From contig QPGO01000058.1 of NCBI GenBank assembly GCA_008632985.1, forward strand, positions 248,001-312,000: 64,000 nt of DNA. Direction: 5' to 3'. A program made the position numbers and the translations under genes. Numbering within the stretch: position 1 is the stretch's first letter; the number at the start of each line of letters is the position of its first letter. The notes beneath the pieces were generated by a model. It did not search any database, had not been told where the DNA came from, and worked only from the letters and a program-made list of their open reading frames with translations. Source of the DNA: Psammoneis japonica. Lineage: Eukaryota. This document shows positions 1-64,000 of this stretch, piece after piece.

Positions 1-803
1 AAATTTGGGCACCCTAATATTCCTATCGTAGGCACACCTTCCTACATAAAGCAAGATATTTCGTTGGAAAGTGACCAATAGTCAAGCTGAGCAACTTCCA
101 GCATAAAGAACCGGCACATCGATGAAAACTATGGTCCGCGGCAAAATCTACCTACCTCTAAGAGTGCTAAAGCAACTGCATACTGACCACCTTGTCTTTT
201 CCCGCGCAGAAAGCCCTTTGTACCGTCAATTGGATCTAGACACCATACTCTAGGTGGTCTTCCTCCGTTGTTTTCCCATGCAAGATAAGACTTCCCCAAA
301 TCAATACTCTGCTTCACGTGCTGCAAAGTCTCAAACTCAACAGCATTCAATATCGCCTGTGCTAATTCTTTTTGATCGTCTAAAGCTGCGCTAGATTCTT
401 CTGCAATAAAGGAATCGTTCGGAAAAGCTTCGTGTAAATTTTGCAGCACAATGGCTTGAGCAGCATAATCCGCAACAGTCACGGGCGATAAGTCAGCCTT
501 TGCAACTGTTCCAATTGCCTCCTTCGAATCCGGTTGAAGACGTTCCGTCACCACGCATGCTTTTCGAACCGCACTTAGCGCCACTAAAACGTCATTACGG
601 CGAGGAAACTCGGTTGGTATTTCATCATGATCATCAAAAGCGGAGGCCGATCGTGAGGAAAGTGCCGACTGAGAACGAGTGGCAGAAACAGTAGTGTACT
701 TTGAGCTACCGCTGCGAAATGCCGGGAGGAAGAAAGTCGCTCTCTTGGCACCAAGCTGACTCCACAACGATGTTAGTAAGCCGCATGACAGTACAAGCAT
801 CAT
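1..803 (-). CDS. 3'(2'),5'-bisphosphate nucleotidase / inositol monophosphatase family (HAL2/SAL1-like), runs off the window start
   Basis: Motifs KADLSPVTVADYAAQA, IAEES and WCLDPIDGTKGFLRG..QYAVALAL. GT-AG intron at ~42-156, then exon EGVPTIGILGCPN. Confidence 0.9.
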
Positions 804-944
804 CGTCGTCGCACCGATTAGACTACGGTACAATCAATCGATCAATCGACCTTGTTGTCATGCATTTTATTGAAAGAGGTAATGAGTGCTCCAGTCACGA
901 GTCGCAAATCATTCACGGCCGCGAGAACTTCGTAGAAAAACGTA

Positions 945-1319
945 ATGTCCGTTTTCAGTTTTCAAGTTGGGACGTTGGTGCGGTCTACAATCTCACAATT
1001 TCCAAACAACCCGACAAACAACGCCACAACGCTCACCACAATGACCACTACATGCAAAAACAGCAACAGCCAAACGACTGCCAATGCTACTAGTACGACG
1101 GAAACATTCTATACCAAAACACAAGATGACTTGATTCAGGGCGAGGACCAAGGCAAAACCAAGACAGTGACAACAACGACTACAGTGACTACATCTCGAA
1201 CTCCAAGTGTAATTCGTTACATCCATCCTATTTGCTGGATTCGACGCCTGGCCACTGGAAGTTGGGATCGGAAAAGGAAAACCGTGACCGTCACACAAGA
1301 AACAAGGAAGTTCCAGTGA
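945..1319 (+). CDS. Small Thr-rich hypothetical protein
   Basis: 124-aa ATG-initiated ORF of low complexity, divergent from the nucleotidase gene. No recognisable motif. Confidence 0.3.
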   Translation: MSVFSFQVGTLVRSTISQFPNNPTNNATTLTTMTTTCKNSNSQTTANATSTTETFYTKTQDDLIQGEDQGKTKTVTTTTTVTTSRTPSVIRYIHPICWIRRLATGSWDRKRKTVTVTQETRKFQ

Positions 1320-2927
1320 TCAGGATGTTTCGATCGCTGTGGCAGCGTAGAGACTATCAAGATGAGACGCTTCTTTTTTGAAAGCTGGACAAATAATAAT
1401 GGTAACTCGCTCAGCAGATAAAGCATATCTACTAGAATACAATAGAGAAGTTCAACACTCTAGCAAAACATCCCTCGTGTCATGCACCATGCATCGTCCT
1501 GGTAAAACGGAATGGGCCGATTCTGTCCATCGAGCGATAGTGTCGATGCATGTCCTAGAATGCTAAGGTATGGGATGATCAGGTGCAGATCTGAATACCA
1601 ATGCTCCTACTTTGAACTTTGGTTTCACCACAAGACAGATACTCGTAGCTGCTGGTGGCTTTCAAGCAACGCAAGCTATCAAGCACGCATGTAGAAGTTG
1701 CAGCTACCGGTAGAGTAGAGAGCATAGTGAGCATGTTTAGCTAGTTACGGTAGCTACAGTAGAGCATAGCATAGAGGTACTGTAGCATTGAGCATAGCAA
1801 GACCGACACCAATCTAGAGTGCTGTCGAGAGAAAAGCACGCACGTTAGCCATAATAATTTGGTAGTTGGTGCAGAAAACTGCATGCACACGCGACGAACC
1901 ACTCGTGACTCGTGAATGAATGAATCCTGCATACCGCGCTCTCGGGTGAACCAGGCAGGTAGGGTAGCAATAGAGGGTCGACAATCAGAATGCTCATAAC
2001 TCACAACATTCAAAAAGCAAAAGCAGTAGCGACAACAACTCGAAAAGAAATTTTGATACGATCATGTGCAACAAAACCGTCACCAACACCACCTCTGTCT
2101 CATCCTGTGACTCCACGAGAAGCGAAAAGGTGGAACGGAATCCGAGCATCATTCGTTTCGCCCGAAGATCCATTCGCTATACAGGATTCGCTGTCTTGCC
2201 ATTGGAAGTGAGAAAAGGGAAGCAGACAAAGGAAGTGCCATTCGAGAGTACCACCAAGACTAAGAGAAGTGCCGAGCCCTGTCAAATCACCGTTCGCCAC
2301 ACCGGATTCGGTCTCTTGCCACGGGGAATTGGAGCACAGTGAACCTACGGGGCATCAAAAGTTTCAAGAGAAGTGAGGCAAGTTCTCTAGCAGAACAACT
2401 TTCACGTATTCAAGTGTGTCATCAGGTTTAGTTCTCTCTAGAAGGGCATATATAACAGTAAAGATGGATTTGCATGCAACTGAAAGCAGATGCCTTGCGC
2501 TACTCCTACCTTATGGTACTTCGGTTAGAAACAATATTCTATATTTCAATACCAAGTCATCGGTATTGAAAAGAAGCAGTGGCTAAAGACAGTATGCACT
2601 TCAAGATGAGTAGGACAAGCGATAGAATGGCCTCTTGTTTCAAAACAGAAGATAATGTTGCCGTGCACGCGGAATTGATATGAGGATGATGGACGGTCGC
2701 AGTCTTCACCCATACCAGTACCGGACGCCATTGGATTCAGTAGCAAAGACGAGAAATTAAGCTTCCTAGAAACAAAAACAAAAGAACGAGTATCGAGTTT
2801 GACTTCTTTTGTTCCCTAATTGAGTTTGGTCCTAATCAGAAGCAGGTGCTTGAAGAAGTCGTGGCTCGTTCCAACCTCGAACCACTGACGCTGCAGATGC
2901 CACACTTGGTGATAACCCACAAGGCCA

Positions 2928-4928
2928 ATGACTCTTGATCGAGATGATGCGATTAGTCCTTTTACAAAAACCTTGATTTTGCGGAGAAGCATGGGAAAAG
3001 GAATTCGCGGGTGTTCGCATGACACGACTGACAAGCACGACTCAAAAGCACGTCTCACGAAGAAGAGATGCAAGCGGTGTTTTATCTCTCGCAAAATTAA
3101 TACTGCAAGGTAATTTGAAGAGAAACGTAAAAGAATCATGAATACAAAGAAGACATTCGAGGTGTTCTTCCAGGGCACGCCTTGCCTAGCTGGGCATGTT
3201 CACGTCCTCATGACTGGAGAAGCTATATGAAGACTCTAAACTTCTTGTGTGAAAGCGGCACCTTCGCCGTCGTCTCCAGTGGAGTCAGGGCCCGCATTAT
3301 TGCAGCCCTACACATTCTCTCAGAGCATCAAGCCCTTTCAATGCTTCTGAAACATTGTGAGCCATCCGATATTGCCAAGGCACTGACCCTGCTAGACAGA
3401 CCACGTAAAGCTCGTCAGCTGGATCGAAAGATCACGCGGATTGAGAGCGAAAGACCACATGTGATTCGAGGTGATGCGTGTGTCGACAGCGAAGGCCAAG
3501 AGCTCAAGAGGAATACCCGAAAGCGAACACGCGGAAAAGTTGACGTATATAGAGGCAGGCATAAAGGCATTGTTTCGGAATTGAGAGTGAAGCCGCACGT
3601 TGTGACAACAAGGGATGCTTGGAAGCTCATGAAAGCAGTGCGGTGAAGGAGTTGATTGAGTCTTCGTCTGTATCTGGAGCCCTTTCAAGAAAAATCAGAA
3701 ACTGGGCGAAGACCGGTCTCACAAGTGATTCCCTAGAGTTCATGTTGCTAGCCATGCCTCCTACCATTTGGAAGACAATTGCCGATATCGTGCATTTCAG
3801 TCCTAACGACTTTTCTCTTCCTTACTTCCTTGTCGACGTCCATCGACAAGACATGACTGACCATGAAGGACAGAGCGACTGCTCTATGGAAAGCAACTTC
3901 GTGCATTCACTGAAGGAGCTAGTGAAGAAGTCTTACGACGCTGACGTTGAGTTGAAGTTCCGTGCACTAGCCGAAGAGTATCCGCAAGTATTTCTCAGCT
4001 ATCAGTTCATTCCTCTCCAGGAAAGCCTGGCGACCAGACCAGGAATCATGGAGCTTATTGCGCGACACGCCCCATTGGAAACTGTCATCTGGTAGTTCGA
4101 AGAATTCTACAAGGTCTCGAGGAACTGTGAGGCTATCCTTCAAGAGCGTCTGACAAGCGGCAAGTATGACGTGCGCAACACTATGGCGAAATCAAAGGCC
4201 ACGTCGTACGGCAAACTGCTTGAACGAATCCTCACGTTCCGTAGGATGAGGTTGAGTCTCGCTACTGATATTCTTCCGGTCGCGGCTCATCGTCTAGAGG
4301 AACTCACATCGTACTGGAAGGGCTTCCTTAGCAAGGGGAACAAAGTGGCGGTCTTTGGTGACGCCTCTTCGAGTATGCAGCTTGCCATTGAAGCCGCCAC
4401 CATTTTTGCTAGCATGGTGTCCGCATGCTTTGACGGGGAGTTGAGCTTCTTTGCATCGAGACTTGTGGATTCACCACATCGAAAACCATCGAGCGTGGAT
4501 GAGACGCTTGAAGTGTGCGACAAGATCCGTGCAAGCGGCTGCACTTCATTGGCAGCGGCATTATGGCCATACTATGTCAAGAAGGAGCATATGACATGTT
4601 TGTATTGGTGACGGACGAGGAGGAAAACACCTTCCACGAAGGACACATGTTTGCGGATCTGCTTGCAGCGTACAAGGAGGAAATTAACCCAGAGGTCACG
4701 CTAGTTGTTGTATGTGTCGGAAAGGGTTGCCCGCGGTTCCGTGCCAGCCTCGCTTCCAACCAGATTGACTACAAGGTGGTGTACATTGATTCGCATCGAC
4801 CTGATCTGGCCAAGTTTGATGCGCTTCTCGGACAACTTGTCTGGTATCATCTGGTGGAGAACTTCCCAATGACACCGCAAAGAAGCGCTCACCCGAGCTT
4901 GATGATTTTGTCGTCTTGTGAGGGATGA
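2928..4928 (+). pseudogene. vWA (MIDAS) domain protein, TROVE/Ro60-like C-terminus; disrupted
   Basis: VAVFGDASSSM (DxSxS), ASGCTSLAAAL and FVLVTDEEEN motifs. Reading frame is broken by in-frame stops (TAA 3111, TAG 4093) and frameshifts (~3640, ~4590). Confidence 0.6.
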
Positions 4929-5163
4929 TGAAACCTCGGCCATAGTAGTACTTCATTAGGAATAACTGTCTAATCAATAACAGTCTTAGTTTGTCTTTCA
5001 CTTCTTTCGACCATCCCGGCTCTTCAAGTCGTTGACTGTTTCTGGATCGGTGTTGTCACTCTCGGACGAGATATAGTGCGTCAGGTACACCCACATTCGA
5101 CCTGGCGGGCGTACCGAGCCAGAAAAGTTATGAACAAACCTTCTGTAAGAGACGTCTTATTGT

Positions 5164-6213
5164 TCACACGCATCTGACACTCAAAAGCTCTCGAATGTTG
5201 CCGATTCCATTGTCATGGACCTGTACTGTGTCTACCTGTAGCCGGTACTCTGAGACGTTTGTGTCTGCATCGTCGGCAGGGACCGTCACTCGAGCAGCGG
5301 CCTCACAAAAGGCGCTCGAGCCACCGCCAACTCCAAAGTAGAAACGCTTCGTGGCCACAAGTCCAACGCCAACGTCCTTTTTTAAATGACGCGCCATCAA
5401 GATAGCCGTATCGTGTGCAGCATCGGCAGTGTACGTAGTCTCTGCAGCAAGAATCAAATCGAACCGTCCATCTGGAGGTAATCGAGGCAGGGATGTGGTG
5501 TCTGTATTCTTATTTTGCTGCTGTTGTGGCAACGAGCCTGCTTGAAGGCTTTTCGACAATTCCATCCAGTCTCCTCCCACCAAGGTAACATGTCTAGCAA
5601 CGATATCCATGAGTTGGTCCGTGTCCTTATCCTCACACAAGCTGTTTGTGTTGAGAACAATGTTGGAAAGCGTAACATCTCTAAGGACAAACTCGTTGTA
5701 TTCCGAAAGGAGATCGAGAACGGTTTGTCGTTTGCCAATTCTTCACCGCTTGAAGATCGACGCATCAACTCTTGCCTCAAAACGAGGCATCCTGGAGAGC
5801 GTGGCCACACCCAAGCTCCATGATATAGCCGTTGCGAGGGATCTCTAGTGCTGTTTGATCGGATTCCGGTGGTACCAACCATTGCTTGACCAGAAATTGA
5901 CACAAATCAATGCTGCACTCCCAAACTTTCAATCCACCTTCATACACACCCGGCAAATGTCGGTTTGCTTGCGTTCGAGTTCTTGAACAATTTCCTCGCC
6001 ATGACTGGTCGTGGTGAATCCGTCTGCAGCGTTGGCGGACAAATAGCTCGACGATTCTCGTGCACGTAGCAGAGGAGTTGAAACGAATTGATCGTTGCAT
6101 AGAGGAATGGTATCATATCGAATGGGTTCATGGAACCGTTCTCGAAGCAAATTCCCAACATTTTCAAGAATGATTAGTGGAGCTTGCGCTCTCGCGTCGT
6201 CGTTGCCGGCCAT
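5164..6213 (-). CDS. Histidine protein methyltransferase (METTL18/Hpm1-like), frameshifted in this sequence
   Basis: PGVYEGGLKVWECSIDL, ELGCGHAL, FDLILAAETTY and ATKRFYFGVGGG spread over several overlapping frames. Confidence 0.85.
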
Positions 6214-6559
6214 TTTTTCTCATGACGTTCAGATTCGCAAAAATCGTTGTTGTTGTTGTCAGCGATGCTAGGATATTCCGGTGGCAAGTCCTCAAAGTTG
6301 AAACGAAATCCCGACATTGTTCTCCAATGATTTGTTTCGCGGTGCGAATGTATTCAACAGATCTTTGTCTCGTCTCTGAAAAAGAAGCTTCCGTCGTCTC
6401 CGCAGAACCATTGCTATGCCATCCAACAAACAAATCTCTCAAATCGAAAATTGAAAATTTGAATGGTCGCGGATGCAGTCTCGGTCGCGCGATCGTTGCG
6501 CCTATAGTTGGTTGGCGTCGGCTTTGTCTGAACATGAGCAGCCGGACAAACCGGAACCT

Positions 6560-8280
6560 GCGCGTAGCTTGCAAGTGAAGACAACGGAAACGATGGAGAA
6601 GGAGGATGAACTGTGGGCACTGTGGGCTCGATTCCTGTCAAAGTTGCAGGGACAGGCTGTTTCATTTGACAGCCTTGCGCCGGGCAGCAACTGGAAAGGA
6701 GTTCTGCTGGCTGAGCTTGAGGTTCGACAACTTGGAAGCAAGGGTGATCTTGCCTGTCGTCGAGAAGAAAAAGGGGCAGCAAGCAAAGACTTTGGAAGAT
6801 GGCATCCTTCCCTTGTTGCAAAACATCAGTTTGTTGCCCCCTTCAGTTCCAAAACCAGGGCAGGACCATGCTCCAGCAGCGACAGCAGCCAGAGATGAGA
6901 ATTTTGGGACTTCCAAAAAACTGCTCACAACCTGCCACACTGTTGGTTTGACTGCGATGATGAAACTGGTCATGTTTCTTGCACAAGTGAGAACAATGCA
7001 GTGGTGCTTGTCAGGTGCAGTGGCCTTGTGAAAGATGTCGCCAAAGCTGTGGGGCTGGACCCCGAAACTTTCACAGGGGGTTGGCGCTTTCGGGTTGCGC
7101 TGCGGGATGCATGGGTTGCAACCTTGAGTGTGACTCCTGTTGGAGTGATCAAGGTAAAACAGCTGGAAGAAGACAAAAATGGCTCTGGCAAGAATGTTTT
7201 GGATGAGTCTGCAGTCCTGGGAGACGAGCTGTGCAACTTTCAAAAAAAAGCTCCCAAACTTTCATGGCGTGAGTCCTGCCTTCGGCATGCGCCAGCCACG
7301 TTTGAGTCCTGGAGATGAGTCTGTTGGATTCCCCAGGTTGATGTGGATGTCAACAAGATTGTCAAGACTTCCAGCCCCTTCCCATTTTTGCAGCCCACTC
7401 ACTGCTCCAAAAAAGAATGCACCGGAGAAGAAAACGTTGCCCCCAGGACTCACTGCTCCCAGCAAGACCAACACCCTGTTTCGCATGACACTGCAGACGA
7501 TGATGAGATCATTGAGGATGGGGATGAGAGAGCAGCAACAACCACAGGACCCTTTGCAGGTCCAAGAATTGCAACAGAGCAGATGGCAGCCATTGCTGCA
7601 GCAGCACTTTGCAAAATGGCAACCAAGGCAAAACAGAGTCCATCATTTGGTGACCCACCATTTGACAGGCTAACAGAATGAATGCTGTTGCATTTTACAA
7701 AGGGAAATTCACAGAGCATTCACTGGCACCACATGGGGCATTTGGAAGGAGAGGGGAAGTGGAGCAAACACACAAATCCAAAGAAGTGCTTGCATGCCAT
7801 TCTTGAAGGCCTGGGGAGGGGCTCTGAGATGGACAGGTTTGGTTGATGTGTGCAAGTTCAGGGAGCCATTTGCATGTTAAAATTTCTTGTCAAGAATAAA
7901 AAAGAAGAGCTGCACAATGATGTGAAACATGAGATGGAGAAATGGAAGGCAGCACATCTGGAATTCAAGGTTTGTCGTGAAATGTGGTGTGGGTGAGACA
8001 CACTGCAGAGGCCTCACTTTGCATTGGTGGAGCCTGCCCACAGGCTAGATGTGTCAAAGCAACACTGCAGGCTAATTCTGCCTCCAAGGGTTTGGTTCAT
8101 TTGGACATGGCCTGGCGAAATATGGGATTGCATGCTGGTGGAGGGGATCATCATGCCGTTTGGTGTTTGATTTGGGTCGAGTCCGAAAGGCGACTGCCGG
8201 CGATGAGCATTGGGTGGAGCACGCAATTGCAAACTTGGAACAAGAGGCGTAGTGGCGCAGTGTCCTGGAATCATTGCTGA
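6560..8280. mobile_element. Degenerate, TpA-depleted probable transposon remnant, family not identified
   Basis: Near absence of TA, TG/CA excess, and broken ORFs with TGA stops. Same composition as the identified TE blocks. Boundaries approximate. Confidence 0.5.
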
Positions 8281-8399
8281 GAAAGTCACGAAAAAGAAGA
8301 GAGGACGAAAGCTCCGCCAACCGTTCAAGTCGAAGAAGAACGCCAAGAGCCCAGGAAATCCAGAGGCAGGATATACCACCTCATCGCTGACGCCTCTTC

Positions 8400-8635
8400 G
8401 CTGACGAGCGCCACAGACTACACTGCTCTCATGAGATTGCTATGGAGCGTATCGGCCAATATCTCAAGGGAACACTCAGTGAATGCCTCATTCTCCGTCC
8501 TTCCGGAGACGTCGACATCGACGTCTATTGCGACTCAGATTTCGCCGGCCTTTGGCGATTTCAAGACGTTCAAGATCCTAATTTGGTGAAGAGCCGAACC
8601 GGATTCGTGATCTCTCTCAGCAACTGCCCCATTAC
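8400..8635 (+). mobile_element. Ty1/copia (CoDi-like) RT-RNase H junction fragment
   Basis: HEIAMERIGQYLKGT...IDVYCDSDFAGLW...DPNLVKSRTGFVISLSNCPI matches the copia RNase H N-terminal motif. Confidence 0.85.
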
Positions 8636-8854
8636 AAGTAATCAATATAATCTAGTAAACGATGAATGTATTCTTTCGCGGCGATTATCGATTGCGCGTA
8701 ATTACGAAGCAGCATCTTGAACTAGTAGGTATGACCCCATTACGGGCGAGCAGCGCCCTGTCATCGTGTCGAGAGATGGACGCGAACATTTGTTCGGGCA
8801 AACGACCGCCGTCTTCAAGACAACAGTCTTCCACTTCATGCAATGCTGATAGAG

Positions 8855-9712
8855 TCACTCGTCTTCCAAACCCAGGGGCTCAATGCTCCACGTACCAATC
8901 GATAGAACTTCATCACCCCAAATTTTACTCCTTTTCACAGTCATCGATTTTGGTGCAATGGAGAGAAACTCTTCTTGCCCAGGCCAAGGCCCTTGTGACA
9001 GCTCATCAGCATCACGCGGGTACACTTCTTCGGCCTTTCGCAGTTTCCTCAACTTTTCGTCTCGTCGCAGCGTTAGTTCGGTCATGTCTTTGTACGCTGC
9101 AATGGTTTCAAGCATCTCTGTCCCATCAAGCCGGCGGTCTCCCGTTTCGTGGGCGACTTGTTTCTCAAGAATGCGTTGCGCTTCCTTGTATTCCGTAAGT
9201 ATAGGCGCGATCTTGCGACTACCAATTTCAAGTTCCTCTTCACGCCAACAATTGGCCGTGAAATATATGCGTTCTGACTTCTCCAACCCAACATCGTTAC
9301 GCTGCACTGAATCCTTCAACTCGATCCAAAAGTCAAGTTTCGATGCGTAACCTTTTTTGCCTGCGGGTAGCTCTATCTTCCAGGCACCTTCATTAAATGT
9401 TGCCATCTGTTGTCCTTCGTTGGTGATGTACGTGGCAGACGATTTTGGTTTCAACAGACTTCCACCGTTCCCCAGAATGGAATCTCTGCGTTTGGATGGA
9501 GACGATTCGATTTCAATGTCAATGGGTAGAACAAGACGGGCCCCGGAGGCACCCCACTCATCCGGCATGTTACATGACGATTCGCGACCAATGTTCAAGG
9601 TTAAACGCCACGACGCAGGTGCCCATGGTGATGAAAAGGCATCGACAGAAAATGAGAAAAGAACCGCCAACAAAGTCAACGACAAATACGTAGAAACAAT
9701 GATTTCTCTCAT
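8855..9712 (-). CDS. Conserved-looking hypothetical protein, probably plastid-targeted
   Basis: Intact 285-aa ORF. Hydrophobic signal peptide ending in VDA-F (ASAFAP-like). Confidence 0.7.
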   Translation of the reverse strand: MREIIVSTYLSLTLLAVLFSFSVDAFSSPWAPASWRLTLNIGRESSCNMPDEWGASGARLVLPIDIEIESSPSKRRDSILGNGGSLLKPKSSATYITNEGQQMATFNEGAWKIELPAGKKGYASKLDFWIELKDSVQRNDVGLEKSERIYFTANCWREEELEIGSRKIAPILTEYKEAQRILEKQVAHETGDRRLDGTEMLETIAAYKDMTELTLRRDEKLRKLRKAEEVYPRDADELSQGPWPGQEEFLSIAPKSMTVKRSKIWGDEVLSIGTWSIEPLGLEDE

Positions 9713-9933
9713 CGATTCGGCATCGCCTGTTTTTCAGCTGGGCTGGGAAGCTCTTTGCTTTTCGTTGTTGCAGTGCATAGTGTCCAGTCTCGTCAGCCGT
9801 CGGCCGTCGGCCCATTCTCACAATTTTTCAATTTTTCCCGCTCGAGCTCTTCTCTGACCACGTGTCACACGGGATTCACGGAAAATCTGACTCCCGTGGA
9901 AAAATTTTGCGCGATCCATCCGCGCCGCGCACC

Positions 9934-11391
9934 CACCCCTGTGCAAGGGAAGAGCATGGATGTGATGGCATGGTGATGTAATTTAGACGTCATCCAAAAT
10001 TTTTTGCTCGTTGGTGAGCGTGCCATCCAGGGACATGACATCAACAGTGTGGAACGCATCAGTCCGATCAAGCCAGGTGGACAGGTTTCCCTGAAATGTC
10101 TCGATTTTAGTCCTCCTGTTGGAGTGGACAATGCACTTGGAAGAAGAAACATTTGTCCCCAACAATGCCAATGGCTGGTTCGAAACCAGTGCAAAAGGAC
10201 GGTCGCTGCAGGTGACAAGGAATGACACATGCCTGTGCCTCATGTCCAATGGTGACGGCCAACAGCACAGGGGAATCTTGAGTCCAACAAATTCCTCCAT
10301 TGATGAAACAATCCGGGTGTTGCAAGTTGCGGTCATGAGTGGGAAGGGTGTCGAAGCGACCGATGGCAGGTGAGCAAAAAAGCGATTGCGTAGCTCCTGG
10401 AATTCAGAACGAAAGGATAGACCAAAACTGACGAAAAGATGGATTTCATCAAGAGCAACAAGCTGCAGCAAACCCTGGTGTGCGGTGCACAGAAGAAATT
10501 GCAACAACCGCTCATTGGAAACAATCAACTGAGGGGAAGCAAACAAAAACACTGTCCCACGAACCGGCAATGAGATGCGCCGCATTCTGTCAAAAAAATG
10601 TTCCATGCGATTGCGATGTTTTGATGTTTCATCCAAATGAAAAGAGGTGACCGGACCGTGTTCTTGTTGTTGTGTGGCTCGTGTCATAATTTTGCGGCAC
10701 TGATCGGAACCCAAGGATGAAAGAGGGATGACAGCGAGGATCATGCCATGGCGGCAGATGCCAACGACATCACGGACAAGGGATTTGCCGCCTCCTGTGG
10801 GTCGGACTGGCAACAATGGCTGGGCTTGTTGATTTTGTGTTGAAGCAAGCAGTTGGGAGCTAACCTCAACCTGCCAACTGTGAGGTTGCTTGCCGAACAC
10901 ATTGATGGAGACGTCGATGAAGGCCTGGGAGGAGGGTGCGGGTGTCGTTGTAGAGTTGGGGTTGATAGAGTCATCTGTGTCAGGCACTGCAACAGTTGAA
11001 AAAAGGTGCAAGTTGTTGCTGTGTAATGCCACCAACAACACACACTCGACAGCGGTAAAAATCACATTGCCTGATGCAGCGGAGTCATTGTGGACACCGC
11101 CAACAGGCGCCGCGTCGTGGGAAGGCGTGGACGACGCATCGCTCGACATCATCATGGTGGACTGTTGTTGACGCGTGTTTTTTGTGTGTTGCGCGAGAGG
11201 TGAAAAATGTTCGAGTGCTGCCCTCAGTGTTTGGTGGCCAGAGAATTAGTGGGGGTGCTATGGGATGGGAGTTATTACTTAACGACATATAATTATTAGT
11301 GCGTATGTGAATATATGCAACTCAACGCATGTGGTGATGTCATCACACACCACACCCACCTGCATTCCATAGCAGCCCTTGCACAGGGGTG
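9934..11391 (-). mobile_element. DNA transposon with 16-bp TIRs and 9-bp TSD carrying a RecQ-like helicase (AcademH-like, non-autonomous)
   Basis: TIRs CACCCCTGTGCAAGGG (9934-9949) and CCCTTGCACAGGGGTG (11376-11391). Identical flanks CCGCGCACC at 9925-9933 and 11392-11400. Confidence 0.85.
9983..11155 (-). pseudogene. RecQ-like SF2 helicase, C-terminally truncated
   Basis: PHSWQ (Q motif), PTGGGKS (I), IPLSSLGSDQ (Ia), DEIH (II), SFRSEF, MTAT (III), CIVHSN (IV). Motifs V-VI are absent. No Tyr in 390 aa. Confidence 0.85.
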
Positions 11392-11689
11392 CCGCGCACC
11401 GTGGTTTCGCTCGCTTGGCGTTTTCTTCTTGTTTGTACAGTGCTGTAGTCGTAAGTGACCAATCTAAAAAAACTAAAAACTACGAATGGCGATGAATGAC
11501 CGTCATAATTGGACGACAGCAGCAAGATCTTTGAAAGATATGCTCTACAAGAAAGTAAGAGAGTAAAATGGGTATTGGAACCTGCCTCTTTGGCTCAAAG
11601 CACATGATTTTGGAGGTAGTAGCATTGTATGTAGTTTGTATTAACATTACCTAGAGCTATTTCTTTATCCCAGATGTGTCGAGGCCTTT

Positions 11690-12737
11690 TTAGGCTGTCA
11701 CAGAGTGCAATAGACTTCCCCATCCATCGTCATCTTTTGGCAATTCATCTAGATCGTCCATGTTAAAGGGCTTTCCCATCAGTGAAAAGATTTCTTGGAG
11801 CACAGTTGGATCATCCGGGAGAGCCAAGCAATCTTCTGAAGAATCGATGGCTTGACCTCTTCTACTACTACTTGTTCCTTTTTCATAATAGGATGTTGCG
11901 GCTGGACAGCTTCGTGGGTGGTGGGGAAGAAAGATCTCTCGCCATGATTGTATGGCATGGATCCAAGTTCGGAGTTTCTCCGTCTGCTCTGGAACGACCT
12001 TTCTTGTTGAAGCAACGTATTTTGTCGGTTTCCAATACTGGGCATGGAAGAGCGACGAGAAGCCTTTGCCATGACGTCGAGACTCTTGCGCCTGTGCATT
12101 TCGTACTCGGCATCTGTCATGGAGTAGAAATTCGGCTCGTTCTGAGGATTGCTTGCCCTTCGGACTCGAGTGCCCTTGACCTTTGTTCGGATAATGGAGT
12201 CACACAGCTCGGGCTTTCCACGTTTAAACAAGAAGTGATAGTACCCGCCCTTGTCTGGACCTTCTGTAATTCTTTGGAAACCGTACTGTAGGAAAAGATC
12301 AGAAGAAGATTGTAAGCATCTATAGAGGTCGAGGGAGGCGTCGCTGAAAGTAAATCTTCGCCAACACTTACCAAATTCAATTGGCGCTGAAAGCTGGACC
12401 ATTTTGTTTGTCTAAAGAGGTTTGGCATAATGTGAATAACAAACTCCTTTGGCTTGTGAACAACGAAGCATTTTCCATGGGGCTGCCAAGAAACGATGTC
12501 TGCGTTCCCGTGCTCTCCGGAAGTTTCGAGCATAAGATGAAGCAACCGAGGAAACGGTATTCTTCCTTTTCCTGTCTTTGTAAGGGAAGACCTCCGCTGA
12601 GCCCGCTCGGGTTCCGCAAAGTCCCAATCGGGTACCAGAGAAAGTGATTCTGGGGAAAGAAAGTCGTTCAAGTCGTCAAGAGGCTCGCAATCAATGTCGA
12701 AGATATCTCTGGAGACGCTCATGTCTTGGCAATCCAT
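11690..12737 (-). CDS. Heat shock transcription factor (HSF DNA-binding domain)
   Basis: FPRLLHLML...IVSWQPHGKCFVVHKPKEF...FRQTKWSSFQRQLNL|YGFQRI with GT-AG intron 12286-12371. The C-terminus probably continues through a frameshift near 11820 to a stop at 11690. Confidence 0.92.
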
Positions 12738-14089
12738 GCCTGTTCGAATGAGGAGCCCAATTTGTCAAACGTTTGTGACAATGCAACCATTTTTTCAAGT
12801 TGTGGCTGAAGTTATAAGGCTCACAAATGCTTTGACCGCAGGAGTTTAAGTACGACTATGAGGCTTGCCGTGTCTTGAAGAGACGACTTGAAAGATTTGT
12901 GAGTGAATGGTCTGAGAGTCGTGTCTTTTTGGTAGGTGAAGCTCAAGCTTTTTTCAAAGTTAGTCAATCTATTTGGGTCTGAAAGACGCGTTTGCGTGGT
13001 ACCGTTTGATTCAGTGAGCGTGGTTTCGGTCATTCACCAAAATTGGCGAAACAAAATGGTCCGTTGCATTTCTACGCTTTTCAGTACTAAAGTCGTCAAA
13101 TGTCCCTTCCATCTTCGATCAGTTTGGACAGATCATGTGCCAAAATAATTAGGAGAAACAGAATGTATCATTTATGGATGGCGATTCAAAGACATTCAAC
13201 GATAAGTGACCTACAGTGGCATCCTAGCGACCATCACGGTTGAAAATGCCATGGGCTGGATCTTAATGCCGAGAACTCATGATGGTAACATAAATACTAA
13301 AGAAATACAAACATTCAGCGTTTATTGTATGAAATGATCAGTCACGCGTGTAGTCACGTTCAGAATGTCTCCTTTGACATAAATTCCAACATTTTGAAAT
13401 TTTGCAGTCACTCTCCTCCTCTTTTATTGAGGTCACACGACTGAAAGGCACTGGCTTCGAAAAAAATGTGGACTCTTGATATCCCCTCAGCGGAAGATTA
13501 TTACTACTTCACGCGCTCATCTACGACTAATTGATTTGCGGTTTGCTCCTTCCTTCCCGGGATCAGACTCTCACAAGAAGATATGGTCCGTTTAACACAT
13601 CAACGCCAGACACATTGCTCTACTTATGGCGAATGCAAAGCCGAGAAAGGGGCGGTGACCTGTGTCATTCATTTTATTCTTTCTCACTCTACGAGCCAGT
13701 AAATATGGGATGATCGAAACAGCTCAAACGTAACATGGGAGGTCTAGAAACGCCTTACCTTGCACACTCCAGCACATTATTGGACGAATGCCGTATTAGC
13801 AAACGATTCTTCGAATTCATGACCGAACGAAGGGACGTCCATCAGGTCCAAGCCTCGTCAACCTGAAGTCCAAATTAGGATGAGCATACCTAAGCCATGA
13901 ATTGGAAATTCAATCATTCTCATAGGATGCGCCCGCATCTTGTTAATATGCGTCGCTCCCTTATTTGAAATAAGCTAGTAATGCCTTATTCTCTCTACAG
14001 TTTGCAGCTGGATCATCGTTGATGTGCCACTTAGAGTCCAGCATGTACAGTGTCCAGAACAAAGTACTTATAACATATCAAGTTTAAGC

Positions 14090-15422
14090 AAATCCAAACA
14101 ATTCACGCAAACGAACATATGGGTGGGATATCTCCTGGAGCTGGCGTGTTTGACGGAAAAATCAAGGTAGGAGCAATTCGTAAAGGTGCCATGAGGATAT
14201 GAATTACCCAGTGTGACAGCTCATAGCTCCATATTGATTGTAGCACGAGGCTACCGCATTGTCAACAAGAATAGTTCCAGAGGAAGTGAGAGGAGCATAG
14301 TAACCATCCATTGTGGTTGAGTTTACCGAGTGAACGAGACTGACTCGATGCTCGCCTGTGAAGCGACTCGATTTTGACACCAGCTTTGACCCCGCCTTCA
14401 GTTTCTTGGCAGGGACGGCATGCTGTTTACCAGTGTCTGTCATTATGAACACCATGTGCTCAGGCGAAAGCGTCAAATTACCCTGATCATGGGAAATCTT
14501 CAAAACACCGACGGTCTCGTTTGGATGCCAGTGGAGGAAAGTGGCAACAGTGGCCCATCCGTCAGCAGTCGCGACCTTGCTTCCAATCTCAAGGTCCTTT
14601 ATTAAAATGGTTCCCCGCTCACGATCGACTACTGTCGAATCCGGAGAAAAGCAAGCTGCGTGATCAACAACATTGATATCTTCCCAGGACTCTTCTCGTT
14701 TGGACGGGGGATGCATCGGGCGACTAGGTAACTCCTCGACCCAGTCAGTGAATTTGTTCCTCCATGAGGAACGCAGAAGCATCTTATTCCATGCGCCCCC
14801 CAGAAGTGCCCCCAAGGACCAAGAAGAGACGTTATGGTCGTCGTACCAGAAAATGGGGACGTTGCACAGCTGGTAGTTCTTGCATAAGATAAGGGGGTAG
14901 ACTCTTCTCGTAGAGATCTCTAGCAGGATCATGGGTGCATTGTGTCATCACGATTGCAAGCCGATCAGCTAACTCTTCCTTGTTTCCGTTTCCAAGAGTC
15001 GAGACCATCATCCTCAGAGTCTTGCGAGCTTGAGCATCTAGCCTTTTGTTGCACGCATTGTGAACGTACACAAATCCATGACCTCCGCCGATCGATCGTA
15101 CGTGACGAAAGAGATCATCCAGAAAGTCATCGTTGCGGTCGTCTGTATCTCCCAGCCCTCCAGTGTCTGATGCACGAACCAACACACCTCTCGATGTGTC
15201 CCCAAACAGCGTCCCCGCTCCTGTCGAAATGCGTGAAGTAGAAGAATCGAGAGTGTCTCCAACCTCAAAGAAACCCCTTTCGCCGATGATTTCGTTCAAG
15301 AGGGTGCTCTTGCCTGCGCCTGTTTCTCCGATTGCAATGATATGTCGTGTGGGTCCCGATTTAACCCGTTGCGGAATTAGCAGGAGCACCATGGCTGCGC
15401 GAAGAACCGGAAAAACATACAT
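14090..15422 (-). CDS. Signal peptide + AIG1/TRAFAC-like GTPase + Hedgehog-type Hint (Hog) domain fusion protein
   Basis: GETGAGKST (G1), DTGG (G3), IVMTQC (G4-like). Hint from CFSPDSTV (Cys at 14651-14653) through LTLSPEH to GYYAPLTSSGTILVDNAVASCY. SRR-like SHWVIHILMAPLR lies in an adjacent frame. The GTPase and Hint ORFs join through a frameshift at the G5 run ~14893. Confidence 0.8.
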
Positions 15423-15549
15423 CTTGTTCGACAAGTTAAAGAAATCGAATGTCACTATCTGGTAATCAACCCGTGCGATTCTTCGGCGGCTTTCCCCAGA
15501 TTGTGTCTGGGTCTGCGGTCTCGATCATTCATGCGGATCCTGTATGAGT

Positions 15550-15820
15550 AAAAACCTGAATTACGAAAATTTCAAACTGTTGTGTTGCATCTGTACACTC
15601 CGATGAGAACGCTTTTGATTGGTGGTTCCTCGTTCCCGTACGGTAGAGGGCGTTTGCTGTTTAGAAGCACATCATGCAGGGCGCGCTCCCTCCCACTCTC
15701 TCAAGCAGTCCTGCTTGCGTAAAAACCTGAAATGCGAAATTTCAAACCGGTATGTTGCCTCTTCACACTCCGATGAGAGCACTTTTGATTGGCGGTTCCT
15801 CGTTCCCGTGCGGCAGGCAT
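15550..15820. repeat. Intergenic ~100-bp imperfect direct repeat, 2 copies, period ~171 bp
   Basis: aaaaacctgaa...acactccgatgag...ttttgattgg(t/c)ggttcctcgttcccgt at ~15550-15650 and ~15721-15820. Confidence 0.85.
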
Positions 15821-16307
15821 TTTTGGTTTATTCGAATTCGAGACCGGCGCACCTCACTGCGATCTTTTGGTCATGCGTGTTGTGCACCAATGGGCGCAAT
15901 ATCACCACCAAGAGGCGGCACGCGGAACTGGCATCACATGCATTGTTGCTTGGGTCGCTAAGCGCAGGCGTCCAATTGATGGGAATCTCTTCCAAGAATC
16001 GTCGTCATTGTCAGATCCGTTGCTCTCTCCTTTTCGGTAGCTGCTTACTACCGTTTCAAAATAAAGAGTACAGCTGAAGGAAGTGGTCTACCAAACATGA
16101 CATCATCTTGAAATAAATTAAAATGTAGTAGTGAAGAAAGTGGCGAGGTTCAAGGTCAAATTCGCGACCCAAATCCGCGACCCATAACGAACGAAAAGCG
16201 CGCAAAACCATAAGACGCGACGCGCGACAGACCACCCAACGCTCCCATCCCATTTATTTATCACGCACCTTGAACCTCCAACCTCCCATCGCAACCAAAG
16301 AGCAACA

Positions 16308-17582
16308 ATGGCAACCGCGCCGATACACCGTCGTCCTCAAAGGCAAAGGATCCTAGCGCTCCTTCCATGATCATCCCAGTTGTCCTATTTGTCTTGGCGA
16401 CATAGATGAAGCGGATCAGACATATCCTGTTTTATGTCCGCTCAAGTGTAACTACAACTTTTGTGCCTCGTGTGTCGAGCATTTGGTGTTGAGCTCTCAG
16501 AGTGACTATGAAATGGCTTCGGATGGAAACAAACACGTCAAAGTCCAGTTGCTGTGTCCTCAGTGTCGAGGTGACTTGAGCAACACAATTCACGATACCC
16601 TGTTGCTCCGCAAGGCCTTTGTCGCGTCCAAGTACGTGGAGACACCAGACTCGGAGCTCAACGCTTCCGAGCTACGAATCAAGCATGAATTTGCAAAACA
16701 GTACGGGGACGCTGTTAGCGATGCCGAAGCGAGGGTGAGAAAGTTCCACGAAGGAACGGCGGAGCCAATTAAAATGACCAAGAGTGAAGAACAAAGGGCT
16801 GCGTATGTCGATACCACCTTGTTTGGAGGCTTGGAGTACGCAATGACGGAGAGGAGCAAGCCTATGTCACAGAGCTAATGACTGGTGGAAACGCAGAACA
16901 TTGGCACAAGCAGCTCAAATTTTGCATGGTATTGCGCAGATTTCATTACAGGGAATAACACCTTCGATGCGTGGTACAAAGACGACTAGTAGTAGTCCAC
17001 TAGCTCCTGCTACTGCCAAGGCTACCAAGATGGACTACACTCCACACGTGCAGGTGGAAGAGGGACCAGTATTCTGAAGAGCGAAAACAAGTCGAAGAAC
17101 TGGAAAAACAAAAGAAGCTCCATCCTCTTCCGGCTCGTATGCCACGCTTTGCTCTCTTGACAGCTTTTGATCCCACGGCGAAACGCAAAACGATCAAGTT
17201 TGAAAATGATGAATGGGACGGGTCCCTTGCCGACGCGTTTATTCGAATGCAAACAAAATCTCACAAACCAAAACCAGGGGCGGATCGAATTTTGTCCTTG
17301 GCGGATGATCCTCAGCTTGCTCCACCTATGGAACGTGTCAAAATTGCCTCGGTTCGAGGAGAAGCCGGCAAATTGGGGCTGCAAGCCGGAGACGTTGTGA
17401 CTCATGTAAACGGAGAACAGCTTGTCGGCGATGCTGAGGTCTTGAATGACATGATTCTCCGCATGTTTAGTGAAAATCCGACCAGTCCAATGACTTTTTC
17501 CATTGTGGTGAACGCTGAAGCCTCCACCGCAGAAGTATTGAAACTTCGTGCAAAAGCATTAAAGTTCAGCGGCAGAGGATGA
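16308..17582 (+). CDS. RING-finger protein with C-terminal PDZ-like domain, frameshifted in this sequence
   Basis: CPIC...CPLKCNYNFCASC...CPQCR RING pattern, and GKLGLQAGDVVTHVNGE PDZ-like motif. Confidence 0.75.
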
Positions 17583-17786
17583 GGGATTGTGACGAGATGG
17601 GAATAGGAGACGACAAGATGAATGCGTAAAGATTAACATGTATATCTAGAATATGGGATTTGCTTGCAGGACATTACCTCTACGTTTGCCAAGGGTTCTC
17701 TTTCAGTGTTCGGATATCGTTAATGAGTGCATCATGACAGCATCTCTGATGACCTTGCGGTTGGGCGAAACAGAAGAATGGAGCAC

Positions 17787-19042
17787 TTATCGGCTCTCAA
17801 GGAGAGCGACGCATTCAGAAACGCTTTTCTTCGCCTTGAAAGCTTCCACGAGAGCTTCATACTTTCCTTGTTGTTATTGATAAGATTGTAAGCAGTAAGG
17901 GCGCCCCACCTGGTCAATTCTTGTTGCTTTTGTGCCCCAAGAAATTCTTTGCTGCGACGAAACAACAAATCCAACTCGACCAAATCATTGTCTCCTCCTT
18001 TTGCGTCTCCCAAGCCCAACACTTCTGCCACAGATCCGCTCATTGCCACCACGGACAAGGCGGCGATTTCCTCACTGCTTAGTTCTCTTCCAGCTTCACC
18101 TTCCGAGTTTGGGTGAAACTCGACGCATGGAATACCTTCGTCCAAGATGGAGTAACCCTTGACAGGAAGTCCACAGAGATATCCACATAGTGCGTGACCG
18201 GCTTCGTGGCGACAAATACGGTCAAGACGTTGTGCGTCGCTGTCGGCGGTACCTCGGGCACTCACAATGGCGCCAGCAATAATGCCGGGAGCACTTGAAC
18301 CAATCCCGAGAAAGGCGATGGGAATAAGCGCACATGCATAGCACACGGCAGGTCCAATGTTTTCGGGCAAGAAAGCTAGAGCACCGACACCCAAGACCGA
18401 TGCACCCAGTGTCACCCCAAGAGTGGCGTACTTGAAGTCATCCATGGAAACATCGCCTTCCCCAGCAATCCCCAGAGAATCGCCAGTCACCTTACCGTCA
18501 GTACGGGTTTCGAGAACTCCAAGAAACGGGAAAAGTTCGCAAGCCAGCACCAGCGGCACTTTTCCACAAAGACAAGTCCCCCGATGAAACCATGGAATCC
18601 AGTGCCATTGTCTGACTAACCGCATCGCCATCCCTCAAAGTCGATTGGATTCAGCTTTTGCGACAGCTCTTCGACGGAAACTGATTTCTTTGCCTTCAAC
18701 TTTTTCTTCTTTCTTAACTGCGATACCGGCTTCTTCTTGTGTTTTCCGAGTTCCTGCGTCATACATATGTAAGAAAAGAAATATTAGCAAAAAGTTGCAA
18801 AAGTCCGAAGGACGACATTGTCAGATTCATCTTACCTTGGCGAGTTTGCTTGCCTCTTCTCGTGCCTTGGCAGCAGCGGCTCGGAGCTTCTCAACCTCGT
18901 CTTCGGCCGATGACGCCATGGAGAGGACACTGCGATGATGGCTTTGGGTGAATGCTCCTACCGAAGTTGAATGGGAGCTTGGAATAACGAACGCATCGCA
19001 AGAAGCAAGGGCAGCAACAAGTGCAATAGCTGAGAGTTTCAT
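17787..19042 (-). CDS. Plastid-targeted M41/FtsH-protease-domain-like Zn metalloprotease without AAA domain (VIR3-like)
   Basis: MKLSAIALVAALASCDA-FV presequence, two TM helices, RHEAGHALCGYLCGLPV, VAMSGSVAE and GGDND. Introns near 18560-18630 and 18770-18836. Confidence 0.8.
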
Positions 19043-19417
19043 TTTTTATTTTGTTTCGTACAAAGATATCTGTAGGATTAATGGGACGTCAACATAGTTT
19101 CAAAAGATGAACGATGAGCTGCGACTCATGCTCTGGCACGATGCAACACGACAGCGCTAGATCATCAATCACAACATCATGATCTGGCTCGCGACACCGC
19201 ACTGCAAGATCGCTTCTGACGTCACTAAAATTTCGAAAATTTTAGTTAAAGACAGTTAAAGCACATCAGCCCACACCAAATAAATTCTAGAGCATAGCCG
19301 ACCGCACGTCGTCTCATCGCAGCATCACCATGGCGGTGGTGAATTTTTTTTCATCCCATAGCATGTCTCGCAGATAATGTTGTTTTTTTCTCCAAGAGCT
19401 CGCAGAAAGTTGCCCAG

Positions 19418-20378
19418 ATGGGTTCAGTTTTTCTCCTCAGTTTCCAAGTCGCCAAAATGATTCGTCTGTCGAAGCGAATGAGTGAGCTTGACATGTGTTC
19501 CCGTCGAGAGGCGGATCGCTATATTTCGAATCAACAAGTTTTGGTGTGTGGTATTCCGGCAATGTTGGGTCAAAGGTACCCGCAAACGAAACTGACATTG
19601 AAATCGAGCCTCAACCTTTCAAGACAACCACATGCCTCCCGCCATCGCATTGCATAAACCGATTGGCTATGTTTCGGGGCAACCAGAGGATGACAATGTA
19701 CCGGCTGTTCGTCTGTTGACAGCATGTAATATTTCTGATGAATTCAAAGTTATGGATTTTTCAAAATGGGGGCTACGAGATGACACTGACACACTATCAG
19801 GATTTGCCCCCGCTGGCAGACTTGACAAGGAGAGTAACGGGTTGCTTGTCTTTAGTAGATCTGGTGTTCTTTCTAAGAAACTTGTATCAGCCGAGGGATT
19901 GATTGAGAAAGAATATATTGTTGAGGTAGAACCGGCGAAACGACCGTCGATGCAAGAGCGTCGGTCAGGTCTACTAGAGCTGCCGAAACCATTGCTGAAT
20001 TTATCGGCACTTCAGCGTGGGGGTAGCCGCTTGTGGAACGAAGCACGCCCTCTTCGCAGTGTCGATGTAGTGTGGATAGAAAAAGGCAAAATACTCAAGT
20101 TTATCTTGAAGGAAGGTCGCAAGAGGCAAATACGACGAATGTGCAGAGAATTGCTTGGCTTTCATGTTTTGAAATTAGAGCGAACTCGAATAGGACCGAT
20201 TAAGCTAAACGGGCTGCCAACGGGTTGTTGGAGGCCACTCAGAGAAGATGAAGTGAATATCATCCTAGATCAGAAGGCGCCGTCAGAAGAGAATATCAAG
20301 CAAGATCTAAAACCCGCACCCAACCGAAGAGAAGCGAAGAGAGTTGCTAGGGAAAAGTTCAAGGACGGTCTCTCGTAG
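19418..20378 (+). CDS. RNA pseudouridine synthase, RsuA/RluB/F family with S4 domain
   Basis: IRLSKRMSELDMCSRREADRYI (S4), HKPIGYVS, GRLDKESNGLL (catalytic Asp) and EGRKRQIRRMC. Frameshifts at ~19575 and ~19630. Confidence 0.9.
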
Positions 20379-20997
20379 CTTATATTGTTCGGTGCAATGT
20401 GGAGTTGATCCGTATCGTACTTGGTAGCGCTAGGAACATGACTTCGTGTCGCCTGTCCACCTCAACACATGCCATGATGCGTACTCGTAAGTTACCGCGC
20501 TGCGACTATTTCGGATTGCAGAGAGTCTCTAGTTTCATGAAACAGGCTCTGAAAGGAACTTAGGGAGAGCAATCTCGATAGCTTTCCTTTTTGCCGCAAC
20601 CAGCAAACAAGTGTGGCTATCAAATTTTCATACTGAGGAAAAGCGGAGAAGCAAAGAATAATGAACGATGAGGGGGGCGATCAATAAACGGTAGTACATT
20701 GGATAATTTAAAATGGATAGTAACTCTCGGACGCGTATGGTACGAGCCCTAGGGCCTACAGTAACTTTCTTGAGAGGACGCCGACGCATTCAGGGTTAAG
20801 AGTTAGGAATCACTTGTGGAGAGTAGAGACGGCCGATTGATTATCATACGAGTACACAGTGTCCCTAAAATAGTGACAATTATTTTATTCGGGTGGATTA
20901 CTGTACGCAAATTTTGTGCCATTGTGTTACATGAACAAAGGCAAATAAATACTACCAACATCGAAAGGGCGCATGCTATGGCATAGGTGTGAATCCC

Positions 20998-22666
20998 CTA
21001 GGGTTCTTCAATATCATCAGTGCCGCTTGAACCGTCAGGATTCATCAGCTTTTGTTTCTGCAGTGCCAAACCTGCTTTGCGCTCCTGAAGATCGTTCATG
21101 TGGTTATCGATCTCGCCCTCAAGTTCTTCAATTTGATCGAGAGAGAGGTCATTGTATTCTACGTCCTTTGGCAAGAGTGGAACAGCCGGGTACAAATGGC
21201 CAGCCTCGACGCTTTCTTCTTCGTCTTCTTTGCCGCCCTTGCGCGCAGCACGTTCCTCGGCAGTGCCAATGTAGACTTCGTCACGCTTAAAGCCTCGGAC
21301 CTTCTTGTCAATCTTGGCAAGGAACCATGCTCCAGAGCAAATACCGGTGGCCTCCAAAAATAGACAGATGCGGAGGAACAGGTAGGTGATGGGATTTGAC
21401 AAAAAGGCAATGGGAAAGGCAGACGCGACAAGCTGCCACGAGATGGATCCGAGAATGGTAGTAATGGTGGCACCAAGGAAACCAGTTTCAAAGAGTTCCT
21501 GGAGTCCATCGCTAACACCCCACAGGTTGCCCTTGCCCTCGTCCATCGAGACAGTGGTGACACGAGAGATAATGAAGAAGCAAGACACGACACTGAGCTG
21601 ACGGCCAATCATGAAATTGGGAAGGTTGTGTCCCCTGCCCTTGTAGAGGAGATCGCAAGTCATCTTGGCACACTTGGCTCTTCCACGCTCGTCCTTGGTA
21701 AGCTTGGCGACGGCAAAGAAGGCAATCTGCATACCTTCGAGCATACCAACGACAGACATGAGGAGGAAGAACAGAATCACGGCAACTGCCTCGGGAACAC
21801 CGTCCCACATGGTGGTTTGTCCTTGGAAAAGAGCAGATAGGGTGACTGCCAAGGCAAAGCCGAGGACGACAAACGAGACAAGGACACGGAACCAGAAGAA
21901 AAGAGATTGACCGGTGCTGCGCGGAGGCTCCTTGGATTCGATGGGCTTTCCAGCAAGGTATCCAACACAAATCTGGATGAAGTAGGAGAAGTGCATGAGA
22001 CCGGTGAATTCAATCGCCCTGGCAGTGTAGAGCGTAAAGAGGTTTGCATAATCGTTGAAGTAGTCGAGCATACAGAGCGATGCGTTGACCTGCGACTGCA
22101 ACTGTCCGACCTGTGCCGTAAAGAGGATCATGGCGAATCCGGTGACAAGGAAGATGTCGACAATCCACTTAGGCAATCCCCAGAGTTCAGCACCTTCGAT
22201 AGGGGCTCCACACTTGTTGATGAGGAAAACGATAAAGATGACCATGAACTGACGGCCCATAAGGTAGCGATCGAGGTTATCTCCCTCTTGGGTCATAGCG
22301 TTGCCCTTGTAAGCGATCGGGTGGGTGTCCTTGTAGAGCTCACGGTCAATCGGGTGAAGACCAACCAACGAAGCCTGTCCGCCCTCGACGAACGAGAGCC
22401 AAATCAACATCACCCAAAGGATAATAAAGGCAAGAGCAGGATGGTATTGCTCGGACCACGCCGTCTGCCTTGTGAAGATCAAGCCCATAACGATCACCAG
22501 CGAGAACACAAGGAGAATGGTGGAGTAGAACATCTTGAAGATGCTGAGAGCTTTGTGCAAGTCCGATTTCTCTGTAAGGAGGAACGAGCGAAAGAGCGAC
22601 CGAATGAGCAAACAACGCAGAGGAAAACAACAAGCTACGTACGAGAGAGACAGGCTTACCACTCAT
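20998..22666 (-). CDS. SIT: Silicon transporter
   Basis: About 10 TM segments, EGGQ, GRQ, EGMQ and GRQ motifs, CMLD motif and C-terminal coiled coil. Exon 1 ATGAGTG (22666-22660), intron 22572-22659, giving MSEKSDL. Confidence 0.97.
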
Positions 22667-23299
22667 GGTTGAACAAACTTTTCTTTGTTTTGGTTGTAAT
22701 GTACCGTACTAAAGGAGCTTGTCGATCAAGCAACACAGAAAAAGAAAAAGTGAGACGATTTTTGCGGATTGGAGGCGATTGGGATTTTGAGCGGGAAACG
22801 CTCACTCCGCCTGCCACGTCCGTTAATTTTTCTCGTGTAACGTTTTTCGACGAATTATTTATGAAAATGTGACGTTACCGTTGGTAGGATCTTGGTTCCT
22901 ATCGCAAAATTTTGTCGTTACGGGTTTTGTACGACAATCTACGAGCTTAAGATTAATACAAAGGAATACACATACATCTACTATCATTCTAATGCACTCA
23001 TGTCGGTTTCTGTCAATCCCATAATGTCTCTACAGCACGTACGGTTCGTACAGTATGGAGTGTCATTGGTTTGTCCGTGGTACTTTACAGTATGTTTTGT
23101 ACGATAGCACTCAAAATATGAAAGATATTCAACTCCGAAAGTGCAAGATTTTGATGGACCGGGCACAGGCTCAATTCCCATGACTGGCCCATTTTTGCAT
23201 CATTTGGCACAATAAACTCCTTCAAAATCGAAGGTCCGCAACATAAAAGGAGCCAAGGACATTAGAACCTTGCTCACCAGGCGTGTGGTCGATTGGGAC

Positions 23300-25800
23300 G
23301 CAGACAAGCACAAGATGTTGGTCCAAGCGACTGAACCACTGCTTGAGAGCAATCTAAAAACCACCCAGAAGGAGGAGATCATGCCAGAGCAGCACGCCAA
23401 GACATCAAACAAAATGGCACTGCGAGGAAACCCCCAAGAGGAGCAGTCAGGTGCATTTCAGAATGTGAAAAAGGTGGAGTGCTTGCACCCAGTGCACCAT
23501 GTTTGAGGTTCTGCAGACCCGAGGATTCCGGAGGAAGACCAGGGTGTCATGATCACTGACAGCGCCATTGAGACCATCACACGATGACTGTCCAGGAGTG
23601 CAGGCCTTGGCAAAGCTGATGCCAATGCAGTGTTGCAGTGGCTGCTCCGCTGCAGAGAAGCCACTAGATTGCTTCGAGAAAAGCGCTGTGCATCATGTTC
23701 GCAAACTGGCTGGCCAACGAATTGCCCCCATGGGCTGCCTGTCGCGCAACCATGGCAAAGCAACTCATCACGCCAGACAAAAATCTGGGCATCCATCCGG
23801 TCAGCATGGGGGGGGGGCATGGCAGAGAGCCACAGCCAAAGCTGTTCTCCCAGTTGCTGGAGCAGAGGCCAAAGAGGCCTGTGGGATGGATCAGCTGTGT
23901 GCAGGTCTTGAAGCAAGCATCGAGGGCACGCTTCACACACTGGGAACAGCACAAGTTCCAGGATGACTGCATCTTTCTCTTTGTTGGTGCCTCCTCTGAT
24001 GGATTCAATGAAGAGAACTGGGTTCCAATGTTGCACAACGTTGGACACTTCTGGCCATCTGGCACAAGGTTTGCCTTCAACTGCTGCAAGCACTGCTAGA
24101 GCATCCACATCATCTGCAAACACTTCGGTGTGGCAGCCTGTGGATTGAGTCTTCTCCCACCAGTCCACAAGCTCAATGAAACCTTCATGGTGTGATGACT
24201 CTCCACCGCAGCCAGGAAATTCAATGTCATCTGGGAATTTTTCTTGACTCTTTGAGCCGAAGGCCCCAAACATGGATGCTGCCCTGCTGACAACAAAAAG
24301 AACAGCATCCCAGCAGTCTCCCAGAATGCAACCCAGAACATGCCAGGGTGCACTTTGGAAACCTCGGCTTTGCCATCTGCTCAGGCAGCTGCTGCCATGG
24401 AGGCTTCATTGGAGAGATGGACGCATGCAACCAATGGCCAGTGGAGAAAGCCAAGTCATGCACCTTGGTCATCCAAGGACTTGCAAGTGTTGCATTCACC
24501 ACCCACAGACTGCCGTGCCGGTCTTCAAAAGTCCCTGCAGCACCAGTGGCAGTGTGTCCAATGCATGGCAAAGGACTGTGGAGAATCCTTCACAGAAGTG
24601 GAATGCATGATCCAGCACCAATTTCTTCCAGCATCAATTGGCAAGACCTTGGCTGACAATGATCCAAGATCAGCCCTGTCTGCCCTCCCAATCAAATTTG
24701 CAAAGCTGTCCATCCCTTGTCCAATGGAGTCTGCACCCAAAAACCATGAAGCAAGTGCTCTTGCATGCTCTCATGTGATGGACTCACTTTGTGGCTGCTC
24801 AGATTTTGCTTCAGCAGTCCACAAGGGCACCATGTGCAAAGTGAAACAAGAAGCAGCCATTGGGAAAGCCAAGATGCACAAGGAGAAACTCAAGACAACC
24901 CTCCAGGCTCTGTCTGACCTCAAAGCCAGAGCTGTCAAGCACAGCACCAGCACTGGAGCATGCCCATCAGTGTGCTCATTGATGCTAAATGGCACAGAAC
25001 TTTCTTGTCTAGAATTCCACCATGCACTTCACCTGTGATGCAGCAGCACTCCCCCCAACCTCCCTGAGCACTGCAATGGATGCTGATGCAAATTCTCTGT
25101 CAACCATGCCCTGCAGTGCAAGAAGGGCAGCACAGTCACATCATGACATGACGACATGATGTGTGATGACCTTTGTGACCTAATTGGAAAGGCCTTCAAG
25201 CCTTCCTGTGCATGCAATGAACCCCTCATCAACCCTGTTGGTTGCACCTCAGGAAGCCCAGGTGCCTCCAACAACTCACAAGGCACTGCAAACTCCAACA
25301 TGTCCAAGGATGGCAACTGCACAGATCTTCTGTCTCACCAAGGATGGCAACCGCACAGATCTTCTGTCCAAAGGATTTTGGGATTGGAGGACAGACACCA
25401 TCATGGATGATGTTTGTGTTCCAGACACGGATGCAGAATCACACCTGTCCAAGACACCAGAACAAGTTCTGGAACAACACAGATGAGAGAAAAAGTGCAA
25501 GCACCTCAAGTCCAGCCTTGAGCAATGTCGCCACTTTGCTCCCTTTGTTGCATCATGCAATGGGCTGTTTGGCAAAGAAGCCAAGGCATCACTGAGCAAA
25601 ATCTCTTCCAAACCAGCTGACAAATGGCAAAAGCCTTGTTCAGAGGCATTTGGCTGTGTCAATGCAAGAAAGAGCATCGCTGTGGTGCGGGCGACTCACC
25701 ATTGCCTCAGGGGATCATGCATCCCTTTGTCCCAGATCAGTTCCAGATGTCCCCAGCCAGTGGGAAGATGGCACTGGTCTGTCCCTGTGCTGGCACCAAA
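23300..25800 (+). mobile_element. Degenerate non-LTR retrotransposon, CRE-clade-like (RT + restriction-like endonuclease)
   Basis: DKNLGIHPVSMG, EACGMDQLCAGLEASIEG, ASSDGFNE, WCDD (YxDD-like), EGPKHG, GGFIG, LPIKF, zinc knuckle CNGC..FSVNHALQCKKG..HDD, RLE-like DLLSKGFW...DTDAES...EKK and RATHHCLRGS. Many TGA stops and frameshifts. Confidence 0.85.
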
Positions 25801-28800
25801 TGACACCCTGCTTGGGCCAGACCACCACTGCCAAGAACAATTGCCAAATGCCAACTCATGGACAACCTCTGCTCATGGCCCAATGCAGCCAAAACACCAT
25901 CACAAATGCAACAAACAGTGCCAGATCTCATTTGAACATCGCGCACTCAGATGACAGAAACCACACGCAAAATCCACCCCTCATTTGCATGACCACATCA
26001 ACCACATGATGCCCATGTTTTCCCATTTTTTCCCAAATCAAAGGCTGAGCACACACAAAACATTTATTTTTGTGTGTGCACTTGCCTCTTTTGATTTTCA
26101 AAACAATCAAATTTGAAGGAGGTCAAATTTGAAGGAGTCTAATGTGCCAAACTGTGCAGACAATTGATCTCTCTTGCATGATGGATTGCAGATCACCTGG
26201 GGCTGGAACAGGCTGCCATCATTTTGCCAGCCCAAGCGCTCTGCTGGGGACTCCCTTAACAACACTTTGTGAGATTCCATCAGAAGTTCCAGCAAAAAAC
26301 ATGCTGACAAAACAGCACAGAGAAACAAGCACCCCAACATGCCCACACCCCCACCCATCAAGTTTCTTGCTTGCACCAGCAAAAAGAATGCAGTCAGAGC
26401 TTCAGCATTTTTCAGTCTGCAGGCTCTGTTTGTCTTTTTGTTCATTGCAAATGGACAGGTTGATGATTTCAGTGGCTTTCAAGTGCAAAGTTCTTGCAAC
26501 CTTGTCTTGCGCCACTTCCCCCCCCCCCCCCCCAAAGAGAAGTCAACACATGAGTGGCACCATTGTCCCCTTGCATCTGAGTTGGTCTTTGTGGCCATCA
26601 TCATTGATGTGTCTCAAAGATCAAGTTTGGCCACCTTGTGCACTGACTCTGTGTGATGCAAGACTGAAAAAATCCTTTGAATGCAACAGCTCCATTTTGG
26701 CAAGAACAAGTGTGCATTGTTTCTCCATTTCCTTCATGGCGCATGTCATGCCCTCTTTGTGTTGTTGCTTGGCACCACTTCTGCAATCACAAAGTTGAAA
26801 GAAGTTGTCAAAAGCAACCACACAACCACCGCGGTGATTTGTGCAAAAAACACATCATGCCACTCCATGTGAAACATGTCCACAAAAAAAAGATTTCAAT
26901 GGGTGCTTTGACATGCAATGTGGATTTGAAGAACACCAACTGGAGCCAGAAAAAATGGCTGCCAGCAAGGTGATGGGTTGGTTTCAATTGGAACATTTGG
27001 CAGTGAAGCCAGTTTCCAAAGTTGATCCTTTTGACACACATGGTCAACCCACTGTGAGCCTGAGCTTGCTGCTGCATGCTGCTTCTTGGCTGCACCACCA
27101 CCAACTGCTTTGCAGCCTAGAGAGCTGCCCTTGTCATTTCTGGCTTTTGGGACCTGCACTCTTCCTGCCTTGTGCAGATGATGCTTGTTGCAGCTGTTGC
27201 TGGCAAGAAGGCCAAATCATCTTTTGAAGAGTTCACACGCAGCGGCATGCAGAGCACAGTGCTCTTTTGTGCAACTTTTGTGCCTGGTGTGTCTCTTGCC
27301 ACTGTCACTTTTCCCTTTGCTGCAACCTTTGCAACTCTCCTCAATGACAAGAGGACCACAATTTGGGGAAGGCACCAGTGCCGGTGCTTTGATTGTTGTC
27401 TTTTTGATCATTTTGTGCATTGTCAGTGCATGCTTGAGGGTGTGCAAGTTGCCTTTCATGCCACTGCCAAGATCCAAAAGTCTGAGTGTGGGGAGAAAGA
27501 AGGGTGCTTTGTTCCCACAATGACCTGTGGCCTCCTTTGCTGTGCAAGGGCAAGGCAAGCACCCTTTCTGAGCTCATCATTGGATGTCACCTCCTGGTTT
27601 TGCTGTTTGTGGTGATGTGTGTGTTTTTCATTGCCTTCATCACTTCTGTTAAGATCAAGGAAGGAGAAGAGAGCATCTCAAGTGTTCTGATTCTCTCCAA
27701 GAGAGCTCTTCTTCAGAGTGCTGATTTGCTTGGAGCGCTCATCATCCTTGTCACCACAATCATTGCCTCTGTGTCATGGCAGCTTGTGGCCTCCACCTGT
27801 CATCAGAGCAGCAATGGCAAGTCTCCAAATGATGTGGAGCTCTCTGCAAACCACCAGCGACAGTGACAACACCACATGATGTGCTGGCATGAAAGAGCAG
27901 AGGAGTGGATGCATTCTTGGTGAAAGAGGATGACCCACCCAGTCACTGCTGTCATTGTGCAGAACAATGTGGAGCAGCCAGCAGAGACAAAGAAACTTCA
28001 GGGTCTGGAGCACCAATCTTGCCTTGACATTGGCAGGAAGGGCCATCAATCCTGCAGACAACAGTGGCAACCAGCCTGAATCATTGCAGACAACTTGCTT
28101 GCAGGCACCACAAAGACACAGCAGACTTGATGTTCTGTGGACAAGGAGGTGGTTGCAAGATCCATCTGGGAATCCACAGCTGGTGCATGTCTTTCACTTG
28201 AGGTGCATCAGCAGCAGCATGGTTTGGAATCTGCAAATGCCACCACACATTGGAGCTCAATCAAGAGGTCACAGCATCAAGACAAAGCAGCTGTTGCCAA
28301 GAGCACATGATGCATGGGTGTCACAAGCAGCAGTCATCATTGGCAACAATTCTTCAGGCATGGGGCACCCCCCAGTCACAGGAGGCATGTTCACAGGCAG
28401 GTGCAGGTGCTTGCATCACTGGGTTGTGAAAAACAAATCCTTTGGAAGCAACCAACATGCAGTGGGTGAGCAGCATCCAATGAGCAGCTGCACAAAAAAT
28501 GCTGTGGCTGCAAAAGTGCCACAACTGCAACCAAGCTCTGTGCAATTGTGTTGCAGCTGCATTTTTCACAGACACCACAAGGTGAAGCAGCCAGATGGCA
28601 TGGGGACTTGAGGGTCAGTGCACACTGGCAGCAGCCACAATGGGTGATGCAATGTGATTGACATGGTGCACTCACACAAAGCTGCAACAAGAGATTGTCT
28701 GTGCCAGCTGACAATGGATTTGTGCAATTGAAGTGCACACCAGGATTGGAGCAGCTGCGTGCGCGCCATGCACCAATTGCAATGATTGCTTTTGTGTGAT

Positions 28801-30170
28801 CTGGCAAATCTTGAGAATTGAGAGCAAATTGGATGTTGGCTGCAGTCAAGCACCCACCTTGAGAGGCAAGATGCAGAGTCATTGCCCACAGGAGTTTTCA
28901 CCATGAGAGAAGATTGCTTGAAAATCAACCACACAACAATGGGGGCAGCCAGTCCTTCTTGGGGATCTCTTGTTGAGAGTGGAACAAGGTTGTTGAGGAT
29001 GCAATCATGAAACAGCTCAGTGACACAATTCTCAGTTTGAACACACTTGAAATCATCAAACAAACAAACAAAGCTGACAATTGAGCCACCAGAAATGCTG
29101 CTCAGATGTTTTTCACAGCTTCAGGGGTGCACAAGAGTGCACGCCAGAAATGCTGCCTGAGTTCTGGTGAGAGCACCAGCAATGACATGACCTTTCCAGA
29201 ATTGCAAGCTGCCATGTGGTGCAAGTGCACAAAAATGTTGTTCCAGTGACTTGGAGAAGGCCAGCATTGTTTGGCAGCCCAGAAAAGATGCAGAGATTCA
29301 ATGACACACAGGAAAATCCAAAACTCACTTGTGATCAAAATGAGAGCGCAAGCTTGTTTGGCTTGCAATGTGACAAACAAAATGCAGCAGCCAACTCAAA
29401 GATGCAAGAGGACAATTGCAGGGCCACAACCTGTCAGAGCAGTGATGGCCAAGTTGAAAAATGATGTGGAACTTCCTGCAAACTGGCAGCATCAGAGTGA
29501 TGGCGACACACGTGTTGTGCCAGCAAGAAAGAGTGAGAGAGGCAGATCTGCTTGGAAAACAACATCTGCTCAGCTGTCTGGGTCTGACCATCATCTGTGG
29601 AGTTGGCATGCTGACACTGCCTTTCCACCACTGCCTTCCTTTCCAACCCCTTCAGATGCACTTTTCTCTGTGTCTGTCTCTGTGCTGTTGAAGAGGCCAC
29701 TGGCAGCAGCACCGCCTCTGTTCTGGAGCCTGGGTTTTTGTTGTGTTGCTCCTTTTCTGTCCACAAGAAGATTGCTGGTTTCAAGCATGATGGGTTCACA
29801 TTGATGCTGCCAGGGAATGTGCGGCAAAGCACATGGCTGACAATGACTCCGCCCACGTTGGAGCCAGCCCCACACTGCGCAAAAGCAAGCCGCCGCCTTT
29901 CAGCAGGATGACACAAAGGACTTTGTGTGAGAGACTGCATTCTTGAAAAAGATGAGGAGCTCAAAAGAGAGATCACCAAATGCATGGATGAGATTGAGCA
30001 GCACCAAACAGATTTGGAAACTCAATGCCAGAAGCTGTTGGCTGCTGCCGGGCTCAGTGGTGGGCTTCTTTGGCAGCACTGGGGATGTGCGACCCCCGCC
30101 CCCAAGAGAGAGAGTGCTGGGGCAAATTTGCACAGCATTTGCCTTGTCTTCATCACAGTGGCACTGAATT
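25800..30170. mobile_element. Further TpA/CpG-depleted degenerate repeat DNA, families not identified
   Basis: Continuous with the CRE-like copy. Almost no TA or CG, and only spurious Cys/His/Gln-rich ORFs. Confidence 0.55.
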
Positions 30171-30467
30171 AACACAGGGAGGACAAGGAAGTATAGAATC
30201 CCTTCGACACAAGTAGAGCAGGTGACAAGCGCAAGCGAGTGAAAACAAACACTGCCAGGGCTGCAGTGCTGGAAAAAGCAACGCCGTGTGTAAAATTGGT
30301 TGAAAGGCCGCGCGCTCAAAGCAACGGCAACTGCGGCGGAAGCACCATGATTTTCGCATCGCTGCGGTCGCTGGTAATAGCAGAGTTGTCTGTCTTGCCA
30401 TAATAGCTTAGCTAGCCTCATCGCTCTCGTAATTCAGGCAGGTGGCTGAGACGCGCCTTTTTTGAAG

Positions 30468-31933
30468 ATGATGCTGTATGCGACTAGTGGAATGCTTGTG
30501 TTTTGTGTTGTCCTTCAGAAAATACCGATTTCAAGATCCATCCTACCACCGCAGAGTCCGCAGTGGCCGCCGACGTATAACATGACTGAGAGCCTCATCA
30601 CAATGCAGTGCAATAGTTCTGGTTGGAGTTCACCTCTTCGAGCTTCCGAATTTGGAATTGTTTCTTATGATTGGTCAAACGCAAAGAGCGTGTGGGCAGC
30701 TGCCAAGCCGATGAATGCTGAAGAACTTTTGGAGTTGCAGGCAGAACAAGCAAAGCATTATGGTGTAAAGCACGTGTTTGTGTATCGCAATATTGTCAAG
30801 GCCTTACCGTGGTTCAAGTCTGTGCGCGAGAAACTAAACGACCCAGAATATGGTAAGGTTAGGTCGTTGACGAGCTTGTTCAATTCCTTTACTCGGTTCT
30901 TACAGTCCCGTAGTAGAGGCTCAACTTCGTTTGCTCTGTTTTCTTCGGCACAAAAAAAGAAGGTTTCTTTGTCAAATTTGATTCGAATCGAAATGATTAT
31001 CACGTTCCAGCTTGCGCTCGAGAAAATCCCAATCTGTGCAGCAGGTTTTATCATGATCAAGAGCAAACGCCTGAGGTACCAACCAAAGACAATCCTCATC
31101 CGGATGGCTCGTGCGTCGACTATTGCGATTGTGGAGCGCATCCATGTGGTGAATACTTGTTCGATCACCGCAATGGCACAATGTTGCGAGACTTTTTGGT
31201 GCAGAAAGTTGTCCTGGGTGCTGTATCTGGACCTGCGGATGGCTTGTTTCTAGACGACTATTGGTGCAGTGACATCCTCTGTAATGCATCTGGACAGGAA
31301 CTCGCTGGTTGTCCGTGTGACGATCCGGTTCAGGGTCCTACGGAATTCGACCAGAACTGGCAGGCAGACACGGGGTTGACCGATGAAGACATTCGAGACA
31401 TGACGAAAGAGTGGAACAAGACTATGACTTTGATACAGCAAGCCCTCCTTGACAATCACGCCTACACGTGGTCTCTTATTCATGGCCAAGAGAACGCAAA
31501 CGCTATGCCTTTATTTTTGAACCGAACCAAGTGTGGAACGATGCTGAGACAAGCTTGTGACGCTGACTCGATGTGGCGGAAATCGCCAGTGCTCTTTGGC
31601 CTTTCAGTAGTTAACGGAACGATTCTTTCTCAGCTGGAACAGGATTTGGCTTTCTTTCTGCTTGCGCGGGGAGACTGGGCATGGTTGGGATGGGGAGTCT
31701 GGGGTATGACTTGGCCTTTCAATGCAGAGCCACAACATGGGGCGCTGCCTCCTTTGCCTCATGGAGTTCCAGTGCCACCCGAATTGCGTCTGGATTACGG
31801 TATTCCAATCGAACCATGCCATGAGGTTTCGCCTAATACCTTTCGCCGCCAGTGGAGTCGAGCTTCGGTTGAGCTGGATTGCGATTCATTCGTTGCCACT
31901 ATTTCGTTTCGGGACTCCTCTCAAACTACCTGA
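30468..31933 (+). CDS. Secreted putative glycoside hydrolase-like protein (GHL15/GH168-like)
   Basis: Signal peptide, SYDWSNAK, VFVYRN..KAL, DGLFLDD, LAFFLLARG and LDYGIP..C.E...FRRQWSRASVELDC. Intron ~30853-30962. Family assignment is from memory of the motif pattern. Confidence 0.6.
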
Positions 31934-32083
31934 TGTTACAGAACAAGGAGAAGATAATCAGCCTATGCTACACTAGGAGGGGCAGAGTTGAATAGTTTGT
32001 TGCTTTTCTTTTGGAAAGAATAGTATGTTACAAAACTCTTCGTAATCTCCATGTCAAGAGAAACGGGAGAACAAGTTTCCACT

Positions 32084-32350
32084 CCTATGTTATCGACAGA
32101 GGTTGACGGAACTACCGTGCTGTACAGTAGGCGAAGAGAGAATGCAACAACAAATCAATAACGTGTCGGGACCATTCTGCTATTGTGAATATTGTACTGT
32201 GCATTCCAACTTACTAAAATAGTGACGGTCCAAGTTTCCCCTCCCATATGTTATCGGCAGAGGTTGACGGAGCTATAACATACATTAGTCGAAGAGAGAA
32301 ATCAATAACGTGTCGGGACCGTTCTGCGATTGCGAGTATTGTACTATTCT
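32084..32350. repeat. Intergenic ~110-bp imperfect direct repeat, 2 copies
   Basis: tatgttatcg(a/g)cagaggttgacgga...cgaagagagaa...aaatcaataacgtgtcgggacc...tattgtact at ~32086-32198 and ~32247-32346. Confidence 0.85.
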
Positions 32351-32695
32351 TATGACATTGGTGCGCTTGTCCCACTTTTGCGAATTGCATAGGAGGGTTT
32401 GAGCCCAAATGGTGATTTTATCCTTTCTCATGTTCCTCGAACACAGCTGAGCGAGCAGGTAAGCAATGGAGACTTAAATAAGCAAAGAAGCTGCAGTGTT
32501 GGACTTCGTCTTTTATCAGTATTACGCCCCAATCATTTATCTGGGTGGTGCCGTTGTTGCGCTTTGAATTCTGTACTGCTAACCGAGATGAACGATGCTG
32601 GTGCAGCCTTCTCATTTATCAGAAAAGCTAACATCTCATAATGCAAGCCACGACCCGTTTCAGAAACTTCGCCTTGCATGTTCTACTTTCATGGT

Positions 32696-35600
32696 CTACC
32701 AAAAATAGTGATTTGAAATTGTGCGAATGATTGTTTTGGCTGTGTCCTTGTCAGCATCAGCCTTGTTTAGCATAATAGCAACTGAGATGCCAGAGTCTTT
32801 GTGATGAAATCCACTGTGTCAACATGAAAAGATAAAGTGAGAGAAGACAACAGGAAAAAGTGCGAAAAGCTTCAAATCGAGATCTTACATGGATCCACCC
32901 ACTCCAGCATGGCCAAACGCGGAAGGCCCCTTCCTATCGCCATCAAACCGAATCAACTGGTATCCCATAGCAAGCGATACGCCCTCATCTTCGCTTTCAG
33001 TGGATGTCATGGCGGTCTGTCCCTGGAGCATGTTTGCGGTACTCTCATTTGTTACCACAGCTGTTGCAGCATCAAGAGAATCTTTGCTTACTAGCTGGCC
33101 TGTTCCCAACTCACGATAGAATCTTGCCAGACCCAAAGCTGAAAAACGGCCTCCAGCTGCAGGGACGTTTCCATTTTGAGCCTCTTGGCAGTTCCAGATT
33201 CGTTGATCAAGGAGGAATTCTTTCCCACGAAAAGACTTCCTGACCTGGTCCAGAGCAGGGCTGGAGAAGTCAGCACCATCAATTCCGGCTGGAGCTTCTT
33301 CTCCCATTGCTTCTGCCTCTCTTCTCTTCTGGAAAACCTGTAGAAATTTATCCACCGACGTATCCGTTTGAGCCATGGGGAATCCACCATCTCCACCGCA
33401 GGGCTGAAACCCAACATCTGAAACACTCTTTGGGAGTTTTGGCTCGAGTATGGCACGGTATACCTCCTCGAACGTAGCAAATCGTTTCCCATGTTTCAAT
33501 GAGTACGCGCCACATAAAGTACCGGCGACAAGCCAACCAAAAGACATAAAGTGGTATTCACACTTTTCGCCAGGGCTTTGAGTTGGCAGAAGTGTTTCCT
33601 CCGGTGCTGACGGGTTGTACTCAAACGCAGTCACAGATGTCTCGCAGCACGCCATGCTTCGAATGCTCATTCGCGTCGGTAAGGCAGCCCAGTAGCCAGC
33701 AGAGTGCGTCAGAATATGTCGAAGCGTAATGGATCGTTTCCAAAGCCAACGTTGTTCCAGATCTTTCATTGACGTTGACATGACACGCCTCAACTCCTCT
33801 GGTGGGGTTTCCGTTGGACAGAATGCTTTCCAAACGCGTTCTGAAATCGGTTCGTCATAAGACAGGTAACCCTCCTCTACCATTATGTGGGCCAAAGTCG
33901 CGGTAACCGCTTTTGTACAGGAATATCCGAGAATGACTGCATCAGGACGCATAGGGCTTTCTTTTTTAAGGCCACCCATATGCCCAGTCCATGTGTGCGA
34001 CAACATGTTCCCGTCCGAGTCCAAAACACAAACTTGGGCACCTGCAACCATTCCTTTCTCGTTCAATTCCCCGACCACAGCAGTAACTGTTTCATTCAGA
34101 GTTTTGTCTGAGACGTCGTACGTCGGAACGGGTGTCATGGCATTTTTCTCTTGTTCAAAACTCTTTACTGATATCAGTAAGCCACGCTCTGCATAAGGCT
34201 TCAAAACGTCAAGAAAGGTCATTTCGACTCGGAGCTGAGAACCAAGTCCATGAAGCAACTCGTTGACGCGAATAAAGAAGAAAAACTCTCCAGGATAGGC
34301 CTTGGACTCTACGGGAACTCGTTCTCCTCTTTTCTTGGAGTTCATTCGCCTCTGTAACCATCAAAATAGGAAGCAATACGAAGCAACGTCAGATAAAGTC
34401 ACAGTGAATACGAAGGCGGTGACGCCACTCTTATAGTTCGCACCATATCAGTCTTCATTTTGGCCTTGATTCTCTTCCTAGTTTTCTCTCGAGGAGCTAA
34501 ATCTCGAAGTACAAACCGCATTCCTTCTAGATCTTCGGTCACATTCTCACGTTTCAATTTCAATCCAATAGTTTCAAACGCATCAAGCAAAAGTCCATAG
34601 TCAAACGTGGAAGCAGCGTAAACCATTTGACAAAAGGCGAGCCTCTTTTTGTCTGGCAATCTCTTGGCTAGGCCCCAGTCTAAAAGAACGAGTGTGAACC
34701 CTTCCGTTTTCGATACCGATGTACCGGGTCTTACAAAGATATTTCCTGTCAAAGATAGGAGATAAAGGACTGAGCAGCAGACAACGAAACAGGAAGAAAA
34801 CGAGTACATTCCAATGAGAAACTCACCCGGGTGCGGATCCCCATTAAACACGTCCGTGACGTACATCATGTGAGCAAAGCTTTGAGCAACAGCATCCATC
34901 ACTGCTTCTCTTGGGATCTTCCATTCCTCTAACTGCTTCAAGTTATCCACTCGTTGACCTTCACAAAAACTCATGACGAGCACGCTACTGTTGGACAGAT
35001 GCTTCAAAGGACGCGGGATCTCCACTTGAAACGGAACACTTGTTGGACAAGAAGGAGTAGTGTTGGTTTGGACGACACTATCGTCATTCGGTAGGAGGCG
35101 ATCAATAGAAGCCTGAGCTAGCTTCAAATTGTTTGCTTCCGTCAAGAAATCCAGTTCCTTCTTTGCTTCGACTGCCCACTCTCTCATGAGGATTTCAAAG
35201 AAAGCATACTCCGGTTCTAGCCATGATATGATGCGAGAAATGACCTTGAGCGACCAGAAATCATCGGTTAGAAGCGTTCGAGCAAATGGATGCTGCACCT
35301 TCAACACCACCTTTTCACCCGTTGAAAGAAGTCGAGCCGTGTGAACTTGACCAATCGAGGCACTGGCAATCGGCTTCTCATCGATATCAGTTAGGTCTTT
35401 CAGTAGGCCAGGCACACTAGCTAGCATTCGTTGTACATGATGCCATTCAGTTGCAGGTGCTTCGTCCTGTAGCTTTTTCAGTTCACGAACGTACGCCACC
35501 GGCACAAAGTCACCGCGACTGCTTAGATACTGCGCAGATTTGGTCCACAATCCCCTCAACCTCAAGATACTCAAGTAAAGAAATCTAGCTGAAATCTCAT

Positions 35601-36156
35601 AGTTTGCATCCCAAATGGCCTCTTCGTTCATGTCGCTGCCAAAATCTGGAACCATCCGGGATGATTCGTCTGGTGTAGTCATGAACATGCGTTCCCTCCA
35701 CCGGCACATTTTGATTCTTGACATGACAATAAAGGCGACAGCAAACACTTCAAAGCGGCGGTGAGCCAAGCCATGACTTGTCTTGTGATGAATATAAGGG
35801 ATCACCATGAGAATATATGCCGAGATACTAAGAGCGCGAGGATGAAGGACCCATGCTAACCATTTTATTTGCAAAAGCTCTGGCGACCAACGTTCGACTA
35901 CTATCGGCAACAGTGGCAACACCCAGCCCAAGCATTTCCAATACAGATACAGAGTCAGCGCTGACAAGGCAACGGCCAATCCTCTGGCCAAGAAATCGAG
36001 TTGTTGCACTGACACCAAGATATTCTGAGCTTCAAGGCGAGCACATTTCGCTGACAATGTCTCGATTTCCTTTTCAAGACGCGCCACTGCTGCATTCTCT
36101 GGTTCCTCGGGAGACGACTCCTCCGGAACGAATTGCTCGTGTGGAGCAGGAGGCAT
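32696..36156 (-). CDS. ABC1/UbiB atypical kinase fused to a beta-lactamase (serine hydrolase) domain
   Basis: IASASIGQVH, VVLKVQ, KELDF..EA, NGDPHPGN and LLDWG, then YSCTK (SxxK), LRHILTHSAG, EYH and FGHAGVGGS. Three GT-AG introns; the last exon ends NHYFW*. Confidence 0.9.
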
Positions 36157-37045
36157 TTCTTTGTAACTTTTCTAGGATACTTTAATGGGAGTGTTGATTG
36201 GTCTCATGTCAGAGTTCCGGCGTCGACTAGCAGTTCACAATCGCGGCGCCATGGTGTCGCAACGACGTGTTGGAACTCGCCGGAACAAGAGTTTGTTCCC
36301 GCGCGTTCGTCCGTCGCTTCAAAGGACTGACTGAGTCAGAAGTTAGTCGTGAAGCGCGATCACACTTTCATGGACTTTATTTTGCTCGCGCTTTTTGCTG
36401 TTTCCCGGCATTATAAAGCCACACCAGAGCTGTTGTTGGTTCTTCCAGGCTCCTTTACATTCGTGAAAGATCACTCGTATTTATTTCAATCTTGGAGTTG
36501 AGTCAAGCACCATTTTTTCCTGCAGACACCTGGTGCTCTGTGGCGAGTGGCATCTATCTCCGAGAGGCTTACATGGCACAGATTTGACAAAAGATAATCA
36601 AAGCACTGTTGTATATGATCGAAAGCTATGGGCTTCAAGCTTGGTCGCGGGCATTTAGAGCTGAAGCAATGCGCCCAGTTCCAGGCAGGGGAAATCAATC
36701 GTGGTCCTGTTGCTTGGTGGTCCTTGTGACGTGTTCCCGAATAGGTACTCCGAATATTTTATACATACAAAGTCCAATACTCTAAACTTTTGATACGTAT
36801 TCAGATTTTAATAAGTTGAAATGCCATAAGTTTATTATCGTCACTGCAGCAATATAAGTTAGATTGTCCGTTCCATCAGGTCGTGCATGTGTATTGTTTC
36901 GCACCATCGTGCGACACGCGACGACTCCTCCTCAGCCTCCTCAAGACTTCCACAAAAAAGCAAGACTGCAATTCATCGCCGAGTTTTGTGTTTGTTCGTT
37001 GTTGTTCACTTCCACCACAAGTCGTGACCTGCATTGATCATCCTT

Positions 37046-39384
37046 ATGTCTGCCCATGGAGAGGAATACCCCTCAGAACTACACGAGACGACTGTAGCGT
37101 CGTGGAAAATTCCACAGCCAGAAATTGCCTACGCCGCGTCTGATTTTGCGGCAGGAGAAAACGACGCAAACGAAGGCAATCTGAATGCAAAAGACGACGA
37201 CGCGAACAAAAATGTCTTCTCCAAGAAGGGTCGATGGGCGTGTCTAGCTTGCGTTCTCATTTGCTTGCTCGCACTTGGATTGGGTCTCGGTCTTGGTTTG
37301 TCCAACAACAAGAGCAGCGGCGATGTTTCTTTAAACATTCGAAAATGCCTCAACGACGGAAGACCATGCTGCAATGGCCTCGAGTCGAATTGTAACCTTC
37401 GTGTCAACGAAATGGTCTTTCCTGCTACACACAATTCAATGAGTACTGCAGCTGAAGGCTTTACGGCTGCTAATCATTTTTTACCAATGGAGGTATGTCT
37501 TGTGTCTCGCGTTTTGCACTGATCATGAGTTTTCGCTTCAGAAGTAATCCTTACCGGCCGCTTTCGTTTTTTTCTCAGGATTCCCTTAAAGCTGGTTACC
37601 GCGCCTTGTTTCTGGATCTGTGTAGTTGTGGAGATAATAGCTTGACCTTGTGTCACGGGACTTGCAAGGCTGGCACAAGAGACCCAAAATCTGTTTTCCA
37701 AATCATTTTTGACTTTCTCAGAAGAAACCCGACCGAAGTAATCCTGGTGGAACTACAGGTGGGGCAACCCCCAGAACTCTTGTGGGATCTTTATGGCGTG
37801 ATGTCGAGTATTGATGGATTGGTGAATCAAACGTATGCGCATCCAGATAGAAGTACTCCGTGGCCGCTCATGGGGGAGCTCGTTGAGAGTAACACGGTGA
37901 GGACCACCAATCTGAAATGTGAAGTGATCAAAACACGTTCTTTTCTGTCGTCTTATATCAAACTTTTTCGCTCTTTTTATTACTTCATGCAGCGCCTCAT
38001 CATTTTTCAGCATGACGGTCCAAACTGCTTCAAAGGAGAGTGCCCGCCGGCTTTTCATAACTTTTACGGATACGCGTTTGAAACGCCGTTCGATTTGCAA
38101 GGAATGGAGGAAGTCTTGGACTATGACAACTCATGTGCAGTGACGCGTGGTGACACCAGGAATGACTTTTTCCTCTTGAACCACTTTTCGAACAACCGAT
38201 TCGGGCTACCTTCAGCTCAATTTTCTCGGGAACTCAACCAACAATCCTTTGTCGAAGAAAGGACCGCAGCATGCACAAAGCGTATCGGAAGATATCCAAA
38301 TATGATTTCTGTCGATTTTTGGTCCGAGGGCGATGTTCCCTTGGTGGCGCAGCTTCAAAGCGCAGAGCAGGGTGCAACGCTGTCGCCGTCGCTTGCACCG
38401 TCCATGGCATCGCAGGCTCCGAGCGCTGCCGAGGCTTCAATCCAACCACCCGCACCAGCGACGGAAGCTCCATCGGCAAGTGCACCCTCCACCAGTCCAA
38501 CGACCGAGGTCAATACAGAACCCTCACTCTCCCCATCGATATCTATTTCTGATTCATCGTCTCCGACAGCAGTGTTTGGAACTATTGCTCCATCCGTATC
38601 AGGCACTACTGACGACTCATCCTCATCTCCAACTTTGACGAATGTCATCACGGCGACGCCGTCAGTTTCTTCTACAACTGTTTCAGCCTCTCCGTCGGTT
38701 TCTTCTACAACTGTTTCAGCATCGCCGTCAGTTTCTTCTACAACTGTTTCGGCATCGCCATCATTACGAGAAACTTCCCCGGCCCCATCAATATCGAGTA
38801 GTGATGCACCCTCTCCTTTGACTGTGACAGCTTCTCCCTCGGTTGCATCGAGCCCGACCCCAACTTTTACGCCTTCACTTTCGTCGTCTTTGTCTCCAAC
38901 AGTCACGACTCCGCAAATTATAGAATCAACGTCTTCTCCAACAAACTCCCCAACGGCATTCAGTACCTTTGGAGAACAGGTGGTCCTACTAGAAACATGG
39001 TTCCAGTGCAGCGGGGATGATATCTGCCGAAATGAATACGATCAGGCCAATGATTGTTTTGGCATTGAAGGATTCTGTCCGGACGGCGAAACATGTTCGG
39101 TTCCTTGCTCGTTTGCCGGTATACAGTATTGCTACTACAGCGACGTTGACAGCTGCACTCAACCAGCCGTCCAGTGCGGTATTGGCGGTGCTGCCTGTCC
39201 CGACGGCGGCAAATGCGTTGAATGGACTTCATTTGAATGCGGCGCACGAGTGTGTAAAAACACAACCATTGATATTGATGCTGATGCTTGTCAGCCAGAC
39301 GCTGTCTGCAAGAATGATTCCGATTGTCCAGGCGACGAACAAATCTGCGTTAGCTACAACCAAAATTGTGGATTTGCCGTGTGA
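37046..39384 (+). CDS. PI-PLC X-domain-like phosphodiesterase with N-terminal TM anchor, Ser/Thr/Pro stalk and Cys-rich tail
   Basis: FPATHNS, LKAGYRALFLD, LCHG, FLRRNPTEVI, LLNHF and PNMISVDFW. TM segment LGLGLGLGL. Two introns (~37493-37579, ~37897-37992). Confidence 0.85.
38655..38763 (+). repeat. 33-bp coding tandem repeat x3 (PSVSSTTVSAS)
   Basis: ccgtc(a/g)gtttcttctacaactgtttc repeated three times. Confidence 0.9.
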
Positions 39385-39580
39385 GGCAACGATTAGGAGA
39401 GTCAGGTCAAGACGCAAGAGATACTAGGCGGGTCTCCGAGCGCAATCGCGGTCCTTCGCTGCTCGAGGATTTTAGAATACATCATACTGTAGAGATATTA
39501 TTTAGTTGCGCTATATTTATTCACTCTCTCCTAACGCAGTAGTACAATCAATTCCTACCCGAATTGTCTCAGACTTAATT

Positions 39581-40318
39581 TCACATTCCCGACTCGTCAA
39601 GATTTTTCACTGCATCAACGCGACGCCTCTCCTGGACAGCAATGACTTCCCTTCGGACCACGCAAACTTCTGGCATTGTTGAGTCGCTTCCAGCTAACCT
39701 TTCGGTCAACCACGTTGTTGCTCCTTCCAAGTCAATTCCACTGGTGGCATCAGTCGTACTCCAAATAACGGCGTCTCTACGAGCCGTACGCCATTTCATC
39801 AATCGGGGCAAATTCAGCCAGAAACAACCGGGGAATGAAAAGCCTGGCTTCTCGTCGCTATCTTGTTCCTCCTCATCCACCGCTTCTTCTTCGATTGCAT
39901 AGTATGCTTCGTAGTTGGGAATTTCCACGCTATGTTTCGGCATGATCGAAACCGTTGAAGCATTGCGCTTCATCAATTGGGGCAAATTCAGCAAGAAACA
40001 ACCGGGGGATGAAAAGCATGGCTTCTCGTCGCTATCCTCTTCTTGTTCCTCCTCCGCTTCTACTTCGACTGCATAGTGTGCTTCGTAGTTGGGCATTTCC
40101 ACGCTAGCTTTCGGCATGTTCGAAACAACTGAAGCGTGACGCTTGCGAATCAAATGGCCAAACAAATCTCGCACGCAAGGATCAAGATGGAATGGAAAAT
40201 CGCGGGCCCGGCGCTCAATGTTCTTTTCGATCGCTTGTTTCTCGTGTTGGACATAGCCCAATCCCAACAACCCATCTTCGGGGGAGATGTTGGCCTCCCA
40301 ATCATGTCGGTAGTTCAT
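39581..40318 (-). CDS. Hypothetical protein with a duplicated ~58-aa acidic module
   Basis: KRxASxVSxMPKxSVExPNYEAxYA...DSDEKPxFSxPGCFxLNLPxLM occurs twice. Confidence 0.65.
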   Translation of the reverse strand: MNYRHDWEANISPEDGLLGLGYVQHEKQAIEKNIERRARDFPFHLDPCVRDLFGHLIRKRHASVVSNMPKASVEMPNYEAHYAVEVEAEEEQEEDSDEKPCFSSPGCFLLNLPQLMKRNASTVSIMPKHSVEIPNYEAYYAIEEEAVDEEEQDSDEKPGFSFPGCFWLNLPRLMKWRTARRDAVIWSTTDATSGIDLEGATTWLTERLAGSDSTMPEVCVVRREVIAVQERRRVDAVKNLDESGM

Positions 40319-40642
40319 GGTCGCGATGCTTTGCTTGTTGTGAGGTGAAGCAAACGGAAAGATGAGTGAACTCAACCGTAGATTTTGTTCCAGTACGATT
40401 GACCGTACATTTCTACGTAGATTGTAACGGCAGAATGCATTCAAACAAAAGTGGGACCAACTCCCATCTTGACGCGCATTGGGATTCTGAATGATCAGCT
40501 AACTATTGAAGCTACGCCTCTGGACGAATTCTCAATGCCTACCGTACTGTGCAAAATGCCGACATCGTGATAAGGATAAGTTCAGTAATTGCATTCAATT
40601 TAAACATAAGATTCGCCTTTCTACCCACCTGTAGTTTTTGCT

Positions 40643-41722
40643 TCATCCTTCATAGCGCTGAAAGTTCTCGTAACCACGCTGTTTCTTTACTGAATTATCA
40701 CGTTTCGCCCACTCTCCTTTTGTTTTCCGTTGCGACCGCTCTGGCTTCGGGATCCGAGCCTTGCCCCGTTTCTGTTTCTTCTCTCCACTGGCCTTTGCAA
40801 TTTTCGCAACGCTCTCTTGACTAAATGTCAGTATCATCTTGTCAGAAGCGCCGGTATAGTCTAGCAAATCGTCAATCATAACGTCACTTTCCGCTTCGGA
40901 CAACACATCACTCTGGACTTCCCCGCCGATAATGTACAACAGCTTGCTGTCGCTGTTCTTTTTGAGCAAGTCCGAAGTCCAAAAACAAAACTTGGGTAAA
41001 AATGCTACACTTCGCCCAACACACACATCATAGGCTTTCTTGTGTAGGTGTCCCTCCGTTTCATTGTCAATCAATTCTTCTGCTCGTCCATGATGAGTTT
41101 CCACATTTTTCAAATCCAAGTCTTCCGCCATGGCTTTTACAGCCTTGATCTTTTTCCCAACGCTATCCACCAACATGAAATGAGTATTTGGATATGCAAT
41201 TGCCAATGGCAAACCAGGAAAGCCACCTCCTGTGCCGACATCAATAATTCGTTTCCCCTCTGATTGTAGTAATTGCGGCAAGGCTGCCATGGCTACGGAC
41301 GGCAGTACGTGCCGACCAAACACAACTTCCCTGGTACAGTCCTTTCGACTGATTAGGTTAATCTTTTCGTTCCACTCCACCACAAGAGAAGATAAACTAC
41401 AGAGTTGCTCGTGTTGTTGTGACGTGAGACCTAATCGAGATGTAACAATGTCTCGTGCTGTCTCGCTTTCGGGGTCCATGGAGAAATTGACAGACGTCGT
41501 CGATGACGATTCTTGAAATGATGAATCATTGTGATACTCTGCTCCAAGTTGTGTGCTTGTACTTGTTCTTAGCCATGCCTGAAAGGAAACATTATTACTT
41601 CCCCGAGGGCAGCGCCGAAGAACAAAAGCAGCAGCGGTAGAAGAAGTTGCCAGAAGCGAGATCATCGACACGATGATTTTTCGAAACGTACAAGAAGTAC
41701 TTAGCCACGATCGACAGGTCAT
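40643..41722 (-). CDS. rsmG: Ribosomal RNA small subunit methyltransferase G (RsmG/GidB), probably plastid-targeted
   Basis: WNEKINLIS, RHVLPS, IDVGTGGGFPGLPLAI, LVDSVGKKI and GRAEE. TAAA-FV presequence. Confidence 0.93.
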   Translation of the reverse strand: MTCRSWLSTSCTFRKIIVSMISLLATSSTAAAFVLRRCPRGSNNVSFQAWLRTSTSTQLGAEYHNDSSFQESSSTTSVNFSMDPESETARDIVTSRLGLTSQQHEQLCSLSSLVVEWNEKINLISRKDCTREVVFGRHVLPSVAMAALPQLLQSEGKRIIDVGTGGGFPGLPLAIAYPNTHFMLVDSVGKKIKAVKAMAEDLDLKNVETHHGRAEELIDNETEGHLHKKAYDVCVGRSVAFLPKFCFWTSDLLKKNSDSKLLYIIGGEVQSDVLSEAESDVMIDDLLDYTGASDKMILTFSQESVAKIAKASGEKKQKRGKARIPKPERSQRKTKGEWAKRDNSVKKQRGYENFQRYEG

Positions 41723-42469
41723 TTATGAAAAGAATCAGCAGAGAACGGCAGCTAATCTATGGGTTTCGGTATGGGCCTATGGATTTGGTCAAAGTGCTGC
41801 TGATGATGGATGAGTTGGGGTTTGGAGTGTGAGTGATGGATGATGTGTGATGTGGATGGATGAGAGGTCGGAGGCAGTTTGCGCGCCTCATCGCGCGTTT
41901 CACCATGCTTCTTTGTTGGCGCTGTGTTGCCGTTACCGCTTCGTTTGCTTTCCATGGGGCAAGAGCAATGAGCACTTGCGGAAACAACGAAGCGACAAAT
42001 CTATTAACATTATTATTGCGAGTCGTTTGTTTGGGTTGATTTCATTGTCAACGAGGAAGAGGCGAACGGAGACGGAGACCGGTGCAACTTGACACGCGAC
42101 GCGAGAGCTAATGCCGATGGTGTACGGACGATGGCGAGCTCGAACAGATTCTCCCATATTTTGCCGCCAAAATGACTGGAGTGCCCTACTAGTAGCTACT
42201 TGACGGCATTCACGAGAAAAAATGAGAGTTCTCTTATCGTGCAAACCAATGAGTGCAAACCTCCCCCTGCTTGAGGCCTCGAAGCACGTTTCGTTTTCGA
42301 GTCGTGAATACGATTGGTTGGATTTTGTACGCGTTCTCAGTACTGATTTCTCGTGGACCAGCTTGGCTATCACAAGGGCGACAGATTTCATTCACAAAGC
42401 AATCACTTTTTGCTGATCGCTCCACGCTCAAAGGCAGAGAGAGACTTTTGGCGTTGTCGACAAGTGACA

Positions 42470-44685
42470 ATGAACCCTGTGCTTTCGGTCCGTGAGTTTG
42501 CCTCGGCTCGTCGCGGTTCAAGTGAGTTGCAACGAGTAGCTCGAATTTCACGCCAACCAGCGAGTGCGCTTCCTGATTTCTACTACGATGACAACTGCTC
42601 ACCTCCGGAGGTATCGACGAAAGCGACCTTCAAGAGCGAGAAGCGAATAGTTCACCCCCGCCACGACGAAGACGCTCTTCTTGAACTAACCCGTCAGGCC
42701 GATGAGCTCTGGGCCGTGGCTCAAGAGGCGTTGGGAGAAGAGGGCGACGACTTTGTTGTGAAGGACCCCACTCCCGACAAGACCGACTTGATCAACCGCC
42801 CTGAGGACTCTATCAAGGCTTCACCCGTTCGCCTAGGTCGTCGTAATGCGAGTGCACTGCCAGAATTCATTCTCCCTCACGAGGAACTCGCGACGCTTGC
42901 GCAAGAGGCGTTGGGCAACGACGACTTGTTTCTGCAGCATTATTTCCTCGCGGATATCTGCAAGGGACTATTCCAGGAAGAAGAGACACCAAGCTCACTT
43001 GGAATGGAAAGTCGAGCTTCTACGACGTCTTCTTCTTCTGGAGACGAAATCAAGAGACGATTTTTCGCGGACGACACCGATGAGCTGTGGGCCTTGGCTC
43101 AAGAGGCTTTGGGAGAAGAGGGCGACGACGTCGTTGTGAAGGAACCCACTCCCGACAAGACCGACATGATCAACCCTCCTGATGATTGTAACAAGGTTGT
43201 ACCCTTTCGCCTAGGTCGTCGTGGTACGAGTGCACTTCCAGAATTGATTCTCCCTCGCGAGGAACTCGCGTCGCTTGCACAAGAGGCGTTGGGCAACGAC
43301 GACGACTTGTTTCTGCCGCGTTATTTCCTCGAGGAGATCTGCAAGGTACTACTCCAGGAAGAAGAATCAGCGAAGCCAAGCTCACGTGGAATGGAAAGTC
43401 GAGCTTCTACGACGTCTTCTTCTTCTTCTGGAGACGAAGTCAAGAGACGATTGTTCGCGGACGACGCCGATGAGCTGCTGGCCTTGGCCCAAGAGGCGTT
43501 GAGAGAAGAGGGCGAAGGCTTCGTTGTGGAGGACCCCACTCCCGACAAAACCGACATGATCAACCCCCCTGAGGATTGTAACAATGCTTCACCCTTTCGC
43601 CTAGGTCGTCGTGAAACGAGTGCACTTCCAGAATTGATTCTCCCTCACGAGGAACTCGCGTCGCTTGCGCAAGAGGCGTTGGGCAACGACGACTTGTATC
43701 TGCAGCACTCTTTCCTCGAGAAGATCTGCATGGGACTACTCGAGGAAGAAGAATCAGAGACACCAGACACACCAAGCTCACTTGGAATGGAAAGTCGAGC
43801 TTCTACGGTGTCATCTTCTTCTTTTTCTTTTGGAGACGACTCCAAGAGACGATTTTTCGCGGGCGACGACGACAATGTTGCGTCTAAATTCAAGAAGTTG
43901 GTTTTCGTTTCGGACAAAACAACCGATAAAGCCGAGTCGTTGAACAACTCTATCAAGCCCGCTCTTCAAGCACTTTCGAAGCGACTACCGCTTTTTGAAA
44001 TGGTTGCATCGTCGTCCCGGACATTTGCCGATTCAAGGAGTGCGCGCTCTTTCCCCCTACCAACGACTCTGACTCGCTTCAAGGAACCAAAGCCCAAAGC
44101 TCTTAGCGAGTTGATTCTTCCCGAGCACTCGTCCGTATTGACGGGTTACGAAGCAGACGAAGAAAGTGCGAGTGGCGAAGAGTTCTCGCTGCAAAACGTG
44201 TCCGGGCACCTGAGTGATTCAAGTCTTCGACGTGCAATCAACGATTCCCATCTTGAGGAGTTCTCACCGTTTTCACTCTTGTCGGAGGGCGAGATCGTCC
44301 AAGCTCAAATGATTCATACAATTCGAGAACATGCGGAGACGGAGAAAATGTCAAGTGCGCCGAAAGTACCGGATGAGATTGTAATAGTAGGATCAGCTGG
44401 GCAGATTGAGGCGGATTGTAACTCGTCGCTAGCGGCTTGTCCCAATCTTTCAATATTCAAACCCGTGCTATTCCAACCTGGGGTTGTTGTTCCACGCTTT
44501 CTTCATGTTCGGTCACAGAGGACTGCGATGGAAGCGAACAACAGACGAAATACCACGATTATTCGTTGACGTGGGGCGACTACTGGCCGGGCTGTCAAGA
44601 AGAACTAAACAGTGAGGACGCGGAGGATGACGCCGATGATGCAAGCTTTCAGTCCCTTCCGGAGGAAGATCCTGAGCATTTGTAG
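42470..44685 (+). CDS. Acidic hypothetical protein with three tandem ~125-130-aa repeats
   Basis: Long ORF. Unit DELWALAQEALGEEGD...RLGRRxxSALPELILP...GMESRAS...KRRFFA at ~42697, ~43076 and ~43466. Possible frameshift near 44500. Confidence 0.7.
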
Positions 44686-44869
44686 AACTAAGCAAAATGT
44701 CAATTTTTCAGGGCGCGATCTGATGGTTTGTATCCCGACGGCGTCAGTCGTCTAGAGATTGCCCTTGTTTGTGAGAAACTGTGAATTTGTACCATGTAAC
44801 GAAAATAGTAATAACATGTTGAAGAGTCTTCCACTTTAAGTAACGAAACCGGTGCCGTTCTAACTTACT

Positions 44870-46248
44870 TTACATGTCCCTCGCATAACTGCCCCATACA
44901 TCGACCAAATATTTCTTGACCTCGTCGTAAAACACATGCTCTATGGATTGTCTCACAATCAGTTTTATATCCTCTTCATCAAGATCCCAGGCCAAGGCCA
45001 ATAGAAGTAACTCTTGCGTAGAGTCAGTGTTGAAGACACCCGAGTCGTCTGTCGATACGCTAAAGGGATGCTTCTTTTTCAACCAGTGCTTCAGCTGTGG
45101 ATGACGTTTCAGGCCGTGAACCAAATCGCCGTCCACGTGTGTCGCCAATTCCAGAGTCATAACATTGCTAGTAGGACAGCACTCGACTGGTATTTTAGCC
45201 TTTTCCAACTTGGCATTCAGTGAAGGCGGCAAGAGTAGGGCATGCCCCACTCGATCTGGTCGAAAGTTCAGGATGGCTTCGTTTTCCTTGTACGCATTGA
45301 TATGCTCGGGTGTTTTGCTTTCCGCCAGCTCATAACAGGGTAGTTCTCCTAAAATGAATCATCATACACACGCGCGTTACGGTGGTGAGTCGATAAATAA
45401 TAGACAGTGCTGGTCAATGTCAACCGAACACACGCAAACGCACCTGAATGAACCGTCACCCGTAGTCCCGCCTCTCGCGCCAGCTGTAAGGCTGGCTGAA
45501 AGTCCGAAAAATCATTCTGAATGTTTCGATATGAAAAACAATAAAGAATAAGTCCTAAAGCAAGAAACCCATGTTTGGTACAGTAATGAATCCAACTACG
45601 ACACACTCACCTTTTGAGGGTTGCCACCGAGGTCAACACCAACAACATGCCGGTAACTGTCTTCGAACAAATCAATAGCGAGTTTGACATTCTCCATAGC
45701 CTCTTCAACTGTACCAGATCGATCAATTGACACAATAAAACGCACTGTTATTGGTAGTGATCTGTCGCCTTTGGTAAAGTTTGTTTGTTGTTCATAGGAA
45801 TCCATTACTTCCAAAATCGTTTCTACATAGTCACGCTTTGTCGCAAGTTTCGTGCCTTTGTTCTTGTGAGTCCACAGCAGACGTTTCGGTGTGGACCGTA
45901 GCTCTAAATACATGACATTGTGTTCTTCAAAGTCTTCAAGAGCTTCATAAGTGATGCGGCGGAGCGCCTGTATATCGTTGACGCAGCCGGGATCTCTGCA
46001 AACATTTCAAAGCAGTCGCGAAGCGATCTTGGTTTGGTATTGTACAACATGCAAGCAGACGTCTTTGAGTGTGGTATTGTGGAAACATCGAAATGATGAC
46101 TAGGCAATGTCACGTTCCGTTCTGCTGCCAGTTCAGACAAAGTTTGTTCCCTAATGCAGCCATTCAGGTGAGCGTGCAATTCTATCTTTGGAAACCGCTT
46201 TATAAACACATGCAACCTGTTCTCCTTTTCTTCTGACGTCTCCATCAT
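44870..46248 (-). CDS. Adenosine deaminase-like protein (ADAL / N6-methyl-AMP deaminase family)
   Basis: KIELHAHLNG, YLELRSTPK, GVDLGGNP, VTVHSGE, RVGHA, VECCPTSN and STDDSGVF. Two introns (~45350-45443, ~45545-45610) and frameshifts near 45900-45990. Confidence 0.9.
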
Positions 46249-46499
46249 GAGTGATTGCGTTAAAGGTCTTGGAACTTGCTGCCTGTGTATTGAACCAGTG
46301 CGGTCGCCAGCAAACAGCAGCAGCAGAGGAGTCGTCGGCACTTTCATCGGCCGCCACCAGCAGTGCGGCCATTGCGTGACGGGTCGTGACGGTCGCGAGC
46401 TCTGCGTTTGATTGAAAAATTAAATCCAGCTGTAGCTCGTGGTGGGAGGGGCGAAGGCAGGGAAGAAGGCATCTCTTGATCAACAGTCATTAAAGTTGT

Positions 46500-48830
46500 G
46501 TCTTGTACATTGTTCAATGCAAATTGAGGTCCACTCCAACCACAACTCAAAGGAAGCTGCATTTGAGAGAGCCACATGCCTTGTTCATCATCAACAACAT
46601 TGAAAGTCAGGGCGGCCACAACCTCCCCTCCTGTGTGCTCCTCAAGTCAAAAAGACAAGAGAACAAGAGTGCCGGCCGGTTTTGTGGCTCAAGTCAAACC
46701 AAAGAATCAGCTGCCATTTTTTATTCAACCACCATGACAATTTGTCAAACACTGTGAATTCTGGGTGACTCGTGCTGTCTCTTGCTTTTTTTGCGCGATT
46801 GCTCCGACCTGTGTGCCCCGCTCTTTCTTGTGTGTTTGTTGCTTCTGGCAGGGGCATGCAGCACAAGCAAAAACAAAGCAAAAAGTGCAGTGCTCTTCCC
46901 ATTGGCTCAACCAGAAAATGCAGCAGTGTTGAAGCATTCCCCACAAGCAAGCTCTCAGCTGGGTGGCTGCTGGAAATGCCCCGCCCCCCTTTGCTGGCTG
47001 TGCCAACAGCAAAGCGATGTCCCACTTGAGATTTGATTTGGGCCTTTGATGATCACACAATGGCCTGCCTCCAGCAACAATGGGAGTGCTTGATGTGGAA
47101 GGAAGATTGGAAAAACAGTGAGTGCATGGACAAATCCAGGAAAGCAGTCGTTGTCATGCCGTGGTTGGGTGCATCATGTCAAAGGGCCCGACTTCAACCT
47201 TTGAAAAGCAGCACAGCACAAGTTCAGCAAGTTGTGCGTGGGTTGGCATTTGGTGGCCAATCTCATCTGCTCTGCAAGAATGCAACAGACATCAAGGACA
47301 AATTGCAGCATCCTTCTCAGGAGCACATGGAGGAGCCCAAGTGTGACACTCTGATTTCTTGCACCACATTTTGCGCCATTTGCAAGATGATGGGTGCTGA
47401 CGTTGCAAGTGCATGTGGACAGTTGATTGCTGCCAGAACAAGGAGGGTGCAATGACTGTCCCTGACATTGAGGACAGTGCTGCTCCTCCTTGTCCCACCA
47501 CTGCCAGCCAGATTCGAAGAAGCAATCCACAGCCAGAGAGTCAATGTCCAAAGAAGAAGGCAAAGATGTGGCATGAGCAAGGAACTTGGAACATCTTGGT
47601 GGCCTTGTTTGCCCCCCAACAGTGGCAACAGTGTTGCCTGCACTTAGTCTGTTGTTTGTTCTGTTCCTTCACCTTCTTTGAGACACAAAAAAGAGATCCT
47701 GTGCATTGACAAAGAATCTCATTGCATTGCTTGGTTGCTTTGGACCGATGACCTTTCTGTGTCACCAAACCATCTCTGATCCTCACTGGCTCCAAGACTT
47801 CACTGACAGCAACTGCGAATCTTGGCATGGACGTGCTCAATCGTTGCACCCTGTTTCCTTGGAGAGCGGTGCCTCCGCCCAGCAGCATGGCAATTCGAGA
47901 GTGATCTCAAAATGTTTGCTCAACTTGCTGTTCATCGTGTGGGTTTCTTTGCCCTGTGCGTGATTTGCGTGCACTCTGCTGAAGTTGTCATCCTCAAGAT
48001 CTGCATCATGATTTTGACTGCCTGGACCTTGGAACTTGGAATGCCCCCGGTTCGCGTCATTTTTGGCCGTCCGATGTTTCGATGCCTGCATTGCGACTCT
48101 GGCAAATGACAAGGACAAAAGGGTGAAGTGCTGCTCGTGCCGACTGCTTGTCAACGCCGCACTGCCCGCGTGCATCGTGCTCCACAGCGTTTTGTTTCGC
48201 GAATTTGGGAGGCCTGCGTCTCACTGGTGCTTGTTGTGTGTGGCGTTCAGAGAGGAGCCGCCAGTGGGGCACATGCCGCCGCTTTCACAACGACCGAAAT
48301 TTTGGTTGCCTTTCTAGCGACCCTTCAATTTCATGCTGGGAGGACACTGGTTGGTCTTTGTCACCGGAGACATGTCCAAATGTGCAGCAATGGATGACCC
48401 TGATCTTCAAGCCGGGGCGCGAACAGCGCATCAGGCGACATGGCTGGCTTTCTAGCCTCTTCAAGAGTGTTTTGATTCGGAACACACACAGCTCTCTCTT
48501 CGGCCGCGTGGCAACTGCCACAGAGGTGCGTTTGTGCAAAGAAATCACAAGGAGTCCAAAGGCATCACGTCATGTACAAGTCAATCAGCCCTCGTAAGAA
48601 TTTGGCTGCTCGGAGGTGAGCGGACGCAAACGAATTAGCCCAAAAGCATCACATGTCAAAACCAATCAGCCGCTTGGAACTCGCATGCTTCCATGCCCAA
48701 ATTGTCACAATTTTTGATTCTCTCCAAATTGCAAGCCTTGTGTTTGGTCATCACTGCTTCCACTGCTGCTGGTTCGGACGCCAAGAAGAAAGAGGATGCG
48801 CCTTTCCTGTGAGCGAGCCCAAGAAGGACG
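46500..48830. mobile_element. Degenerate TpA-depleted probable transposon remnant(s), family not identified
   Basis: Almost no TA over ~2.3 kb. CpG is partly retained in 47800-48550. No recognisable protein. Confidence 0.5.
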
Positions 48831-49291
48831 ACAAGGCACAGGTGGTTCCAAGAAGGACGACACGGTGCAGGCATTAAGACGGTTTCGAAAGATGCGGAGA
48901 CGAGCCGAAAGCTCCCGAGGAAAACGACAAGGAAGAAACCGACGAGGAAATCGTGACGAGCCATACAAAACGAGAAACCCATGAAAACTTGTAACTTCTC
49001 TCCCTAAACAAGTCGAGAGGAGTGTAATTAAGTGGTCAAAGCACTTTGTTATGTGAAATGTCCAAGTTTCCATCGTCCGGGAGAGGGTTCAAGTTGGCGA
49101 ACCGACTTTGGCGATTTGTGTAGAAAACATGCTAAGCTCTACGTACATAGAATCTGGCCCACTTTTGTACCCGTACCACCTTAAAAAAAACTTTTCTCGC
49201 TGATGGCTCCCGCTGTCCATGACGATGCACGATGCCACGGACAGCGGTAGTTATGTGAGCTGCAATTACAGCTAAGCCTGTGTTGCGTAGC

Positions 49292-50516
49292 ATGAAGATT
49301 ATTTTGATTCTCTGGCTCATGTCAAGAAGTCTGGTATCGTTTGGATTTGAGTCGTCGCTTGCCCTTGTACAAGTATGCCCCAGAAGTGCGTGCAAACACT
49401 ACCTTTGTTATCGAGAGCCGACACGTTGCAAGAATCACCAATACGGAGCTGTATCTTTTTTTCAAAGCTATCACAATATTAGAGAAAAGAGAACAGCTCA
49501 CCTGCAAATAATGAATGCTGCGGGATCCACCGACAAGGAGGGTGAAGTTGACTTGGGAAAGAATATGAGCGTGGATTCCCCTCCGCCGCCTCAAAAATAT
49601 CACACCATTACCGTTTGCATGGTCCCTCCAGAGGATGCCGTATATGCATGGGATACCGTTAGTCGTGCTCGCATCGAATTAAGAGATCCTGGCTTCTTTC
49701 GCTGGCCCCCGCATGCGAATCTGTTGTATCCTTTTATATCTTTGCGATCCAAGCAAGACAGTAATAGGGAGACGAGAGAAGACGAAGCTCAGATGGAAAT
49801 GGAATTCATTCATAAGCTTAGGAATGCTACAAGACAGTGTGAACCTTTTCAGGTATCTCTTGATCGATTTGGAACTTTTGGTGGGAAACAACGGGGTGTA
49901 TGTTGGGTGTATCCTTCAAGTTCTCGTGACGAGAATCAAGAACAAGAGCCACTCATTGAACTACAGGCTCTTTTGGAGCAAGAGTTTCCGTTTTGCAAAG
50001 ATCAGCGCAAGCACGGCGGCCAGTTTAACCCGCACATGACCTTGTCTCACTTTCCTGATTTGGATCAAGCCGAAGCTGCAGCACAACAGATTGCATCTTG
50101 GTGGCCGTCAACATGCTCCTTACGTGCAATGAAATCTACGTGTTGGAACGGAATGGGGACGAAGGGCAGTTTCAGCGACTTGTCACGTTGCGGTTGGGAG
50201 AGGCGGATGAGGATGATGCAGTGCGTATTCACAATCCTCCCCTTGCGTTTTCGGCCATGCCAAATACAGAGGAAGACTGGGTGCACGAGGAACGCATGAA
50301 GCTCAAAGAGAGAAGGAACAACTCATGGAAGCGAAGAGGGCGACGAAGAGGAGGGAGAAGAAGAAAACCAAGAGAACAACACGAGGTTTGTGCGGGCCGA
50401 GCAGGAGCAAAGACACACCTGAGGAGATTGCAGCGAAACGTGCAGCGAGAAAAGCCAAGCGAGAAAGGCTCGAGAAGGAAAGAATTATGGAAAACGATGA
50501 AGGTAGAGTAACGTAA
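49292..50516 (+). CDS. 2H phosphoesterase / 2'-5' RNA ligase family protein
   Basis: RWPPHANLLYPF and FNPHMTLSHF 2H motifs, with a basic C-terminal tail. Frameshifts at ~50120 and ~50390. Confidence 0.85.
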
Positions 50517-50720
50517 TAGGAAAGATTGCAAATTTGCACCGTTTCAACGGTCGAGATGGTTTCATACACTATATCTACACGACAAAAGCACACCTCGGTG
50601 GAATCATGATGTATTATGTATGCTAAAAATTGTTACGTATGTCGTGACACCAACGTGCTGGCTACTTGAGACCTGTACTTTGTAAGTCGGTGTTGCTTTT
50701 CGACGCACCCCCCTCTGCAT

Positions 50721-51350
50721 TTACTGTTGCAAATGCAGCTCTTCAAATAGGTGGGTTTGATATTCGATCAACTCACGAATCTGAGCAGCTCTCTGATTAG
50801 TTTCTTCCGATATGCTTCCTTGATACTCTCCGGGACAGCCACCTCCTTTTTCAAGGGAACCTTGCGAACCTTCCGCTTGGAAATTGGGAACGTCTAACGC
50901 GCACTCCCGACAGTCCCGCTTCTCTCCACACATGCTGCACGTTAGGTGAAGAGGGTTTTCATTCACAAAAGTACACATGCGACAAGCCCAACTCTCGTTA
51001 TCACCGGTTCTTGTCTGTCTTGTACGTACTTCAACTTGCAACTGATGAGGGGACGATTCTTCTGGAGTGGAGCTAGCTGGCGTAATGCACTCTGTCGGTT
51101 CTTCGGGTTTTTCTTGCTCTGACTGGGGAGTGTCCCTTCCGTGTTCTTCTGTGAAACAACATAGTTTCTTGATAGAAGAATCCTTAGGGCACTGTAAATT
51201 GCCCGAATCTAATTGCGAAGAAGAGAGTTTTGCGTTTCGACTTGTACCACAAACTGAACAAGAATCATTACCGGAATCGACATTTGGGTAAGAGCAATAA
51301 GAGCAAGTCCATTCTTGCTGGATTGTTCCCAGGGAACAAGACGAGTTCAA
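50721..51350 (-). CDS. Protein with two RanBP2-type zinc fingers; true start uncertain
   Basis: WTCSYCSYPN...CSVCG and WACRMCTFVN...CSMCG. Confidence 0.8.
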   Translation of the reverse strand: MNSSCSLGTIQQEWTCSYCSYPNVDSGNDSCSVCGTSRNAKLSSSQLDSGNLQCPKDSSIKKLCCFTEEHGRDTPQSEQEKPEEPTECITPASSTPEESSPHQLQVEVRTRQTRTGDNESWACRMCTFVNENPLHLTCSMCGEKRDCRECALDVPNFQAEGSQGSLEKGGGCPGEYQGSISEETNQRAAQIRELIEYQTHLFEELHLQQ

Positions 51351-51929
51351 AGTTGAATGGAACTACTGGATACAATCATGATGAAGAGAACACTGTCAAT
51401 CTCGATACCGTATTGTTTTTGTGTTATTGTCAAGAGAGGTTGAAGAATGAAGAAGTGAGCGGGCGGGGTGTTTGGCTTCGCATTCGGTGGGGCTAATACA
51501 TTCGCGACATCATGTCCAAGTCATTGTTAACGATGGTTCTACACAATTCTTCGGCATAAAAGACAAAGCTGTGAGCAGCACGATTACAATCGCTTTTAAA
51601 GGAGACATTGTGGAGACATTGAATTTGTCCCAATCGTAAATTGTGTACATACGTACTACCAAAGCATTCTCTATTATGTCCCATTTTCGTCGTAAGCGAA
51701 ACGAGGTGTCAACCTTTTTGTCCTTCTTACACATATCCGGTCTTTTTGTCCCGTACGGGGGAAAGAAGATGTTCAAGAAATGACTGGTTGATCGTGACAT
51801 CCCAATCACTGTTGCAGAAGTACAACTCGTGACACATCATCGCGGTTGTTCTTCGCCCCCCGAAACTCCCTCATTCTGTGATGTGATGATGTCAGTGTGT
51901 TCTTTTTGAAAGATCGACATCTGTCTTAG

Positions 51930-52086
51930 NNNNNNNNNNNNNNNNNNNNNNNNNNNNNNNNNNNNNNNNNNNNNNNNNNNNNNNNNNNNNNNNNNNNNNN
52001 NNNNNNNNNNNNNNNNNNNNNNNNNNNNNNNNNNNNNNNNNNNNNNNNNNNNNNNNNNNNNNNNNNNNNNNNNNNNNNNNNNNNNN
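51930..52086. other. Assembly gap
   Basis: Run of N. Confidence 1.

Positions 52087-52140
<54 letters not shown>
52087..52140. repeat. (AC)n microsatellite
   Basis: About 27 AC units directly after the gap. Confidence 0.98.
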
Positions 52141-52142
<2 letters not shown>

Positions 52143-55100
52143 AGCCAGCTGACAAAGCCAAACCCTTTCTCCACCCACTCTCCATTGTGAGTCCATGCGT
52201 CGACCAACACGTGTGCACTTCACACTCCCGGGGTCACCTCATAGACTCTCGGAGATGCCTGACGGACGGTGCGCCAGGGTCGCATGCAGGTGGTTTGTCG
52301 CTGTGCCCTTCCGGATTTGGCTGAATGCACTGCAGAGCTTTCTGCACAAAACATGCGAGAAAATGTGCCGATTGGATGATGATCAATTTTGCCATCCCAT
52401 TGATGCCACAGCTTTGTGACGTCCAACTGATGTTGTCAAACCAAACACAGAAGCGTGTCATGCCATTGGAGTGGAAAGAATCGGCGGCTGTTTTGTTCAA
52501 TTTTGTCCAAGACTGCACAACTGCAAAATCTTTACTTTTTCGGTCACCGCCGACACACGTTGGTGCATGTCATCACATGTTCCACTTCGTTTCACCTTGT
52601 GAGTCATGACATGGAAACGGATGTCTCTCTTTGTCATTGCCCTGCAATGGCGTTGCCTTTCTTGCAACTCAAGAGTCGTTTTTTGGTGTTCGTTACAAAA
52701 ACGAGTTTTTGTTTTTTTGCAAGAAATGCACTCACTCACAGACTGCGCTTTTTCTCATCATGAAGCAGGCACCCAGTCTTCGCAACACCATGGTGTTGTT
52801 TTTTCATGTCTGTGTGAGACGTTGTTGGACTGAAGCTCGGAGATTCAAAACCAACGTAGTCTGGGGACTCATTTTCGGTCGGGCATGACATTTTTCCTGT
52901 TTTTTGAGATTTCGAGACAGTTGTGCCAATTTCTTGCTGCTTGGGGAACATCAAATGCAGCGGTGATGCTCCAGCAGTGCCAGCCAGTTGATGAGGTGGG
53001 ATTTCACATCACAATGTTGTTGATTGTGAGTTTGTAAACTCACTCAATGGAGTTTGCACATTGGTCTGGTTCAGCACGGTGAATCAGAGTTGGGCGACCA
53101 TGCAATGCTTCTGAAGCCAATCAGAGCAGACACAGAGGGGCATTGGCAGCTTTCTTTGGTGCACTTGTTGTCAAGGCAACAGCGACTTCATTTGGAGGTT
53201 GATGCTTGCAATTCTTTGTCGCTTTGAGTGTGCTGGGTGTGGTGCAGTGGTGCACACAGCAAATGGTTTCTTTAAAATGAATTGCAGATCTCAGCTGGAC
53301 AGGCAACCAGATGCAATTGGCATCTCCAGTCTTGCACAGTCTCGCCTTCAATGATGAGCAACGTAAAAACACAGAGCATTTAGAGTCGTGTTTTCCCTGC
53401 AAAATCACAAGAAATCAAGGTGACCGTGGTGAAATCATGCAAAGGAGGGGATTTGTGCATGTCACTGCGAGTGCAGCAGCCAAGTCAGCAATGCACCGTG
53501 TCTGTCAAAGCTGCAGTTCAACCATGTCTTCTTCACACATTGATGTGCAACATCCCGGCTTTTAAAGCCACAAAACATTCACCACAAAGAGAAAGAGTGC
53601 GATTGGCAAGCCATCACATTGTGAAGAGAAAACAAGACACGACAAATCCCAGTTTGAGCATGATGACACTCAAGCATTGATGTGAAAACTGACACTGGAC
53701 TCAACGCCCTTGTAAAAGCACAACTTTCAATGCACAACCAAATTGAAGCGAGTGGAAGAAGATGATGAAATGAGACGCCATGTCAGCGTGACAAGCGACA
53801 AACATGCGACATTGCACACAGCCAGCATTGGGCATGTTGCAACAACAAAAAAACCAGTTTTCTCCATTCCAACACCATGGCGCACTTCAACAGCAAGCAT
53901 CTGAATGGACACTGAACGGTGCAAAGCACAGCTGTCGATGTGCCGATGAAATTGATCATCGTCAGAACGGCACATTTTCTGGTGTGTTTTGTGCAGAAAG
54001 CTCTGCAGAGCATTTGGCGAATCACGGAATTGCTCGGTGACACATTTTTTGCCACCGTCTGTCAGAGGCATCTCCGAGACACCCCTTTGCAAGTGGTCCC
54101 ATGGGATGTGGGTGTGGGTGATGTGTGATGACATCATTGCATGCGTTGAGTTGGACATGTTCACATTCTTGCGAACATGTGCATGTCATCAAGTAAAAAC
54201 TCCCATCCCCTGGTTCAGGATTTTCCTGTTGCCATTGGAGTTTGTGTGCAGATGCAAAATTTGGCGACATTGCAACATGTAAAAAATTCATGACATGAAC
54301 AACACATCACCATGACATCAAAACCACATTCTCCACTTGCGAAGGGGTGTCTCCGAGAGTCCATGAGGTGACCCGGGTGTGCGAAGTGCGCGCGTGTCGG
54401 TCAACGCACAGACTCACGATGGAGAGTGTTCTCCACCAGAGGTGGGCCTGTCTGGTGCAGTGACTGGGCAAGCTCTCCCTTTGTGCCTTCTCTTCTGCAT
54501 TTCTTGGCCAAATGACCCAAAAGGATGTTTTCATCCCCAAACAGTTTTTGAGGCAACGTGCTGGGGAGCTTGCCAAAGGAGGCCCGGGCGCAATGACAAA
54601 CTGATGTGGAAAAAGAAAAGTCGGGTTGTGTGGCTCTCTCTCCTTGTTGTCTCATCTCTGCCATGTTGCAAAAACATGGCAAAACAATGTTTCACTTTCT
54701 TGTGCTGCTGTGCAAAACAATCTCAAAGTGCTGGTGCCAAACATTTGTGCGCAATTTTTGGCGGGCCGCAGACTTCAGTGCGAACTCTACAAGGACTCAG
54801 CTTGGCTGAACCACATTTTCAATCATCTTTGTTTTCATCAAAAAGCTGAGTGTCACAATGAAATGAGAGTCAAAGTGTCACAAGCACCTGTGGGAGAATG
54901 TGGTTTGGTGGGTCAAAGTGCAGCTTTGAACATGTTGTAAGACAAACACATTTTTGCACTGAATCAAAAATTGCAAGGCATCAGTTTTTGAATGCTGACT
55001 TCTTCTGACATGAGGGTCAAAATTGCACTTTGACTGTGTCAATCCATGTCCACTCTTGATGATCTTTTGATGCACATGTGGTTTCCTGGTCTTGCGAAGG

Positions 55101-55449
55101 GGCATCGTCGTCATCCATTGCCCCCAAGTCATGCTCAGTTTCAAGTCCCGGGGGAATCTGGTCAAAATTTCTGCGGGATTCACCACACCATGAATGGAAC
55201 CTTCATGGTCAGTCACGTTTTCCAAAAAAAAATCCATGGTGAGAAAAACTCAAAGCAAGCCAATGCCAATGAAGTGCGAGGCACTCGATCCCTGCAGCGC
55301 GCAGCACATCTTGCTGCACCTTCATCAGCATTGCTGTTGGAATCGGAATCTTCATTGTCTGGTGGGTGAAGTGTTTCATGATCATCGTTGTTGACTTTCT
55401 TTGTGCCGGTGGGAGGCTTGCTCTCATTGTTCTCACTTTTTTCAAGGTT

Positions 55450-56620
55450 CTCGGGGTTTTGAGGGCACAGATGTGATGTGATTTGTTGGTGATCAATGCC
55501 ACCACATCACTTGCACCTTTTCTCAAAGTCATTGTTTCTTTTTCTTTTTCCTGCAGATTTGACGGCAATGCCAGTCATGCAAATTTCTCCGCACTTCTTG
55601 GATGCTGCTGCCTCCTCCAACAGAAGCCGCTTGATCTTTTTGCACTTGGACAATGCACGGCGATGCTTGACTTCCACCCCATTTGCACTCTTCCAAGCGC
55701 TTTCAATTTTTCTCGTGGGTTTTCAGTGACTTGAGGGTGTGACCATTGATTTCTATCCCAAGCTTGTCAAACACACTTGTGGTGCAATCCACCTTGCCCA
55801 GGATGCTTGTGCCAACACTCATGTGCACTCTTGAGGCAAGTGCCATTGTTTGTGAGTGTGTTTTGGTCTTTGGCGCATGCTTTGCCACTGACTGATTTCT
55901 TGCCTCATTGATTTGCGAATCACAAGAGTGGCGGATCTCTTGCAAGTGCTCAGTGGCTGTGGACTTGTTGCAGATGGGCTTGAGTTGGGAACGCAAAATG
56001 GCATCCTCAGCATTGCATTGATGCTGACCCATTTTTTTGCCTTGTGACACAGAACACCAGGCTTTGTTGAAATGCACATGGTCATCAAAGTGGTGCTCCA
56101 GCACTGCCTTCATTTGTTTTTTGAATGCATCAAAATCACTTTCCTTGCATTGCTGGTTTGCATGACTCCAGTTCCACTTTAGATGCATCACATCCACCAA
56201 TGTGCAGAGAGACGTCTTCTTGGGGGCTTGTGCAAGAGCAAAGACTGGCTTGTGCACTGCTTTGGTTTGGGTGGTTCGGATCTTGCAACCAAGCTGGTGG
56301 GTTGATGTTGAGTGGAAGATTTCACAGATCCAGCAACCACCTGTTGTTGGGCTCTCTTGGTGTCTCAGCAATGACTCCCTTTTCCAGTTCTTCCTTGAAT
56401 GAATGTTGGCATTTGGTTTGGGTCGTGGAATCACCGTTGGCAACAACACACTCAACATGAACAGCCCGCCACATGCAGAGGTCTTTATGAGCAACAACAC
56501 ACCAGCTCATGACTCCATTCCTTTCAAGCTGCCCTCGCAATCAGTGGGACAGTCATGTTCTGGTTCGGGTGCATTTGGACTCTTTTTCTTCCAAGATTCA
56601 TGGAAGGAACATCTCTTGGC
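55450..56620 (-). mobile_element. Mutator-like (MULE) transposase pseudogene
   Basis: HDCPTDCEGSLKGMES, VECVVANGDST, AVLEHHFDDHVHFNKAWC and DSQINEARNQSVAKHAPK.KTHS resemble the N..GSS..ME / GDGDS / H.F.DH..C..WC / Q.NE..N..I...PK motifs of Mutator-like transposases. No Tyr in the 265-aa ORF. Confidence 0.7.
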
Positions 56621-59600
56621 CAACACAACCATCAAAAACAACGACACAAACAACAAACACAATGAGGAGAAACAAAATTGTCAAAAGCTTGCCATGCACT
56701 CTCAGTGTCACAGAGAGACCAAAACCCTCCTCCTCACAAAATGTCAAGCATCTGCTCCAAAAGTGCCATCATGCCCTCCGACGCATCACCCAACTCTCCT
56801 GTCTCCCGCCGTTCAAGAAGGCAAAGCACAAGCATGAAGGGGAAGATGTTCTCTTTCTTTGCATCTGCTGCAGACAAGACCCAAGCCTGTGGAAAATTTT
56901 CTGTGAAGAGTTGGATCTGTTTGATGAAACTGGGGGAAAAGGAGAAAACATGCAGCTTGCCCCAAGGGTTGTGAAGCGAAAGCGTTTCTCTGTTGCAGGG
57001 CTTCCGTTCTTGTCAATGGATGCTGTGGACATGGCTGGAACAACTGCAAACATCATCCATGGTGTGTTGAGGGTGGCATCAAGGAGACATGGCCTGCCCC
57101 AGGCCAGCACCATGGACACAATGGACCCGAAGATGAGATGTCCGACAGCAGCAATGGTGACATCAAAAGTGGTGTAAGTGGCTGTGATGAATGATCAGGA
57201 ACAATGAGAAGATCTGATGCCTTGTCCACACATTTGCCACTGCAAGATTCTCTCCTTGCACTGATCCCACGCAGATAAAATGGGCTCCAGTTTTGGTCGC
57301 AGATGAGTGTGGGGACTTTGCACTTTTTCCACACAACCTCTGGCATCTAATTTGTGCAGCTCTGCATGAATCCTCTGCAGACAGATCCAACAATTGGCTG
57401 CCACCTTAAAGAAAGGCTCCTTTGGTGCTTGTGTCAGTGGTGGGCACTGCTGTGTGTGTGCATCAAAAGGAGTCAGGAGAAGAAAAGATGTGCTTGCATG
57501 CTCCTTTGGCTTGCTGTTGACATCAACTTTGGCTGTGCTCACAAGTGCAACCTTCTTTATGAGACAAAACAATTCAAGATGATGTGACAAGAGCTCTCTT
57601 CCCCAGCAGAGAGAAAGAAGCAGCAGCAGCAGCAGTGCTGAGAAGAAGGGCGCGGCTTGGTGCCTCTGATGCTGGGAGCCTTGTTGGGAGAAAGATAAAA
57701 GCAGCAAAAGACTGCACTGCAAAGAAGTTCTGTGGAAGAGCACCAAGCACAGAGAAGCCAGGGGCACTTGCAAAGGACTCAGCAGGGTGGCCAAGGTGGC
57801 TGTGCACACCTCCTTTGTTCTGTCACTGGTGTGTTTGGTGAAAATTGGCACCAAATCAGAGCTCGCAAGCTTGTGTAGTTGGCAGAGTGTGACACAGAAG
57901 TGAGACCTTGCTTGGCTCTCAATTTGGCAGGTCAAAATGAAATGCAGAGCATTGCAAGATGAGCAAGCTGACAAGCGGCTTCTCCTCAAAGCACATTGTG
58001 AGACATGCCGCACTGACCAGATCACAAACATTTGCAAATTTTGAGTGGCTCTTTTTCTCTTTTGCAAAATCACATCACTTTTCATTCCAAACCTGTGCTG
58101 TCCTTTAAGGCAAGCTGGTGATGACAGATCTCAGCCCACCACAATCAACAACTTCCTGCCCTTTGCAACATCTCCATCAGCTCCTCTCACAGCTGATGAG
58201 AGCCATGCCACAAACCTCAATTTGCTTCAAATTGAGGCACTCTGCCACTGCAAAACAGCTGGCACTCAGGGCAACTCCACACACACAAAGCCTGTGTGCT
58301 TTTTTTGTGTGGCAAGTTGACAATGTGGCAACTTTCAGTTGTTGCAGCCAAACTTCACACAACCTGGTTGCTCTTCAAAGAAGCTGTGTGGTGGGCATGC
58401 AAGCAAGCAATGCAAAGAGCTGCAGTTGGTCTCACTTGTTGTGAGTTGACACACATGCTTGTTGCCAATGAGAATTCTTGTCACAACAGAAATCATCAAA
58501 CAGCTGCTGTCAACTGATCAATGCACAATGCTTTGTTTTTTTTTCAGCACCTTGCCCTTGAATCATCTGGCAAGTCATCTCACAAGTGGCAGCAACACAA
58601 GAGAGAGCCCTTGAGTTAAGAGCACACAGTGGCCTTGTTGGTGCTTGTGAACAAAATTGTGGGTTTGGCCTTTGTTGTGAGTCTGTTTCATTTTCAGGTT
58701 TGGTGGTGGTGTTTGCATGAATTTGTGCAGTTGCACAACACCACAAATGTGTCTGGGGCATTCCACAAAAAAACATTTGTCAGATTGATCTGAAGATCAA
58801 AGATGACTCAAGAAGTTGCTCATGCACAAAAATGTTTGAGACACGTGCTTTCAAAGCTGATGAGCAATCTGTTGTTTAGACGCAATGTGCTCACATTTGA
58901 GCTCCAGCTGGCAAATGATCACAAGCCTCTGCTCCTGCAGCTGCCATTGCAAAGAAAGACACTTTTTGGGAGGATTGCCCAATCAGACAAAATGCTGCAC
59001 ACCAGAGCTTGCATGTGCTGCTGCACTCTTGCCACCTCCAGCAAGAAGCTCACTTTGCTGTGCATGTTGGCTTCCTTGTGTGGTCCACTGGTGGCACAGC
59101 AGTCCAGCACAACAAAAAGGACAAAAAGAGCAGAGAGGAGTGGTGAGCAGTGCTTGAAGAAGGTGCGCATCAAAACAGTGGCCAATGCACACTTGCTTGC
59201 ACAGGGCTTTTGACACAGCAGTTTTCCCATGGTGTGTTTGGCAGTTTTGGGAAGATGATGTCTTCTTGCAGACTGTGAGCATGCCATCTCTTGACTGAGA
59301 AAATGATGAGAAGAAAGAGACAGCTTGAGCTCACACAACAAGATGTGAAAAAAGCCAGCTGCAGCAGCAGCGCATTTGAGGACAGCAAGAGAAGTGAGGA
59401 CAAACACTCTTCTTCTTGTGTGACCAATGTCCTGAAGATGAAGTGGTCCAAGATCAGTTTGTAGCCCCCAACACTGAGCCACAGCTAGATGAGAAGTGTG
59501 TGCTCATTTGCAGACCTCTCTCTCGTCGTGAGTTAAGAGCATGTCGCACCCAGCCTCTCCAGCACCATCGATGTGCCTTCTTTCCATTTTACTCAGTGCC

Positions 59601-59946
59601 CATCCACAGCATCTCCAGTTCTGACGGCCAGATCTCCTGGACTTTCAGTCATGTGTGCAACTAGGCAGTTGGTGTTCAGCAAAGCCATCATGATGACTGT
59701 GCACTGCTTGCATGTCTTGTGATTACATTGTGTTGCTTAATAAAGTTAAACGAAAATAAATGGCAATCAACCTAGGTAGAGAGCAGGATGGGTTCGGAAC
59801 GGGCTTTCCTACCTAGTTAGAGTGTTGCCGAGATGCACTAATAGCCAGAGTTTTCGTGTATTTTGTAGTGAAGTCTTTCATGACAGTTGAGATAGCCACT
59901 CCAAATAAAATTCGAAGACTTGATGACTACTCTTGCACATAAAAAG

Positions 59947-61278
59947 TTAGGGACATTGAGAGTGATCAACACCATCCCCCCTCATAAAAGGAACAATGTG
60001 ATTGGCAGCAAATGATCGTACAATTTCATACTGCTCGGCTTCATCCACCATGTCAAGTAAATCAAGCTCATCTGCCACATCGGCATTGTAGCGAGGCGCA
60101 AGTAAGCGCAGAACGTTGGCCGCTTCCATAGCATAATTTCCATCTGCGCTGCTGTCCTTTCCTTGACTTGTCGGAAATTCTTTTCGATTCGCGGGCGGCT
60201 GCCCCCCATCCCCGGAATTTGAGTGTGGGGATGCTTCGCGGTTGCCTCCACGTGCTTCGGCATCCCCATCCTGATTCGGGGAACTATCATCATCACTCAT
60301 GTCGTCTGGTTTCGAACCGATTCGAGAGCGTTTTGGTCGTGGCGCCTCGGAGAGTTTATGAATAATAGCATGAAAGGAGATTCTATCGGAGAGTGTGGAA
60401 GGAAGCGTTGTAGACGTGATACTCGTGGACTCGGCCGCCTGGAAGTTCTCGAGGATATATTTAGAGGCTGCCGCTGCCGCGCCGCCCTCTTGCACGTGTT
60501 TGTAAAGCGCAACACCCCCGGGGGCATCGTCACAATCGGCGAACCAGTAAAATGTCCAGGAAGACGTAAGGTCTGACAAAATAGATACGATTCCACGCAT
60601 TTGGTTCAGAAACGCTGCCGCGAAGTGCTCGGCAATGACTTGTGGACTGTGATCCTTATTCGCTAGGTTTTTCGGCTTTTTCAGCTCTATCTGAGCATCA
60701 AATGAATTACGGATAGTCTTGTTTCTCACGTTCTCTGATGTGGTGATGACAACATCCGTTGTTCCCCTAATTCGTCTGCTGTCGGAATCCACCCCCCGAA
60801 TTTCGACATCCAAGAGACCGCGGATCGGCTGAACGTCCGCAAAAATATAGTTGCCCGGTAATCGCACATTTTCCGCTAGATGCTTCATGTAAGAGGTACG
60901 GTTCTCAGAAGAATCTTCGTGACTGCTGTTCCAATGAAAAACGGGGCACTCGGGAAATGTCGACGGCATCGTGGGCCAACTCGCCGCCTTCTCTGGCATA
61001 TCCAAAAACATGCTCAGCAGAGCCCGCTTGGATCTTGTGGTAGCATCAGAGAGAACAATGGTTTTAATCTTTGCTGAGTAATCTACAGCCATGCGGGCTA
61101 TCGCCGCTGTTTCCTCTGTCGTAAACAGCGCCGGGGACTGCCGCTGCTGCTGCGGTGGACCTAGGGTGTACTTGCCACCAGCTGCAAGTGATGCGAACCC
61201 ACCAACTTCATCCCCCTCCTCGTTGATCAAACACTCGACACCTTTTTTTGCCCAGCCATCTCTCGAGCTCAGCATCAT
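59947..61278 (-). CDS. Crinkler (CRN)-like protein with restriction-endonuclease-fold domain
   Basis: Intact intronless 443-aa ORF. IRGTTDVVI...QIELKK...PQVIAEHFAA...SILSDLTSSWTFYWF fits a D-ExK-Q REase pattern. Short N-terminal header ending GGKYTLGPPQQQ. Confidence 0.65.
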   Translation of the reverse strand: MMLSSRDGWAKKGVECLINEEGDEVGGFASLAAGGKYTLGPPQQQRQSPALFTTEETAAIARMAVDYSAKIKTIVLSDATTRSKRALLSMFLDMPEKAASWPTMPSTFPECPVFHWNSSHEDSSENRTSYMKHLAENVRLPGNYIFADVQPIRGLLDVEIRGVDSDSRRIRGTTDVVITTSENVRNKTIRNSFDAQIELKKPKNLANKDHSPQVIAEHFAAAFLNQMRGIVSILSDLTSSWTFYWFADCDDAPGGVALYKHVQEGGAAAAASKYILENFQAAESTSITSTTLPSTLSDRISFHAIIHKLSEAPRPKRSRIGSKPDDMSDDDSSPNQDGDAEARGGNREASPHSNSGDGGQPPANRKEFPTSQGKDSSADGNYAMEAANVLRLLAPRYNADVADELDLLDMVDEAEQYEIVRSFAANHIVPFMRGDGVDHSQCP

Positions 61279-61499
61279 TACTCAGTCGCACACCACCAAC
61301 ACCTTCTACGGTTATCCTAATGGGTTCAGCCATGGCCACAGATGTTCTTTATGTTTGAGTTCACTCCCGGCTGGCTTGAGGTGAGTTATTCGTTATTCTC
61401 AATTCGTTCTGCACGAGATCTGATCGGGTGAAGGACGGACTGGAGAAAGGGGCCCGGACGGAACGAAGCAAGAGAAGGGGGGTGACAGAAATGGAATGA

Positions 61500-63960
61500 C
61501 AAACAGAACGCATCGAGGAGGGTGATCAATCCTCCCTTCTGTGGTCACAAGAGTTGATAGATGGGAGCAACGCTGAGAGTCCCATGGCACTGTGGACTGA
61601 CTCATGCGGCAAAACTCTGTCAGCTTGGGCACCCGTCATGGTTCTTGGCTTGTCACATGGAGTTGAAAAAATGACTTCAGAGCCATCAGACAGAAGTCAC
61701 AACTGCATCCTGCATCCTTTCTCACAGCAGTGTTGCCTCACATGGCATGGCTTGGCTCTTAGATGATGAGGTGCACCACCATTTGGAGTTGGTGGTGTCC
61801 CTCTCCAATCTCTAGACAACCCACTCCAGTGTTGCAGTTTGGTCAAGAGGAGGAGAGCAGAGAAGGGCGGAGTGTCAATCTGTGACTTGTTCATGTGTGG
61901 GATGCCCACCATTGACCTGTTTCTATCTGGAAAGACAATCCTGTGTCTGGCCTCATGTCCCATTTGGAAAGTGCCATAAATCTGAGGGCTGTGACAACAA
62001 GATCAGGCTGGGACCTGGCGCCAAAAAGCTCCTCCTCAAAGTCTCCCCAAAAAGCCCCAAAAGAGATCAGGCACTCACAGAACATGCTGAAATTAGAAAA
62101 TTTAAATGCAAAGAGATGCAACAGCATGATGGCACCATCCCCCCGAGTGCAGACACAACAAAGTGTCCCCTCCGACACCTTTTGGTTTCTCTGTCATTGG
62201 CGCAACTGCCTGATGTCCCAAAGTGCCCAAGGAGGTTGGCATTCCACCACACTCTCACAAGGGACAATCCTGCAGGCACTTGCATGGAATTGTGGTTTTT
62301 GTGTCAGAGACAAAAGAAGTTGAAGAAGTGAGTGGGGTGCTTGGCTTCACATGGATCAGGTGGGGGCCAACACATTCGCCCGACGCGACACACACGTCCT
62401 GACAAAGTCATCATTGCTGATGGCACTGTGATTCTACACAATTCTTTGGGCATGAAAGACAAAGTTGTGAGAGGCATGATTTCAACAGCTTGAAGGAGAC
62501 ATTGTGGCAAATTGAATTTGCCCCAATTGCAAATTGTGCACATGCGTGCAACCAAAGCTTCTCTGTTGTGTCCCATTTAGTTGTGTGCGAAACAAGGTGT
62601 GAACCATTTTGTCCTTCCCACACAAATCTGCCATTTTGTCCCGCACTGACAAAAAGAAGATGTTCAAGAAATGACTGGTTGATCATGACATCTCAATCAC
62701 TGTGATGTGATGATGTCAGTGTGTTCTTTTTGAAAGATCGATCTTTCTGAGGTGTCAGCTTCCGATGCATGGCATGTGACATGCACACAAGATGTGTGGT
62801 GCAAACAGGCACATGCACGCATGCACACATGCACTCAGCTGACAAAGCAAAGCCCTGTGCTCCCCCAGAAGTGGGCCTGCCTGGTGCAGCGACTGGGCAA
62901 GCTCTCTCTTTGTGCCTTCTCTTTGTGCCTTCTCTTCTGCATTTCTTGGCTAAATGACCCAAAAGGATGCTGTGTTTGTCCCCAAACAGTTTTTGGAGCA
63001 ACGGGCCAGCTTGCCAAAAAGAGGCCCATGTGCAACAACAACCTGGCACAGAAACAAATGTCGGGGTGTGGCTCTCTCTCCTTGTGCTTTCCTCTCTGCC
63101 ATGTTGCAAAAACATGGCAAAACAGTGTTTCACTTTCTTGCACTGCTGCAAAACAATCTCGATGTGTTCCAGCTCTGGGTGGGACCTGTGCTGCTGAACT
63201 GTGACATCAATGGTTTTTTAGATTATGCCGCATGTCGCGCATGCAGATGGCTGCATGTGACATTCTATGAAATTGTTTCATGCTTCCTGTTTTGCGAAGC
63301 CAAAGGCTTTCTATTTTCAACATTTGTGAGAGTGAAAATGCGCTGGGTGTGTTCTTTGGTGTCTGCAGAACATGCCCGTGCAAACTGTCAATGACATGCT
63401 TCAAGTGTGAAGGAGGAGATGCATTCATAAAATTGCCTCTTTTTCTGTTGGTGATCATTTGTGTTTTGGTCACTTGATGAATTCACCATGGAGCTTGCAC
63501 ACAGAGTTCTGTCATGGGCCCAATGTCACACGGAGTCCCACCTGGGGCTGGAACCCATCTCTCAAACAAAGGCTCGTTTGGCGCTTGCATCTGCAGCGGG
63601 CACTGCAGTGTGTGTGCATCAAAAGGAAGGAGGAGAAAAGATGTGCTCGCACACTCCTTGGGCTTTCCAAGACAGGGTCAGAGCTTGTGCACACAACAAC
63701 ATGTGAAAAAAGTGAGGTGCGCAGCTCCTGTGGCAAGTGACAAGACAAGGGGCTCAAACAACACATTCTTCTTCTTGTGCAGCCAATGGCTTGAAGATGA
63801 AGTGGTCCCAGATGAGTTTGCAGCCACCCAACACTGAGCTGCGGTGCAGCAGGATGAGAGGTGTGTGCTCATTTGCGCTTCTTGCCACACTTGCGCAAGA
63901 GCGATGCTGCGTCCACAACACCAATCATGTCAAATTGATCTGTCCGCTGGCCACGCCCCA
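61500..63960. mobile_element. TpA-depleted degenerate repeat block; 62400-63900 is a paralogue of parts of 51.5-59.5 kb
   Basis: Direct sequence similarity to several segments of the 51.5-59.7 kb cluster. TA is nearly absent. Confidence 0.75.
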
Positions 63961-64000
63961 CTCCCGGATTTAGATTCGGATTCCGCTCACCACCTTCCAA

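Follow-up and report, generated by a model that had tools for sequence, protein, structure and literature searches.

AcademX transposons encode an XPG nuclease. AcademH transposons are reportedly known from animals and fungi, the two groups named in the title of Kojima 2020 (Mob DNA 11:15). According to the relevant passages of PMC10045372, AcademH elements generate target site duplications (TSDs) of 9 or 10 bp, AcademX elements generate TSDs of 3-4 bp and have a nuclease instead of a helicase, and the length of the TSD seems to be related to which of the two enzymes is present. Parts of PMC10799480 also treat AcademH as a lineage of the Academ superfamily. A DDE transposase is likewise combined with a RecQ helicase in KolobokH, as described in sections of PMC9587614.

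The window analyzed here is a 64,000-nucleotide stretch of the genome of the diatom Psammoneis japonica. At 9934-11391 it contains an element that, at a rough probability of 0.85, is a cut-and-paste transposon of the AcademH type, in a rearranged and non-autonomous copy that lies beside an empty allele and was likely inserted by the transposase of a full-length relative. Its family resembles AcademH in having a DDE transposase with a RecQ-type helicase, terminal inverted repeats (TIRs) and a 9-bp TSD. It differs from AcademH, compared here by description with Kojima 2020 and Repbase outside the comparison, in its diatom host and in that both genes start from a duplicated cassette of ~100 bp, with helicase leaders copied onto the transposase side; the window copy is moreover non-autonomous, unlike AcademH as described. 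With AcademX the family shares Academ-type transposase motifs but not the short TSD or the nuclease.

In our literature search no paper turned up that reports Academ elements from diatoms; Repbase and Kojima 2020 with its supplements, which lay outside that search, may bear on the range of the family and on the cassette. Nothing on Academ-type features was found in PMC12730594 and PMC12210899, and PMC5576322 describes subtelomeric helicases and not this element.

Ends, target site and alleles of the window copy

The preliminary description had reported perfect 16-bp TIRs, a perfect 9-bp TSD, a total length of 1458 bp and a truncated RecQ-like helicase as the only cargo, all of which hold (Table 1); the helicase ORF is the only long one in the element. 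A 10-bp reading of the TSD was rejected because the ends of the family fix the terminal G. The exact TIR occurs 21 times in the genome, in comparison with 0 occurrences of a reversed control, and together with the filled and empty junctions in short-read contigs this places the element beyond chance.

Table 1. Features of the element and its surroundings, in positions of the window.
Feature	Positions	Strand	Remarks
Predicted host gene, 285 aa, family unassigned	8855-9712	-	insertion in its upstream region
Left 9-bp TSD	9925-9933	.	CCGCGCACC; single copy retained in empty allele
Left 16-bp TIR	9934-9949	+	100% complementary to right TIR
End A remnant, 72 bp, without cassette	9934-10005	+	end A normally precedes the helicase gene
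Truncated RecQ-like helicase ORF, 390 aa	9983-11155	-	ATG at 11155, stop at 9983; DEAD match, tree
Deletion junction in T-run (microhomology)	10000-10005	.	T-run common to end A and helicase coding strand
Cassette of ~100 bp, predicted promoter and 5' UTR	11156-11256	-	5' of start codon; at both ends of full-length elements
Switch zone	11212-11256	.	sliding assignment; helicase-side below, transposase-side above
End B	11257-11391	-	normally precedes the transposase gene; TpA steps retained
Right 16-bp TIR	11376-11391	-	100% complementary to left TIR
Right 9-bp TSD	11392-11400	.	CCGCGCACC, perfect match to left TSD
Host HSF-type transcription factor gene	11690-12764	-	PF00447, E 9e-13; ends ~290 bp from element

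Among the short-read contigs of run X1, the filled left junction is present at a depth of 44, and a 568-nt contig bridges the internal deletion junction with zero differences. The empty site, which the earlier text had suggested looking for in the other haplotype or other strains, is found in the same run as a joint that skips 1467 bp, i.e., the element plus one TSD (depth 49.8, short side 45 nt). It is absent from the assembly and was seen in the X1 contigs only; the assembly may have been made from the very sample behind run X1, and contig depth in that run is not an allele count. A heterozygous insertion is the simplest reading of the filled and empty junctions. The other haplotype in X1 also shows five substitutions and three small deletions at window 9804-9853, in the upstream region of the host gene.

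From the ATG of that gene (9712) to the start of the TSD, which lies upstream of it, the distance is 212 bp, in agreement with the earlier figure of about 200 bp. The predicted protein has no Pfam match and no good Atlas match; the gene has a paralogue on C97 with 67% DNA identity, and the N-terminus of the protein, a hydrophobic leader followed by Ala-Phe, resembles a diatom plastid-targeting presequence. Fragments at window 8207-8720, where there is no Pfam match, we take to resemble the RNase H region of Ty1/copia elements. Elsewhere in the window there are silicon transporter genes, intact at 21190-22551 and broken at 27025-27797 within an eroded block. A total of 24 silicon-transporter matches, the best near 697 bits, point to a diatom host.

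The transposon family, its transposase and its helicase

A genome search with the TIR, also suggested in the preliminary description, recovered further TIR-bounded copies, of which the full-length ones encode a DUF6589/Academ-type transposase. There are at least 56 element DNA matches in the genome (40 of 73 candidates were scored). The family ends are CACCCC, and copies range from 235-bp MITEs to 7.7 kb. Among 22 end-paired copies, 14 have an exact 9-bp TSD, one has a TSD with one mismatch, five have TSDs with two and two have none, the pair listing having taken in pairs with at most two mismatches only; no partner end was fixed for C3, C80, C226, C27, C130 and C180/C418. The TSD is 9 bp without consensus, and the termini are CA..TG. 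No 6-mer near 20 insertion sites rises above shuffles (the best is present at 12 of the 20, and 12 or more were reached in 13 of 200 shuffles), and CACGTG is found at only one of the 20, so that the motif-guided insertion noted for fungal elements is not apparent here. A G or C stands immediately before the TSD on the end-A side at 18 of 20 sites, which is a weak, uncorrected hint.

In the full-length relatives (6.8-7.7 kb), a DUF6589 DDE transposase either faces the helicase or is fused to it. The two genes face each other in C259 and C112 (6.8 kb). C273:46387-53715 (7.3 kb) and C60:151709-159432 (7.7 kb), both with exact 9-bp TSDs, have transposase and helicase in one frame, a second layout within the same genome; the fused frame of C273 is ~2030 aa long and contains a single stop. 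For the subfamily to which the window copy belongs, no intact autonomous member was recovered among the genome copies, and the longest one, C28 (4.4 kb), is deleted and contains stops. Three other kinds of copies were observed. At C23:116742-122040 there is a transposase-helicase frame of much more distant relationship, which contains two TGA stops and whose ends were not found; C136, C55, C404 and C230 each carry a broken two-gene copy of another subfamily, the four being near-identical, located at or close to the ends of contigs and without fixed element ends; and the window itself includes, at 54080-54349, a sister-subfamily MITE of 270 bp flanked by an exact 9-bp TSD.

The C259 transposase itself matches DUF6589 only at E 0.04. 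Nine of its 10 nearest homologues (26-38% identity) have precomputed DUF6589 assignments and 6 of the 10 pass the cut-off of that family; among further long homologues, 21 of 36 match it at E <= 0.001 (of 2322 representatives found). A profile of the clade recovers 335 representatives at E <= 1e-30, and the C273 protein as a homologue query returned one match. The Atlas neighbours are DUF6589 clusters of molluscs and basidiomycetes (0.91-0.93, with low recognition). The conserved motifs DN, GD and G-x-x-H (GDLH) follow the order of the Academ HMM consensus (DN, 'yvvltgd' and 'lvpflgffH') in the parts of PMC5751038 that were compared, a match made by eye on seven parts of the profile text (1, 7-11 and 13) that carries no score, with the last catalytic Glu outside the comparison. 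The literature search found no paper tying DUF6589 to Academ.

The predicted model of the transposase is of middling quality (pLDDT 60.9). Its best fold matches are the P element transposase (6p5a; Z 8.7, rmsd 5.0, 274 aligned) and Hermes hAT (8edg; Z 6.8), which it resembles in an RNase H core with a large helical insertion; at 7-8% identity, this points to the fold class only and not to family membership. Further fold matches include integrases and ISCth4, and Foldseek with the same model returned nothing at E <= 0.001. No nuclease family was detected in Pfam scans of the C259, C273 and C23 proteins.

The helicase of the window copy has a weak Pfam DEAD match (E 6e-5, under the curated cut-off), and both DEAD and Helicase_C are found in the helicases of intact relatives. 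With the helicase motifs numbered I-VI, it retains motifs I, II, III and IV and is missing V and VI, though both are present in C259 and in metagenome relatives; without them it is predicted to be inactive. For clade member P0036, all 37 PDB matches are RecQ-family proteins. In a tree of 36 rows (LG+G4, with long-branch warnings for C23_hel and P0085), the window helicase is sister to that of C28, and all 11 transposon-linked rows fall on one side of a 100/100 branch that sets them apart from the two host RecQ rows and 10 bacterial RecQ rows. The comparison with cellular RecQ that had been called for thus shows no grouping with the two host RecQ genes, in a tree built without fungal or animal AcademH reference rows.

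The preliminary description had named a second possibility, a Pack-MULE-type capture of a piece of a host RecQ gene by a Mutator-like element. MULEs have 9-bp TSDs, with which the TSD here is compatible, and the fold matches include an IS256/Mutator-type chain (Z 6.0). We nevertheless consider the capture very improbable, and that part of the description finds no support. Pfam scans of 46 homologues and of genome copies reveal no MULE family. In the homologue search the helicase matches 26 proteins at E <= 6e-13 (27-50% identity), followed by a gap and then by cellular RecQ at 21-26%, in line with its separation from the host RecQ genes in the tree. In unrelated metagenome contigs, moreover, the helicase is the fixed partner of the same transposase.

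An origin in KolobokH, the other helicase-carrying DDE lineage, is extremely improbable. KolobokH does encode a RecQ helicase, and a Kolobok has been reported from a diatom, but in the same sections of PMC9587614 the TSD is the 4-bp TTAA and the ends are 5'-RR..YY-3', as opposed to the unspecific 9-bp TSD and the CA..TG ends seen here. Taken together, the family ends, the 9-bp TSDs, the DUF6589 transposase and the transposon-linked helicase clade argue for an AcademH-type element and not for a Pack-MULE or KolobokH. The first proposal of the preliminary description, an AcademH-like family member in a diatom, is thereby borne out, as RecQ-type helicase, 9-bp TSD, TIRs and Academ-type transposase are all present.

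It is unlikely that the clade is instead a sister lineage of AcademH, specific to algae or protists and deserving its own name. The low DUF6589 scores and the 335 representatives of the clade profile would suit such a lineage, as would the CACCCC ends and the double cassette, which are common across the clade; however, the helicase, the 9-bp TSD and the motif order fit AcademH and the Academ profile, as far as the passages of PMC10045372 and PMC5751038 describe them.

The duplicated cassette and the end swap

In the parent arrangement, end A is followed by a cassette and then by the helicase, which faces the transposase; a second cassette and end B complete the element. The helicase faces the transposase in 7 of 11 metagenome loci, and three of the 11 (L104, L105 and L109; 6.0-6.8 kb) retain both CACCCC TIRs. 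No TSD is present in the flanks of these three loci, as would be expected if several copies were collapsed. Inside their ends they contain an inverted repeat (107 bp in L104, 103 bp in L109 and 346 bp in L105) that stops at or just past both start codons. Over the 100 nt preceding each start, the two sides of an element are 98, 89 and 88% alike in these three loci, versus 43-56% between elements, and the cassette therefore appears to be kept alike within each lineage. Copies in the diatom genome likewise share cassette-type stretches of ~40 to 670 bp. From its position, the cassette would be the promoter and 5' UTR of both genes. In L104, L105 and L109 each cassette also starts near a TIR-like CACCCC or TACCCC word, possibly a putative inner binding site of the transposase that would allow self-regulation.

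Family members normally have the helicase next to end A and the transposase next to end B. In the window copy, end B leads into the helicase. Of the earlier statement that the copy is internally deleted, the deletion stands but the simple deletion does not, since the interior is also rearranged, with the helicase on the opposite end. Sliding assignment, made without the rows C50_H (wrong upstream ATG), C259 and C28_H, locates the switch at 11256-11212, within the cassette core. On its other side the helicase joins the 72-bp end A at the T-run, and this remnant is 86-93% identical to the initial ~70 nt of end A in seven other copies of the subfamily.

The swapped junction is found at three of nine informative B ends (the window copy, C180/C418 and C6), the other six leading into the transposase. 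The reverse swap, end A followed by the transposase start, occurs at none of nine A ends, all of which lead into the helicase; 3/9 versus 0/9 is a small sample. C6:720758-722635 carries the helicase start on each of its two sides, and behind the one on end B the transposase start is retained. The retention of the transposase's own start behind a copied helicase leader, in C6 as well as in L105, fits copying rather than inversion. C180:100891-101303 and C418:17283-17693 hold a 413-bp end-B remnant that has largely escaped TpA erosion; 99% identical over kilobases, they are probably one locus on two contigs, i.e., two haplotypes, and the C180 copy has lost its other end. End B of the window copy and that of C180 show two differences in 136 aligned columns, a near-identity suggesting that the swapped form probably predates this insertion and was mobile.

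DDE chemistry excises an element at its TIRs, and a 9-bp staggered cut gives the TSD. In this family the DDE transposase would bind the CACCCC ends and insert the element with such a cut, and the window copy would have been mobilized in trans. Ds-type non-autonomous elements arise by abortive gap repair, in which the ends are kept, the interior is deleted at microhomology and the template is switched. A template switch during gap repair is a reasonably likely origin for the window copy as well: a new strand from end B would have switched template in the 45-bp cassette core onto the helicase side, and 1.15 kb of the helicase would have been copied and then joined to end A at the T-run. In contrast to the Ds type, the switch would lie between the element's own two inverted cassettes and would swap the gene that follows an end. 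The helicase would likely unwind end or repair intermediates, which is the least supported step of the scheme.

Within the same family, the copy might instead have arisen in two steps: recombination between the inverted cassettes would have turned the interior around, and a deletion would then have taken out the transposase together with the cassette of end A. The two cassettes form inverted repeats whose cores are almost identical, the switch falls within this core, and one flip plus one deletion yields the identical final sequence. We regard this route as possible but doubtful: a flip would also produce the end A-transposase junction that none of the A ends shows, and it sits poorly with the two helicase starts of C6 and the transposase start kept behind one of them. 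The two sides of C6 share the same mutant state at 8 of 10 ancestral TpA sites, which is a weak hint of copying.

TpA erosion and implications

After its formation, the window copy would have been eroded by mutation of TpA to TpG or CpA. Across the helicase sequence the observed TpA count is 0.13 of that expected; for the end-B stretch the ratio is 1.18 (12 seen, 10.1 expected). It is 0.02-0.29 in 18 other element copies, in comparison with 0.42-0.60 in four host genes. Of 23 differences between the window copy and C180, 10 are changes of TA to CA or TG in the window and one is the reverse. No Tyr is left in the 307-aa core of the window helicase, and of 13 columns with a conserved Tyr in homologues, 11 show Cys or His in C259. 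In a predicted 84-nt intron the donor is GCAAGT in C259 and GTGAGT in C112, both derivable from GTAAGT. Mutant states agree between the window copy and C6 at 17 of 33 sites, C28 at 17 of 35 and C50 at 15 of 36, that is, about half the time, indicating that each copy eroded independently; on these counts, copying of the window helicase from an already eroded assembled copy was rejected.

Blocks of the window at 6001-8000, 23001-30000, 46001-49000, 52001-60000 and 61001-64000 also have TpA ratios of mostly 0.0-0.3, versus ~0.4-0.9 elsewhere; CpG is often low there too and CpA/TpG is raised, an erosion resembling RIP in reverse. TpA hypermutation of foreign DNA, with changes of TpA to TpG or CpA like those seen here, is described for Bigelowiella natans in parts of bioRxiv 10.64898/2026.01.13.699255. 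There it was measured directly in integrated viral DNA, whereas here it is inferred from copies of a DNA transposon. The word diatom is absent from the main text of that preprint.

The window copy is a dead passenger, but it extends the helicase-bearing Academ elements to diatoms (with Repbase and Kojima 2020 outside the comparison). Three findings are new: the empty allele, the mapping of the end swap and of its bias in one direction, and the conservation of the cassette in intact elements outside this genome. The duplicated cassette and the one-way swaps record sequence exchange between the two ends of the element. We tentatively suggest, as a reading with less than even odds, an undescribed diatom branch of Academ in which one duplicated promoter-5' UTR cassette drives both genes and its two copies stay alike through recurrent one-way copying from the helicase side to the transposase side. 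This copying would be a by-product of the element's helicase acting in gap repair, the window copy being one product caught in the genome.

The insertion site, 212 bp upstream of the start codon of a host gene, comes in a filled and an empty form, a natural setting in which effects on the promoter and TpA hypermutation can be compared between alleles. The role of the helicase could be probed in intact relatives, for instance L104, and if the one-way copying is indeed the work of the element's helicase, that copying would provide a direct assay for the function of the AcademH helicase.

Follow-up and report, generated by a model that had tools for sequence, protein, structure and literature searches.

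How can a dead gene copy keep an open reading frame and many of its CG dinucleotides, and at the same time have hardly any TA and not a single tyrosine? The question is raised by a 390-codon frame of the diatom Psammoneis japonica, analysed here together with the window in which it lies (the whole stretch of DNA studied, 64,000 nucleotides). The features discussed are listed in Table 1. In our judgement the frame is probably a dead copy of a RecQ-like helicase gene sitting in a domain of TpA-directed A:T to G:C transitions, where a distinct decay of CpG lags behind.

Table 1. Positions, in the window, of the features discussed in the text
Feature	Position	Strand	Remarks
390-codon ORF (first ATG at 11155) with TAA stop	9983..11155	minus	RecQ-like SF2 helicase, N-terminal half
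Helicase frame, stop to stop, 420 codons	9983..11245	minus	
Helicase motif I, PTGGGKS, intact	10781..10801	minus	G123 and K124 invariant in homologue alignment A1
Helicase motif II, DEIH, intact	10439..10450	minus	From homologue alignment
CIVHSN	10118..10135	minus	His codon CAC at 10124-10126; Tyr in 72/89 homologues there
Inverted repeat, left arm, 16 nt perfect	9934..9949		Brackets helicase relic; weaker similarity to ~85 nt
Inverted repeat, right arm, 16 nt perfect	11376..11391		
Block B1	6565..7878		TA o/e 0.05, CG 0.30
Block B2, 1.47 kb around helicase relic	9778..11247		TA 12 vs 55 expected at background density; CG 78 vs 82
Block B3, most advanced	23355..30170		TA o/e 0.03, CG 0.15
Block B4	46506..48875		Left part (46506-47705) CG lost; right part (47706-48875) CG 93% kept
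Block B5	52087..59462		TA o/e 0.05; CG from 0.71 to 0.09 of background density, left to right
Block B6	61394..64000		TA o/e 0.10, CG 0.34; continues past window end
Pair 1, reference repeat copy, TA-normal	51415..51929	+	
Pair 1, TA-erased repeat copy	62295..62751	+	Inside B6
Pair 2, TA-rich unmutated short repeat	11248..11400		TA-erased counterpart 54060-54230
Frame (stop to stop) with intact silicon-transporter gene	20998..22662	minus	Pfam Silic_transp E 4.7e-208; normal composition; marks the DNA as that of a diatom
Hypermutated silicon-transporter pseudogene	27064..27794	+	In B3; Pfam Silic_transp E 1.7e-14, 8.3e-8

The helicase frame and its relatives

A phmmer search of 1.84e9 representative proteins with the ORF found 1601 matches at E<=1e-3; the top one has an E-value of 3.4e-51 and 47% identity. 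Top solved-structure matches of the ORF and of its full-length relative are RecQ, BLM, RECQ1 and RECQL5; RecQ, BLM and RECQ1 structures match the ORF at E 1.5e-7 to 4e-5. The Pfam DEAD profile is hit at E 6.3e-5 and 23.2 bits, under the curated cut-off of 26. Besides PTGGGKS and DEIH, the first RecA-like domain of the ORF contains motif III (MTAT); the ORF shares these three motifs with the RecQ family (BLM, RecQ, RECQ1, RECQL5). In contrast to the family, the ORF covers no more than the N-terminal half, and the C-terminal helicase domain is missing. The Helicase_C domain, present in the relatives, was not found in the window by tblastn with ten full-length homologues, the matches covering only residues 2 to ~369. 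The relatives make up a separate multi-copy family of proteins of 580–690 aa; a DUF6589 gene adjoins the helicase gene in both relative loci whose flanks were scanned (L001 and L002). The ORF is best read as a dead copy of a RecQ-like helicase gene, truncated at its 3' end and derived from a repeated element that was probably mobile.

The ORF is open, rich in CpG, poor in TA and free of tyrosine, as reported in the first-pass annotation: its 390 codons contain 10 TA (TAA stop included; o/e 0.14) and 56 CG (o/e 0.76), and figures for the helicase frame are TA o/e 0.13–0.14 and 56–61 CG (o/e 0.76–0.77). At 2.3% tyrosine, the rate in ten host ORFs of the window, the probability of finding none in 420 aa is 7e-5. 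Composition alone does not account for the length of the frame: when the helicase block was simulated 2000 times with a first-order Markov model, 420 codons were never reached (maximum 408). No stop and no frame shift interrupt the ~300 aligned codons.

In residues 85–385 of the ORF TA o/e is 0.09 and CG o/e 0.69. In the matching span of 22 relatives from metagenome contigs, TA o/e varies from 0.35 to 0.85 (median 0.62) and CG o/e from 0.53 to 1.00 (median 0.78). Measured against these sequences, which are relatives 33–47% identical in protein and not the ancestor copy, the TA value lies far under the lowest one; the relic has lost some four fifths of the TA expected, and CG is still in the range of intact relatives.

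Lack of tyrosine is not a trait of the homologues, at least 4 tyrosines being found in 81 of the 83 that cover the helicase span. The three alignment columns dominated by tyrosine read CAC, TGC and CAC in the ORF, a Y to C/H rate of 3/3 against a homologue mean of 0.086 in leave-one-out comparisons. Three conserved leucine columns read CCA, TCA and CCA; the L to S/P rate is 3/33, whereas homologues average 0.014 and do not exceed 0.077. Neither rate is attained by any homologue. The segment KCIVHSNRRTK, in which CIVHSN had already been noted in place of IVY, faces K-IVYSN, ILYTN or IGYAN in eight homologues. These His/Cys and Pro/Ser codons are the ones expected from changes of TA to CA or TG. 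Changes of isoleucine to methionine or threonine, which the first-pass annotation had also listed, were seen in 0/9 columns of the ORF, and Val to Ala in 0/10.

TA-poor blocks and the direction of change

The helicase relic lies in one of six sharply bounded blocks where TA o/e is 0.03–0.14, against 0.55 in the remaining window. CG o/e in the blocks is 0.15–0.83 (background 0.98), GC 0.47–0.51 (background 0.48). The longest TA-free stretch measures 2520 bp; the median TA-to-TA gap in the window is 17 bp. TAA and TAG together drop from 33.5 per kb outside to 3–10 per kb in the blocks, and TGA is found at 39–51 per kb against 38.6. Missense damage without new stops, as proposed before, is borne out both by these densities and by the tyrosine and leucine columns of the ORF.

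Outside the blocks TA o/e dips only within 150 bp of the borders (0.41 vs 0.55). Leakage of the TA process into the flanks amounts to a weak, non-significant dip, as context classes of sites <300 bp from a block and >1 kb away do not differ significantly (p=0.15). The unmutated, TA-rich repeat of pair 2 directly abuts B2 at 11248. Host ORFs with Pfam domains are located outside the blocks. A Pfam search of 121 frames of >=90 aa from five blocks detected no transposon domains; it returned two silicon-transporter matches and four sub-threshold ones at chance level. A protein homologue search with a 156-aa frame from the half of B4 that keeps its CG found no match. The silicon-transporter pseudogene in B3 is interrupted by one frame shift and one in-frame stop, and is 32–38% identical to the intact gene (tblastn): the intact gene was spared, the diverged copy mutated.

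The direction of change can be read in two pairs of repeats. In pair 1 one copy is mutated and the other is not. Among the 20 TA of the reference, 7 correspond to CA, 8 to TG and 4 to other dinucleotides, and one is kept; among its 18 CG, 6 are kept and 8 correspond to TG or CA. All six CG of the mutated copy are common to the reference, and none is new. Runs of strand-coordinated TA to CA or TA to TG changes in this pair were borderline (5 runs vs 8.5 expected, P=0.051). In pair 2, 8 of 13 TA turned into CA or TG and one was kept; 2 of 7 CG were kept. Pooling both pairs, which are short and old (TA or CG transitions make up 27 of the 62 substitutions in pair 1), 23 of 33 TA changed to TG or CA, as did 9 of 15 lost CG; TA are kept in 2/33 cases, CG in 8/25 (Fisher p=0.014). 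TA loss is hence more complete than CG loss, within the same DNA and the same copies. The books also balance at the level of whole blocks, where TG plus CA gained against TA plus CG lost are 600/563 in B3, 582/521 in B5, 143/135 in B4 and 183/172 in B6; the match is looser in the small blocks B1 (74/94) and B2 (67/47).

One TpA process, made of A:T to G:C transitions changing TA to TG on one strand and TA to CA on the other, probably emptied the helicase domain and five other blocks of diatom nuclear DNA. It is probably chemically distinct from the decay of CpG to TpG/CpA in the same blocks, and it reaches further and apparently proceeds faster. Adenine is possibly deaminated in DNA by an enzyme, as proposed for Bigelowiella natans. 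Such a process would convert Tyr codons to His or Cys, and TTA or CTA Leu codons to Ser or Pro. It would make no stops (TAA would change to TGA or CAA, TAG to TGG or CAG), and the helicase frame would stay open because TA to TG/CA changes cannot make stop codons.

TA loss and CG loss

TA and CG losses are correlated across 212 sub-windows (Spearman 0.63). CG-poor sub-windows are 5 out of the 143 that keep TA; four of the five have an intermediate TA o/e (0.21–0.31), and three of these are at block edges. In the 69 TA-poor ones CG ranges from 0 to 1.12 (rho 0.22, p=0.07). Both losses are restricted to one set of blocks; their locations are therefore not independent, and a common cause of targeting is likely. 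The first-pass annotation had held TA removal to be faster than CpG loss, or independent of it. The removal is indeed more complete, as the repeat pairs indicate; 'independent' overstates the case, since the two losses occupy the same blocks, and applies only in part, TA loss without CG loss being found in ~2.6 kb of the window.

Three segments had been set apart on these grounds. The region at 24–30 kb is depleted of both dinucleotides (TA o/e 0.03, CG 0.15). Segment 47800-48550 lacks TA and keeps CG, as described, TA numbering 0–4 per 300 bp and CG o/e being 0.54–1.01 over 47706-48905. Segment 6560-7300 lacks TA too (2 in 900 bp at 6565-7464), but the retention of CG assigned to it is only half right, with ~40% of CG left (o/e 0.36–0.41).

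CG decay in the blocks bears the hallmarks of 5-methylcytosine deamination. CG is the sole C-containing dinucleotide strongly depleted, the others changing little; surviving CGs are clustered (variance/mean 1.5–2.5 vs 0.99), and GCGC is enriched 2.4-fold among them. Cytosine methylation of diatom transposons has been reported (PMC9998398), and the decay presumably originated from methylation.

It is possible, if on balance doubtful, that the TA process was the same throughout, and that the CG spread reflects where cytosine methylation was laid rather than exposure time, the helicase relic and 47706-48875 being unmethylated. Sub-block 47706-48875 is as TA-depleted as the oldest-looking blocks (5 TA vs ~44 expected, 11%) and keeps 61 of ~66 expected CG (93%); its neighbour 46506-47705 keeps 17 of ~67. 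With 11% of TA and 93% of CG left, a single exposure clock fails to explain this sub-block. Across 14 sub-blocks the amounts of TA and CG left show a weak correlation (rho 0.36, p=0.21), compatible with a shared exposure clock or with none, and clustering of surviving CGs is what patchy methylation predicts. Patchy methylation accounts for the CG spread equally well as the different ages of exposure invoked in the first-pass annotation. Against it, B2 has most TA left and the richest CG, B3 least TA and the poorest CG; no RTAY is left in B2, and 11 of the 12 surviving TA of B3 are YTAR. Moreover, the helicase frame is undamaged over its aligned codons, whereas the silicon-transporter relic of B3 has both a stop and a frame shift. 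The ordering of the two blocks and the frame damage fit a difference in age, and the helicase relic is probably at an early stage rather than merely unmethylated.

A new observation is that surviving TA is almost never found as RTAY, which accounts for 2 of 84 surviving sites in the blocks. This tetranucleotide bias constrains the putative enzyme. A per-strand rule, by which A before a pyrimidine is hit first, was rejected, since 5 changes in the polarised pairs are as predicted and 6 are opposite. We tentatively extend the preferred reading, at a confidence well below that placed in the TpA process itself: the TA mutator may be targeted apart from cytosine methylation, and usually first; it may read a duplex tetranucleotide (RTAY fastest, YTAR slowest), surviving contexts thus serving as an exposure clock; and, being stop-free, it may fill the genomes of diatoms, and perhaps of other SAR lineages, with 'zombie' frames that are long, open and Tyr-free. 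If true, such frames would be recognisable in public protein sets, and would map where the defence exists.

A single bifunctional deaminase, acting on A in TpA and, more slowly, on C in CpG, is improbable. It would account for the confinement of both losses to the same blocks, and ADAT2 of amphioxus and Trypanosoma is cited as acting on A and C in DNA (bioRxiv 10.64898/2026.01.13.699255). However, C loss is specific to CpG, the methylation context, and not to TpC-type or other deaminase contexts; the ratio of TA to CG loss varies widely among sub-blocks; and no changes at CpG are among those reported for the hypermutable regions of B. natans in the same preprint.

A route through RNA, in which transcripts of the elements are edited from adenosine to inosine, reverse-transcribed and inserted anew, is very improbable. 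ADAR-type enzymes do prefer U before the edited A (bioRxiv 10.64898/2026.01.13.699255, discussion). RNA editing is at odds with the roughly equal involvement of the two strands, denoted by CA and TG o/e values that are similar in each of the six blocks. Nine TG/CA double differences separate two mutated copies; these alternative outcomes at one site imply independent hits after the copies diverged, and also argue against an RNA route. So do the borders, which are sharp and not at element ends, and the range of sequences affected, which includes a copy of the silicon-transporter gene as well as the helicase relic between its inverted repeats.

A native TA poverty, due to foreign origin, codon usage or selection against UpA, has a negligible likelihood: TA is under-represented window-wide, but all 22 relatives have TA o/e >=0.35, unmutated paralogous copies have TA exactly where mutated ones have TG or CA, Tyr columns read His/Cys codons, and 2520 bp in a row are free of TA. 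Equally negligible is the likelihood that modified bases in repeats were systematically misread during base calling or assembly; modified bases can give systematic errors in some long-read assemblies, but nothing in the data directly favours this, and alternative TG/CA outcomes and coherent codon changes are unlike a systematic miscall. Contigs of run X1, which probably stems from the assembly's own sample and so is not independent (the three runs amount to one sample of one study, as contigs), span the blocks with few differences, a 2717-nt contig on 57331-60045 differing by 3 letters; in the 255 rows of contig-to-window differences alleles are not separable from paralogues.

Known systems of directed mutation

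TpA-directed mutation as the preferred reading has it is best compared with that of the chlorarachniophyte B. natans, in which TpA-only A to G/T to C hypermutation was described in mutation-accumulation lines (Mettrop et al., bioRxiv 10.64898/2026.01.13.699255). In the hypermutable regions, 230 of 231 changes are A to G or T to C, all at TpA. In full-text literature searches, no description of TpA-erasing mutation in diatoms was found, and this preprint was the sole match; its main text does not contain the words CpG, diatom, context, flanking or trinucleotide. The two cases share A to G/T to C changes at TpA that give TpG and CpA on both strands; in both, foreign or repeat DNA is struck and the genes next to it are left untouched, though one affected sequence here is a copy of a host gene. 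They differ because B. natans shows de novo mutations, mainly in one giant-virus insert, with TpA ~1.8-fold depleted; in the diatom the signature is close to saturation (TA o/e 0.03–0.14), marks repeat relics and a host-gene copy, and has CpG decay on top.

That unrelated alga is so far the only organism in which an A-to-G mutator acting on DNA and directed at repeats has been demonstrated; its near-saturation in a diatom points to a genome defence spread more widely among SAR protists. TA loss runs ahead of CpG decay and can happen in its absence; the order of the two bears on the question whether a new repeat is first met by the mutator or by methylation. Genes are killed by missense changes while open frames lengthen, which misleads gene prediction and puts Tyr-free proteins in databases.

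RIP of Neurospora and other ascomycetes changes C:G to T:A mainly at CpA, makes TpA and stops, and lowers GC. Dense transitions in repeats, sharp domains and inactivated genes are common to RIP and the blocks described here; in contrast to RIP, TpA and TAA/TAG stops are removed in the latter, and GC is near 50%. The CG changes resemble the CpG decay of methylated transposons, as CG to TG/CA changes occur in repeat blocks only, and survivors are clustered and in GC-rich contexts. That decay leaves TpA alone and can make stops (CGA to TGA); in the window it lags TA loss, and is absent from the ~2.6 kb of TA-erased DNA mentioned above. ADAR hyper-editing and APOBEC3 hypermutation of animals similarly produce clustered transitions of deaminase type against repeats and viruses, but their substrates are RNA or replication intermediates in single-stranded form, whereas the scars described here are strand-symmetric and reside in chromosomal DNA.

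Six TA-poor blocks and their surroundings

Six blocks (B1 to B6) of the window are poor in TA and, to varying degrees, in CG. The observed/expected ratio (o/e) of TA is 0.03–0.14 in the blocks and 0.55 in the background, i.e. the rest of the window; CG measures 0.15–0.83 versus 0.98, TG and CA 1.44–1.93 versus about 1.15, and the GC content of the blocks remains about 0.5. In each block the gain of TG plus CA roughly balances the loss of TA plus CG (600 versus 563 in B3, 582 versus 521 in B5). Block edges are sharp, TA being reduced only within the first 150 bp outside. The TA-erasing process consists of A to G and T to C transitions at TpA, giving TG or CA; the blocks also show a CpG decay of the kind expected from 5mC deamination.

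Coordinates of the features discussed
Feature	Position	Strand	Remarks
B1	6565-7878		
B2	9778-11247		holds helicase relic
B3	23355-30170		
B4	46506-48875		
B5	52087-59462		
B6	61394-64000		
Helicase frame, stop to stop	9983-11245	minus	420 open codons, 390 from first ATG
16-nt perfect inverted repeat	arms 9934-9949, 11376-11391		around relic
Silicon-transporter gene, intact	20998-22662	minus	554 codons; Pfam silicon-transporter family, E 4.7e-208
Silicon-transporter relic, hypermutated	27064-27794	plus	in B3
174-bp tandem pair	39795-40142		in frame neighboring the 740-codon frame
Open frame, 740 codons	42347-44569	plus	three tandem units, ~380-390 bp, 75-90% identity
Pair 1, TA-normal copy	51415-51929		
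Pair 1, TA-erased copy	62295-62751		in B6
Pair 2, TA-rich short repeat	11248-11400		internal inverted repeats; directly abuts helicase block, unmutated
Pair 2, TA-erased copy	54060-54230		inside B5
Metagenome contig L001	2818-4758 with 5648-6907		helicase relative and DUF6589 gene
Metagenome contig L002	210-2126 with 2164-4299		helicase relative and DUF6589 gene

The silicon-transporter match, together with ordinary eukaryotic domains found in further frames, identifies the window as diatom nuclear DNA. The silicon-transporter relic and the intact gene are some 5 kb apart and inverted relative to each other. They are 32–38% identical, and Cys in the relic stands opposite 2 of the 6 aligned Tyr of the intact protein; the process therefore strikes a host-gene copy too, beyond transposons. 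Neither the 740-codon frame nor the frame with the 174-bp tandem pair matched Pfam. A Hint (hedgehog/intein-type) module (E 3.8e-27) was found, in a diatom, in frame 14204-14944 (minus strand).

Contigs from a single sample, from which the assembly itself was probably made, span the blocks with few differences, which argues weakly against an assembly artefact. Among 40 difference rows listed of 255, in which alleles and paralogues may be mixed, 31 fall inside blocks; reference TG/CA faces CG in 8 and TA in 6 (all at 48687-48768), reference CG faces TG/CA in 5, TG/CA doubles (TG facing CA or the reverse) number 3, and reference TA faces TG/CA in none. In the stretch 48687-48768, at the outer edge of B4, one contig of sequencing run X1 (depth 38) carries TA at six places where the window has TG/CA; this contig may represent a paralogue, or a second haplotype in which the block edge is less advanced.

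A tyrosine-free helicase relic

The helicase frame contains no Tyr (chance 7e-5 if Tyr were as frequent as in ten host frames of the window, 2.3%). As stated by the first-pass annotation, it is very poor in TA and still keeps many CG, with 10 TA, one in the TAA stop (o/e 0.13–0.14), and 56–61 CG (o/e 0.76–0.77). His (4.8% versus 2.0% in host frames) and Gln (6.0% versus 3.7%) are enriched, Cys is not enriched over the host frames. In 2000 first-order Markov simulations no frame was as long as 420 codons (longest, 408); the helicase frame exceeds the length expected from composition, and is therefore a former coding frame, still without a stop mutation.

A phmmer search of 1.84 billion representative proteins gave 1601 matches at E<=1e-3 (top 3.4e-51, 47% identity). 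Full-length relatives measure 580–690 aa and carry DEAD and Helicase_C domains; RecQ, BLM, RECQ1 and RECQL5 are the best solved-structure relatives of the frame, as of the full-length relative P0003. Motifs I (PTGGGKS), II (DEIH) and III (MTAT) are intact. Ten full-length homologues, compared with the window by tblastn, were matched only from residue 2 to ~369; the C-terminal half is absent throughout the window, and the frame is thus a truncated relic. The many fragmentary relatives and the inverted repeat around the relic suggest a putatively mobile element as its source. A DUF6589-domain gene adjoins the full-length helicase relative on the opposite strand in both metagenome contigs with scanned flanks, and the two genes may form a mobile module.

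Poverty of TA and Tyr is not native to the helicase family. Over the matched span, the DNA of 22 true relatives from metagenome contigs has TA o/e of 0.35–0.85 (median 0.62; 0.09 in the window frame) and CG o/e of 0.53–1.00 (median 0.78; 0.69 in the frame), and at least 4 Tyr are found in 81 of the 83 protein homologues that extend over it. In the public representative library, 3 of 149 homologues (P0097, with 5.8% Cys, P0112 and P0135) are Tyr-free; these could be relics of TA erasure that passed for proteins when other assemblies were annotated.

At three columns Tyr reaches a frequency of 25% or more among 150 homologues; there the relic has CAC (His), TGC (Cys) and CAC (His); the third, within KCIVHSN, is Tyr in 72 of 89 homologues. 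Three conserved Leu columns read CCA, TCA and CCA, the exact products expected from TTA/CTA via TA to CA. In leave-one-out comparisons, Tyr to Cys/His changes (3/3 columns; homologue mean 0.086) and Leu to Ser/Pro changes (3/33; mean 0.014, maximum 0.077) were equalled by no homologue, while Ile to Met/Thr, also expected at first, gave no signal (0/9 columns), nor did Val to Ala (0/10). Missense damage without stops, as initially proposed, is further borne out by the density of TAA plus TAG on both strands in all frames, 3–10 per kb in blocks versus 33.5 in the background; TGA, counted likewise, measures 39–51 versus 38.6. By the genetic code no stop arises from TA to TG/CA, and CpG decay makes one solely via CGA to TGA. 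Two CGA codons are still found in the frame, and CGN Arg codons number 18.

TA loss and CG loss

In pair 1, the 20 TA of the normal copy face CA (7), TG (8), other dinucleotides (4) or TA (1); of its 18 CG, 6 are kept and 8 lie opposite TG/CA, and the mutated copy has 6 CG in all, each of them also present in the normal one. In pair 2, 8 of 13 TA lie opposite CA/TG and 1 is kept, as are 2 of 7 CG. Pooled, 2/33 TA and 8/25 CG survive (Fisher p=0.014), in agreement with the early claim that TA removal is faster than CpG decay. Copies both mutated show 9 TG/CA double differences in 629 columns, independent opposite-strand hits postdating their divergence. Either the unmutated copy of pair 2 arrived once the mutation episode was over, or the process spares repeats that are short or young. 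TA to CA and TA to TG outcomes in pair 1 are clustered in runs (5 versus 8.5 expected, P=0.051), a hint of strand-coordinated clusters.

Over 212 windows of 300 bp, TA o/e and CG o/e are correlated (Spearman 0.63) because both losses fall in the same blocks; within 69 TA-poor windows CG o/e spans 0–1.12 (rho 0.22, p=0.07). Both ratios are low in 56 windows, TA alone in 13, CG alone in 5, and 138 are normal. Four of the five CG-low windows have intermediate TA (o/e 0.21–0.31) and three lie at block edges. CG loss is therefore nested inside TA loss. Independence of the two losses, as first claimed, holds insofar as TA is lost without CG in B2 and 47706-48875, and fails insofar as they share blocks. 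The segment 6560-7300, thought to keep CG, retains only ~40%.

The spread of CG retention had been ascribed to different ages of exposure. Age is favored by B2, richest in TA and CG and with an unbroken frame, and by B3, poorest in both, where a single frame shift and a single in-frame stop interrupt the silicon-transporter relic. Patchy cytosine methylation is a live alternative, since one exposure clock fails for some sub-blocks: over 14 of them, TA remaining (2–22% of background density) and CG remaining (8–95%) are weakly correlated (rho 0.36, p=0.21), and 47706-48875 has kept 11% of TA and 93% of CG.

Surviving sites and known systems

The 84 TA left in blocks are RTAY in 2, mixed in 43 and YTAR in 39 cases, differing from the background (RTAY 439/1560, 28%; YTAR 282/1560, 18%; chi-square p=4e-12); in B3, 11 of 12 are YTAR. 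The bias holds against the expectation for TA newly formed from TG/CA (p=1e-6), and may be set by the duplex tetranucleotide. A per-strand rule, by which A before a pyrimidine is mutated first, is unsupported by the pairs (5 for, 6 against). Surviving CpGs are clustered in blocks (variance/mean 1.5–2.5 versus 0.99 in the background), with GCGC up 2.4-fold, and TCGA and ACGA halved.

Fungal RIP works in the opposite direction to the TA-erasing process. The CpG decay fits the methylation of diatom transposons, whose cytosines are methylated through DNMT5a (PMC9998398). Full-text literature searches found no description of a TpA-erasing process in diatoms. The signature of the blocks matches that of TpA hypermutation in Bigelowiella natans (Mettrop et al., bioRxiv 10.64898/2026.01.13.699255). 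The main text of that preprint mentions neither CpG nor diatoms, and the words context, flanking and trinucleotide are absent from it; the context bias of surviving TA is a new detail from the window. In B. natans mutation-accumulation lines, A to G and T to C hypermutation confined to TpA has been measured, and its authors propose that an ADAT2-like enzyme deaminates DNA adenine (bioRxiv 10.64898/2026.01.13.699255).

Follow-up and report, generated by a model that had tools for sequence, protein, structure and literature searches.

A P-loop GTPase joined to a Hedgehog-type Hog domain in Psammoneis japonica: a candidate self-processing precursor and its protist relatives

The combination of a hydrophobic N-terminus, an AIG1/GIMAP-like P-loop GTPase, and a Hedgehog-type autoprocessing (Hog) domain in one coding sequence of Psammoneis japonica suggests a precursor that would enter the secretory pathway, cleave itself, and attach a lipid to its own GTPase domain. 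By analogy with Hedgehog, we put the probability of this whole chain of events at about one half. In this study, we analyzed a window of 64,000 nucleotides (positions 248,001 to 312,000 of contig QPGO01000058.1, assembly GCA_008632985.1; all coordinates given here count from the first letter of the window) and found the coding sequence on the minus strand at 14103..15422. It runs from an ATG at 15420-15422 to a TGA at 14103-14105 and comprises 439 codons after correction, with no intron. The main reading draws on four lines of evidence: the gene is whole, the order of its domains is kept throughout a family of proteins, the catalytic motifs are in place, and the N-termini are hydrophobic.

The gene and its frame breaks

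The assembly as deposited distributes the coding sequence over three frame pieces on the minus strand. The first begins with the ATG at 15422, encodes the hydrophobic N-terminus followed by GETGAGKST and DTGG, and reaches a stop at 14832. The second (14944-14204) carries a conserved stretch and then AACF, LSPEH, YAPLTSSGTILVD, and ASCY, in that order. The third is the first frame resumed (14261-14103), with SHWVIHILMAPLR and the TGA. In-frame stops are absent from all three pieces. The motifs quoted in a preliminary description of this DNA (the hydrophobic N-terminus, GETGAGKST, DTGG, AA|CF, SPEH, and ASCY) all recur in the minus-strand translation; of the span that it gave, 14090..15422, the upper end stands and the lower end lies 13 bases too low, as the TGA ends at 14103. 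The Pfam searches and the searches for relatives used the separate frame pieces, and in our own scripts the gene was read through with X at each break. The relatives cross the breaks in tblastn: residues 74-232, 229-452, and 456-490 of P0013 and residues 29-195, 179-400, and 402-438 of P0017 match in the three frames, and such pieces are collinear and abut in the query with no query gap. No second GTPase-Hog copy was found inside the 64-kb window by tblastn with five relatives, and Rfam gave no match up to E 0.1 over 13000-17000. Elsewhere in the window, at 20998-22662, lies a silicon transporter (PF03842, 692 bits), which places the DNA in a diatom or a close silicifying relative.

We compared the assembly over 13900-15700 with contigs from three public runs of the same organism, which belong to one sample of one study and whose kind we guess to be DNA. 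The two frame breaks are assembly errors. At the first, a surplus letter at 14891 splits the GTPase domain between two frames; this letter, which adjoins a G5 run at 14893-14897, is omitted in X1 (depth 45.7 of 45.7) and in X2 (11 of 11). At the second, one letter is missing between 14228 and 14229; a C is inserted behind 14228 in X1 only (depth 46.9 of 46.9), X2 being without coverage there. These positions are close to ~14893 and ~14220, where the preliminary description had called for 1-bp corrections, and the directions of the corrections, a surplus base at the first join and a missing base at the second, match what the frames need. Across the first join the aligned relatives read SLPP and then (I/L)(L/M)C. 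With the inserted C, the distance from ASCY to SHWAI becomes that of P0012 and P0017, and the alignment gives the same agreement with these two proteins for the spacing over both joins. At 14206, X1 also reads G in place of A; the Val thereby becomes Ala, and SHWVIH becomes SHWAIH, as in relatives. Over 14599-14741, two X1 contigs with depths of 29 and 20.7 show 10 differences and represent two alleles; the organism is therefore heterozygous. The alleles are distinguished by 7 residues within or near the linker described below, and the second allele also stays open. One X2 contig is without 77 bases of the tail.

Two other accounts of the frame changes were weighed. If both frameshifts were genuine, the locus would be a decaying pseudogene, a reading that takes the two breaks in the deposited assembly, and the 77 tail bases absent from the X2 contig, at face value. 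Against it, both corrections are carried by X1 contigs at full contig depth and the first by X2 as well, no stop interrupts any of the three pieces, the spacing at the joins is that of relatives, and the second allele is open over 14599-14741; we regard a pseudogene as very improbable. Alternatively, short introns might account for the frame changes, or the two domains, GTPase and Hint, might come from separate neighboring genes. Right-phase GT..AG pairs do occur on the minus strand at 14846..14783 (64 nt) and 14207..14141 (67 nt), but their removal would take away ILCKNYQLCNVPIFWYDD and the SHWAIHILMAPLR tail, both of which are conserved in relatives. Both intron models were rejected because of this loss of conserved residues and because the read-derived contigs show simple 1-base corrections; the tblastn pieces leave no query gap and the relatives are single chains, which also speaks against two genes, and we give these readings almost no weight. 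Since the read-derived contigs reduce both frame changes to single-base assembly errors, the choice that the preliminary description had left between one gene and separate open reading frames or a pseudogene falls to one gene, and the locus very probably holds an intact gene for one single-chain precursor.

The precursor and its relatives

The chain opens with a hydrophobic segment (residues 1-17; 15372..15422, minus strand), a candidate signal peptide or anchor that ends ~9 residues before the first GTPase strand. We scored N-termini by the best 11-residue Kyte-Doolittle mean before the P-loop, a crude measure, and drew the line at 2.0. The protein of the window reaches 2.65, and a mean of at least 2.0 is found in 16 of 20 family sequences, counting that of the window, compared with 16 of 74 other AIG1-type matches, these being sequences with a Met start and a P-loop at residues 16-150. 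P0003, P0012, P0020, and P0021 fall below the line; P0003 nearly duplicates P0017 but starts differently. As a signal peptide the window's segment is weak: its hydrophobic run contains an Arg, and a small-x-small cleavage site is not evident. The segments of P0019, P0015, and P0022 resemble classical signal peptides in which small residues precede a polar start, and P0013, P0014, and P0018 have a long N-terminal extension followed by a membrane segment. Segments like signal peptides or anchors recur across the family and thus favor the secreted nature proposed in the preliminary description, and entry of the precursor into the secretory pathway appears somewhat more probable than its retention in the cytosol.

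The cargo (residues 26-232; 14726..15347, minus strand) is an AIG1/GIMAP-like P-loop GTPase with C-terminal helices. In the minus-strand translation, both G1 (G-x4-G-K-S/T; GETGAGKST at 15303-15329) and G3 (D-x-x-G; DTGG at 15156-15167) are intact, and the domain ends in the family motif W-x3-F-x2-W-x3-LP. The Pfam match of the first frame piece to AIG1 (PF04548) is borderline at 27.6 bits against a gathering score of 27 and spans only about profile positions 2-130 of 212; MMR_HSR1 matches the same piece with 24.1 bits against a cut-off of 21.9. Eight two-domain relatives that were scanned reach 29.5-41.2 bits for AIG1, and the top relative of the GTPase piece has an E value of 1.7e-50. A profile of the family matches GIMAP4 (E 1.7e-10), GIMAP7 (4.1e-09), and Toc34 (2e-07) among PDB entries, with GIMAP5, GIMAP1, and then septins among the further matches. 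An AlphaFold model was made for the relative P0017, which is 44-46% identical to the window's pieces (pLDDT 84.6, pTM 0.61); it matches GIMAP2 (2xto, 2xtp, and 2xtm) with target TM-scores of 0.66-0.71, and also GIMAP7 and GIMAP1. The nearest solved GTPases are therefore GIMAPs and Toc34 by profile, and GIMAP2, GIMAP7, and GIMAP1 by fold, in keeping with the AIG1/Toc34/septin-like group to which the domain had been assigned from its motifs. The AIG1/GIMAP group is tied to immunity in plants and animals.

The domain departs from this group in its partial, barely passing AIG1 match, which takes in about the first 110-130 of 212 positions, and in its putative G4 region. Where the G4 strand is expected, an assignment inferred from position, family members have T-Q-C-T (or T-H-C, T-R-C, or T-K-C), and the family alignment has no conserved Asp at the classical N/T-K-x-D spacing. 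Among the matches, the P-loop of P0136 is degenerate. The domain may therefore lack a preference for GTP or even do without a nucleotide, and its binding or hydrolysis of a nucleotide is a prediction. The alignment also shows four Cys positions in the GTPase domain that are conserved in nearly all members and that would fit disulfides in an oxidizing compartment.

A short linker (residues 233-256; 14654..14725, minus strand) leads to the Hog domain and ends in Ala-Ala before the cleavage Cys. Its length of ~24 residues is shared by P0013, P0014, and P0017; most relatives have a longer coiled coil instead. The Hedgehog-type Hint module follows (residues 257-394; 14240..14653, minus strand), and an SRR/ARR-like tail of about 45 residues (14106..14239, minus strand) completes the chain. 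Pfam Hint (PF01079) matches the window at 14204-14944 on the minus strand with 95.7 bits (E 3.8e-27, cut-off 29.7), within the range of 60-107 bits seen in relatives, and the top relative of the Hint piece has an E value of 9.7e-54. Both the Hint and the GTPase matches are far beyond chance.

Two animal Hedgehogs, P0005 and P0010, were included in the alignment of the Hog domain; the motif names follow the usage of Bürglin (2008), and the letters assigned to each motif are our own reading of the alignment. Cys1 (Cys257; codon at 14651-14653, minus strand) lies in A-A-C-F, which aligns with G-C-F of both Hedgehogs. The residue before it is Ala in the window's protein and G, A, S, Y, F, or P across the family. 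S-P-E-H (14456-14467, minus strand) aligns with T-P-A-H of P0010, keeping the His and replacing Thr by Ser, and ASCY (14240-14251, minus strand), whose S-C-Y stands at the end of the Hint module, is taken as motif J. The column that holds the general-base Asp of Hedgehog (D46 in Hint numbering, as counted in P0010; D303 in Drosophila Hh) is taken in the window's protein by His297 (14531-14533, minus strand), reading F-L-H compared with F-L-D in Hedgehog. His occupies this column in all aligned family members but P0020, which has a different loop there. According to the account in PMC9163320, the D303H replacement in Drosophila HhC kept both structure and cholesterolysis and widened sterol tolerance. 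Since the swap is active in that protein, function may persist here though the residue differs. The top structural match of the P0017 model is this same mutant (D46H in Hint numbering), 6tyy, followed by 1at0 (target TM-scores of 0.85 and 0.84).

Likeness to Hedgehog extends into the tail. The family profile matches Hedgehog 6td6_B with an E value of 1.7e-21, and the match continues through the SRR to chain residue 438; SHW(V/A)IHILMAPLR of the tail aligns with A-H ... A-P-x-R of Hedgehog (A-P-I-R in P0005), and the Pfam Hint match in relatives reaches profile positions 205-207 of 213. The end of the tail is less well kept in the window's protein, where the final motif of the relatives, P-x-x-G-x-x-H-P-Y-A-x-F, has diverged to PAPGDIPPICSFA. 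The second of the stretches compared for SRR motifs K and L, which is G-x-H-P-Y-A in relatives and G-V-H-W-Y-A in P0010, is diverged there accordingly. The family tail measures ~46 residues compared with ~75 in P0005. With a diverged tail in the window's protein and a short one in the family, the precursor may transfer a sterol poorly or not at all. In its overall layout of candidate signal peptide, cargo, Hint, and SRR-like tail, the precursor is the same as an animal Hedgehog precursor, with which it shares the Cys-Phe start, x-x-H, S-C-Y, and, in part, the SRR motifs, and the P0017 model superposes on 1at0 and 6tyy. It differs in carrying a P-loop GTPase in place of the Hedge ligand domain, His for the general-base Asp, Ala for Gly before Cys1, and a shorter tail.

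The two domains occur together in a family of proteins. An exhaustive search with the GTPase piece returned 420 proteins with E values no higher than 0.001, of which 8 had values of at most 1e-30, and the Pfam scan covered 97 of the best 150 of these 420, the remaining 53 being omitted because their length lay outside 250-800 residues. A Hint module is present in 12 of the 97 scanned GTPase matches. Eight of the 12 (P0012-15 and P0017-20) have AIG1 followed by Hint in one chain, and P0002 and P0004 share this layout, although their sequences begin within the GTPase domain. P0136, with its degenerate P-loop, is another of the 12. In P0036, a Polykrikos kofoidii transcript, the end of a Hint module precedes the GTPase, and this may represent two tandem genes read as one. 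Word-index searches add P0003 and P0161-P0165, the latter by precomputed Pfam annotation. In total, public assemblies supply at least 14 one-chain AIG1-Hint proteins, some of them more than 80% identical to one another. Homologues thus carry both domains in one chain, and the objection that the fusion might have no counterpart in any homologue therefore falls away. The other 85 of the 97 scanned matches are almost all ordinary AIG1-family proteins, which makes AIG1/GIMAP the nearest outgroup. No relative with the fused architecture from NCBI or UniRef was found among the matches of the word-index searches. P0020 is annotated only as a "hypothetical protein."

Proposed processing and rival mechanisms

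In the mechanism that we propose, the N-terminal signal peptide or anchor would bring the chain into the secretory pathway, with the AIG1/GIMAP-like P-loop domain (residues about 26-232) as the cargo and the Hog domain (residues 257-439) as the part that processes it. As in Hedgehog, Cys257 would attack the Ala256 carbonyl in an N-to-S acyl shift, producing a thioester that would be resolved by a nucleophile activated by His297. The presence of an SRR-like tail suggests a sterol, or a lipid alcohol of a similar kind, as this nucleophile. The predicted product is a GTPase fragment of ~26 kDa whose C-terminus would be ester-linked to the lipid and which would reside on the lumenal or outer membrane leaflet, while the Hog fragment would be discarded. 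A C-terminal membrane anchor is present in many GIMAP and Toc34 proteins. In the precursor, the Hog domain stands at the position that this anchor has in many GIMAPs, and the lipid tail would replace the anchor. We infer translocation, cleavage, and the nature of the adduct from the resemblances described above. Self-cleavage at Ala256|Cys257 is probable by analogy with Hedgehog, and the same analogy gives the attachment of a sterol or similar lipid to the GTPase fragment an even chance at best.

The main rivals to lipid attachment in the secretory pathway are cleavage without a lipid and a cytosolic mode of action; compared with these, a pseudogene or a pair of introns is unlikely. In the first rival, the thioester could be resolved by water or a small thiol, with release of a soluble secreted GTPase-like domain, an outcome that we consider doubtful. 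The divergence of the window's tail from the family motif would fit such an outcome, as would a family tail shorter than the SRR of P0005. In the usage of Bürglin (2008), the term "ARR" was coined for non-Hedgehog Hog proteins because their adduct was unknown, and this too leaves room for a resolution of the thioester that involves no sterol. However, the initial portion of the tail (H-W-A-I ... A-P-L-R) is conserved and can be aligned with Hedgehog, and a potential general base, the His, is present in all aligned members except P0020. A conserved tail would be idle in plain hydrolysis and would need another explanation.

The second rival keeps the GTPase and the Hog domain in the cytosol, with the N-terminal segment as an anchor, so that cleavage would free or re-anchor the GTPase, with or without a lipid. 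GTP is not known to have an established role at the lumenal or outer face of membranes, which counts against the main reading, and it is abundant in the cytosol. The N-terminal segment of the window's protein does not look like a typical cleaved signal peptide. GmGIN1, a fungal protein taken up below, has the same two domains and is described in Bürglin (2008) as lacking a signal peptide, and in the survey of PMC7053062 a signal peptide is encoded by none of 91 snail AIG genes, in which respect the present precursor, with its signal peptide-like N-terminus, differs from the AIG1/GIMAP proteins described there. Against a cytosolic location, P0019, P0015, and P0022 have textbook signal peptides, the extension before the hydrophobic segment in P0013, P0014, and P0018 is of a kind that usually places the C-terminal part in the lumen, and the GTPase domain has its four conserved Cys positions. 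On balance, we find a cytosolic, GIN1-like protein improbable and retain lipid attachment to a secretory GTPase as the main reading.

Precedents and implications

The preliminary description did not recognize the architecture as a characterized one, and here it must be amended, as the architecture itself is not new and has precedents in a fungus and a snail. Bürglin (2008) describes GmGIN1 of Glomus mosseae, citing Requena 2002 (Plant and Soil) as its origin, as having a bona fide Hog domain behind an AIG1- and IAN/IMAP-like GTPase domain. PMC7053062 lists a Biomphalaria AIG gene, with an AIG1 domain and then a C-terminal Hint, as an unusual architecture. In addition, an ESM Atlas cluster of 59 Mucoromycota proteins (Hint 100%, AIG1 100%) is the top feature match of P0017 in that resource, at 0.90, with 178 of 256 features shared. 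GmGIN1 and the Mucoromycota cluster have the same two domains in the same order as the window's protein, GmGIN1 being compared by its published description; it has no signal peptide there, whereas a signal peptide or anchor is seen in 16 of 20 sequences of the protist family. The Biomphalaria gene, again compared by its description, shares AIG1 and Hint but is from an animal and has no signal peptide. Hedgehog Hint domains in themselves are numerous in some genomes, with more than 290 genes in Pleurosigma and 112 in Seminavis according to the Pleurosigma genome paper.

With respect to descent, the ESM Atlas feature score of 0.90 is the sole link to the fungal proteins, and fungal sequences were not among the matches returned by our searches. 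The fungal and protist fusions may be old and diverged, or they may be independent, because no Hint-bearing match from outside the protist family appeared in the scanned 97 of the best 150 GTPase matches (250-800 residues). In the open-access literature that we searched, we found no GTPase-Hog family described from diatoms or other protists. What is new is the protist subfamily, with its candidate secretory N-terminus and its His at the Hedgehog general-base position.

For annotation, the locus is an example of how single-base indels of an assembly break real genes, and the entire protist GTPase-Hog protein family is unnamed in public collections. For the study of Hog domains, the family offers a tractable and compact cargo in the form of a GTPase from a group linked to immunity. 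It also carries naturally a His as general base, the replacement that is reported in PMC9163320 to have widened the choice of sterol in Drosophila Hedgehog mutants. If the secretory reading is right, the family would place a P-loop GTPase fold, unusually, outside the cytosol. To our knowledge, the animal Hedgehog ligands are the one case in which Hedgehog-type autoprocessing has been worked out in detail, and far less has been learned of the adducts and cargo of other Hog domains.

A broader proposal, which we regard as tentative and rather unlikely on present evidence, is that the family consists of exoplasmic P-loop GTPases that enter by way of a signal peptide, are sterol-esterified at the C-terminus by their Hog domains, and are displayed on the cell surface or in the endomembrane lumen. 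If this is true, an AIG1-like GTPase with a lipid anchor would be on display in diatoms and in other protists of the sea, in the manner of the ligand that Hedgehog displays, and the displayed domain could serve in recognition or signaling, nucleotide dependent or not, for example in mating or defense.

Allelic variation and a 77-base skip in the GTPase-Hog gene

Contigs assembled from X1 and X2, two public read runs of the same organism whose kind we guessed to be DNA, were compared with the window. Two alleles of the GTPase-Hog gene are present among the X1 contigs over 14599-14741, differing at 10 of 143 bases; seven of these differences alter a residue, and they fall mostly within the linker directly before Cys1, the first residue of the Hint domain. 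Outside this stretch, variant sites were found at 15241 and 15263, and at the former an X2 contig carries a Ser-to-Cys change by which the family consensus L-D-S-C-T is regained.

One X2 contig lacks 77 bases of the SRR-like tail (14165-14241). When the letter missing from the assembly behind 14228 is restored, the skip amounts to 78 bases, and 26 codons of the tail are lost in frame. An X1 contig covers the same interval without a break and at full depth. As a canonical intron, the skip can be read only on the plus strand (GT..AG), in the antisense direction relative to the GTPase-Hog gene. It could reflect an antisense spliced RNA, if X2 really is RNA, or a variant of the DNA.

Surroundings of the gene in the window

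Shortly upstream of the GTPase-Hog gene lie two copies of a repeat of about 110 bases (15538-15650 and 15709-15816; spacing, 170 bases), which are 77-86% alike. X1 depth is higher at the repeat (131 versus about 46), and further contigs match this region solely over the repeat part. Rfam gave no match for the copies in a scan of 13000-17000 at E values up to 0.1. The pair looks like a dispersed repeat.

A full-length silicon transporter is encoded at 20998-22662 on the minus strand (PF03842, 692 bits), and its presence identifies the window as DNA of a diatom or some other silicifying stramenopile. Other Pfam-annotated neighbours (16357-16878 and 49259-50299, plus strand; 32885-36171 and 40643-41722, minus strand) include a RING finger, a beta-lactamase-fold protein, an ABC1 atypical kinase, a GidB-like methyltransferase, and a 2'-5' RNA ligase-like protein, and none of these within the window is evidently linked to the GTPase-Hog gene. 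Two pairs of long ORFs overlap in different frames of one strand (11779-12764, minus; 30450-31933, plus); because two indel errors were found in the GTPase-Hog gene, these pairs may represent more assembly frameshifts, or they may mark introns.

Possible paralogue clusters and a degenerate P-loop among relatives

Several members and fragments of the family are reported on contigs of equal size (P0017 and P0165, 1,409,960 bases; P0161, P0167, P0169, and P0170, 1,141,114 bases), which hints at local paralogue clusters in those genomes. In the relative P0036, a Hint end is followed by a GTPase, an order that would fit tandem genes. P0136, another family member, combines a signal peptide with an intact Hint module, yet its P-loop is degenerate and lacks G-K-S/T, which suggests that some members of the GTPase-Hog family can do without nucleotide binding.

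Follow-up and report, generated by a model that had tools for sequence, protein, structure and literature searches.

TpA-poor blocks in diatom DNA as a putative outcome of hypermutation in silenced mobile elements and a silicon-transporter gene copy

General features of the window

The window, a 64-kb stretch of contig QPGO01000058.1 of the diatom Psammoneis japonica, carries an intact silicon-transporter gene and six discrete, sharp-edged blocks, delimited by TA gaps, in which the dinucleotide TA is nearly absent. Block 1 (6566..8250) has 8 TA (observed/expected ratio, o/e, 0.078), a CG o/e of 0.34 and TG/CA at 1.65/1.60; its content is without assignment, no Pfam domain being found in its read-through translations. 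Block 2 (9985..11247, minus strand; 9 TA, o/e 0.118; CG 0.78) is a truncated copy of a RecQ-like helicase element. Block 3, the main block (23356..30170), is the most depleted, with 10 TA (0.023), CG at 0.147 and TG/CA at 1.93/1.78. Block 4 (46507..48875; 7 TA, 0.049; CG 0.51) is again without assignment, and in its right part (48001-49000) CG is retained (0.86-0.97) although TA is at 0.08-0.21. Block 5 (52087..59462; 27 TA, 0.053; CG 0.34) begins at an assembly gap (N, 51930-52086), has no Pfam domain and has repeat segments in common with block 6 and with 11262-11391. Block 6 (61559..63971; 14 TA, 0.089; CG 0.30) reaches the end of the window.

A preliminary description of this DNA had estimated about a dozen TA in 23180-30170, a fair figure given the 15 counted, and had listed further TA-poor blocks, which the TA-gap definition recovers with coordinates agreeing within about 50-270 bases. 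Its impression of fairly sharp borders also stands: TA returns within tens of bases at 30170 and at 11247/11259. On the right side of the main block there is no TA from 27650 to 30170, followed by TA at 30170, 30192, 30194 and 30214; at block 2, TA at 11056 and 11247 is followed by a dense series from 11259.

The depletion is real and extreme. Together the blocks make up 21.9 kb of the 64 kb and contain 75 TA, where about 815 would be expected at the rate of the remaining window. Inside them (21,921 bases) the o/e is 0.05 for TA, 0.32 for CG (419 counted), 1.78 for TG (2406) and 1.74 for CA (2415); outside (41,922 bases) the values are 0.55 (1558), 0.99 (2367), 1.14 (2931) and 1.15 (3064), respectively. 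TA loss is thus paired with a gain of CA and TG (o/e 1.74-1.78) in clustered blocks of 1.3-7.4 kb, and by mass balance TA and CG lose 7.11% of dinucleotides while TG and CA gain 7.70%, GC content being 0.49 both inside and outside. The longest run free of TA is 2520 bases (27650-30170) within a block and 222 bases outside the blocks, and the 10 TA of the main block compare with 429 +/- 15 (minimum 386) in 1000 base shuffles. Ten long ORFs outside the blocks have TA o/e values of 0.36-0.64, against 0.05 inside the blocks. The loss is specific for TA: AA, TT and AT are untouched, at 1.22, 1.24 and 0.85 inside and 1.15, 1.17 and 0.91 outside.

Silicon-transporter gene and pseudogene

The intact silicon-transporter gene (21001..22533, minus strand; Pfam Silic_transp, 692 bits), whose best relatives are diatom-type transporters at 75-80% identity, has a TA o/e of 0.47 and a CG o/e of 0.82. 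It provides an unmutated comparator for a pseudogene that lies head-to-head with it in the main block. Part 1 of the pseudogene (27064..27794, plus strand) corresponds to residues 194-414 of the intact neighbour (tblastn, 32-38% identity; Pfam Silic_transp, 1.7e-14 and 8.3e-8) and has 2 TA and a CG o/e of 0.09. Part 2 (29633..30061, plus strand), also found by tblastn, corresponds to residues 419-547, contains no TA and stops about 110 bases short of the right border of the main block. This dead transporter gene copy, which takes up about 4 kb of the main block, had escaped the preliminary description.

Over 664 aligned bases, 4 of the 9 TA of the intact gene read CA in the pseudogene, 3 read TG and none is kept; of its 36 CG, 16 read TG, 10 read CA and 3 are kept. 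Of the 11 aligned tyrosines of the intact transporter, the pseudogene retains none and has Cys in place of 4. The two parts of the pseudogene are divided by a 1.8-kb insertion (27800..29632), which has no TA in 1833 bases and is flanked by direct repeats of about 150 nt (27800-27947 and 29431-29578). Compared with each other, these repeats show 116 identical positions, 52 transitions and 14 transversions, and exchanges between CA and TG account for 12 of their 31 adjacent double differences. The insertion and its direct repeats were mutated in place.

Mobile elements

The left part of the main block is occupied by a multi-copy element of 2.96 kb (23196..26158; TA o/e 0.06, CG 0.22). It ends in terminal inverted repeat arms (23196-23257 and 26081-26158), in which one inverted repeat shows 81% complementarity over 36 nt and the other 71% over 41 nt, and the summed word depth of read contigs is 200-1000 across 23069-26371 versus about 64 in the flanks. 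Neither a Pfam domain nor a homologue was found for this element.

In block 2, helicase homology covers 11005-9833 on the minus strand, or residues 1-392 of about 612. The ORF of 420 amino acids contains 4.8% His and not a single Tyr, and the two invariant Tyr columns of the helicase alignment are Cys and His in this copy. All 36 relatives, at 25-46% identity, have 0.8-4.0% Tyr; the 28 metagenome loci of such relatives all have TA o/e values of 0.56-0.99, none being depleted, and among further relatives 2 of 145 are nearly without Tyr. Judged from these relatives, low TA and loss of Tyr are not traits of the helicase family. The Tyr loss noted earlier thus holds in the helicase fragment as well as in the transporter pseudogene; for the element whose motifs the preliminary description had cited (WCDD, EGPKHG, EKKCKH), no relatives were detected.

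Pfam searches of ORFs and read-through translations yielded transposon domains in none of the blocks, the helicase alone being recovered. Content was identified in two of the six blocks, and the other four have no Pfam domain. The earlier view that unrelated sequences are hit is borne out by the element with terminal inverted repeats, the RecQ-like helicase element and the host-gene pseudogene, whereas Pfam lends no support to a "CRE-like LINE" or a "Mutator-like" element. The blocks include the helicase element, the multi-copy element bounded by terminal inverted repeats and common repeats, and one of them also a host pseudogene. They are best explained as silent, decayed copies of mobile elements and a dead duplicate, placed head-to-head, of the silicon-transporter gene, in diatom nuclear DNA.

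Direction and timing of the changes

Two repeat families have a normal and a depleted member in the window. The sequence at 51415..51929 (21 TA, 26 CG) is matched by a depleted partner at 62295-62751 (2 TA, 9 CG) with 75.6% identity, or 89.5% after reduction to purine and pyrimidine classes. The copy at 11262..11391, adjoining block 2, has 11 TA, and its depleted relative at 54080-54209 (minus strand) has 1. Across the two pairs, the normal copies have 31 aligned TA, of which 22 correspond to TG or CA in the depleted copies (13 TG, 9 CA) and 2 to TA; the 21 CG align to 6 TG, 3 CA and 7 CG, and the remaining dinucleotides are retained at 53-88%. These are old copies, and with CG to TG/CA and other changes included they differ by 55 transitions and 37 transversions. 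In six pairs of depleted copies, exchanges between CA and TG make up 15 of 38 adjacent double differences. The change therefore arose after insertion and independently in each copy, and is not a property of the elements. A host-side change of TA to TG or CA on both strands after insertion, as proposed in the preliminary description, is supported by the repeat pairs, the direct repeats and the gene/pseudogene pair alike.

Particular dinucleotides are avoided by many viruses and some mobile elements, and the elements could likewise be TA-poor by origin or selection, through a foreign or viral bias or the avoidance of a TA-cutting nuclease, with nothing having mutated here. This is highly improbable. 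Copies of the same family differ exactly at TA and CG, the normal ones carrying TA where the depleted ones carry TG or CA, and depleted copies differ from one another by CA and TG; a host gene duplicate is also affected, TA and Tyr are at normal levels in the helicase relatives, and conserved tyrosines have been replaced and frames broken.

The same repeat pairs bear on what is targeted. The preliminary description had called the loss repeat-targeted, which is doubtful in the sense of the fungal process of repeat-induced point mutation (RIP): since old unmutated members of the same families (51415-51929 and 11262-11391) persist beside mutated blocks, repetition does not suffice as a simple trigger, and targeting seems to depend on chromatin more than on repeats alone. 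The target is probably a silent or methylated chromatin domain and not repetition as such, silence being deduced here from CpG decay and broken genes.

The pattern is also present in reads, where the preliminary description had wished to see it confirmed. A contig assembled from a public run (X1, contig record 7; 4374 letters) covers 26519-30889, from which it departs by 6 substituted letters and 3 gaps, and reproduces 3.65 kb of TA-depleted sequence together with the right border. Runs X1-X3 come from one sample of one study, possibly the source of the window's own assembly, so that this comparison tests the assembly and not a second individual. Among the five differences listed, of six in the single-copy block, two are TA versus TG/CA, which is not significant. 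Single-base length differences between the window and the read contig (27027 and 27684) fit a long-read assembly, in which modified bases can give systematic errors, and the misreading of modified T or A bases as C or G might in principle mimic the pattern. The recovery of the same sequence in a read-derived contig argues against such an artefact of sequencing or base calling. Strand-discordant reading of bases would be expected to reduce the depth by half or to interrupt the contig, but contig record 7 has full single-copy depth (64.6; flanks 60-68). Every site, moreover, is fixed as TG or as CA, and the broken frames and the replacement of Tyr by Cys or His look heritable; we consider an artefact very unlikely.

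Two proposed mutational processes

We propose that silenced copies in the window have decayed through ordinary CpG decay and a separate TpA-specific hypermutation acting as genome defence, an explanation to which, as a whole, we give a probability of about 0.8. Two local transition processes, both ending at TG or CA, would have acted after the sequences arrived. The first would be the decay of methylated CpG to TG or CA. The second, faster and almost saturated, would change A:T to G:C at TpA, giving TG when one strand is hit and CA when the opposite strand is hit; it would proceed site by site on both strands, halting within tens of bases at domain edges. By removing Tyr codons and TAA/TAG stops it would leave the copies permanently dead.

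Deamination of 5-methylcytosine alone is insufficient, as the preliminary description had stated, because it accounts for the CG half of the signal and cannot touch TA. The two processes are separable in block 2, where TA is at 0.118 with CG at 0.775, and at 48001-49000, where TA is at 0.08-0.21 with CG retained. As TA has fallen to 0.08-0.12 where CG is still at 0.78-0.97, prior CpG decay is not needed. The same values weigh against a by-product of repair in methylated DNA in place of a dedicated system. On that view, frequent T:G mismatches from 5-methylcytosine deamination would bring in patch repair, an error-prone polymerase like pol-eta or a thymine glycosylase with excessive activity, and A:T pairs nearby would be mis-corrected. 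TA and CG losses are co-located and deepen together, from 0.118/0.775 in block 2 to 0.023/0.147 in block 3, which speaks for a by-product, but the site specificity for TA is absolute. Pol-eta hits WA, and AA and TT are not depleted, so the WA-to-WG mutagenesis named earlier as a candidate is unlikely; we regard repair as an improbable source overall.

Site context and the agent

TG and CA show no excess runs along the sequence (z from -2.05 to +1.03 inside blocks and from -2.11 to -0.38 outside). Relative to the outside level, residual TA is scarcest in RTAY (0-0.017) and most frequent in YTAR (0.18-0.29), with a 3' flank effect at p=1e-6 (chi-square). A strand-specific TAY model is obeyed by 8 of 14 one-sided sites, and the flank does not predict the strand hit. 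Loss of CG is greatest in TCGA (0.18 remaining) and other W-flanked contexts and least in GCGC (0.77); by 5' base, 0.235 remains after T and 0.255 after A, so that a 5' T is no particular requirement for the loss.

Since both strands are hit without runs, editing of element transcripts by an ADAR-like enzyme, fixed through reverse transcription, is unlikely. ADAR usually prefers an upstream U, as the discussion of a recent preprint notes (10.64898/2026.01.13.699255), a point in favour of this reading. Among the DNA hit, however, are the element bounded by terminal inverted repeats and the gene copy interrupted by a 1.8-kb insertion, and non-coding flanks are depleted up to the sharp borders, leaving RNA editing with very little probability.

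The agent is probably a DNA-modifying enzyme for which A or T within TpA is the substrate. A TadA/ADAT-type adenine deaminase is the most likely candidate, to which we give somewhat less than an even chance. The base attacked could instead be thymine: a TET/JBP-type oxidase would turn T at TpA into 5-hydroxymethyl- or 5-formyl-uracil in silent chromatin, which would mispair with G and lead to T-to-C changes. Oxidised thymine is present in some protists, and 5-formyluracil mispairs with G. Because TA is its own reverse complement, T to C on one strand is indistinguishable from A to G on the other, and the alignments, flank data, run tests and strand model do not separate the two. A candidate for such an enzyme is absent from the 64-kb window, and we judge thymine oxidation improbable, though a little less so than the repair by-product.

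Comparison with known systems

RIP in ascomycete fungi also kills mobile elements permanently in discrete blocks through transition hypermutation and shifts dinucleotide frequencies. It changes C to T, mostly CpA to TpA, creating TpA, lowering GC and mutating all copies of a duplication. The blocks of the window, in contrast, lose TpA and gain CA at unchanged GC, the opposite direction already pointed out in the preliminary description, and the intact transporter gene and the copies at 51415-51929 and 11262-11391 are spared. CpG decay of methylated transposons matches the change of CG to TG or CA, but TA loss in the window is deeper and wider than CG loss. ADAR (A to I) and APOBEC (C to U) in animals are likewise host deaminases that hypermutate selfish nucleic acids, and ADAR prefers U before the edited A; they act on RNA or single-stranded cDNA in strand-coordinated runs, whereas the DNA of the window is hit site by site on both strands.

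A precedent for a TadA/ADAT-family enzyme that makes both A-to-I and C-to-U changes in DNA is amphioxus ADAT2, a tRNA deaminase described as the one ADAT2 shown to edit DNA (PMC10354150). As reported there, it prefers GAA for adenine, not TA, and TCG for cytosine, unlike the TA context and the CG loss without 5' T specificity in the window.

The closest parallel is found in Bigelowiella natans, a chlorarachniophyte (Rhizaria). Two viral inserts gained 231 mutations in its mutation-accumulation lines, 230 of them being A>G/T>C, all at TpA (Mettrop et al., bioRxiv 10.64898/2026.01.13.699255, 2026). The same preprint reports a mutation rate raised about 1000-fold in affected regions, mildly depleted viral inserts (Rho TpA 0.45) and 124 genomic clusters poor in TpA and rich in CpA+TpG. 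The diatom blocks share with this system, as described, the change of TpA to TpG/CpA on both strands, the restriction to distinct regions that derive from foreign or mobile DNA and the TpA-poor, CpA+TpG-rich clusters. The rate in B. natans was measured directly, whereas the diatom case is known from sequence and is near saturation (o/e 0.02-0.12); the diatom blocks also show CpG decay and take in a pseudogene of a host gene as well as the element bounded by terminal inverted repeats, unlike B. natans as described. The words CpG, diatom and trinucleotide are absent from the main text of the preprint (10.64898/2026.01.13.699255). By analogy with TpA hypermutation in B. natans, the process in the diatom may serve genome defence.

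In the literature searched, TpA-targeted mutation has so far been reported only in this 2026 preprint on an unrelated alga. The earlier statement that no mechanism of the kind had been described must accordingly be narrowed: the signature has been reported in B. natans, and our search found no report of TpA hypermutation in diatoms. One may speculate, though we think it rather unlikely, that diatoms and chlorarachniophytes have in common an old, chromatin- or small-RNA-guided defence pathway that edits resident DNA at TpA much faster than CpG decays and kills transposons, integrated viruses and gene duplicates in the silenced domain, its enzyme being a dedicated, double-strand-capable TpA editor (adenine deaminase or thymine oxidase) new to any organism.

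Implications

Diatoms rank among the most important primary producers, and apart from CpG methylation little is known, to our knowledge, of how their transposons are controlled. If the proposed explanation is correct, near-saturating erasure of TA would constitute a second, irreversible layer of genome defence, and a phenomenon known from one rhizarian alga would extend to stramenopiles. The signature is easily computed (TA o/e below 0.1, TG/CA near 1.8), so that its distribution in algal genomes could be charted and compared with that of candidate genes for deaminases or oxidases; such mapping would make the responsible enzyme findable, and a natural TpA-specific DNA editor would be of interest to base-editing research. 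Gene duplicates beside transposons could be destroyed, as the silicon-transporter copy would exemplify, and transposons would be hidden from homology-based annotation, five of the six blocks in the window having no Pfam domain left for transposons.

TA-depleted blocks

Sliding-window dinucleotide counts and a map of TA gaps over the whole window define six TA-depleted blocks, numbered from left to right: block 1 (6566-8250), block 2 (9985-11247), block 3 or main block (23356-30170), block 4 (46507-48875), block 5 (52087-59462) and block 6 (61559-63971). Combined, they cover 21,921 of the 64,000 bases and contain 75 TA dinucleotides (observed/expected, o/e, 0.05), 419 CG (0.32), 2406 TG (1.78) and 2415 CA (1.74), compared with 1558 TA (0.55), 2367 CG (0.99), 2931 TG (1.14) and 3064 CA (1.15) in the 41,922 bases outside. 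At the outside rate, 815 TA would be expected in the blocks, which bears out the TA depletion claimed in the preliminary description; the stretch it had singled out, 23180-30170, has 15 TA. The main block has 10, compared with 429 ± 15 in 1000 shuffles. TA-free runs reach 2520 bases in the blocks and 222 outside. GC content does not differ between block and non-block DNA. The loss of TA and CG (7.11% of dinucleotides) is balanced by the gain of TG and CA (7.70%), and pyrimidine-purine steps do not change in sum (24.25% in the blocks, 23.67% outside). CpG decay accompanies the TA loss, a point to be added to the earlier account. The TA borders of the blocks are sharp, within tens of bases, and ten long ORFs outside have a TA o/e of 0.36-0.64. 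At the start of block 5 (51930-52140), an assembly gap of 157 N runs straight into a (CA)n-type microsatellite, so the left border given for this block is provisional.

Content of the blocks

An intact silicon-transporter gene (21001-22533, minus strand; Pfam 692 bits) adjoins the main block. Its best relatives are diatom-type transporters with 75-80% identity, none identical, and the window is therefore nuclear DNA from a diatom outside the model species. A contig of 1469 letters from sequencing run X2 (depth 645) covers the gene at 20999-22686 with 21 differences, and run X1 also has variant contigs over it, so the organism has at least one further close copy or allele.

Terminal inverted repeats bound a 2.96-kb element that forms the first part of the main block (TIR element, 23196-26158). 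The summed word depth of the read contigs is 200-1000 over the element and about 64 in its flanks. No protein domain was recognized in it by Pfam searches of ORFs and read-through translations, and a homologue search with its 315-aa ORF (23461-24405, minus strand) found none. A 31-nt segment at 25304-25368 is tandemly duplicated at 34-nt spacing with 97% identity; being far better preserved than the element's other repeats, the duplication is probably recent. Read joints at 23200->26126, 23228->26181 and 23230->26171 possibly represent internally deleted copies, but their sides are only 27-30 letters long and they were not counted as evidence. The second part of the main block (26159-30170) has single-copy depth and holds a dead copy of the silicon transporter, head-to-head with the intact gene; the main block thus includes a host pseudogene, which the preliminary description had missed. 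The pseudogene covers residues 194-414 (27064-27794) and 419-547 (29633-30061) of the transporter, is interrupted by a 1.8-kb insertion bounded by direct repeats of about 150 nt, and ends about 110 bases before the right border of the block.

Block 2 holds a truncated RecQ-like helicase element (11005-9833, residues 1-392 of about 612). Between blocks 1 and 2, an ORF of 292 aa (8858-9733, minus strand) shows normal TA (o/e 0.42) and matches nothing in Pfam; as tblastn gave no match, it was ruled out as the C-terminal half that the helicase lacks. Blocks 5 and 6 have several repeat segments in common. The Pfam search covered 136 ORFs of at least 90 aa from the blocks and, for all blocks except block 2, six-frame read-through translations in which stops were written as X. 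The only matches were the DEAD helicase and Silic_transp; blocks 1, 4, 5 and 6 gave no domain, read-through translations included. The depletion does affect unrelated sequences, as first described, a host gene copy among them, but the labels 'CRE-like LINE' and 'Mutator-like' find no support, as no Pfam domain was matched.

Mutation after insertion

Four lines of evidence agree that the depletion arose by mutation after insertion and is not a family trait. Two repeat families of the window have both a normal copy, with ordinary TA, and a depleted copy (51415-51929 with 62295-62751; 11262-11391 with 54080-54209, minus strand). At the 31 TA positions of the normal copies, the depleted copies have 13 TG, 9 CA and only 2 TA; at the 21 CG positions they have 6 TG, 3 CA and 7 CG, while each of the remaining dinucleotides is kept at 53-88%. 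The intact transporter and the pseudogene were aligned over 664 bases by a purine/pyrimidine-collapsed search; since collapsed self-BLAST was mostly noise, only matches with E <1e-20 were used. None of nine aligned TA of the intact gene is kept in the pseudogene (4 CA, 3 TG), and 3 of 36 CG are (16 TG, 10 CA). If an ancestral TA or CG was resolved independently in each copy, CA<->TG double changes are predicted between depleted copies: they make up 15 of the 38 adjacent double differences in six such pairs, and 12 of 31 between the direct repeats bounding the insertion, which differ by 52 transitions and 14 transversions.

The encoded proteins carry the same mark. Tyr is absent from the 420-aa helicase ORF, compared with 2.2% in nine genes of the window, and His makes up 4.8% (1.8% in those genes), whereas all 36 helicase homologues have 0.8-4.0% Tyr; at the two positions where Tyr is shared by 10 of 10 aligned relatives, the window copy has Cys and His. 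Likewise, at the 11 aligned positions with Tyr in the intact transporter, the pseudogene has Cys four times and Tyr never. Metagenome loci encoding helicase relatives have a TA o/e of 0.56-0.99 in 28 of 28 cases, so none of these is depleted. Among 145 further relatives in the public library, two have less than 0.5% Tyr: P0266 (Tyr 0/291, Cys 5.8%) and P0275 (Tyr 0.3%), both possible cases of TA-erased copies from other genomes.

Support from sequencing reads

The read check used one public sample (X1-X3, one study), possibly the assembly's own source; read cover of the main block comes from X1, with X2 giving no cover there and X3 no aligned contig, and the runs listed for the stretch include no RNA. 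In X1, record 7 is a contig of 4374 letters built from reads; its alignment to 26519-30889 shows 6 differing letters and 3 gaps, and it therefore includes the right border and 3.65 kb free of TA. The pattern questioned at the outset is thus reproduced in reads, albeit of a sample that may be the assembly's source. If a modified base that reads one way on one strand and another way on the other had produced the depletion, two half-depth versions or broken contigs would result, but record 7 is one contig whose depth across the TA-free sequence (64.6) is that of the flanking unique DNA (60-68). Of the five differences listed (six in total), two involve TA against TG/CA: the X1 reads show TA at positions that are TG (26905) or CA (29435) in the window. 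This is compatible with polymorphism at such sites, but the number is not significant.

Sequence specificity and strands

AA, TT and AT are not depleted in the blocks, which argues against GC-biased conversion and against mutagenesis of the pol eta type; the proposed WA->WG candidate is accordingly rejected. No strand-coordinated clusters of TG or CA were found (run-test z -2.05 to +1.03 in the blocks, similar outside), and this alternation without runs speaks against editing of a single RNA strand. The core of the original proposal, a host-driven, locally targeted change of TA to TG/CA on both strands, is supported.

TA loss exceeds CG loss in depth and extent, as in block 2 (o/e TA 0.118, CG 0.775) and at 48001-49000 (TA 0.08-0.21, CG 0.86-0.97). 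We read this as two processes with overlapping targets, the TA process being faster. CG loss follows the usual pattern, W-flanked sites being most affected (TCGA 0.18; GCGC 0.77). Residual TA is nearly missing in RTAY (ATAC/GTAT 0, GTAC 0.015 and ATAT 0.017 of the outside level) and commonest in YTAR (TTAA 0.29, CTAA/TTAG 0.25, CTAG 0.18), and depends on the 3' flank (chi-square p=1e-6). This flank bias is real. A strand-specific TAY model fits just 8 of 14 one-sided sites, and the flank does not predict the strand hit.

Targeting

Unmutated members of the same families, although old, remain beside mutated blocks; one is 89.5% identical to its depleted relative once transitions are collapsed. 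The intact transporter gene, which lies 5 kb from the pseudogene, is likewise unmutated. It follows that repetition by itself is not the trigger, which corrects the 'repeat-targeted' label of the preliminary description. The simplest target would be a silent, methylated chromatin domain. Diatoms methylate transposons at CpG.

Comparison with known systems

Fungal RIP acts in the opposite direction, changing CpA to TpA with AT enrichment, and hits all copies; it is tied to meiosis. In the natural substrate of TadA, U precedes the edited A. The closest match to the diatom blocks in the sources consulted is the TpA hypermutation described for Bigelowiella natans in a 2026 preprint (10.64898/2026.01.13.699255). 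Two integrated viral regions gathered 231 mutations in mutation-accumulation lines, of which 230 were A>G/T>C and lay without exception at TpA, at a rate of about 6e-7 per site and generation; 124 clusters poor in TpA and rich in CpA+TpG, with an enrichment of transposon domains, occur in that genome, and an ADAT2 homologue was proposed as candidate enzyme (10.64898/2026.01.13.699255). The words diatom, CpG and trinucleotide are absent from its text. Amphioxus ADAT2 is described as acting on DNA at A within GAA and at C within TCG (PMC10354150), neither of which fits the pattern of the diatom blocks. TCG-specific cytosine loss of that kind was rejected, 5' T and 5' A being alike at lost CG. 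The preliminary description knew of no mechanism described in diatoms. B. natans offers a very recent precedent in another lineage, while for diatoms no report of a TA-erasing signature was found in full-text literature outside subscription-only papers. We file the phenomenon as a probable further case of this just-described hypermutation.

Other coding sequences

Outside the blocks, a tandem duplication of about 175 bases (39792-40258, 86% identity) lies within or beside an ORF at 39584-40498 (minus strand). An ORF of 740 aa (42347-44566, plus strand) without Pfam match carries repeats in tandem, each about 390 bases long and 84-86% identical (42698-43497 / 43076-43898); it has the highest CG o/e of the window (1.19), with TG and CA below 1.

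Follow-up and report, generated by a model that had tools for sequence, protein, structure and literature searches.

This locus raises the question of whether two related repeats, one with TA dinucleotides and the other nearly free of them, record a mutational process, and in which direction that process runs. The window is the whole 64,000-nucleotide stretch that was analyzed; it is diatom nuclear DNA, because it contains a silicon transporter gene.

Comparison of the two repeat copies

The initial annotation described positions 51535-51810 and 62428-62702 as paralogs forming a before-and-after pair. Self-blastn and MAFFT alignment upheld the paralogy and extended it further, to the following segments:

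51415..51929, + strand: copy A, first segment of the repeat; TA-normal, upstream of ORF 50721-51362(−)
62295..62751, + strand: copy B, first segment of the repeat; TA-poor

Self-blastn matched 51415-51812 to 62295-62703 with 75.6% identity over 426 columns and 51876-51929 to 62700-62751 with 92.6% identity; a 67-base insertion is present in copy A. The 30-mers quoted earlier were found where they had been placed and aligned as described, with five TAs replaced by two CA, two TG, and one AA, and one CG replaced by TG. All five nearby changes offered as examples were also found in the alignment. The first segment of copy A had 20 TA and 26 CG per 511 bases, densities at the background level, and that of copy B had 2 TA and 9 CG per 455 bases.

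The MAFFT core comprised 428 aligned bases with 81% identity and 82 mismatches (49 transitions and 33 transversions). Copy A had 20 TAs in this core, one facing a gap; 14 of the 19 aligned were TG or CA in copy B (8 TG, 6 CA, 1 TA, 2 AA, 1 TT, and 1 AC). It also had 24 CGs, five facing gaps, and 11 of the 19 aligned were TG or CA in copy B (8 TG, 3 CA, 4 CG, and 4 other). In the reverse direction, one of the two TAs in copy B was common to both copies and the other was TC in copy A, giving no change of TG or CA to TA; one TG/CA of copy A read CG in copy B. The direction from A to B was thus 14:0 for TA (p = 1.2e-4) and 11:1 for CG (p = 0.006). The proposed enrichment of differences at TA and CG was borne out: these dinucleotides span 76 of the 428 positions yet were touched by 37 of the 82 mismatches (binomial p = 1e-8). 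With the other 45 differences outside TA and CG, and 33 transversions among the 82, the pair is old and is no clean before-and-after snapshot. Its polarity is drawn from other loci in the window. Building a consensus from every genomic copy would be a misleading test of polarity, because all mutated copies converge.

TA-depleted blocks in the window

Six sharp-edged TA-depleted blocks occupied 22.7 of the 64 kb (35% of the window).

6566..8371: block 1; TA o/e 0.08, CG o/e 0.37
9692..10950: block 2; TA o/e 0.10, CG o/e 0.80
23264..30169: block 3, the most decayed, with 11 TA per 6.9 kb; TA o/e 0.03, CG o/e 0.15
46507..48963: block 4; TA o/e 0.05, CG o/e 0.56
51822..59461: block 5; TA o/e 0.05, CG o/e 0.35, TG/CA 1.78
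61395..64000: block 6, continuing beyond the window end; TA o/e 0.10, CG o/e 0.34, TG/CA 1.71
59947..61281, − strand: ORF of 444 aa; lies in the TA-normal island that separates blocks 5 and 6 (59462-61394)

TA o/e was 0.03–0.10 in the blocks vs. 0.53–0.61 elsewhere in the window. CG o/e ranged from 0.15 to 0.80, with five of the six blocks at 0.15–0.56, and CG counts were normal in the right part of block 4. The borders were step-like at 100-bp resolution, GC content was not lowered (0.47–0.51), and TpA/ApT was 0.03–0.11. The 444-aa ORF is ~97% identical in contigs of related organisms. Parts of block 5 were at single-copy depth, so the label "repeat" is not established for all of the depleted DNA.

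Comparison of the blocks with the rest of the window gave 3.6 vs. 37.7 TA, 20.5 vs. 56.3 CG, and 216.9 vs. 143.6 TG+CA per kb. The deficit of TA+CG in the blocks, 69.9 per kb, was balanced by an excess of TG+CA of 73.3 per kb, and the sum of the four YR steps was steady at 223–245 per kb across all 12 segments. The convergence of TA and CG on TG/CA, first proposed for the pair, therefore holds window-wide as well, both in this mass balance and in the protein remnants, CA:TG doubles, and run variants described below.

Direction of change

Direction was examined using the remnants of two genes.

20998..22662, − strand: intact silicon transporter gene in TA-normal DNA; functional comparator
27022..30061, + strand: silicon-transporter pseudogene inside block 3 (Pfam 1.7e-14; family HMM 59.7 + 49.0 bits)
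9833-11005, − strand: truncated RecQ-like helicase copy, coextensive with block 2 within ~150 bp

The pseudogene consists of two pieces (27022-27794 and 29633-30061) with ~1.8 kb between them, and contains frameshifts and stops but not a single Tyr codon. It retained Tyr at none of 4 conserved columns: two read TGC, and the other two, within a poorly aligned stretch, were Leu and Thr. Conserved Arg was retained at 1 of 7 columns (3 TGT and 1 CAT), Leu at 20 of 29, and Ala at 14 of 18. The helicase fragment was identical at 109 of 143 conserved columns and had no Tyr in 420 aa; Tyr was retained at neither of 2 columns (TGC and CAC) and Arg at 6 of 7. These Tyr samples, 4 + 2 conserved columns, are small. 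In six pairs of paralogs that are both TA-poor, CA:TG accounted for 17 of the 25 double-transition mismatches; independent decay of the copies would produce ~16 from TA alone, and copying after decay would produce none.

When single-copy-depth contigs of sequencing run X1 were compared with the window, 19 of 6185 bases differed in the blocks and 1 of 3139 outside (p = 0.004), a variant density ~10 times higher in the blocks, among 40 of the 703 variant rows. The 22 variant events in the same 40 rows were 4 TG/CA flips, 3 at TA, 5 at CG, 9 other transitions, and 1 transversion. The four flips among these variants lay in the contexts CTAG, ATAA, CTAT, and TTAC; RTAY was not among them. Because X1 is possibly the assembly's own sample and the variants come from 40 of 703 rows, they may be alleles or strain differences rather than de novo events. 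There are signs of a process acting after insertion and recently. From the Cys and His codons at conserved Tyr, the CA:TG doubles, and the run variants, we conclude that the direction of change is from TA and CG to TG/CA.

Rate, strand, and flanking bases

TA was lost faster than CpG: in block 2, ~83% of TAs were gone vs. ~10% of CGs. Both strands were equally affected, with 2432 TG and 2451 CA in the blocks. Among the TAs surviving in blocks, RTAY made up 2 of 80 vs. 435 of 1553 elsewhere, and YTAR 40 of 80 vs. 279 of 1553 (p = 1.5e-13); CG survivors in the blocks had no such flank bias (p = 0.10). GTA and ATA had fallen to 0.04–0.05 of their normal share and CTA and TAA to 0.13–0.18, and the product ratio RCAR+YTGY / RTGR+YCAY was 1.42 vs. 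1.15 (p = 7e-5). TA loss prefers RTA/TAY. By strand, the flank model predicts that RTAR becomes CA and YTAY becomes TG, but the 21 polarized events did not bear this out: RTAR gave 3 TG and 2 CA, and so did YTAY.

Continuation of the repeat and the inserted element

51930..52086: assembly gap (157 N), located where TA-normal DNA gives way to TA-depleted DNA
52141..52175, + strand: continuation of copy A past the gap; matches copy B at ~62833-62868
52176..54428: TA-depleted element of 2253 bp with terminal inverted repeats, inserted in copy A
54429..54730, + strand: copy A, second segment, TA-free; paralog of 62856-63166
62856..63876, + strand: further segments of copy B, colinear with copy A (self-blastn)
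11262..11391, + strand: second "before" fragment, TA-rich (11 TA per 130 bases); reverse-strand paralog of 54080-54209

An (AC)n run (52087-52140) directly follows the gap. The match of 52141-52175 to copy B makes the two copies colinear across the gap, which was bridged by none of the X1 contigs listed. Beyond it, 62856-63166, 63561-63665, and 63682-63876 of copy B match 54427-54730, 57405-57512, and 59322-59511 of copy A, respectively; the second segment of copy A had 42 mismatches to its paralog in 295 aligned bases, with 5 CA:TG doubles.

The inserted element is flanked by a perfect 9-bp target duplication, TTCTCCACC, at 52167-52175 and 54429-54437. This duplication and the terminal inverted repeats suggest a Mutator-like element; no transposase was found for it. 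Its outer arms differ at 10 positions, 9 of which are CG or TA vs. TG or CA. Positions 54080-54209 within the element contain 1 TA, and alignment with the TA-rich fragment at 11262-11391 gave 5 TA:TG and 2 TA:CA states.

It had been suggested that a repeat end next to a gene promoter was protected. Within copy A, ~50–800 bp from ORF 50721-51362(−), TA-normal DNA does give way to TA-free DNA, and such protection is plausible; it is unproven because the assembly gap sits at that border. Speaking against it, depleted DNA at a different border begins just ~114 bp from an ORF end (61281 vs. 61395).

Mechanism and alternative explanations

The observed spectrum, mass balance, direction, strand symmetry, and step-like borders are probably best explained by two context-specific transition processes, both ending in TG/CA, that act in place on blocks of repeats, transposons, and pseudogenes. 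The faster would change A:T to G:C at TpA on either strand, yielding TpG or CpA and favoring R-T-A/T-A-Y; the slower would change C:G to T:A at CpG by the usual decay of methylated cytosine. Lying within a block, the 62.3-kb copy would thereby have lost its TAs and most of its CGs, and the 51.4-kb copy, just outside a block, would have kept the ancestral state. We infer that the TpA step and the de novo TpA hypermutation of Bigelowiella natans (see below) are one process, and targeting would be by a silent, methylated chromatin state and not by sequence homology. More tentatively, the chemistry may be enzymatic deamination of DNA adenine by a TadA/ADAT2-like enzyme.

A different chemistry for the same phenomenon seems unlikely. 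Instead of adenine deamination, it would involve a modified thymine that mispairs with G (5-hydroxymethyluracil or a base-J-like product of a TET/JBP-type dioxygenase), or error-prone patch repair by a polymerase-eta-like enzyme at WA motifs, triggered by deaminated methyl-cytosines in the same domains. Because TA reads the same on both strands, T>C and A>G are indistinguishable from sequence. Hydroxymethyluracil in dinoflagellate DNA prefers TpA, WA is the hotspot of polymerase eta, and the TA and CG losses share the same blocks, as a repair-coupled model predicts. However, AA steps were not depleted (o/e 1.22 vs. 1.15), evidence against a WA-motif polymerase. TA was lost from block 2 and from the right part of block 4 while CG there stayed nearly intact, so TA loss needs no CpG deamination. 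A preprint also reports almost no C>T in B. natans hypermutable regions (Mettrop et al., 2026 preprint, bioRxiv 10.64898/2026.01.13.699255). A reversed polarity, with TG/CA ancestral and TA (and CG) gained by the 51.4-kb copy through fungal RIP-like C-to-T changes at CpA/TpG, is largely refuted. From the pair alone, TA facing both TG and CA is also expected of RIP, and copies of at least 80% likeness stack on copy B rather than copy A (summed contig depth 458–841 vs. 37), so that a naive family consensus would look TA-poor. Yet copy A matches the background in composition, and the abnormal state is the TA-free one; gain of CG from TG/CA requires a transition opposite to that for TA gain; Cys and His codons stand at conserved Tyr in remnants of genes with functional relatives; CA:TG doubles predominate between TA-poor copies; the TpA/ApT ratio is the opposite of the RIP footprint; and GC is not lowered. 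We consider this polarity very improbable.

Under another reading no host mutation process is involved, and the blocks, whether of foreign origin (a virus or horizontal acquisition) or shaped by selection, have avoided TA and CG all along, for instance as a way to escape nucleases. This would fit the integrated viruses targeted in B. natans (Mettrop et al. 2026) and the lack of detectable relatives for most block ORFs (0 usable Pfam hits from 86 ORFs in blocks 5-6; no homolog found for two long block ORFs). It is highly improbable given the exact mass balance with a constant YR-step total, the decay of a host-family silicon transporter gene inside a block, the arms of one inserted element differing at exactly these dinucleotides, the TA-rich paralogs of block sequences, and the X1 variants (among 40 of 703 rows) that show change continuing in place. 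Editing before integration, in which element RNA or cDNA was altered by an ADAR- or APOBEC-like enzyme and the mutated copies then inserted, would account for borders that coincide with those of inserts, such as the step-like block borders and the helicase copy coextensive with block 2. This too we regard as scarcely credible: the affected sequences include an inverted-repeat element of DNA type and a gene pseudogene, the two arms of the element diverged after insertion, paralogs decayed independently, TG/CA flips occur between variants at the same locus (among the variants listed), and only part of copy A is mutated. The equal effect on the two strands is the opposite of a strand-asymmetric signature, and family-wide identical TG/CA choices were likewise not what was observed.

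Relation to known systems

Our literature search found no diatom report of TpA-erasing hypermutation; a targeted mutation footprint of this kind has so far been reported only in one unrelated alga. In the chlorarachniophyte B. natans, according to the preprint, TpA hypermutation is localized to integrated giant-virus and virophage DNA, 230 of 231 mutations in hypermutable regions are A>G/T>C, all at TpA, and the long-term footprint is clusters depleted of TpA and enriched in CpA+TpG, some with transposon-type genes (Mettrop et al. 2026). The cut-offs given there are passed by 21 of the 64 1-kb windows of this stretch. Both systems change TpA to TpG/CpA on either strand within discrete regions. 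They differ in host (rhizarian vs. diatom, a stramenopile) and in extent, the depletion here being near-saturated (TA o/e 0.03–0.10 vs. 0.45 in a B. natans virus region). The targets here include a pseudogene of a host gene family and a DNA transposon, and no viral genes were recognized, whereas those in B. natans are integrated viruses. TA loss here is spatially coupled with CpG decay, and a search for the term CpG in the preprint gave 0 occurrences; the RTA/TAY flank preference has no counterpart in its available text. De novo mutations were measured in B. natans, whereas the footprint here is known from sequence comparison.

RIP of ascomycete fungi resembles this system in its genome-defense-like, context-specific transitions in repeats and transposons, with sharp borders, destroyed reading frames, and an association with methylated DNA. 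However, its chemistry and direction are the reverse: RIP converts CpA to TpA and makes DNA AT-rich, whereas here TpA is erased at unlowered GC. Dependence on duplication is not established here, since one of the two copies was spared and some affected stretches appear to be single-copy. Diatom transposable elements carry cytosine methylation, according to two reports (PMC9998398, PMC6604790), and the change of CG to TG/CA, with its low CG o/e in five of six blocks, fits deamination of methyl-cytosine as in CpG decay of methylated transposons. Such decay does not explain the TA loss, which is faster and present where CG is normal (block 2). Hypermutation of retroelements and viruses by animal ADAR and APOBEC is likewise a deaminase-type, neighbor-dependent series of transitions against selfish nucleic acids, and ADAR prefers a 5′ U (Mettrop et al. 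2026, Discussion). Those enzymes act strand-asymmetrically on RNA or single-stranded cDNA, whereas here both strands of DNA transposons and a pseudogene are equally affected and the changes accrue in the chromosome.

RESULTS

TA-depleted blocks in the window

The window is of eukaryotic origin. At 20998–22662 (−) lies a full-length gene for a silicon transporter (Pfam E = 5e-208); its relatives are diatom transporters, with identities of up to 80%, and we therefore regard the window as diatom nuclear DNA. TA counts across the window were bimodal, and two-state segmentation delimited six depleted blocks, numbered from left to right:

Block 1, 6566–8371, TA-depleted
Block 2, 9692–10950, TA-depleted
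Block 3, 23264–30169, TA-depleted
Block 4, 46507–48963, TA-depleted
Block 5, 51822–59461, TA-depleted, with repeat copy A just to its left
Block 6, 61395–64000, TA-depleted, containing repeat copy B

The blocks add up to 22.7 kb (35% of the whole window) and have a GC content of 0.47–0.51. Their borders were step-like at 100-bp resolution; around 30169 the successive TA counts were 0, 0, 0, 0, 0, 0, 0, 0 on the left and 4, 1, 7, 4, 4, 2, 7, 4 on the right.

Table. Dinucleotide composition of the blocks and the rest of the window (o/e, observed/expected ratio)
Measure; blocks; rest of window
TA o/e; 0.03–0.10; 0.53–0.61
CG o/e; 0.15–0.80; 0.89–1.20
TG/CA o/e; 1.47–1.85; 1.09–1.20
TA per kb; 3.6; 37.7
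CG per kb; 20.5; 56.3
TG+CA per kb; 216.9; 143.6

The combined TA and CG deficit of the blocks (69.9 per kb) was close to their TG+CA excess (73.3 per kb), and the four pyrimidine–purine steps summed to a constant 223–245 per kb in all twelve segments. This mass balance and constant sum argue that the blocks are ordinary DNA of this genome in which transitions turned approximately 90% of the TA and 64% of the CG into TG/CA. TG (2432) and CA (2451) were almost equally frequent in the blocks, and thus both strands were affected.

The blocks contained 187 ORFs of at least 70 aa in 22.7 kb, all of them tyrosine-free and rich in Cys and His. Because TAA and TAG are impossible without TA, depleted DNA has many long spurious ORFs, which are a trap for gene callers. 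The only credible Pfam matches among these 187 ORFs were pieces of silicon transporter and a helicase, other hits being far below cut-offs; no viral genes were recognized among the block ORFs, most of which had no assignment. The targets identified in the blocks were the pseudogene of a silicon transporter, part of a RecQ-like helicase, and an element with inverted repeats. In block 5, ORF 55706–56506 (−) had no homologue at E ≤ 1e-3, and ORF 57198–58130 (−) had none among 1.84 billion representatives. Rfam gave no match within 51000–64000. Tandem repeats were present in TA-normal DNA, with units of ~380–400 bp at 84–86% identity at 42699–43872, within ORF 42347–44569 (+), and 175-bp units at 86% identity at 39795–40144, within ORF 39581–40498 (−).

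A TA-rich and a TA-poor copy of one repeat

The initial annotation described two paralogous stretches, one containing TA and one poor in TA, as a before/after pair that gives the mutation spectrum directly. The stretches are paralogues, and the 30-mers quoted in support align as claimed. Their homology was longer than first stated: in a self-blastn search 51415–51812 matched 62295–62703 (75.6% over 426 columns) and 51876–51929 matched 62700–62751 (92.6%), with a 67-base insertion in copy A (51415–51929) relative to copy B (62295–62751).

The aligned core of the two copies had 428 shared positions and 82 mismatches. The 19 aligned TAs of copy A appeared in copy B as TG (8), CA (6), TA (1), or other dinucleotides (4), and its 19 aligned CGs as TG (8), CA (3), CG (4), or others (4). 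TG or CA had thus replaced 14/19 TAs and 11/19 CGs, which, with the matching deficit and excess in the blocks, bears out the claim that TA and CG converge on TG/CA. Reverse changes, from copy B to copy A, numbered zero for TA and one for CG (direction tests, p = 1.2e-4 for TA and p = 0.006 for CG). The differences were also enriched at TA and CG as supposed, with 37 of the 82 mismatches at 18% of the positions (p = 1e-8). The pair therefore gives the spectrum qualitatively but is not a clean before/after comparison, because 45 mismatches lay outside TA and CG; these, together with 33 transversions overall, indicate that the pair is old. The first segment of copy A retains 20 TA and 26 CG, and its paralogue in copy B 2 TA and 9 CG. 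A second TA-rich/TA-poor pair added seven changes of TA to TG/CA.

Copy A runs in the order 51415–51929, gap, (AC)n, 52141–52175, an inserted element, 54429–54730, 57405–57512, and 59322–59511, and copy B is colinear with it (62295–62751, ~62833–63166, 63561–63665, and 63682–63876). Given this colinearity, the switch from TA-normal to TA-free DNA, which lies between 51821 and 52141, occurs within a single repeat copy. A proposal that the repeat end abutting a gene promoter was protected is plausible from the position of the switch within copy A, upstream of ORF 50721–51362 (−); against it, an assembly gap left unbridged by the listed contigs falls at the same place, and elsewhere depleted DNA starts only ~114 bp from an ORF end. 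For ORF 50721–51362 (−), the sole lead from a protein atlas was a weak one, to a zinc ribbon of the RanBP2 type (score 0.90, low recognition). TA-rich repeat DNA also lay near block 2:

11262–11391, TA-rich fragment, paralogue of 54080–54209, ~300 bp beyond block 2

This fragment and the switch within copy A fit a targeting that follows position (for example, chromatin state) and not homology.

The inverted-repeat element

The following element interrupts the repeat:

52176–54428, 2253-bp element with inverted ends, inserted inside copy A

It is flanked by a perfect 9-bp target duplication, TTCTCCACC, and its arms comprise 80 bp at 86% identity plus 94 bp at 80%. Mutator-like transposons make target duplications of 9–11 bp and have long terminal inverted repeats; by its target duplication and inverted ends the element is a candidate Mutator-like transposon. 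A Mutator-type transposase was not recognized, ORFs of at least 70 aa within 52087–54428 giving no Pfam hit at all, and the element may be non-autonomous or decayed. Nine of the ten differences between its outer arms were CG or TA versus TG or CA and thus arose after insertion. Over the right part of the element, summed contig depth was 627–1355, versus ~60 nearby.

Direction of change

As judged from the sequence comparisons, TA and CG are the ancestral state, and four independent lines agree on this. Two remnants of protein-coding genes lay in the blocks:

27022–30061 (+), silicon-transporter pseudogene, inside block 3 (Pfam 1.7e-14 and 8.3e-8)
9833–11005 (−), truncated RecQ-like helicase copy, block 2, matching residues 1–392 of 612

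Against an HMM of 112 family members the pseudogene scored 59.7 + 49.0 + 11.4 bits, with 103/206 conserved columns identical. It retained none of four conserved Tyr (two are TGC) and one of seven conserved Arg (three are TGT and one CAT), as against 20/29 conserved Leu and 14/18 Ala. At only 32–38% protein identity to the intact transporter, it is an old paralogue rather than the product of a recent duplication. It stands head-to-head with the intact gene at 20998–22662 (−), ~4.4 kb away, and ~100 bp separate its 3′ end from the right-hand edge of block 3.

The helicase copy, compared with 36 homologues, has a 420-aa open frame without Tyr. It was identical at 109/143 conserved columns; both conserved Tyr columns had changed, to TGC and CAC, and six of seven Arg were retained. 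Its relatives are marine sequences and one Cyclotella entry, and it probably represents a transposon-borne helicase family of diatoms. A metagenome scan with the helicase alignment yielded 80 loci (23–44% identity, mostly GC-rich and RecQ-like), none with the TA-free signature (the lowest TA o/e was 0.31, at 71% GC); these loci are therefore of no use for polarity.

Six TA-poor paralogue pairs provided 868 aligned bases and 161 mismatches, and 17 of their 25 double-transition neighbors were CA:TG. Approximately 16 such doubles are expected if a background TA density decayed independently in each copy, and none if the copies were made after decay. Copy A, moreover, has background densities of TA and CG. 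A TA-free ancestor would require two opposite transitions at a quarter of its TG/CA sites, far above the 12.8% divergence elsewhere.

Repeat-induced point mutation (RIP) of fungi changes C:G to T:A at CpA and creates TpA, leaving a high TpA/ApT ratio and AT enrichment. The indices of the blocks were the reverse of this footprint, with TpA/ApT of 0.03–0.11, (CpA+TpG)/(ApC+GpT) of 1.62–2.19, and GC of 0.47–0.51. These values and the background densities of copy A led us to reject the reverse polarity. RIP also mutates both duplicates over their shared length, whereas here the first segment of copy A was spared.

Separation of TA loss from CG loss

In block 2, ~83% of the TAs were gone versus ~10% of the CGs; block 4 was alike in its right part. 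TA loss can thus be separated from CpG loss, which it greatly outpaces. The TAs surviving in blocks were biased in their flanks (R, purine; Y, pyrimidine): RTAY made up 2/80 versus 435/1553 elsewhere, and YTAR 40/80 versus 279/1553 (p = 1.5e-13). GTA and ATA remained at 4–5% of their normal share, and CTA and TAA at 13–18%. The products of TA loss were skewed to RCAR/YTGY (1.42 vs. 1.15, p = 7e-5). Surviving CGs in the blocks had no such flank bias (p = 0.10), and a strand-resolved flank check on 21 polarized events gave no signal.

Like methylation-driven CpG decay, the CG changes went from CpG to TpG/CpA (11/19 in the pair; block CG o/e 0.15–0.80). CpG loss depended on neighbors, with ACG/CGT and CGA/TCG at 0.29 of their normal share and CCG/CGG and CGC/GCG at 0.43–0.49. 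AAT/ATT, considered as a secondary target on account of six run variants, was rejected because it was not depleted (0.87).

Variants and depth in public runs

Contigs from X1, a public run containing 82% of sampled words, were mapped on the window. At single-copy depth they differed from it at 19/6185 bases in blocks versus 1/3139 outside (p = 0.004). Among the 40 of 703 variant rows listed there were 22 events: 4 adjacent TG/CA flips, 3 TA changes, 5 CG changes, 9 other transitions, and 1 transversion. Only 0.06 adjacent pairs are expected by chance among these events, versus the four flips; a transient TA or CG intermediate would produce such a flip. Because 40 of 703 rows are represented and X1 may be the assembly's own sample, the variants are to be read as alleles or strain variants and not as measured new mutations. 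Run X2 (same sample as X1; library kind unrecorded) had little coverage beyond two ORFs.

Two other coded organisms have contigs that carry the ORF at 59955–61318 with ~97% identity, differing at 38 of 1364 bases. These contigs continue into unlike sequence past the ORF, and the flanking TA-free DNA is thus not common to them at 80% likeness. Summed X1 contig depth was 458–841 over 61775–62676 versus about 56–70 nearby; depth is not copy number, although the rise hints at many similar copies. At 63128–63578 it reached ~56,568 versus ~60 nearby, with many contigs breaking at 63516–63559, which suggests a very high-copy short repeat core.

DISCUSSION

The first report of TpA-specific hypermutation acting on unwanted DNA dates from 2026 and concerns a single chlorarachniophyte, Bigelowiella natans (Mettrop et al., bioRxiv 10.64898/2026.01.13.699255). 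According to the text of that preprint, two integrated viral regions had 231 mutations, of which 230 were A>G/T>C, every one of these at TpA, with a rate ~1000 times background; transposon domains were over-represented in clusters depleted in TpA and enriched in CpA+TpG; and the authors proposed an ADAT2-like adenine deaminase. Neither diatoms nor CpG nor flanking context come up in the same text. The window resembles B. natans in its substitution of TpA by TpG/CpA, seen in the pair counts, the Tyr to Cys/His codons, and the CA:TG doubles, and 21 of 64 1-kb windows pass the cut-offs of that study, all in the six blocks. The targets in B. natans are integrated viral DNA; those identified here, among block ORFs that mostly had no assignment, are a pseudogene, a helicase fragment, and an inverted-repeat element; and its rate came from mutation-accumulation lines, whereas our proxy is the X1 variants, which are allelic or strain differences. 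Saturation, co-located CpG decay, a host-gene pseudogene as target, and the flank preference go beyond B. natans. In the openly accessible literature we found no description of TpA-directed hypermutation in diatoms, the preprint being the sole report; "TpA" does not occur in the available text of a Phaeodactylum mutation accumulation study (PMC6604790), nor "deamination" in that of a study of diatom DNA methyltransferases (PMC9998398).

The CpG half of the changes would be ordinary methyl-cytosine decay, and the TpA half would be A:T>G:C at TpA, matching the de novo spectrum of B. natans. Thymine modification or error-prone repair is a possible source of the TpA change, against which stands the absence of AA depletion. 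RNA or cDNA editing of the ADAR/APOBEC type was rejected, because TG and CA counts show no strand asymmetry and the affected sequences include an inverted-repeat DNA element and a pseudogene. An intrinsic composition of the blocks was likewise rejected, since the mass balance is exact and a host-family gene is present as a decayed pseudogene. The context of TadA/ADAT substrates is U33-A34, to which the T-A-Y target here is similar. We tentatively propose, giving it somewhat less than an even chance, that diatoms have an active, domain-restricted DNA-editing defense, a mirror image of fungal RIP, in which TpA is removed to saturation from silenced transposons and dead host-gene copies, far faster than methyl-CpG decay, by an adenine deaminase whose preference (T-A-Y) resembles a tRNA anticodon loop. 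If so, since de novo measurements in a chlorarachniophyte gave the same signature, the system would be ancient and common across the SAR supergroup, and would have shaped algal genome composition to a major and unrecognized extent.

A saturated footprint in a diatom would add one of the principal groups of marine primary producers to the organisms with this process and, beyond integrated viruses, add transposons and a host-gene pseudogene to its targets. It sets the TpA process apart from CpG methylation decay, and the RTA/TAY flank preference narrows the search for the enzyme. Because repeat families converge in composition, consensus-based dating and inference of polarity can mislead. For any diatom assembly, silenced DNA could be located by a simple scan of TA o/e. 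The TA-normal DNA of the window was itself low in TA (o/e 0.53–0.61, with TG/CA at 1.09–1.20), which might come from weak leakage of the same process throughout the genome, or else be ordinary avoidance of TA.
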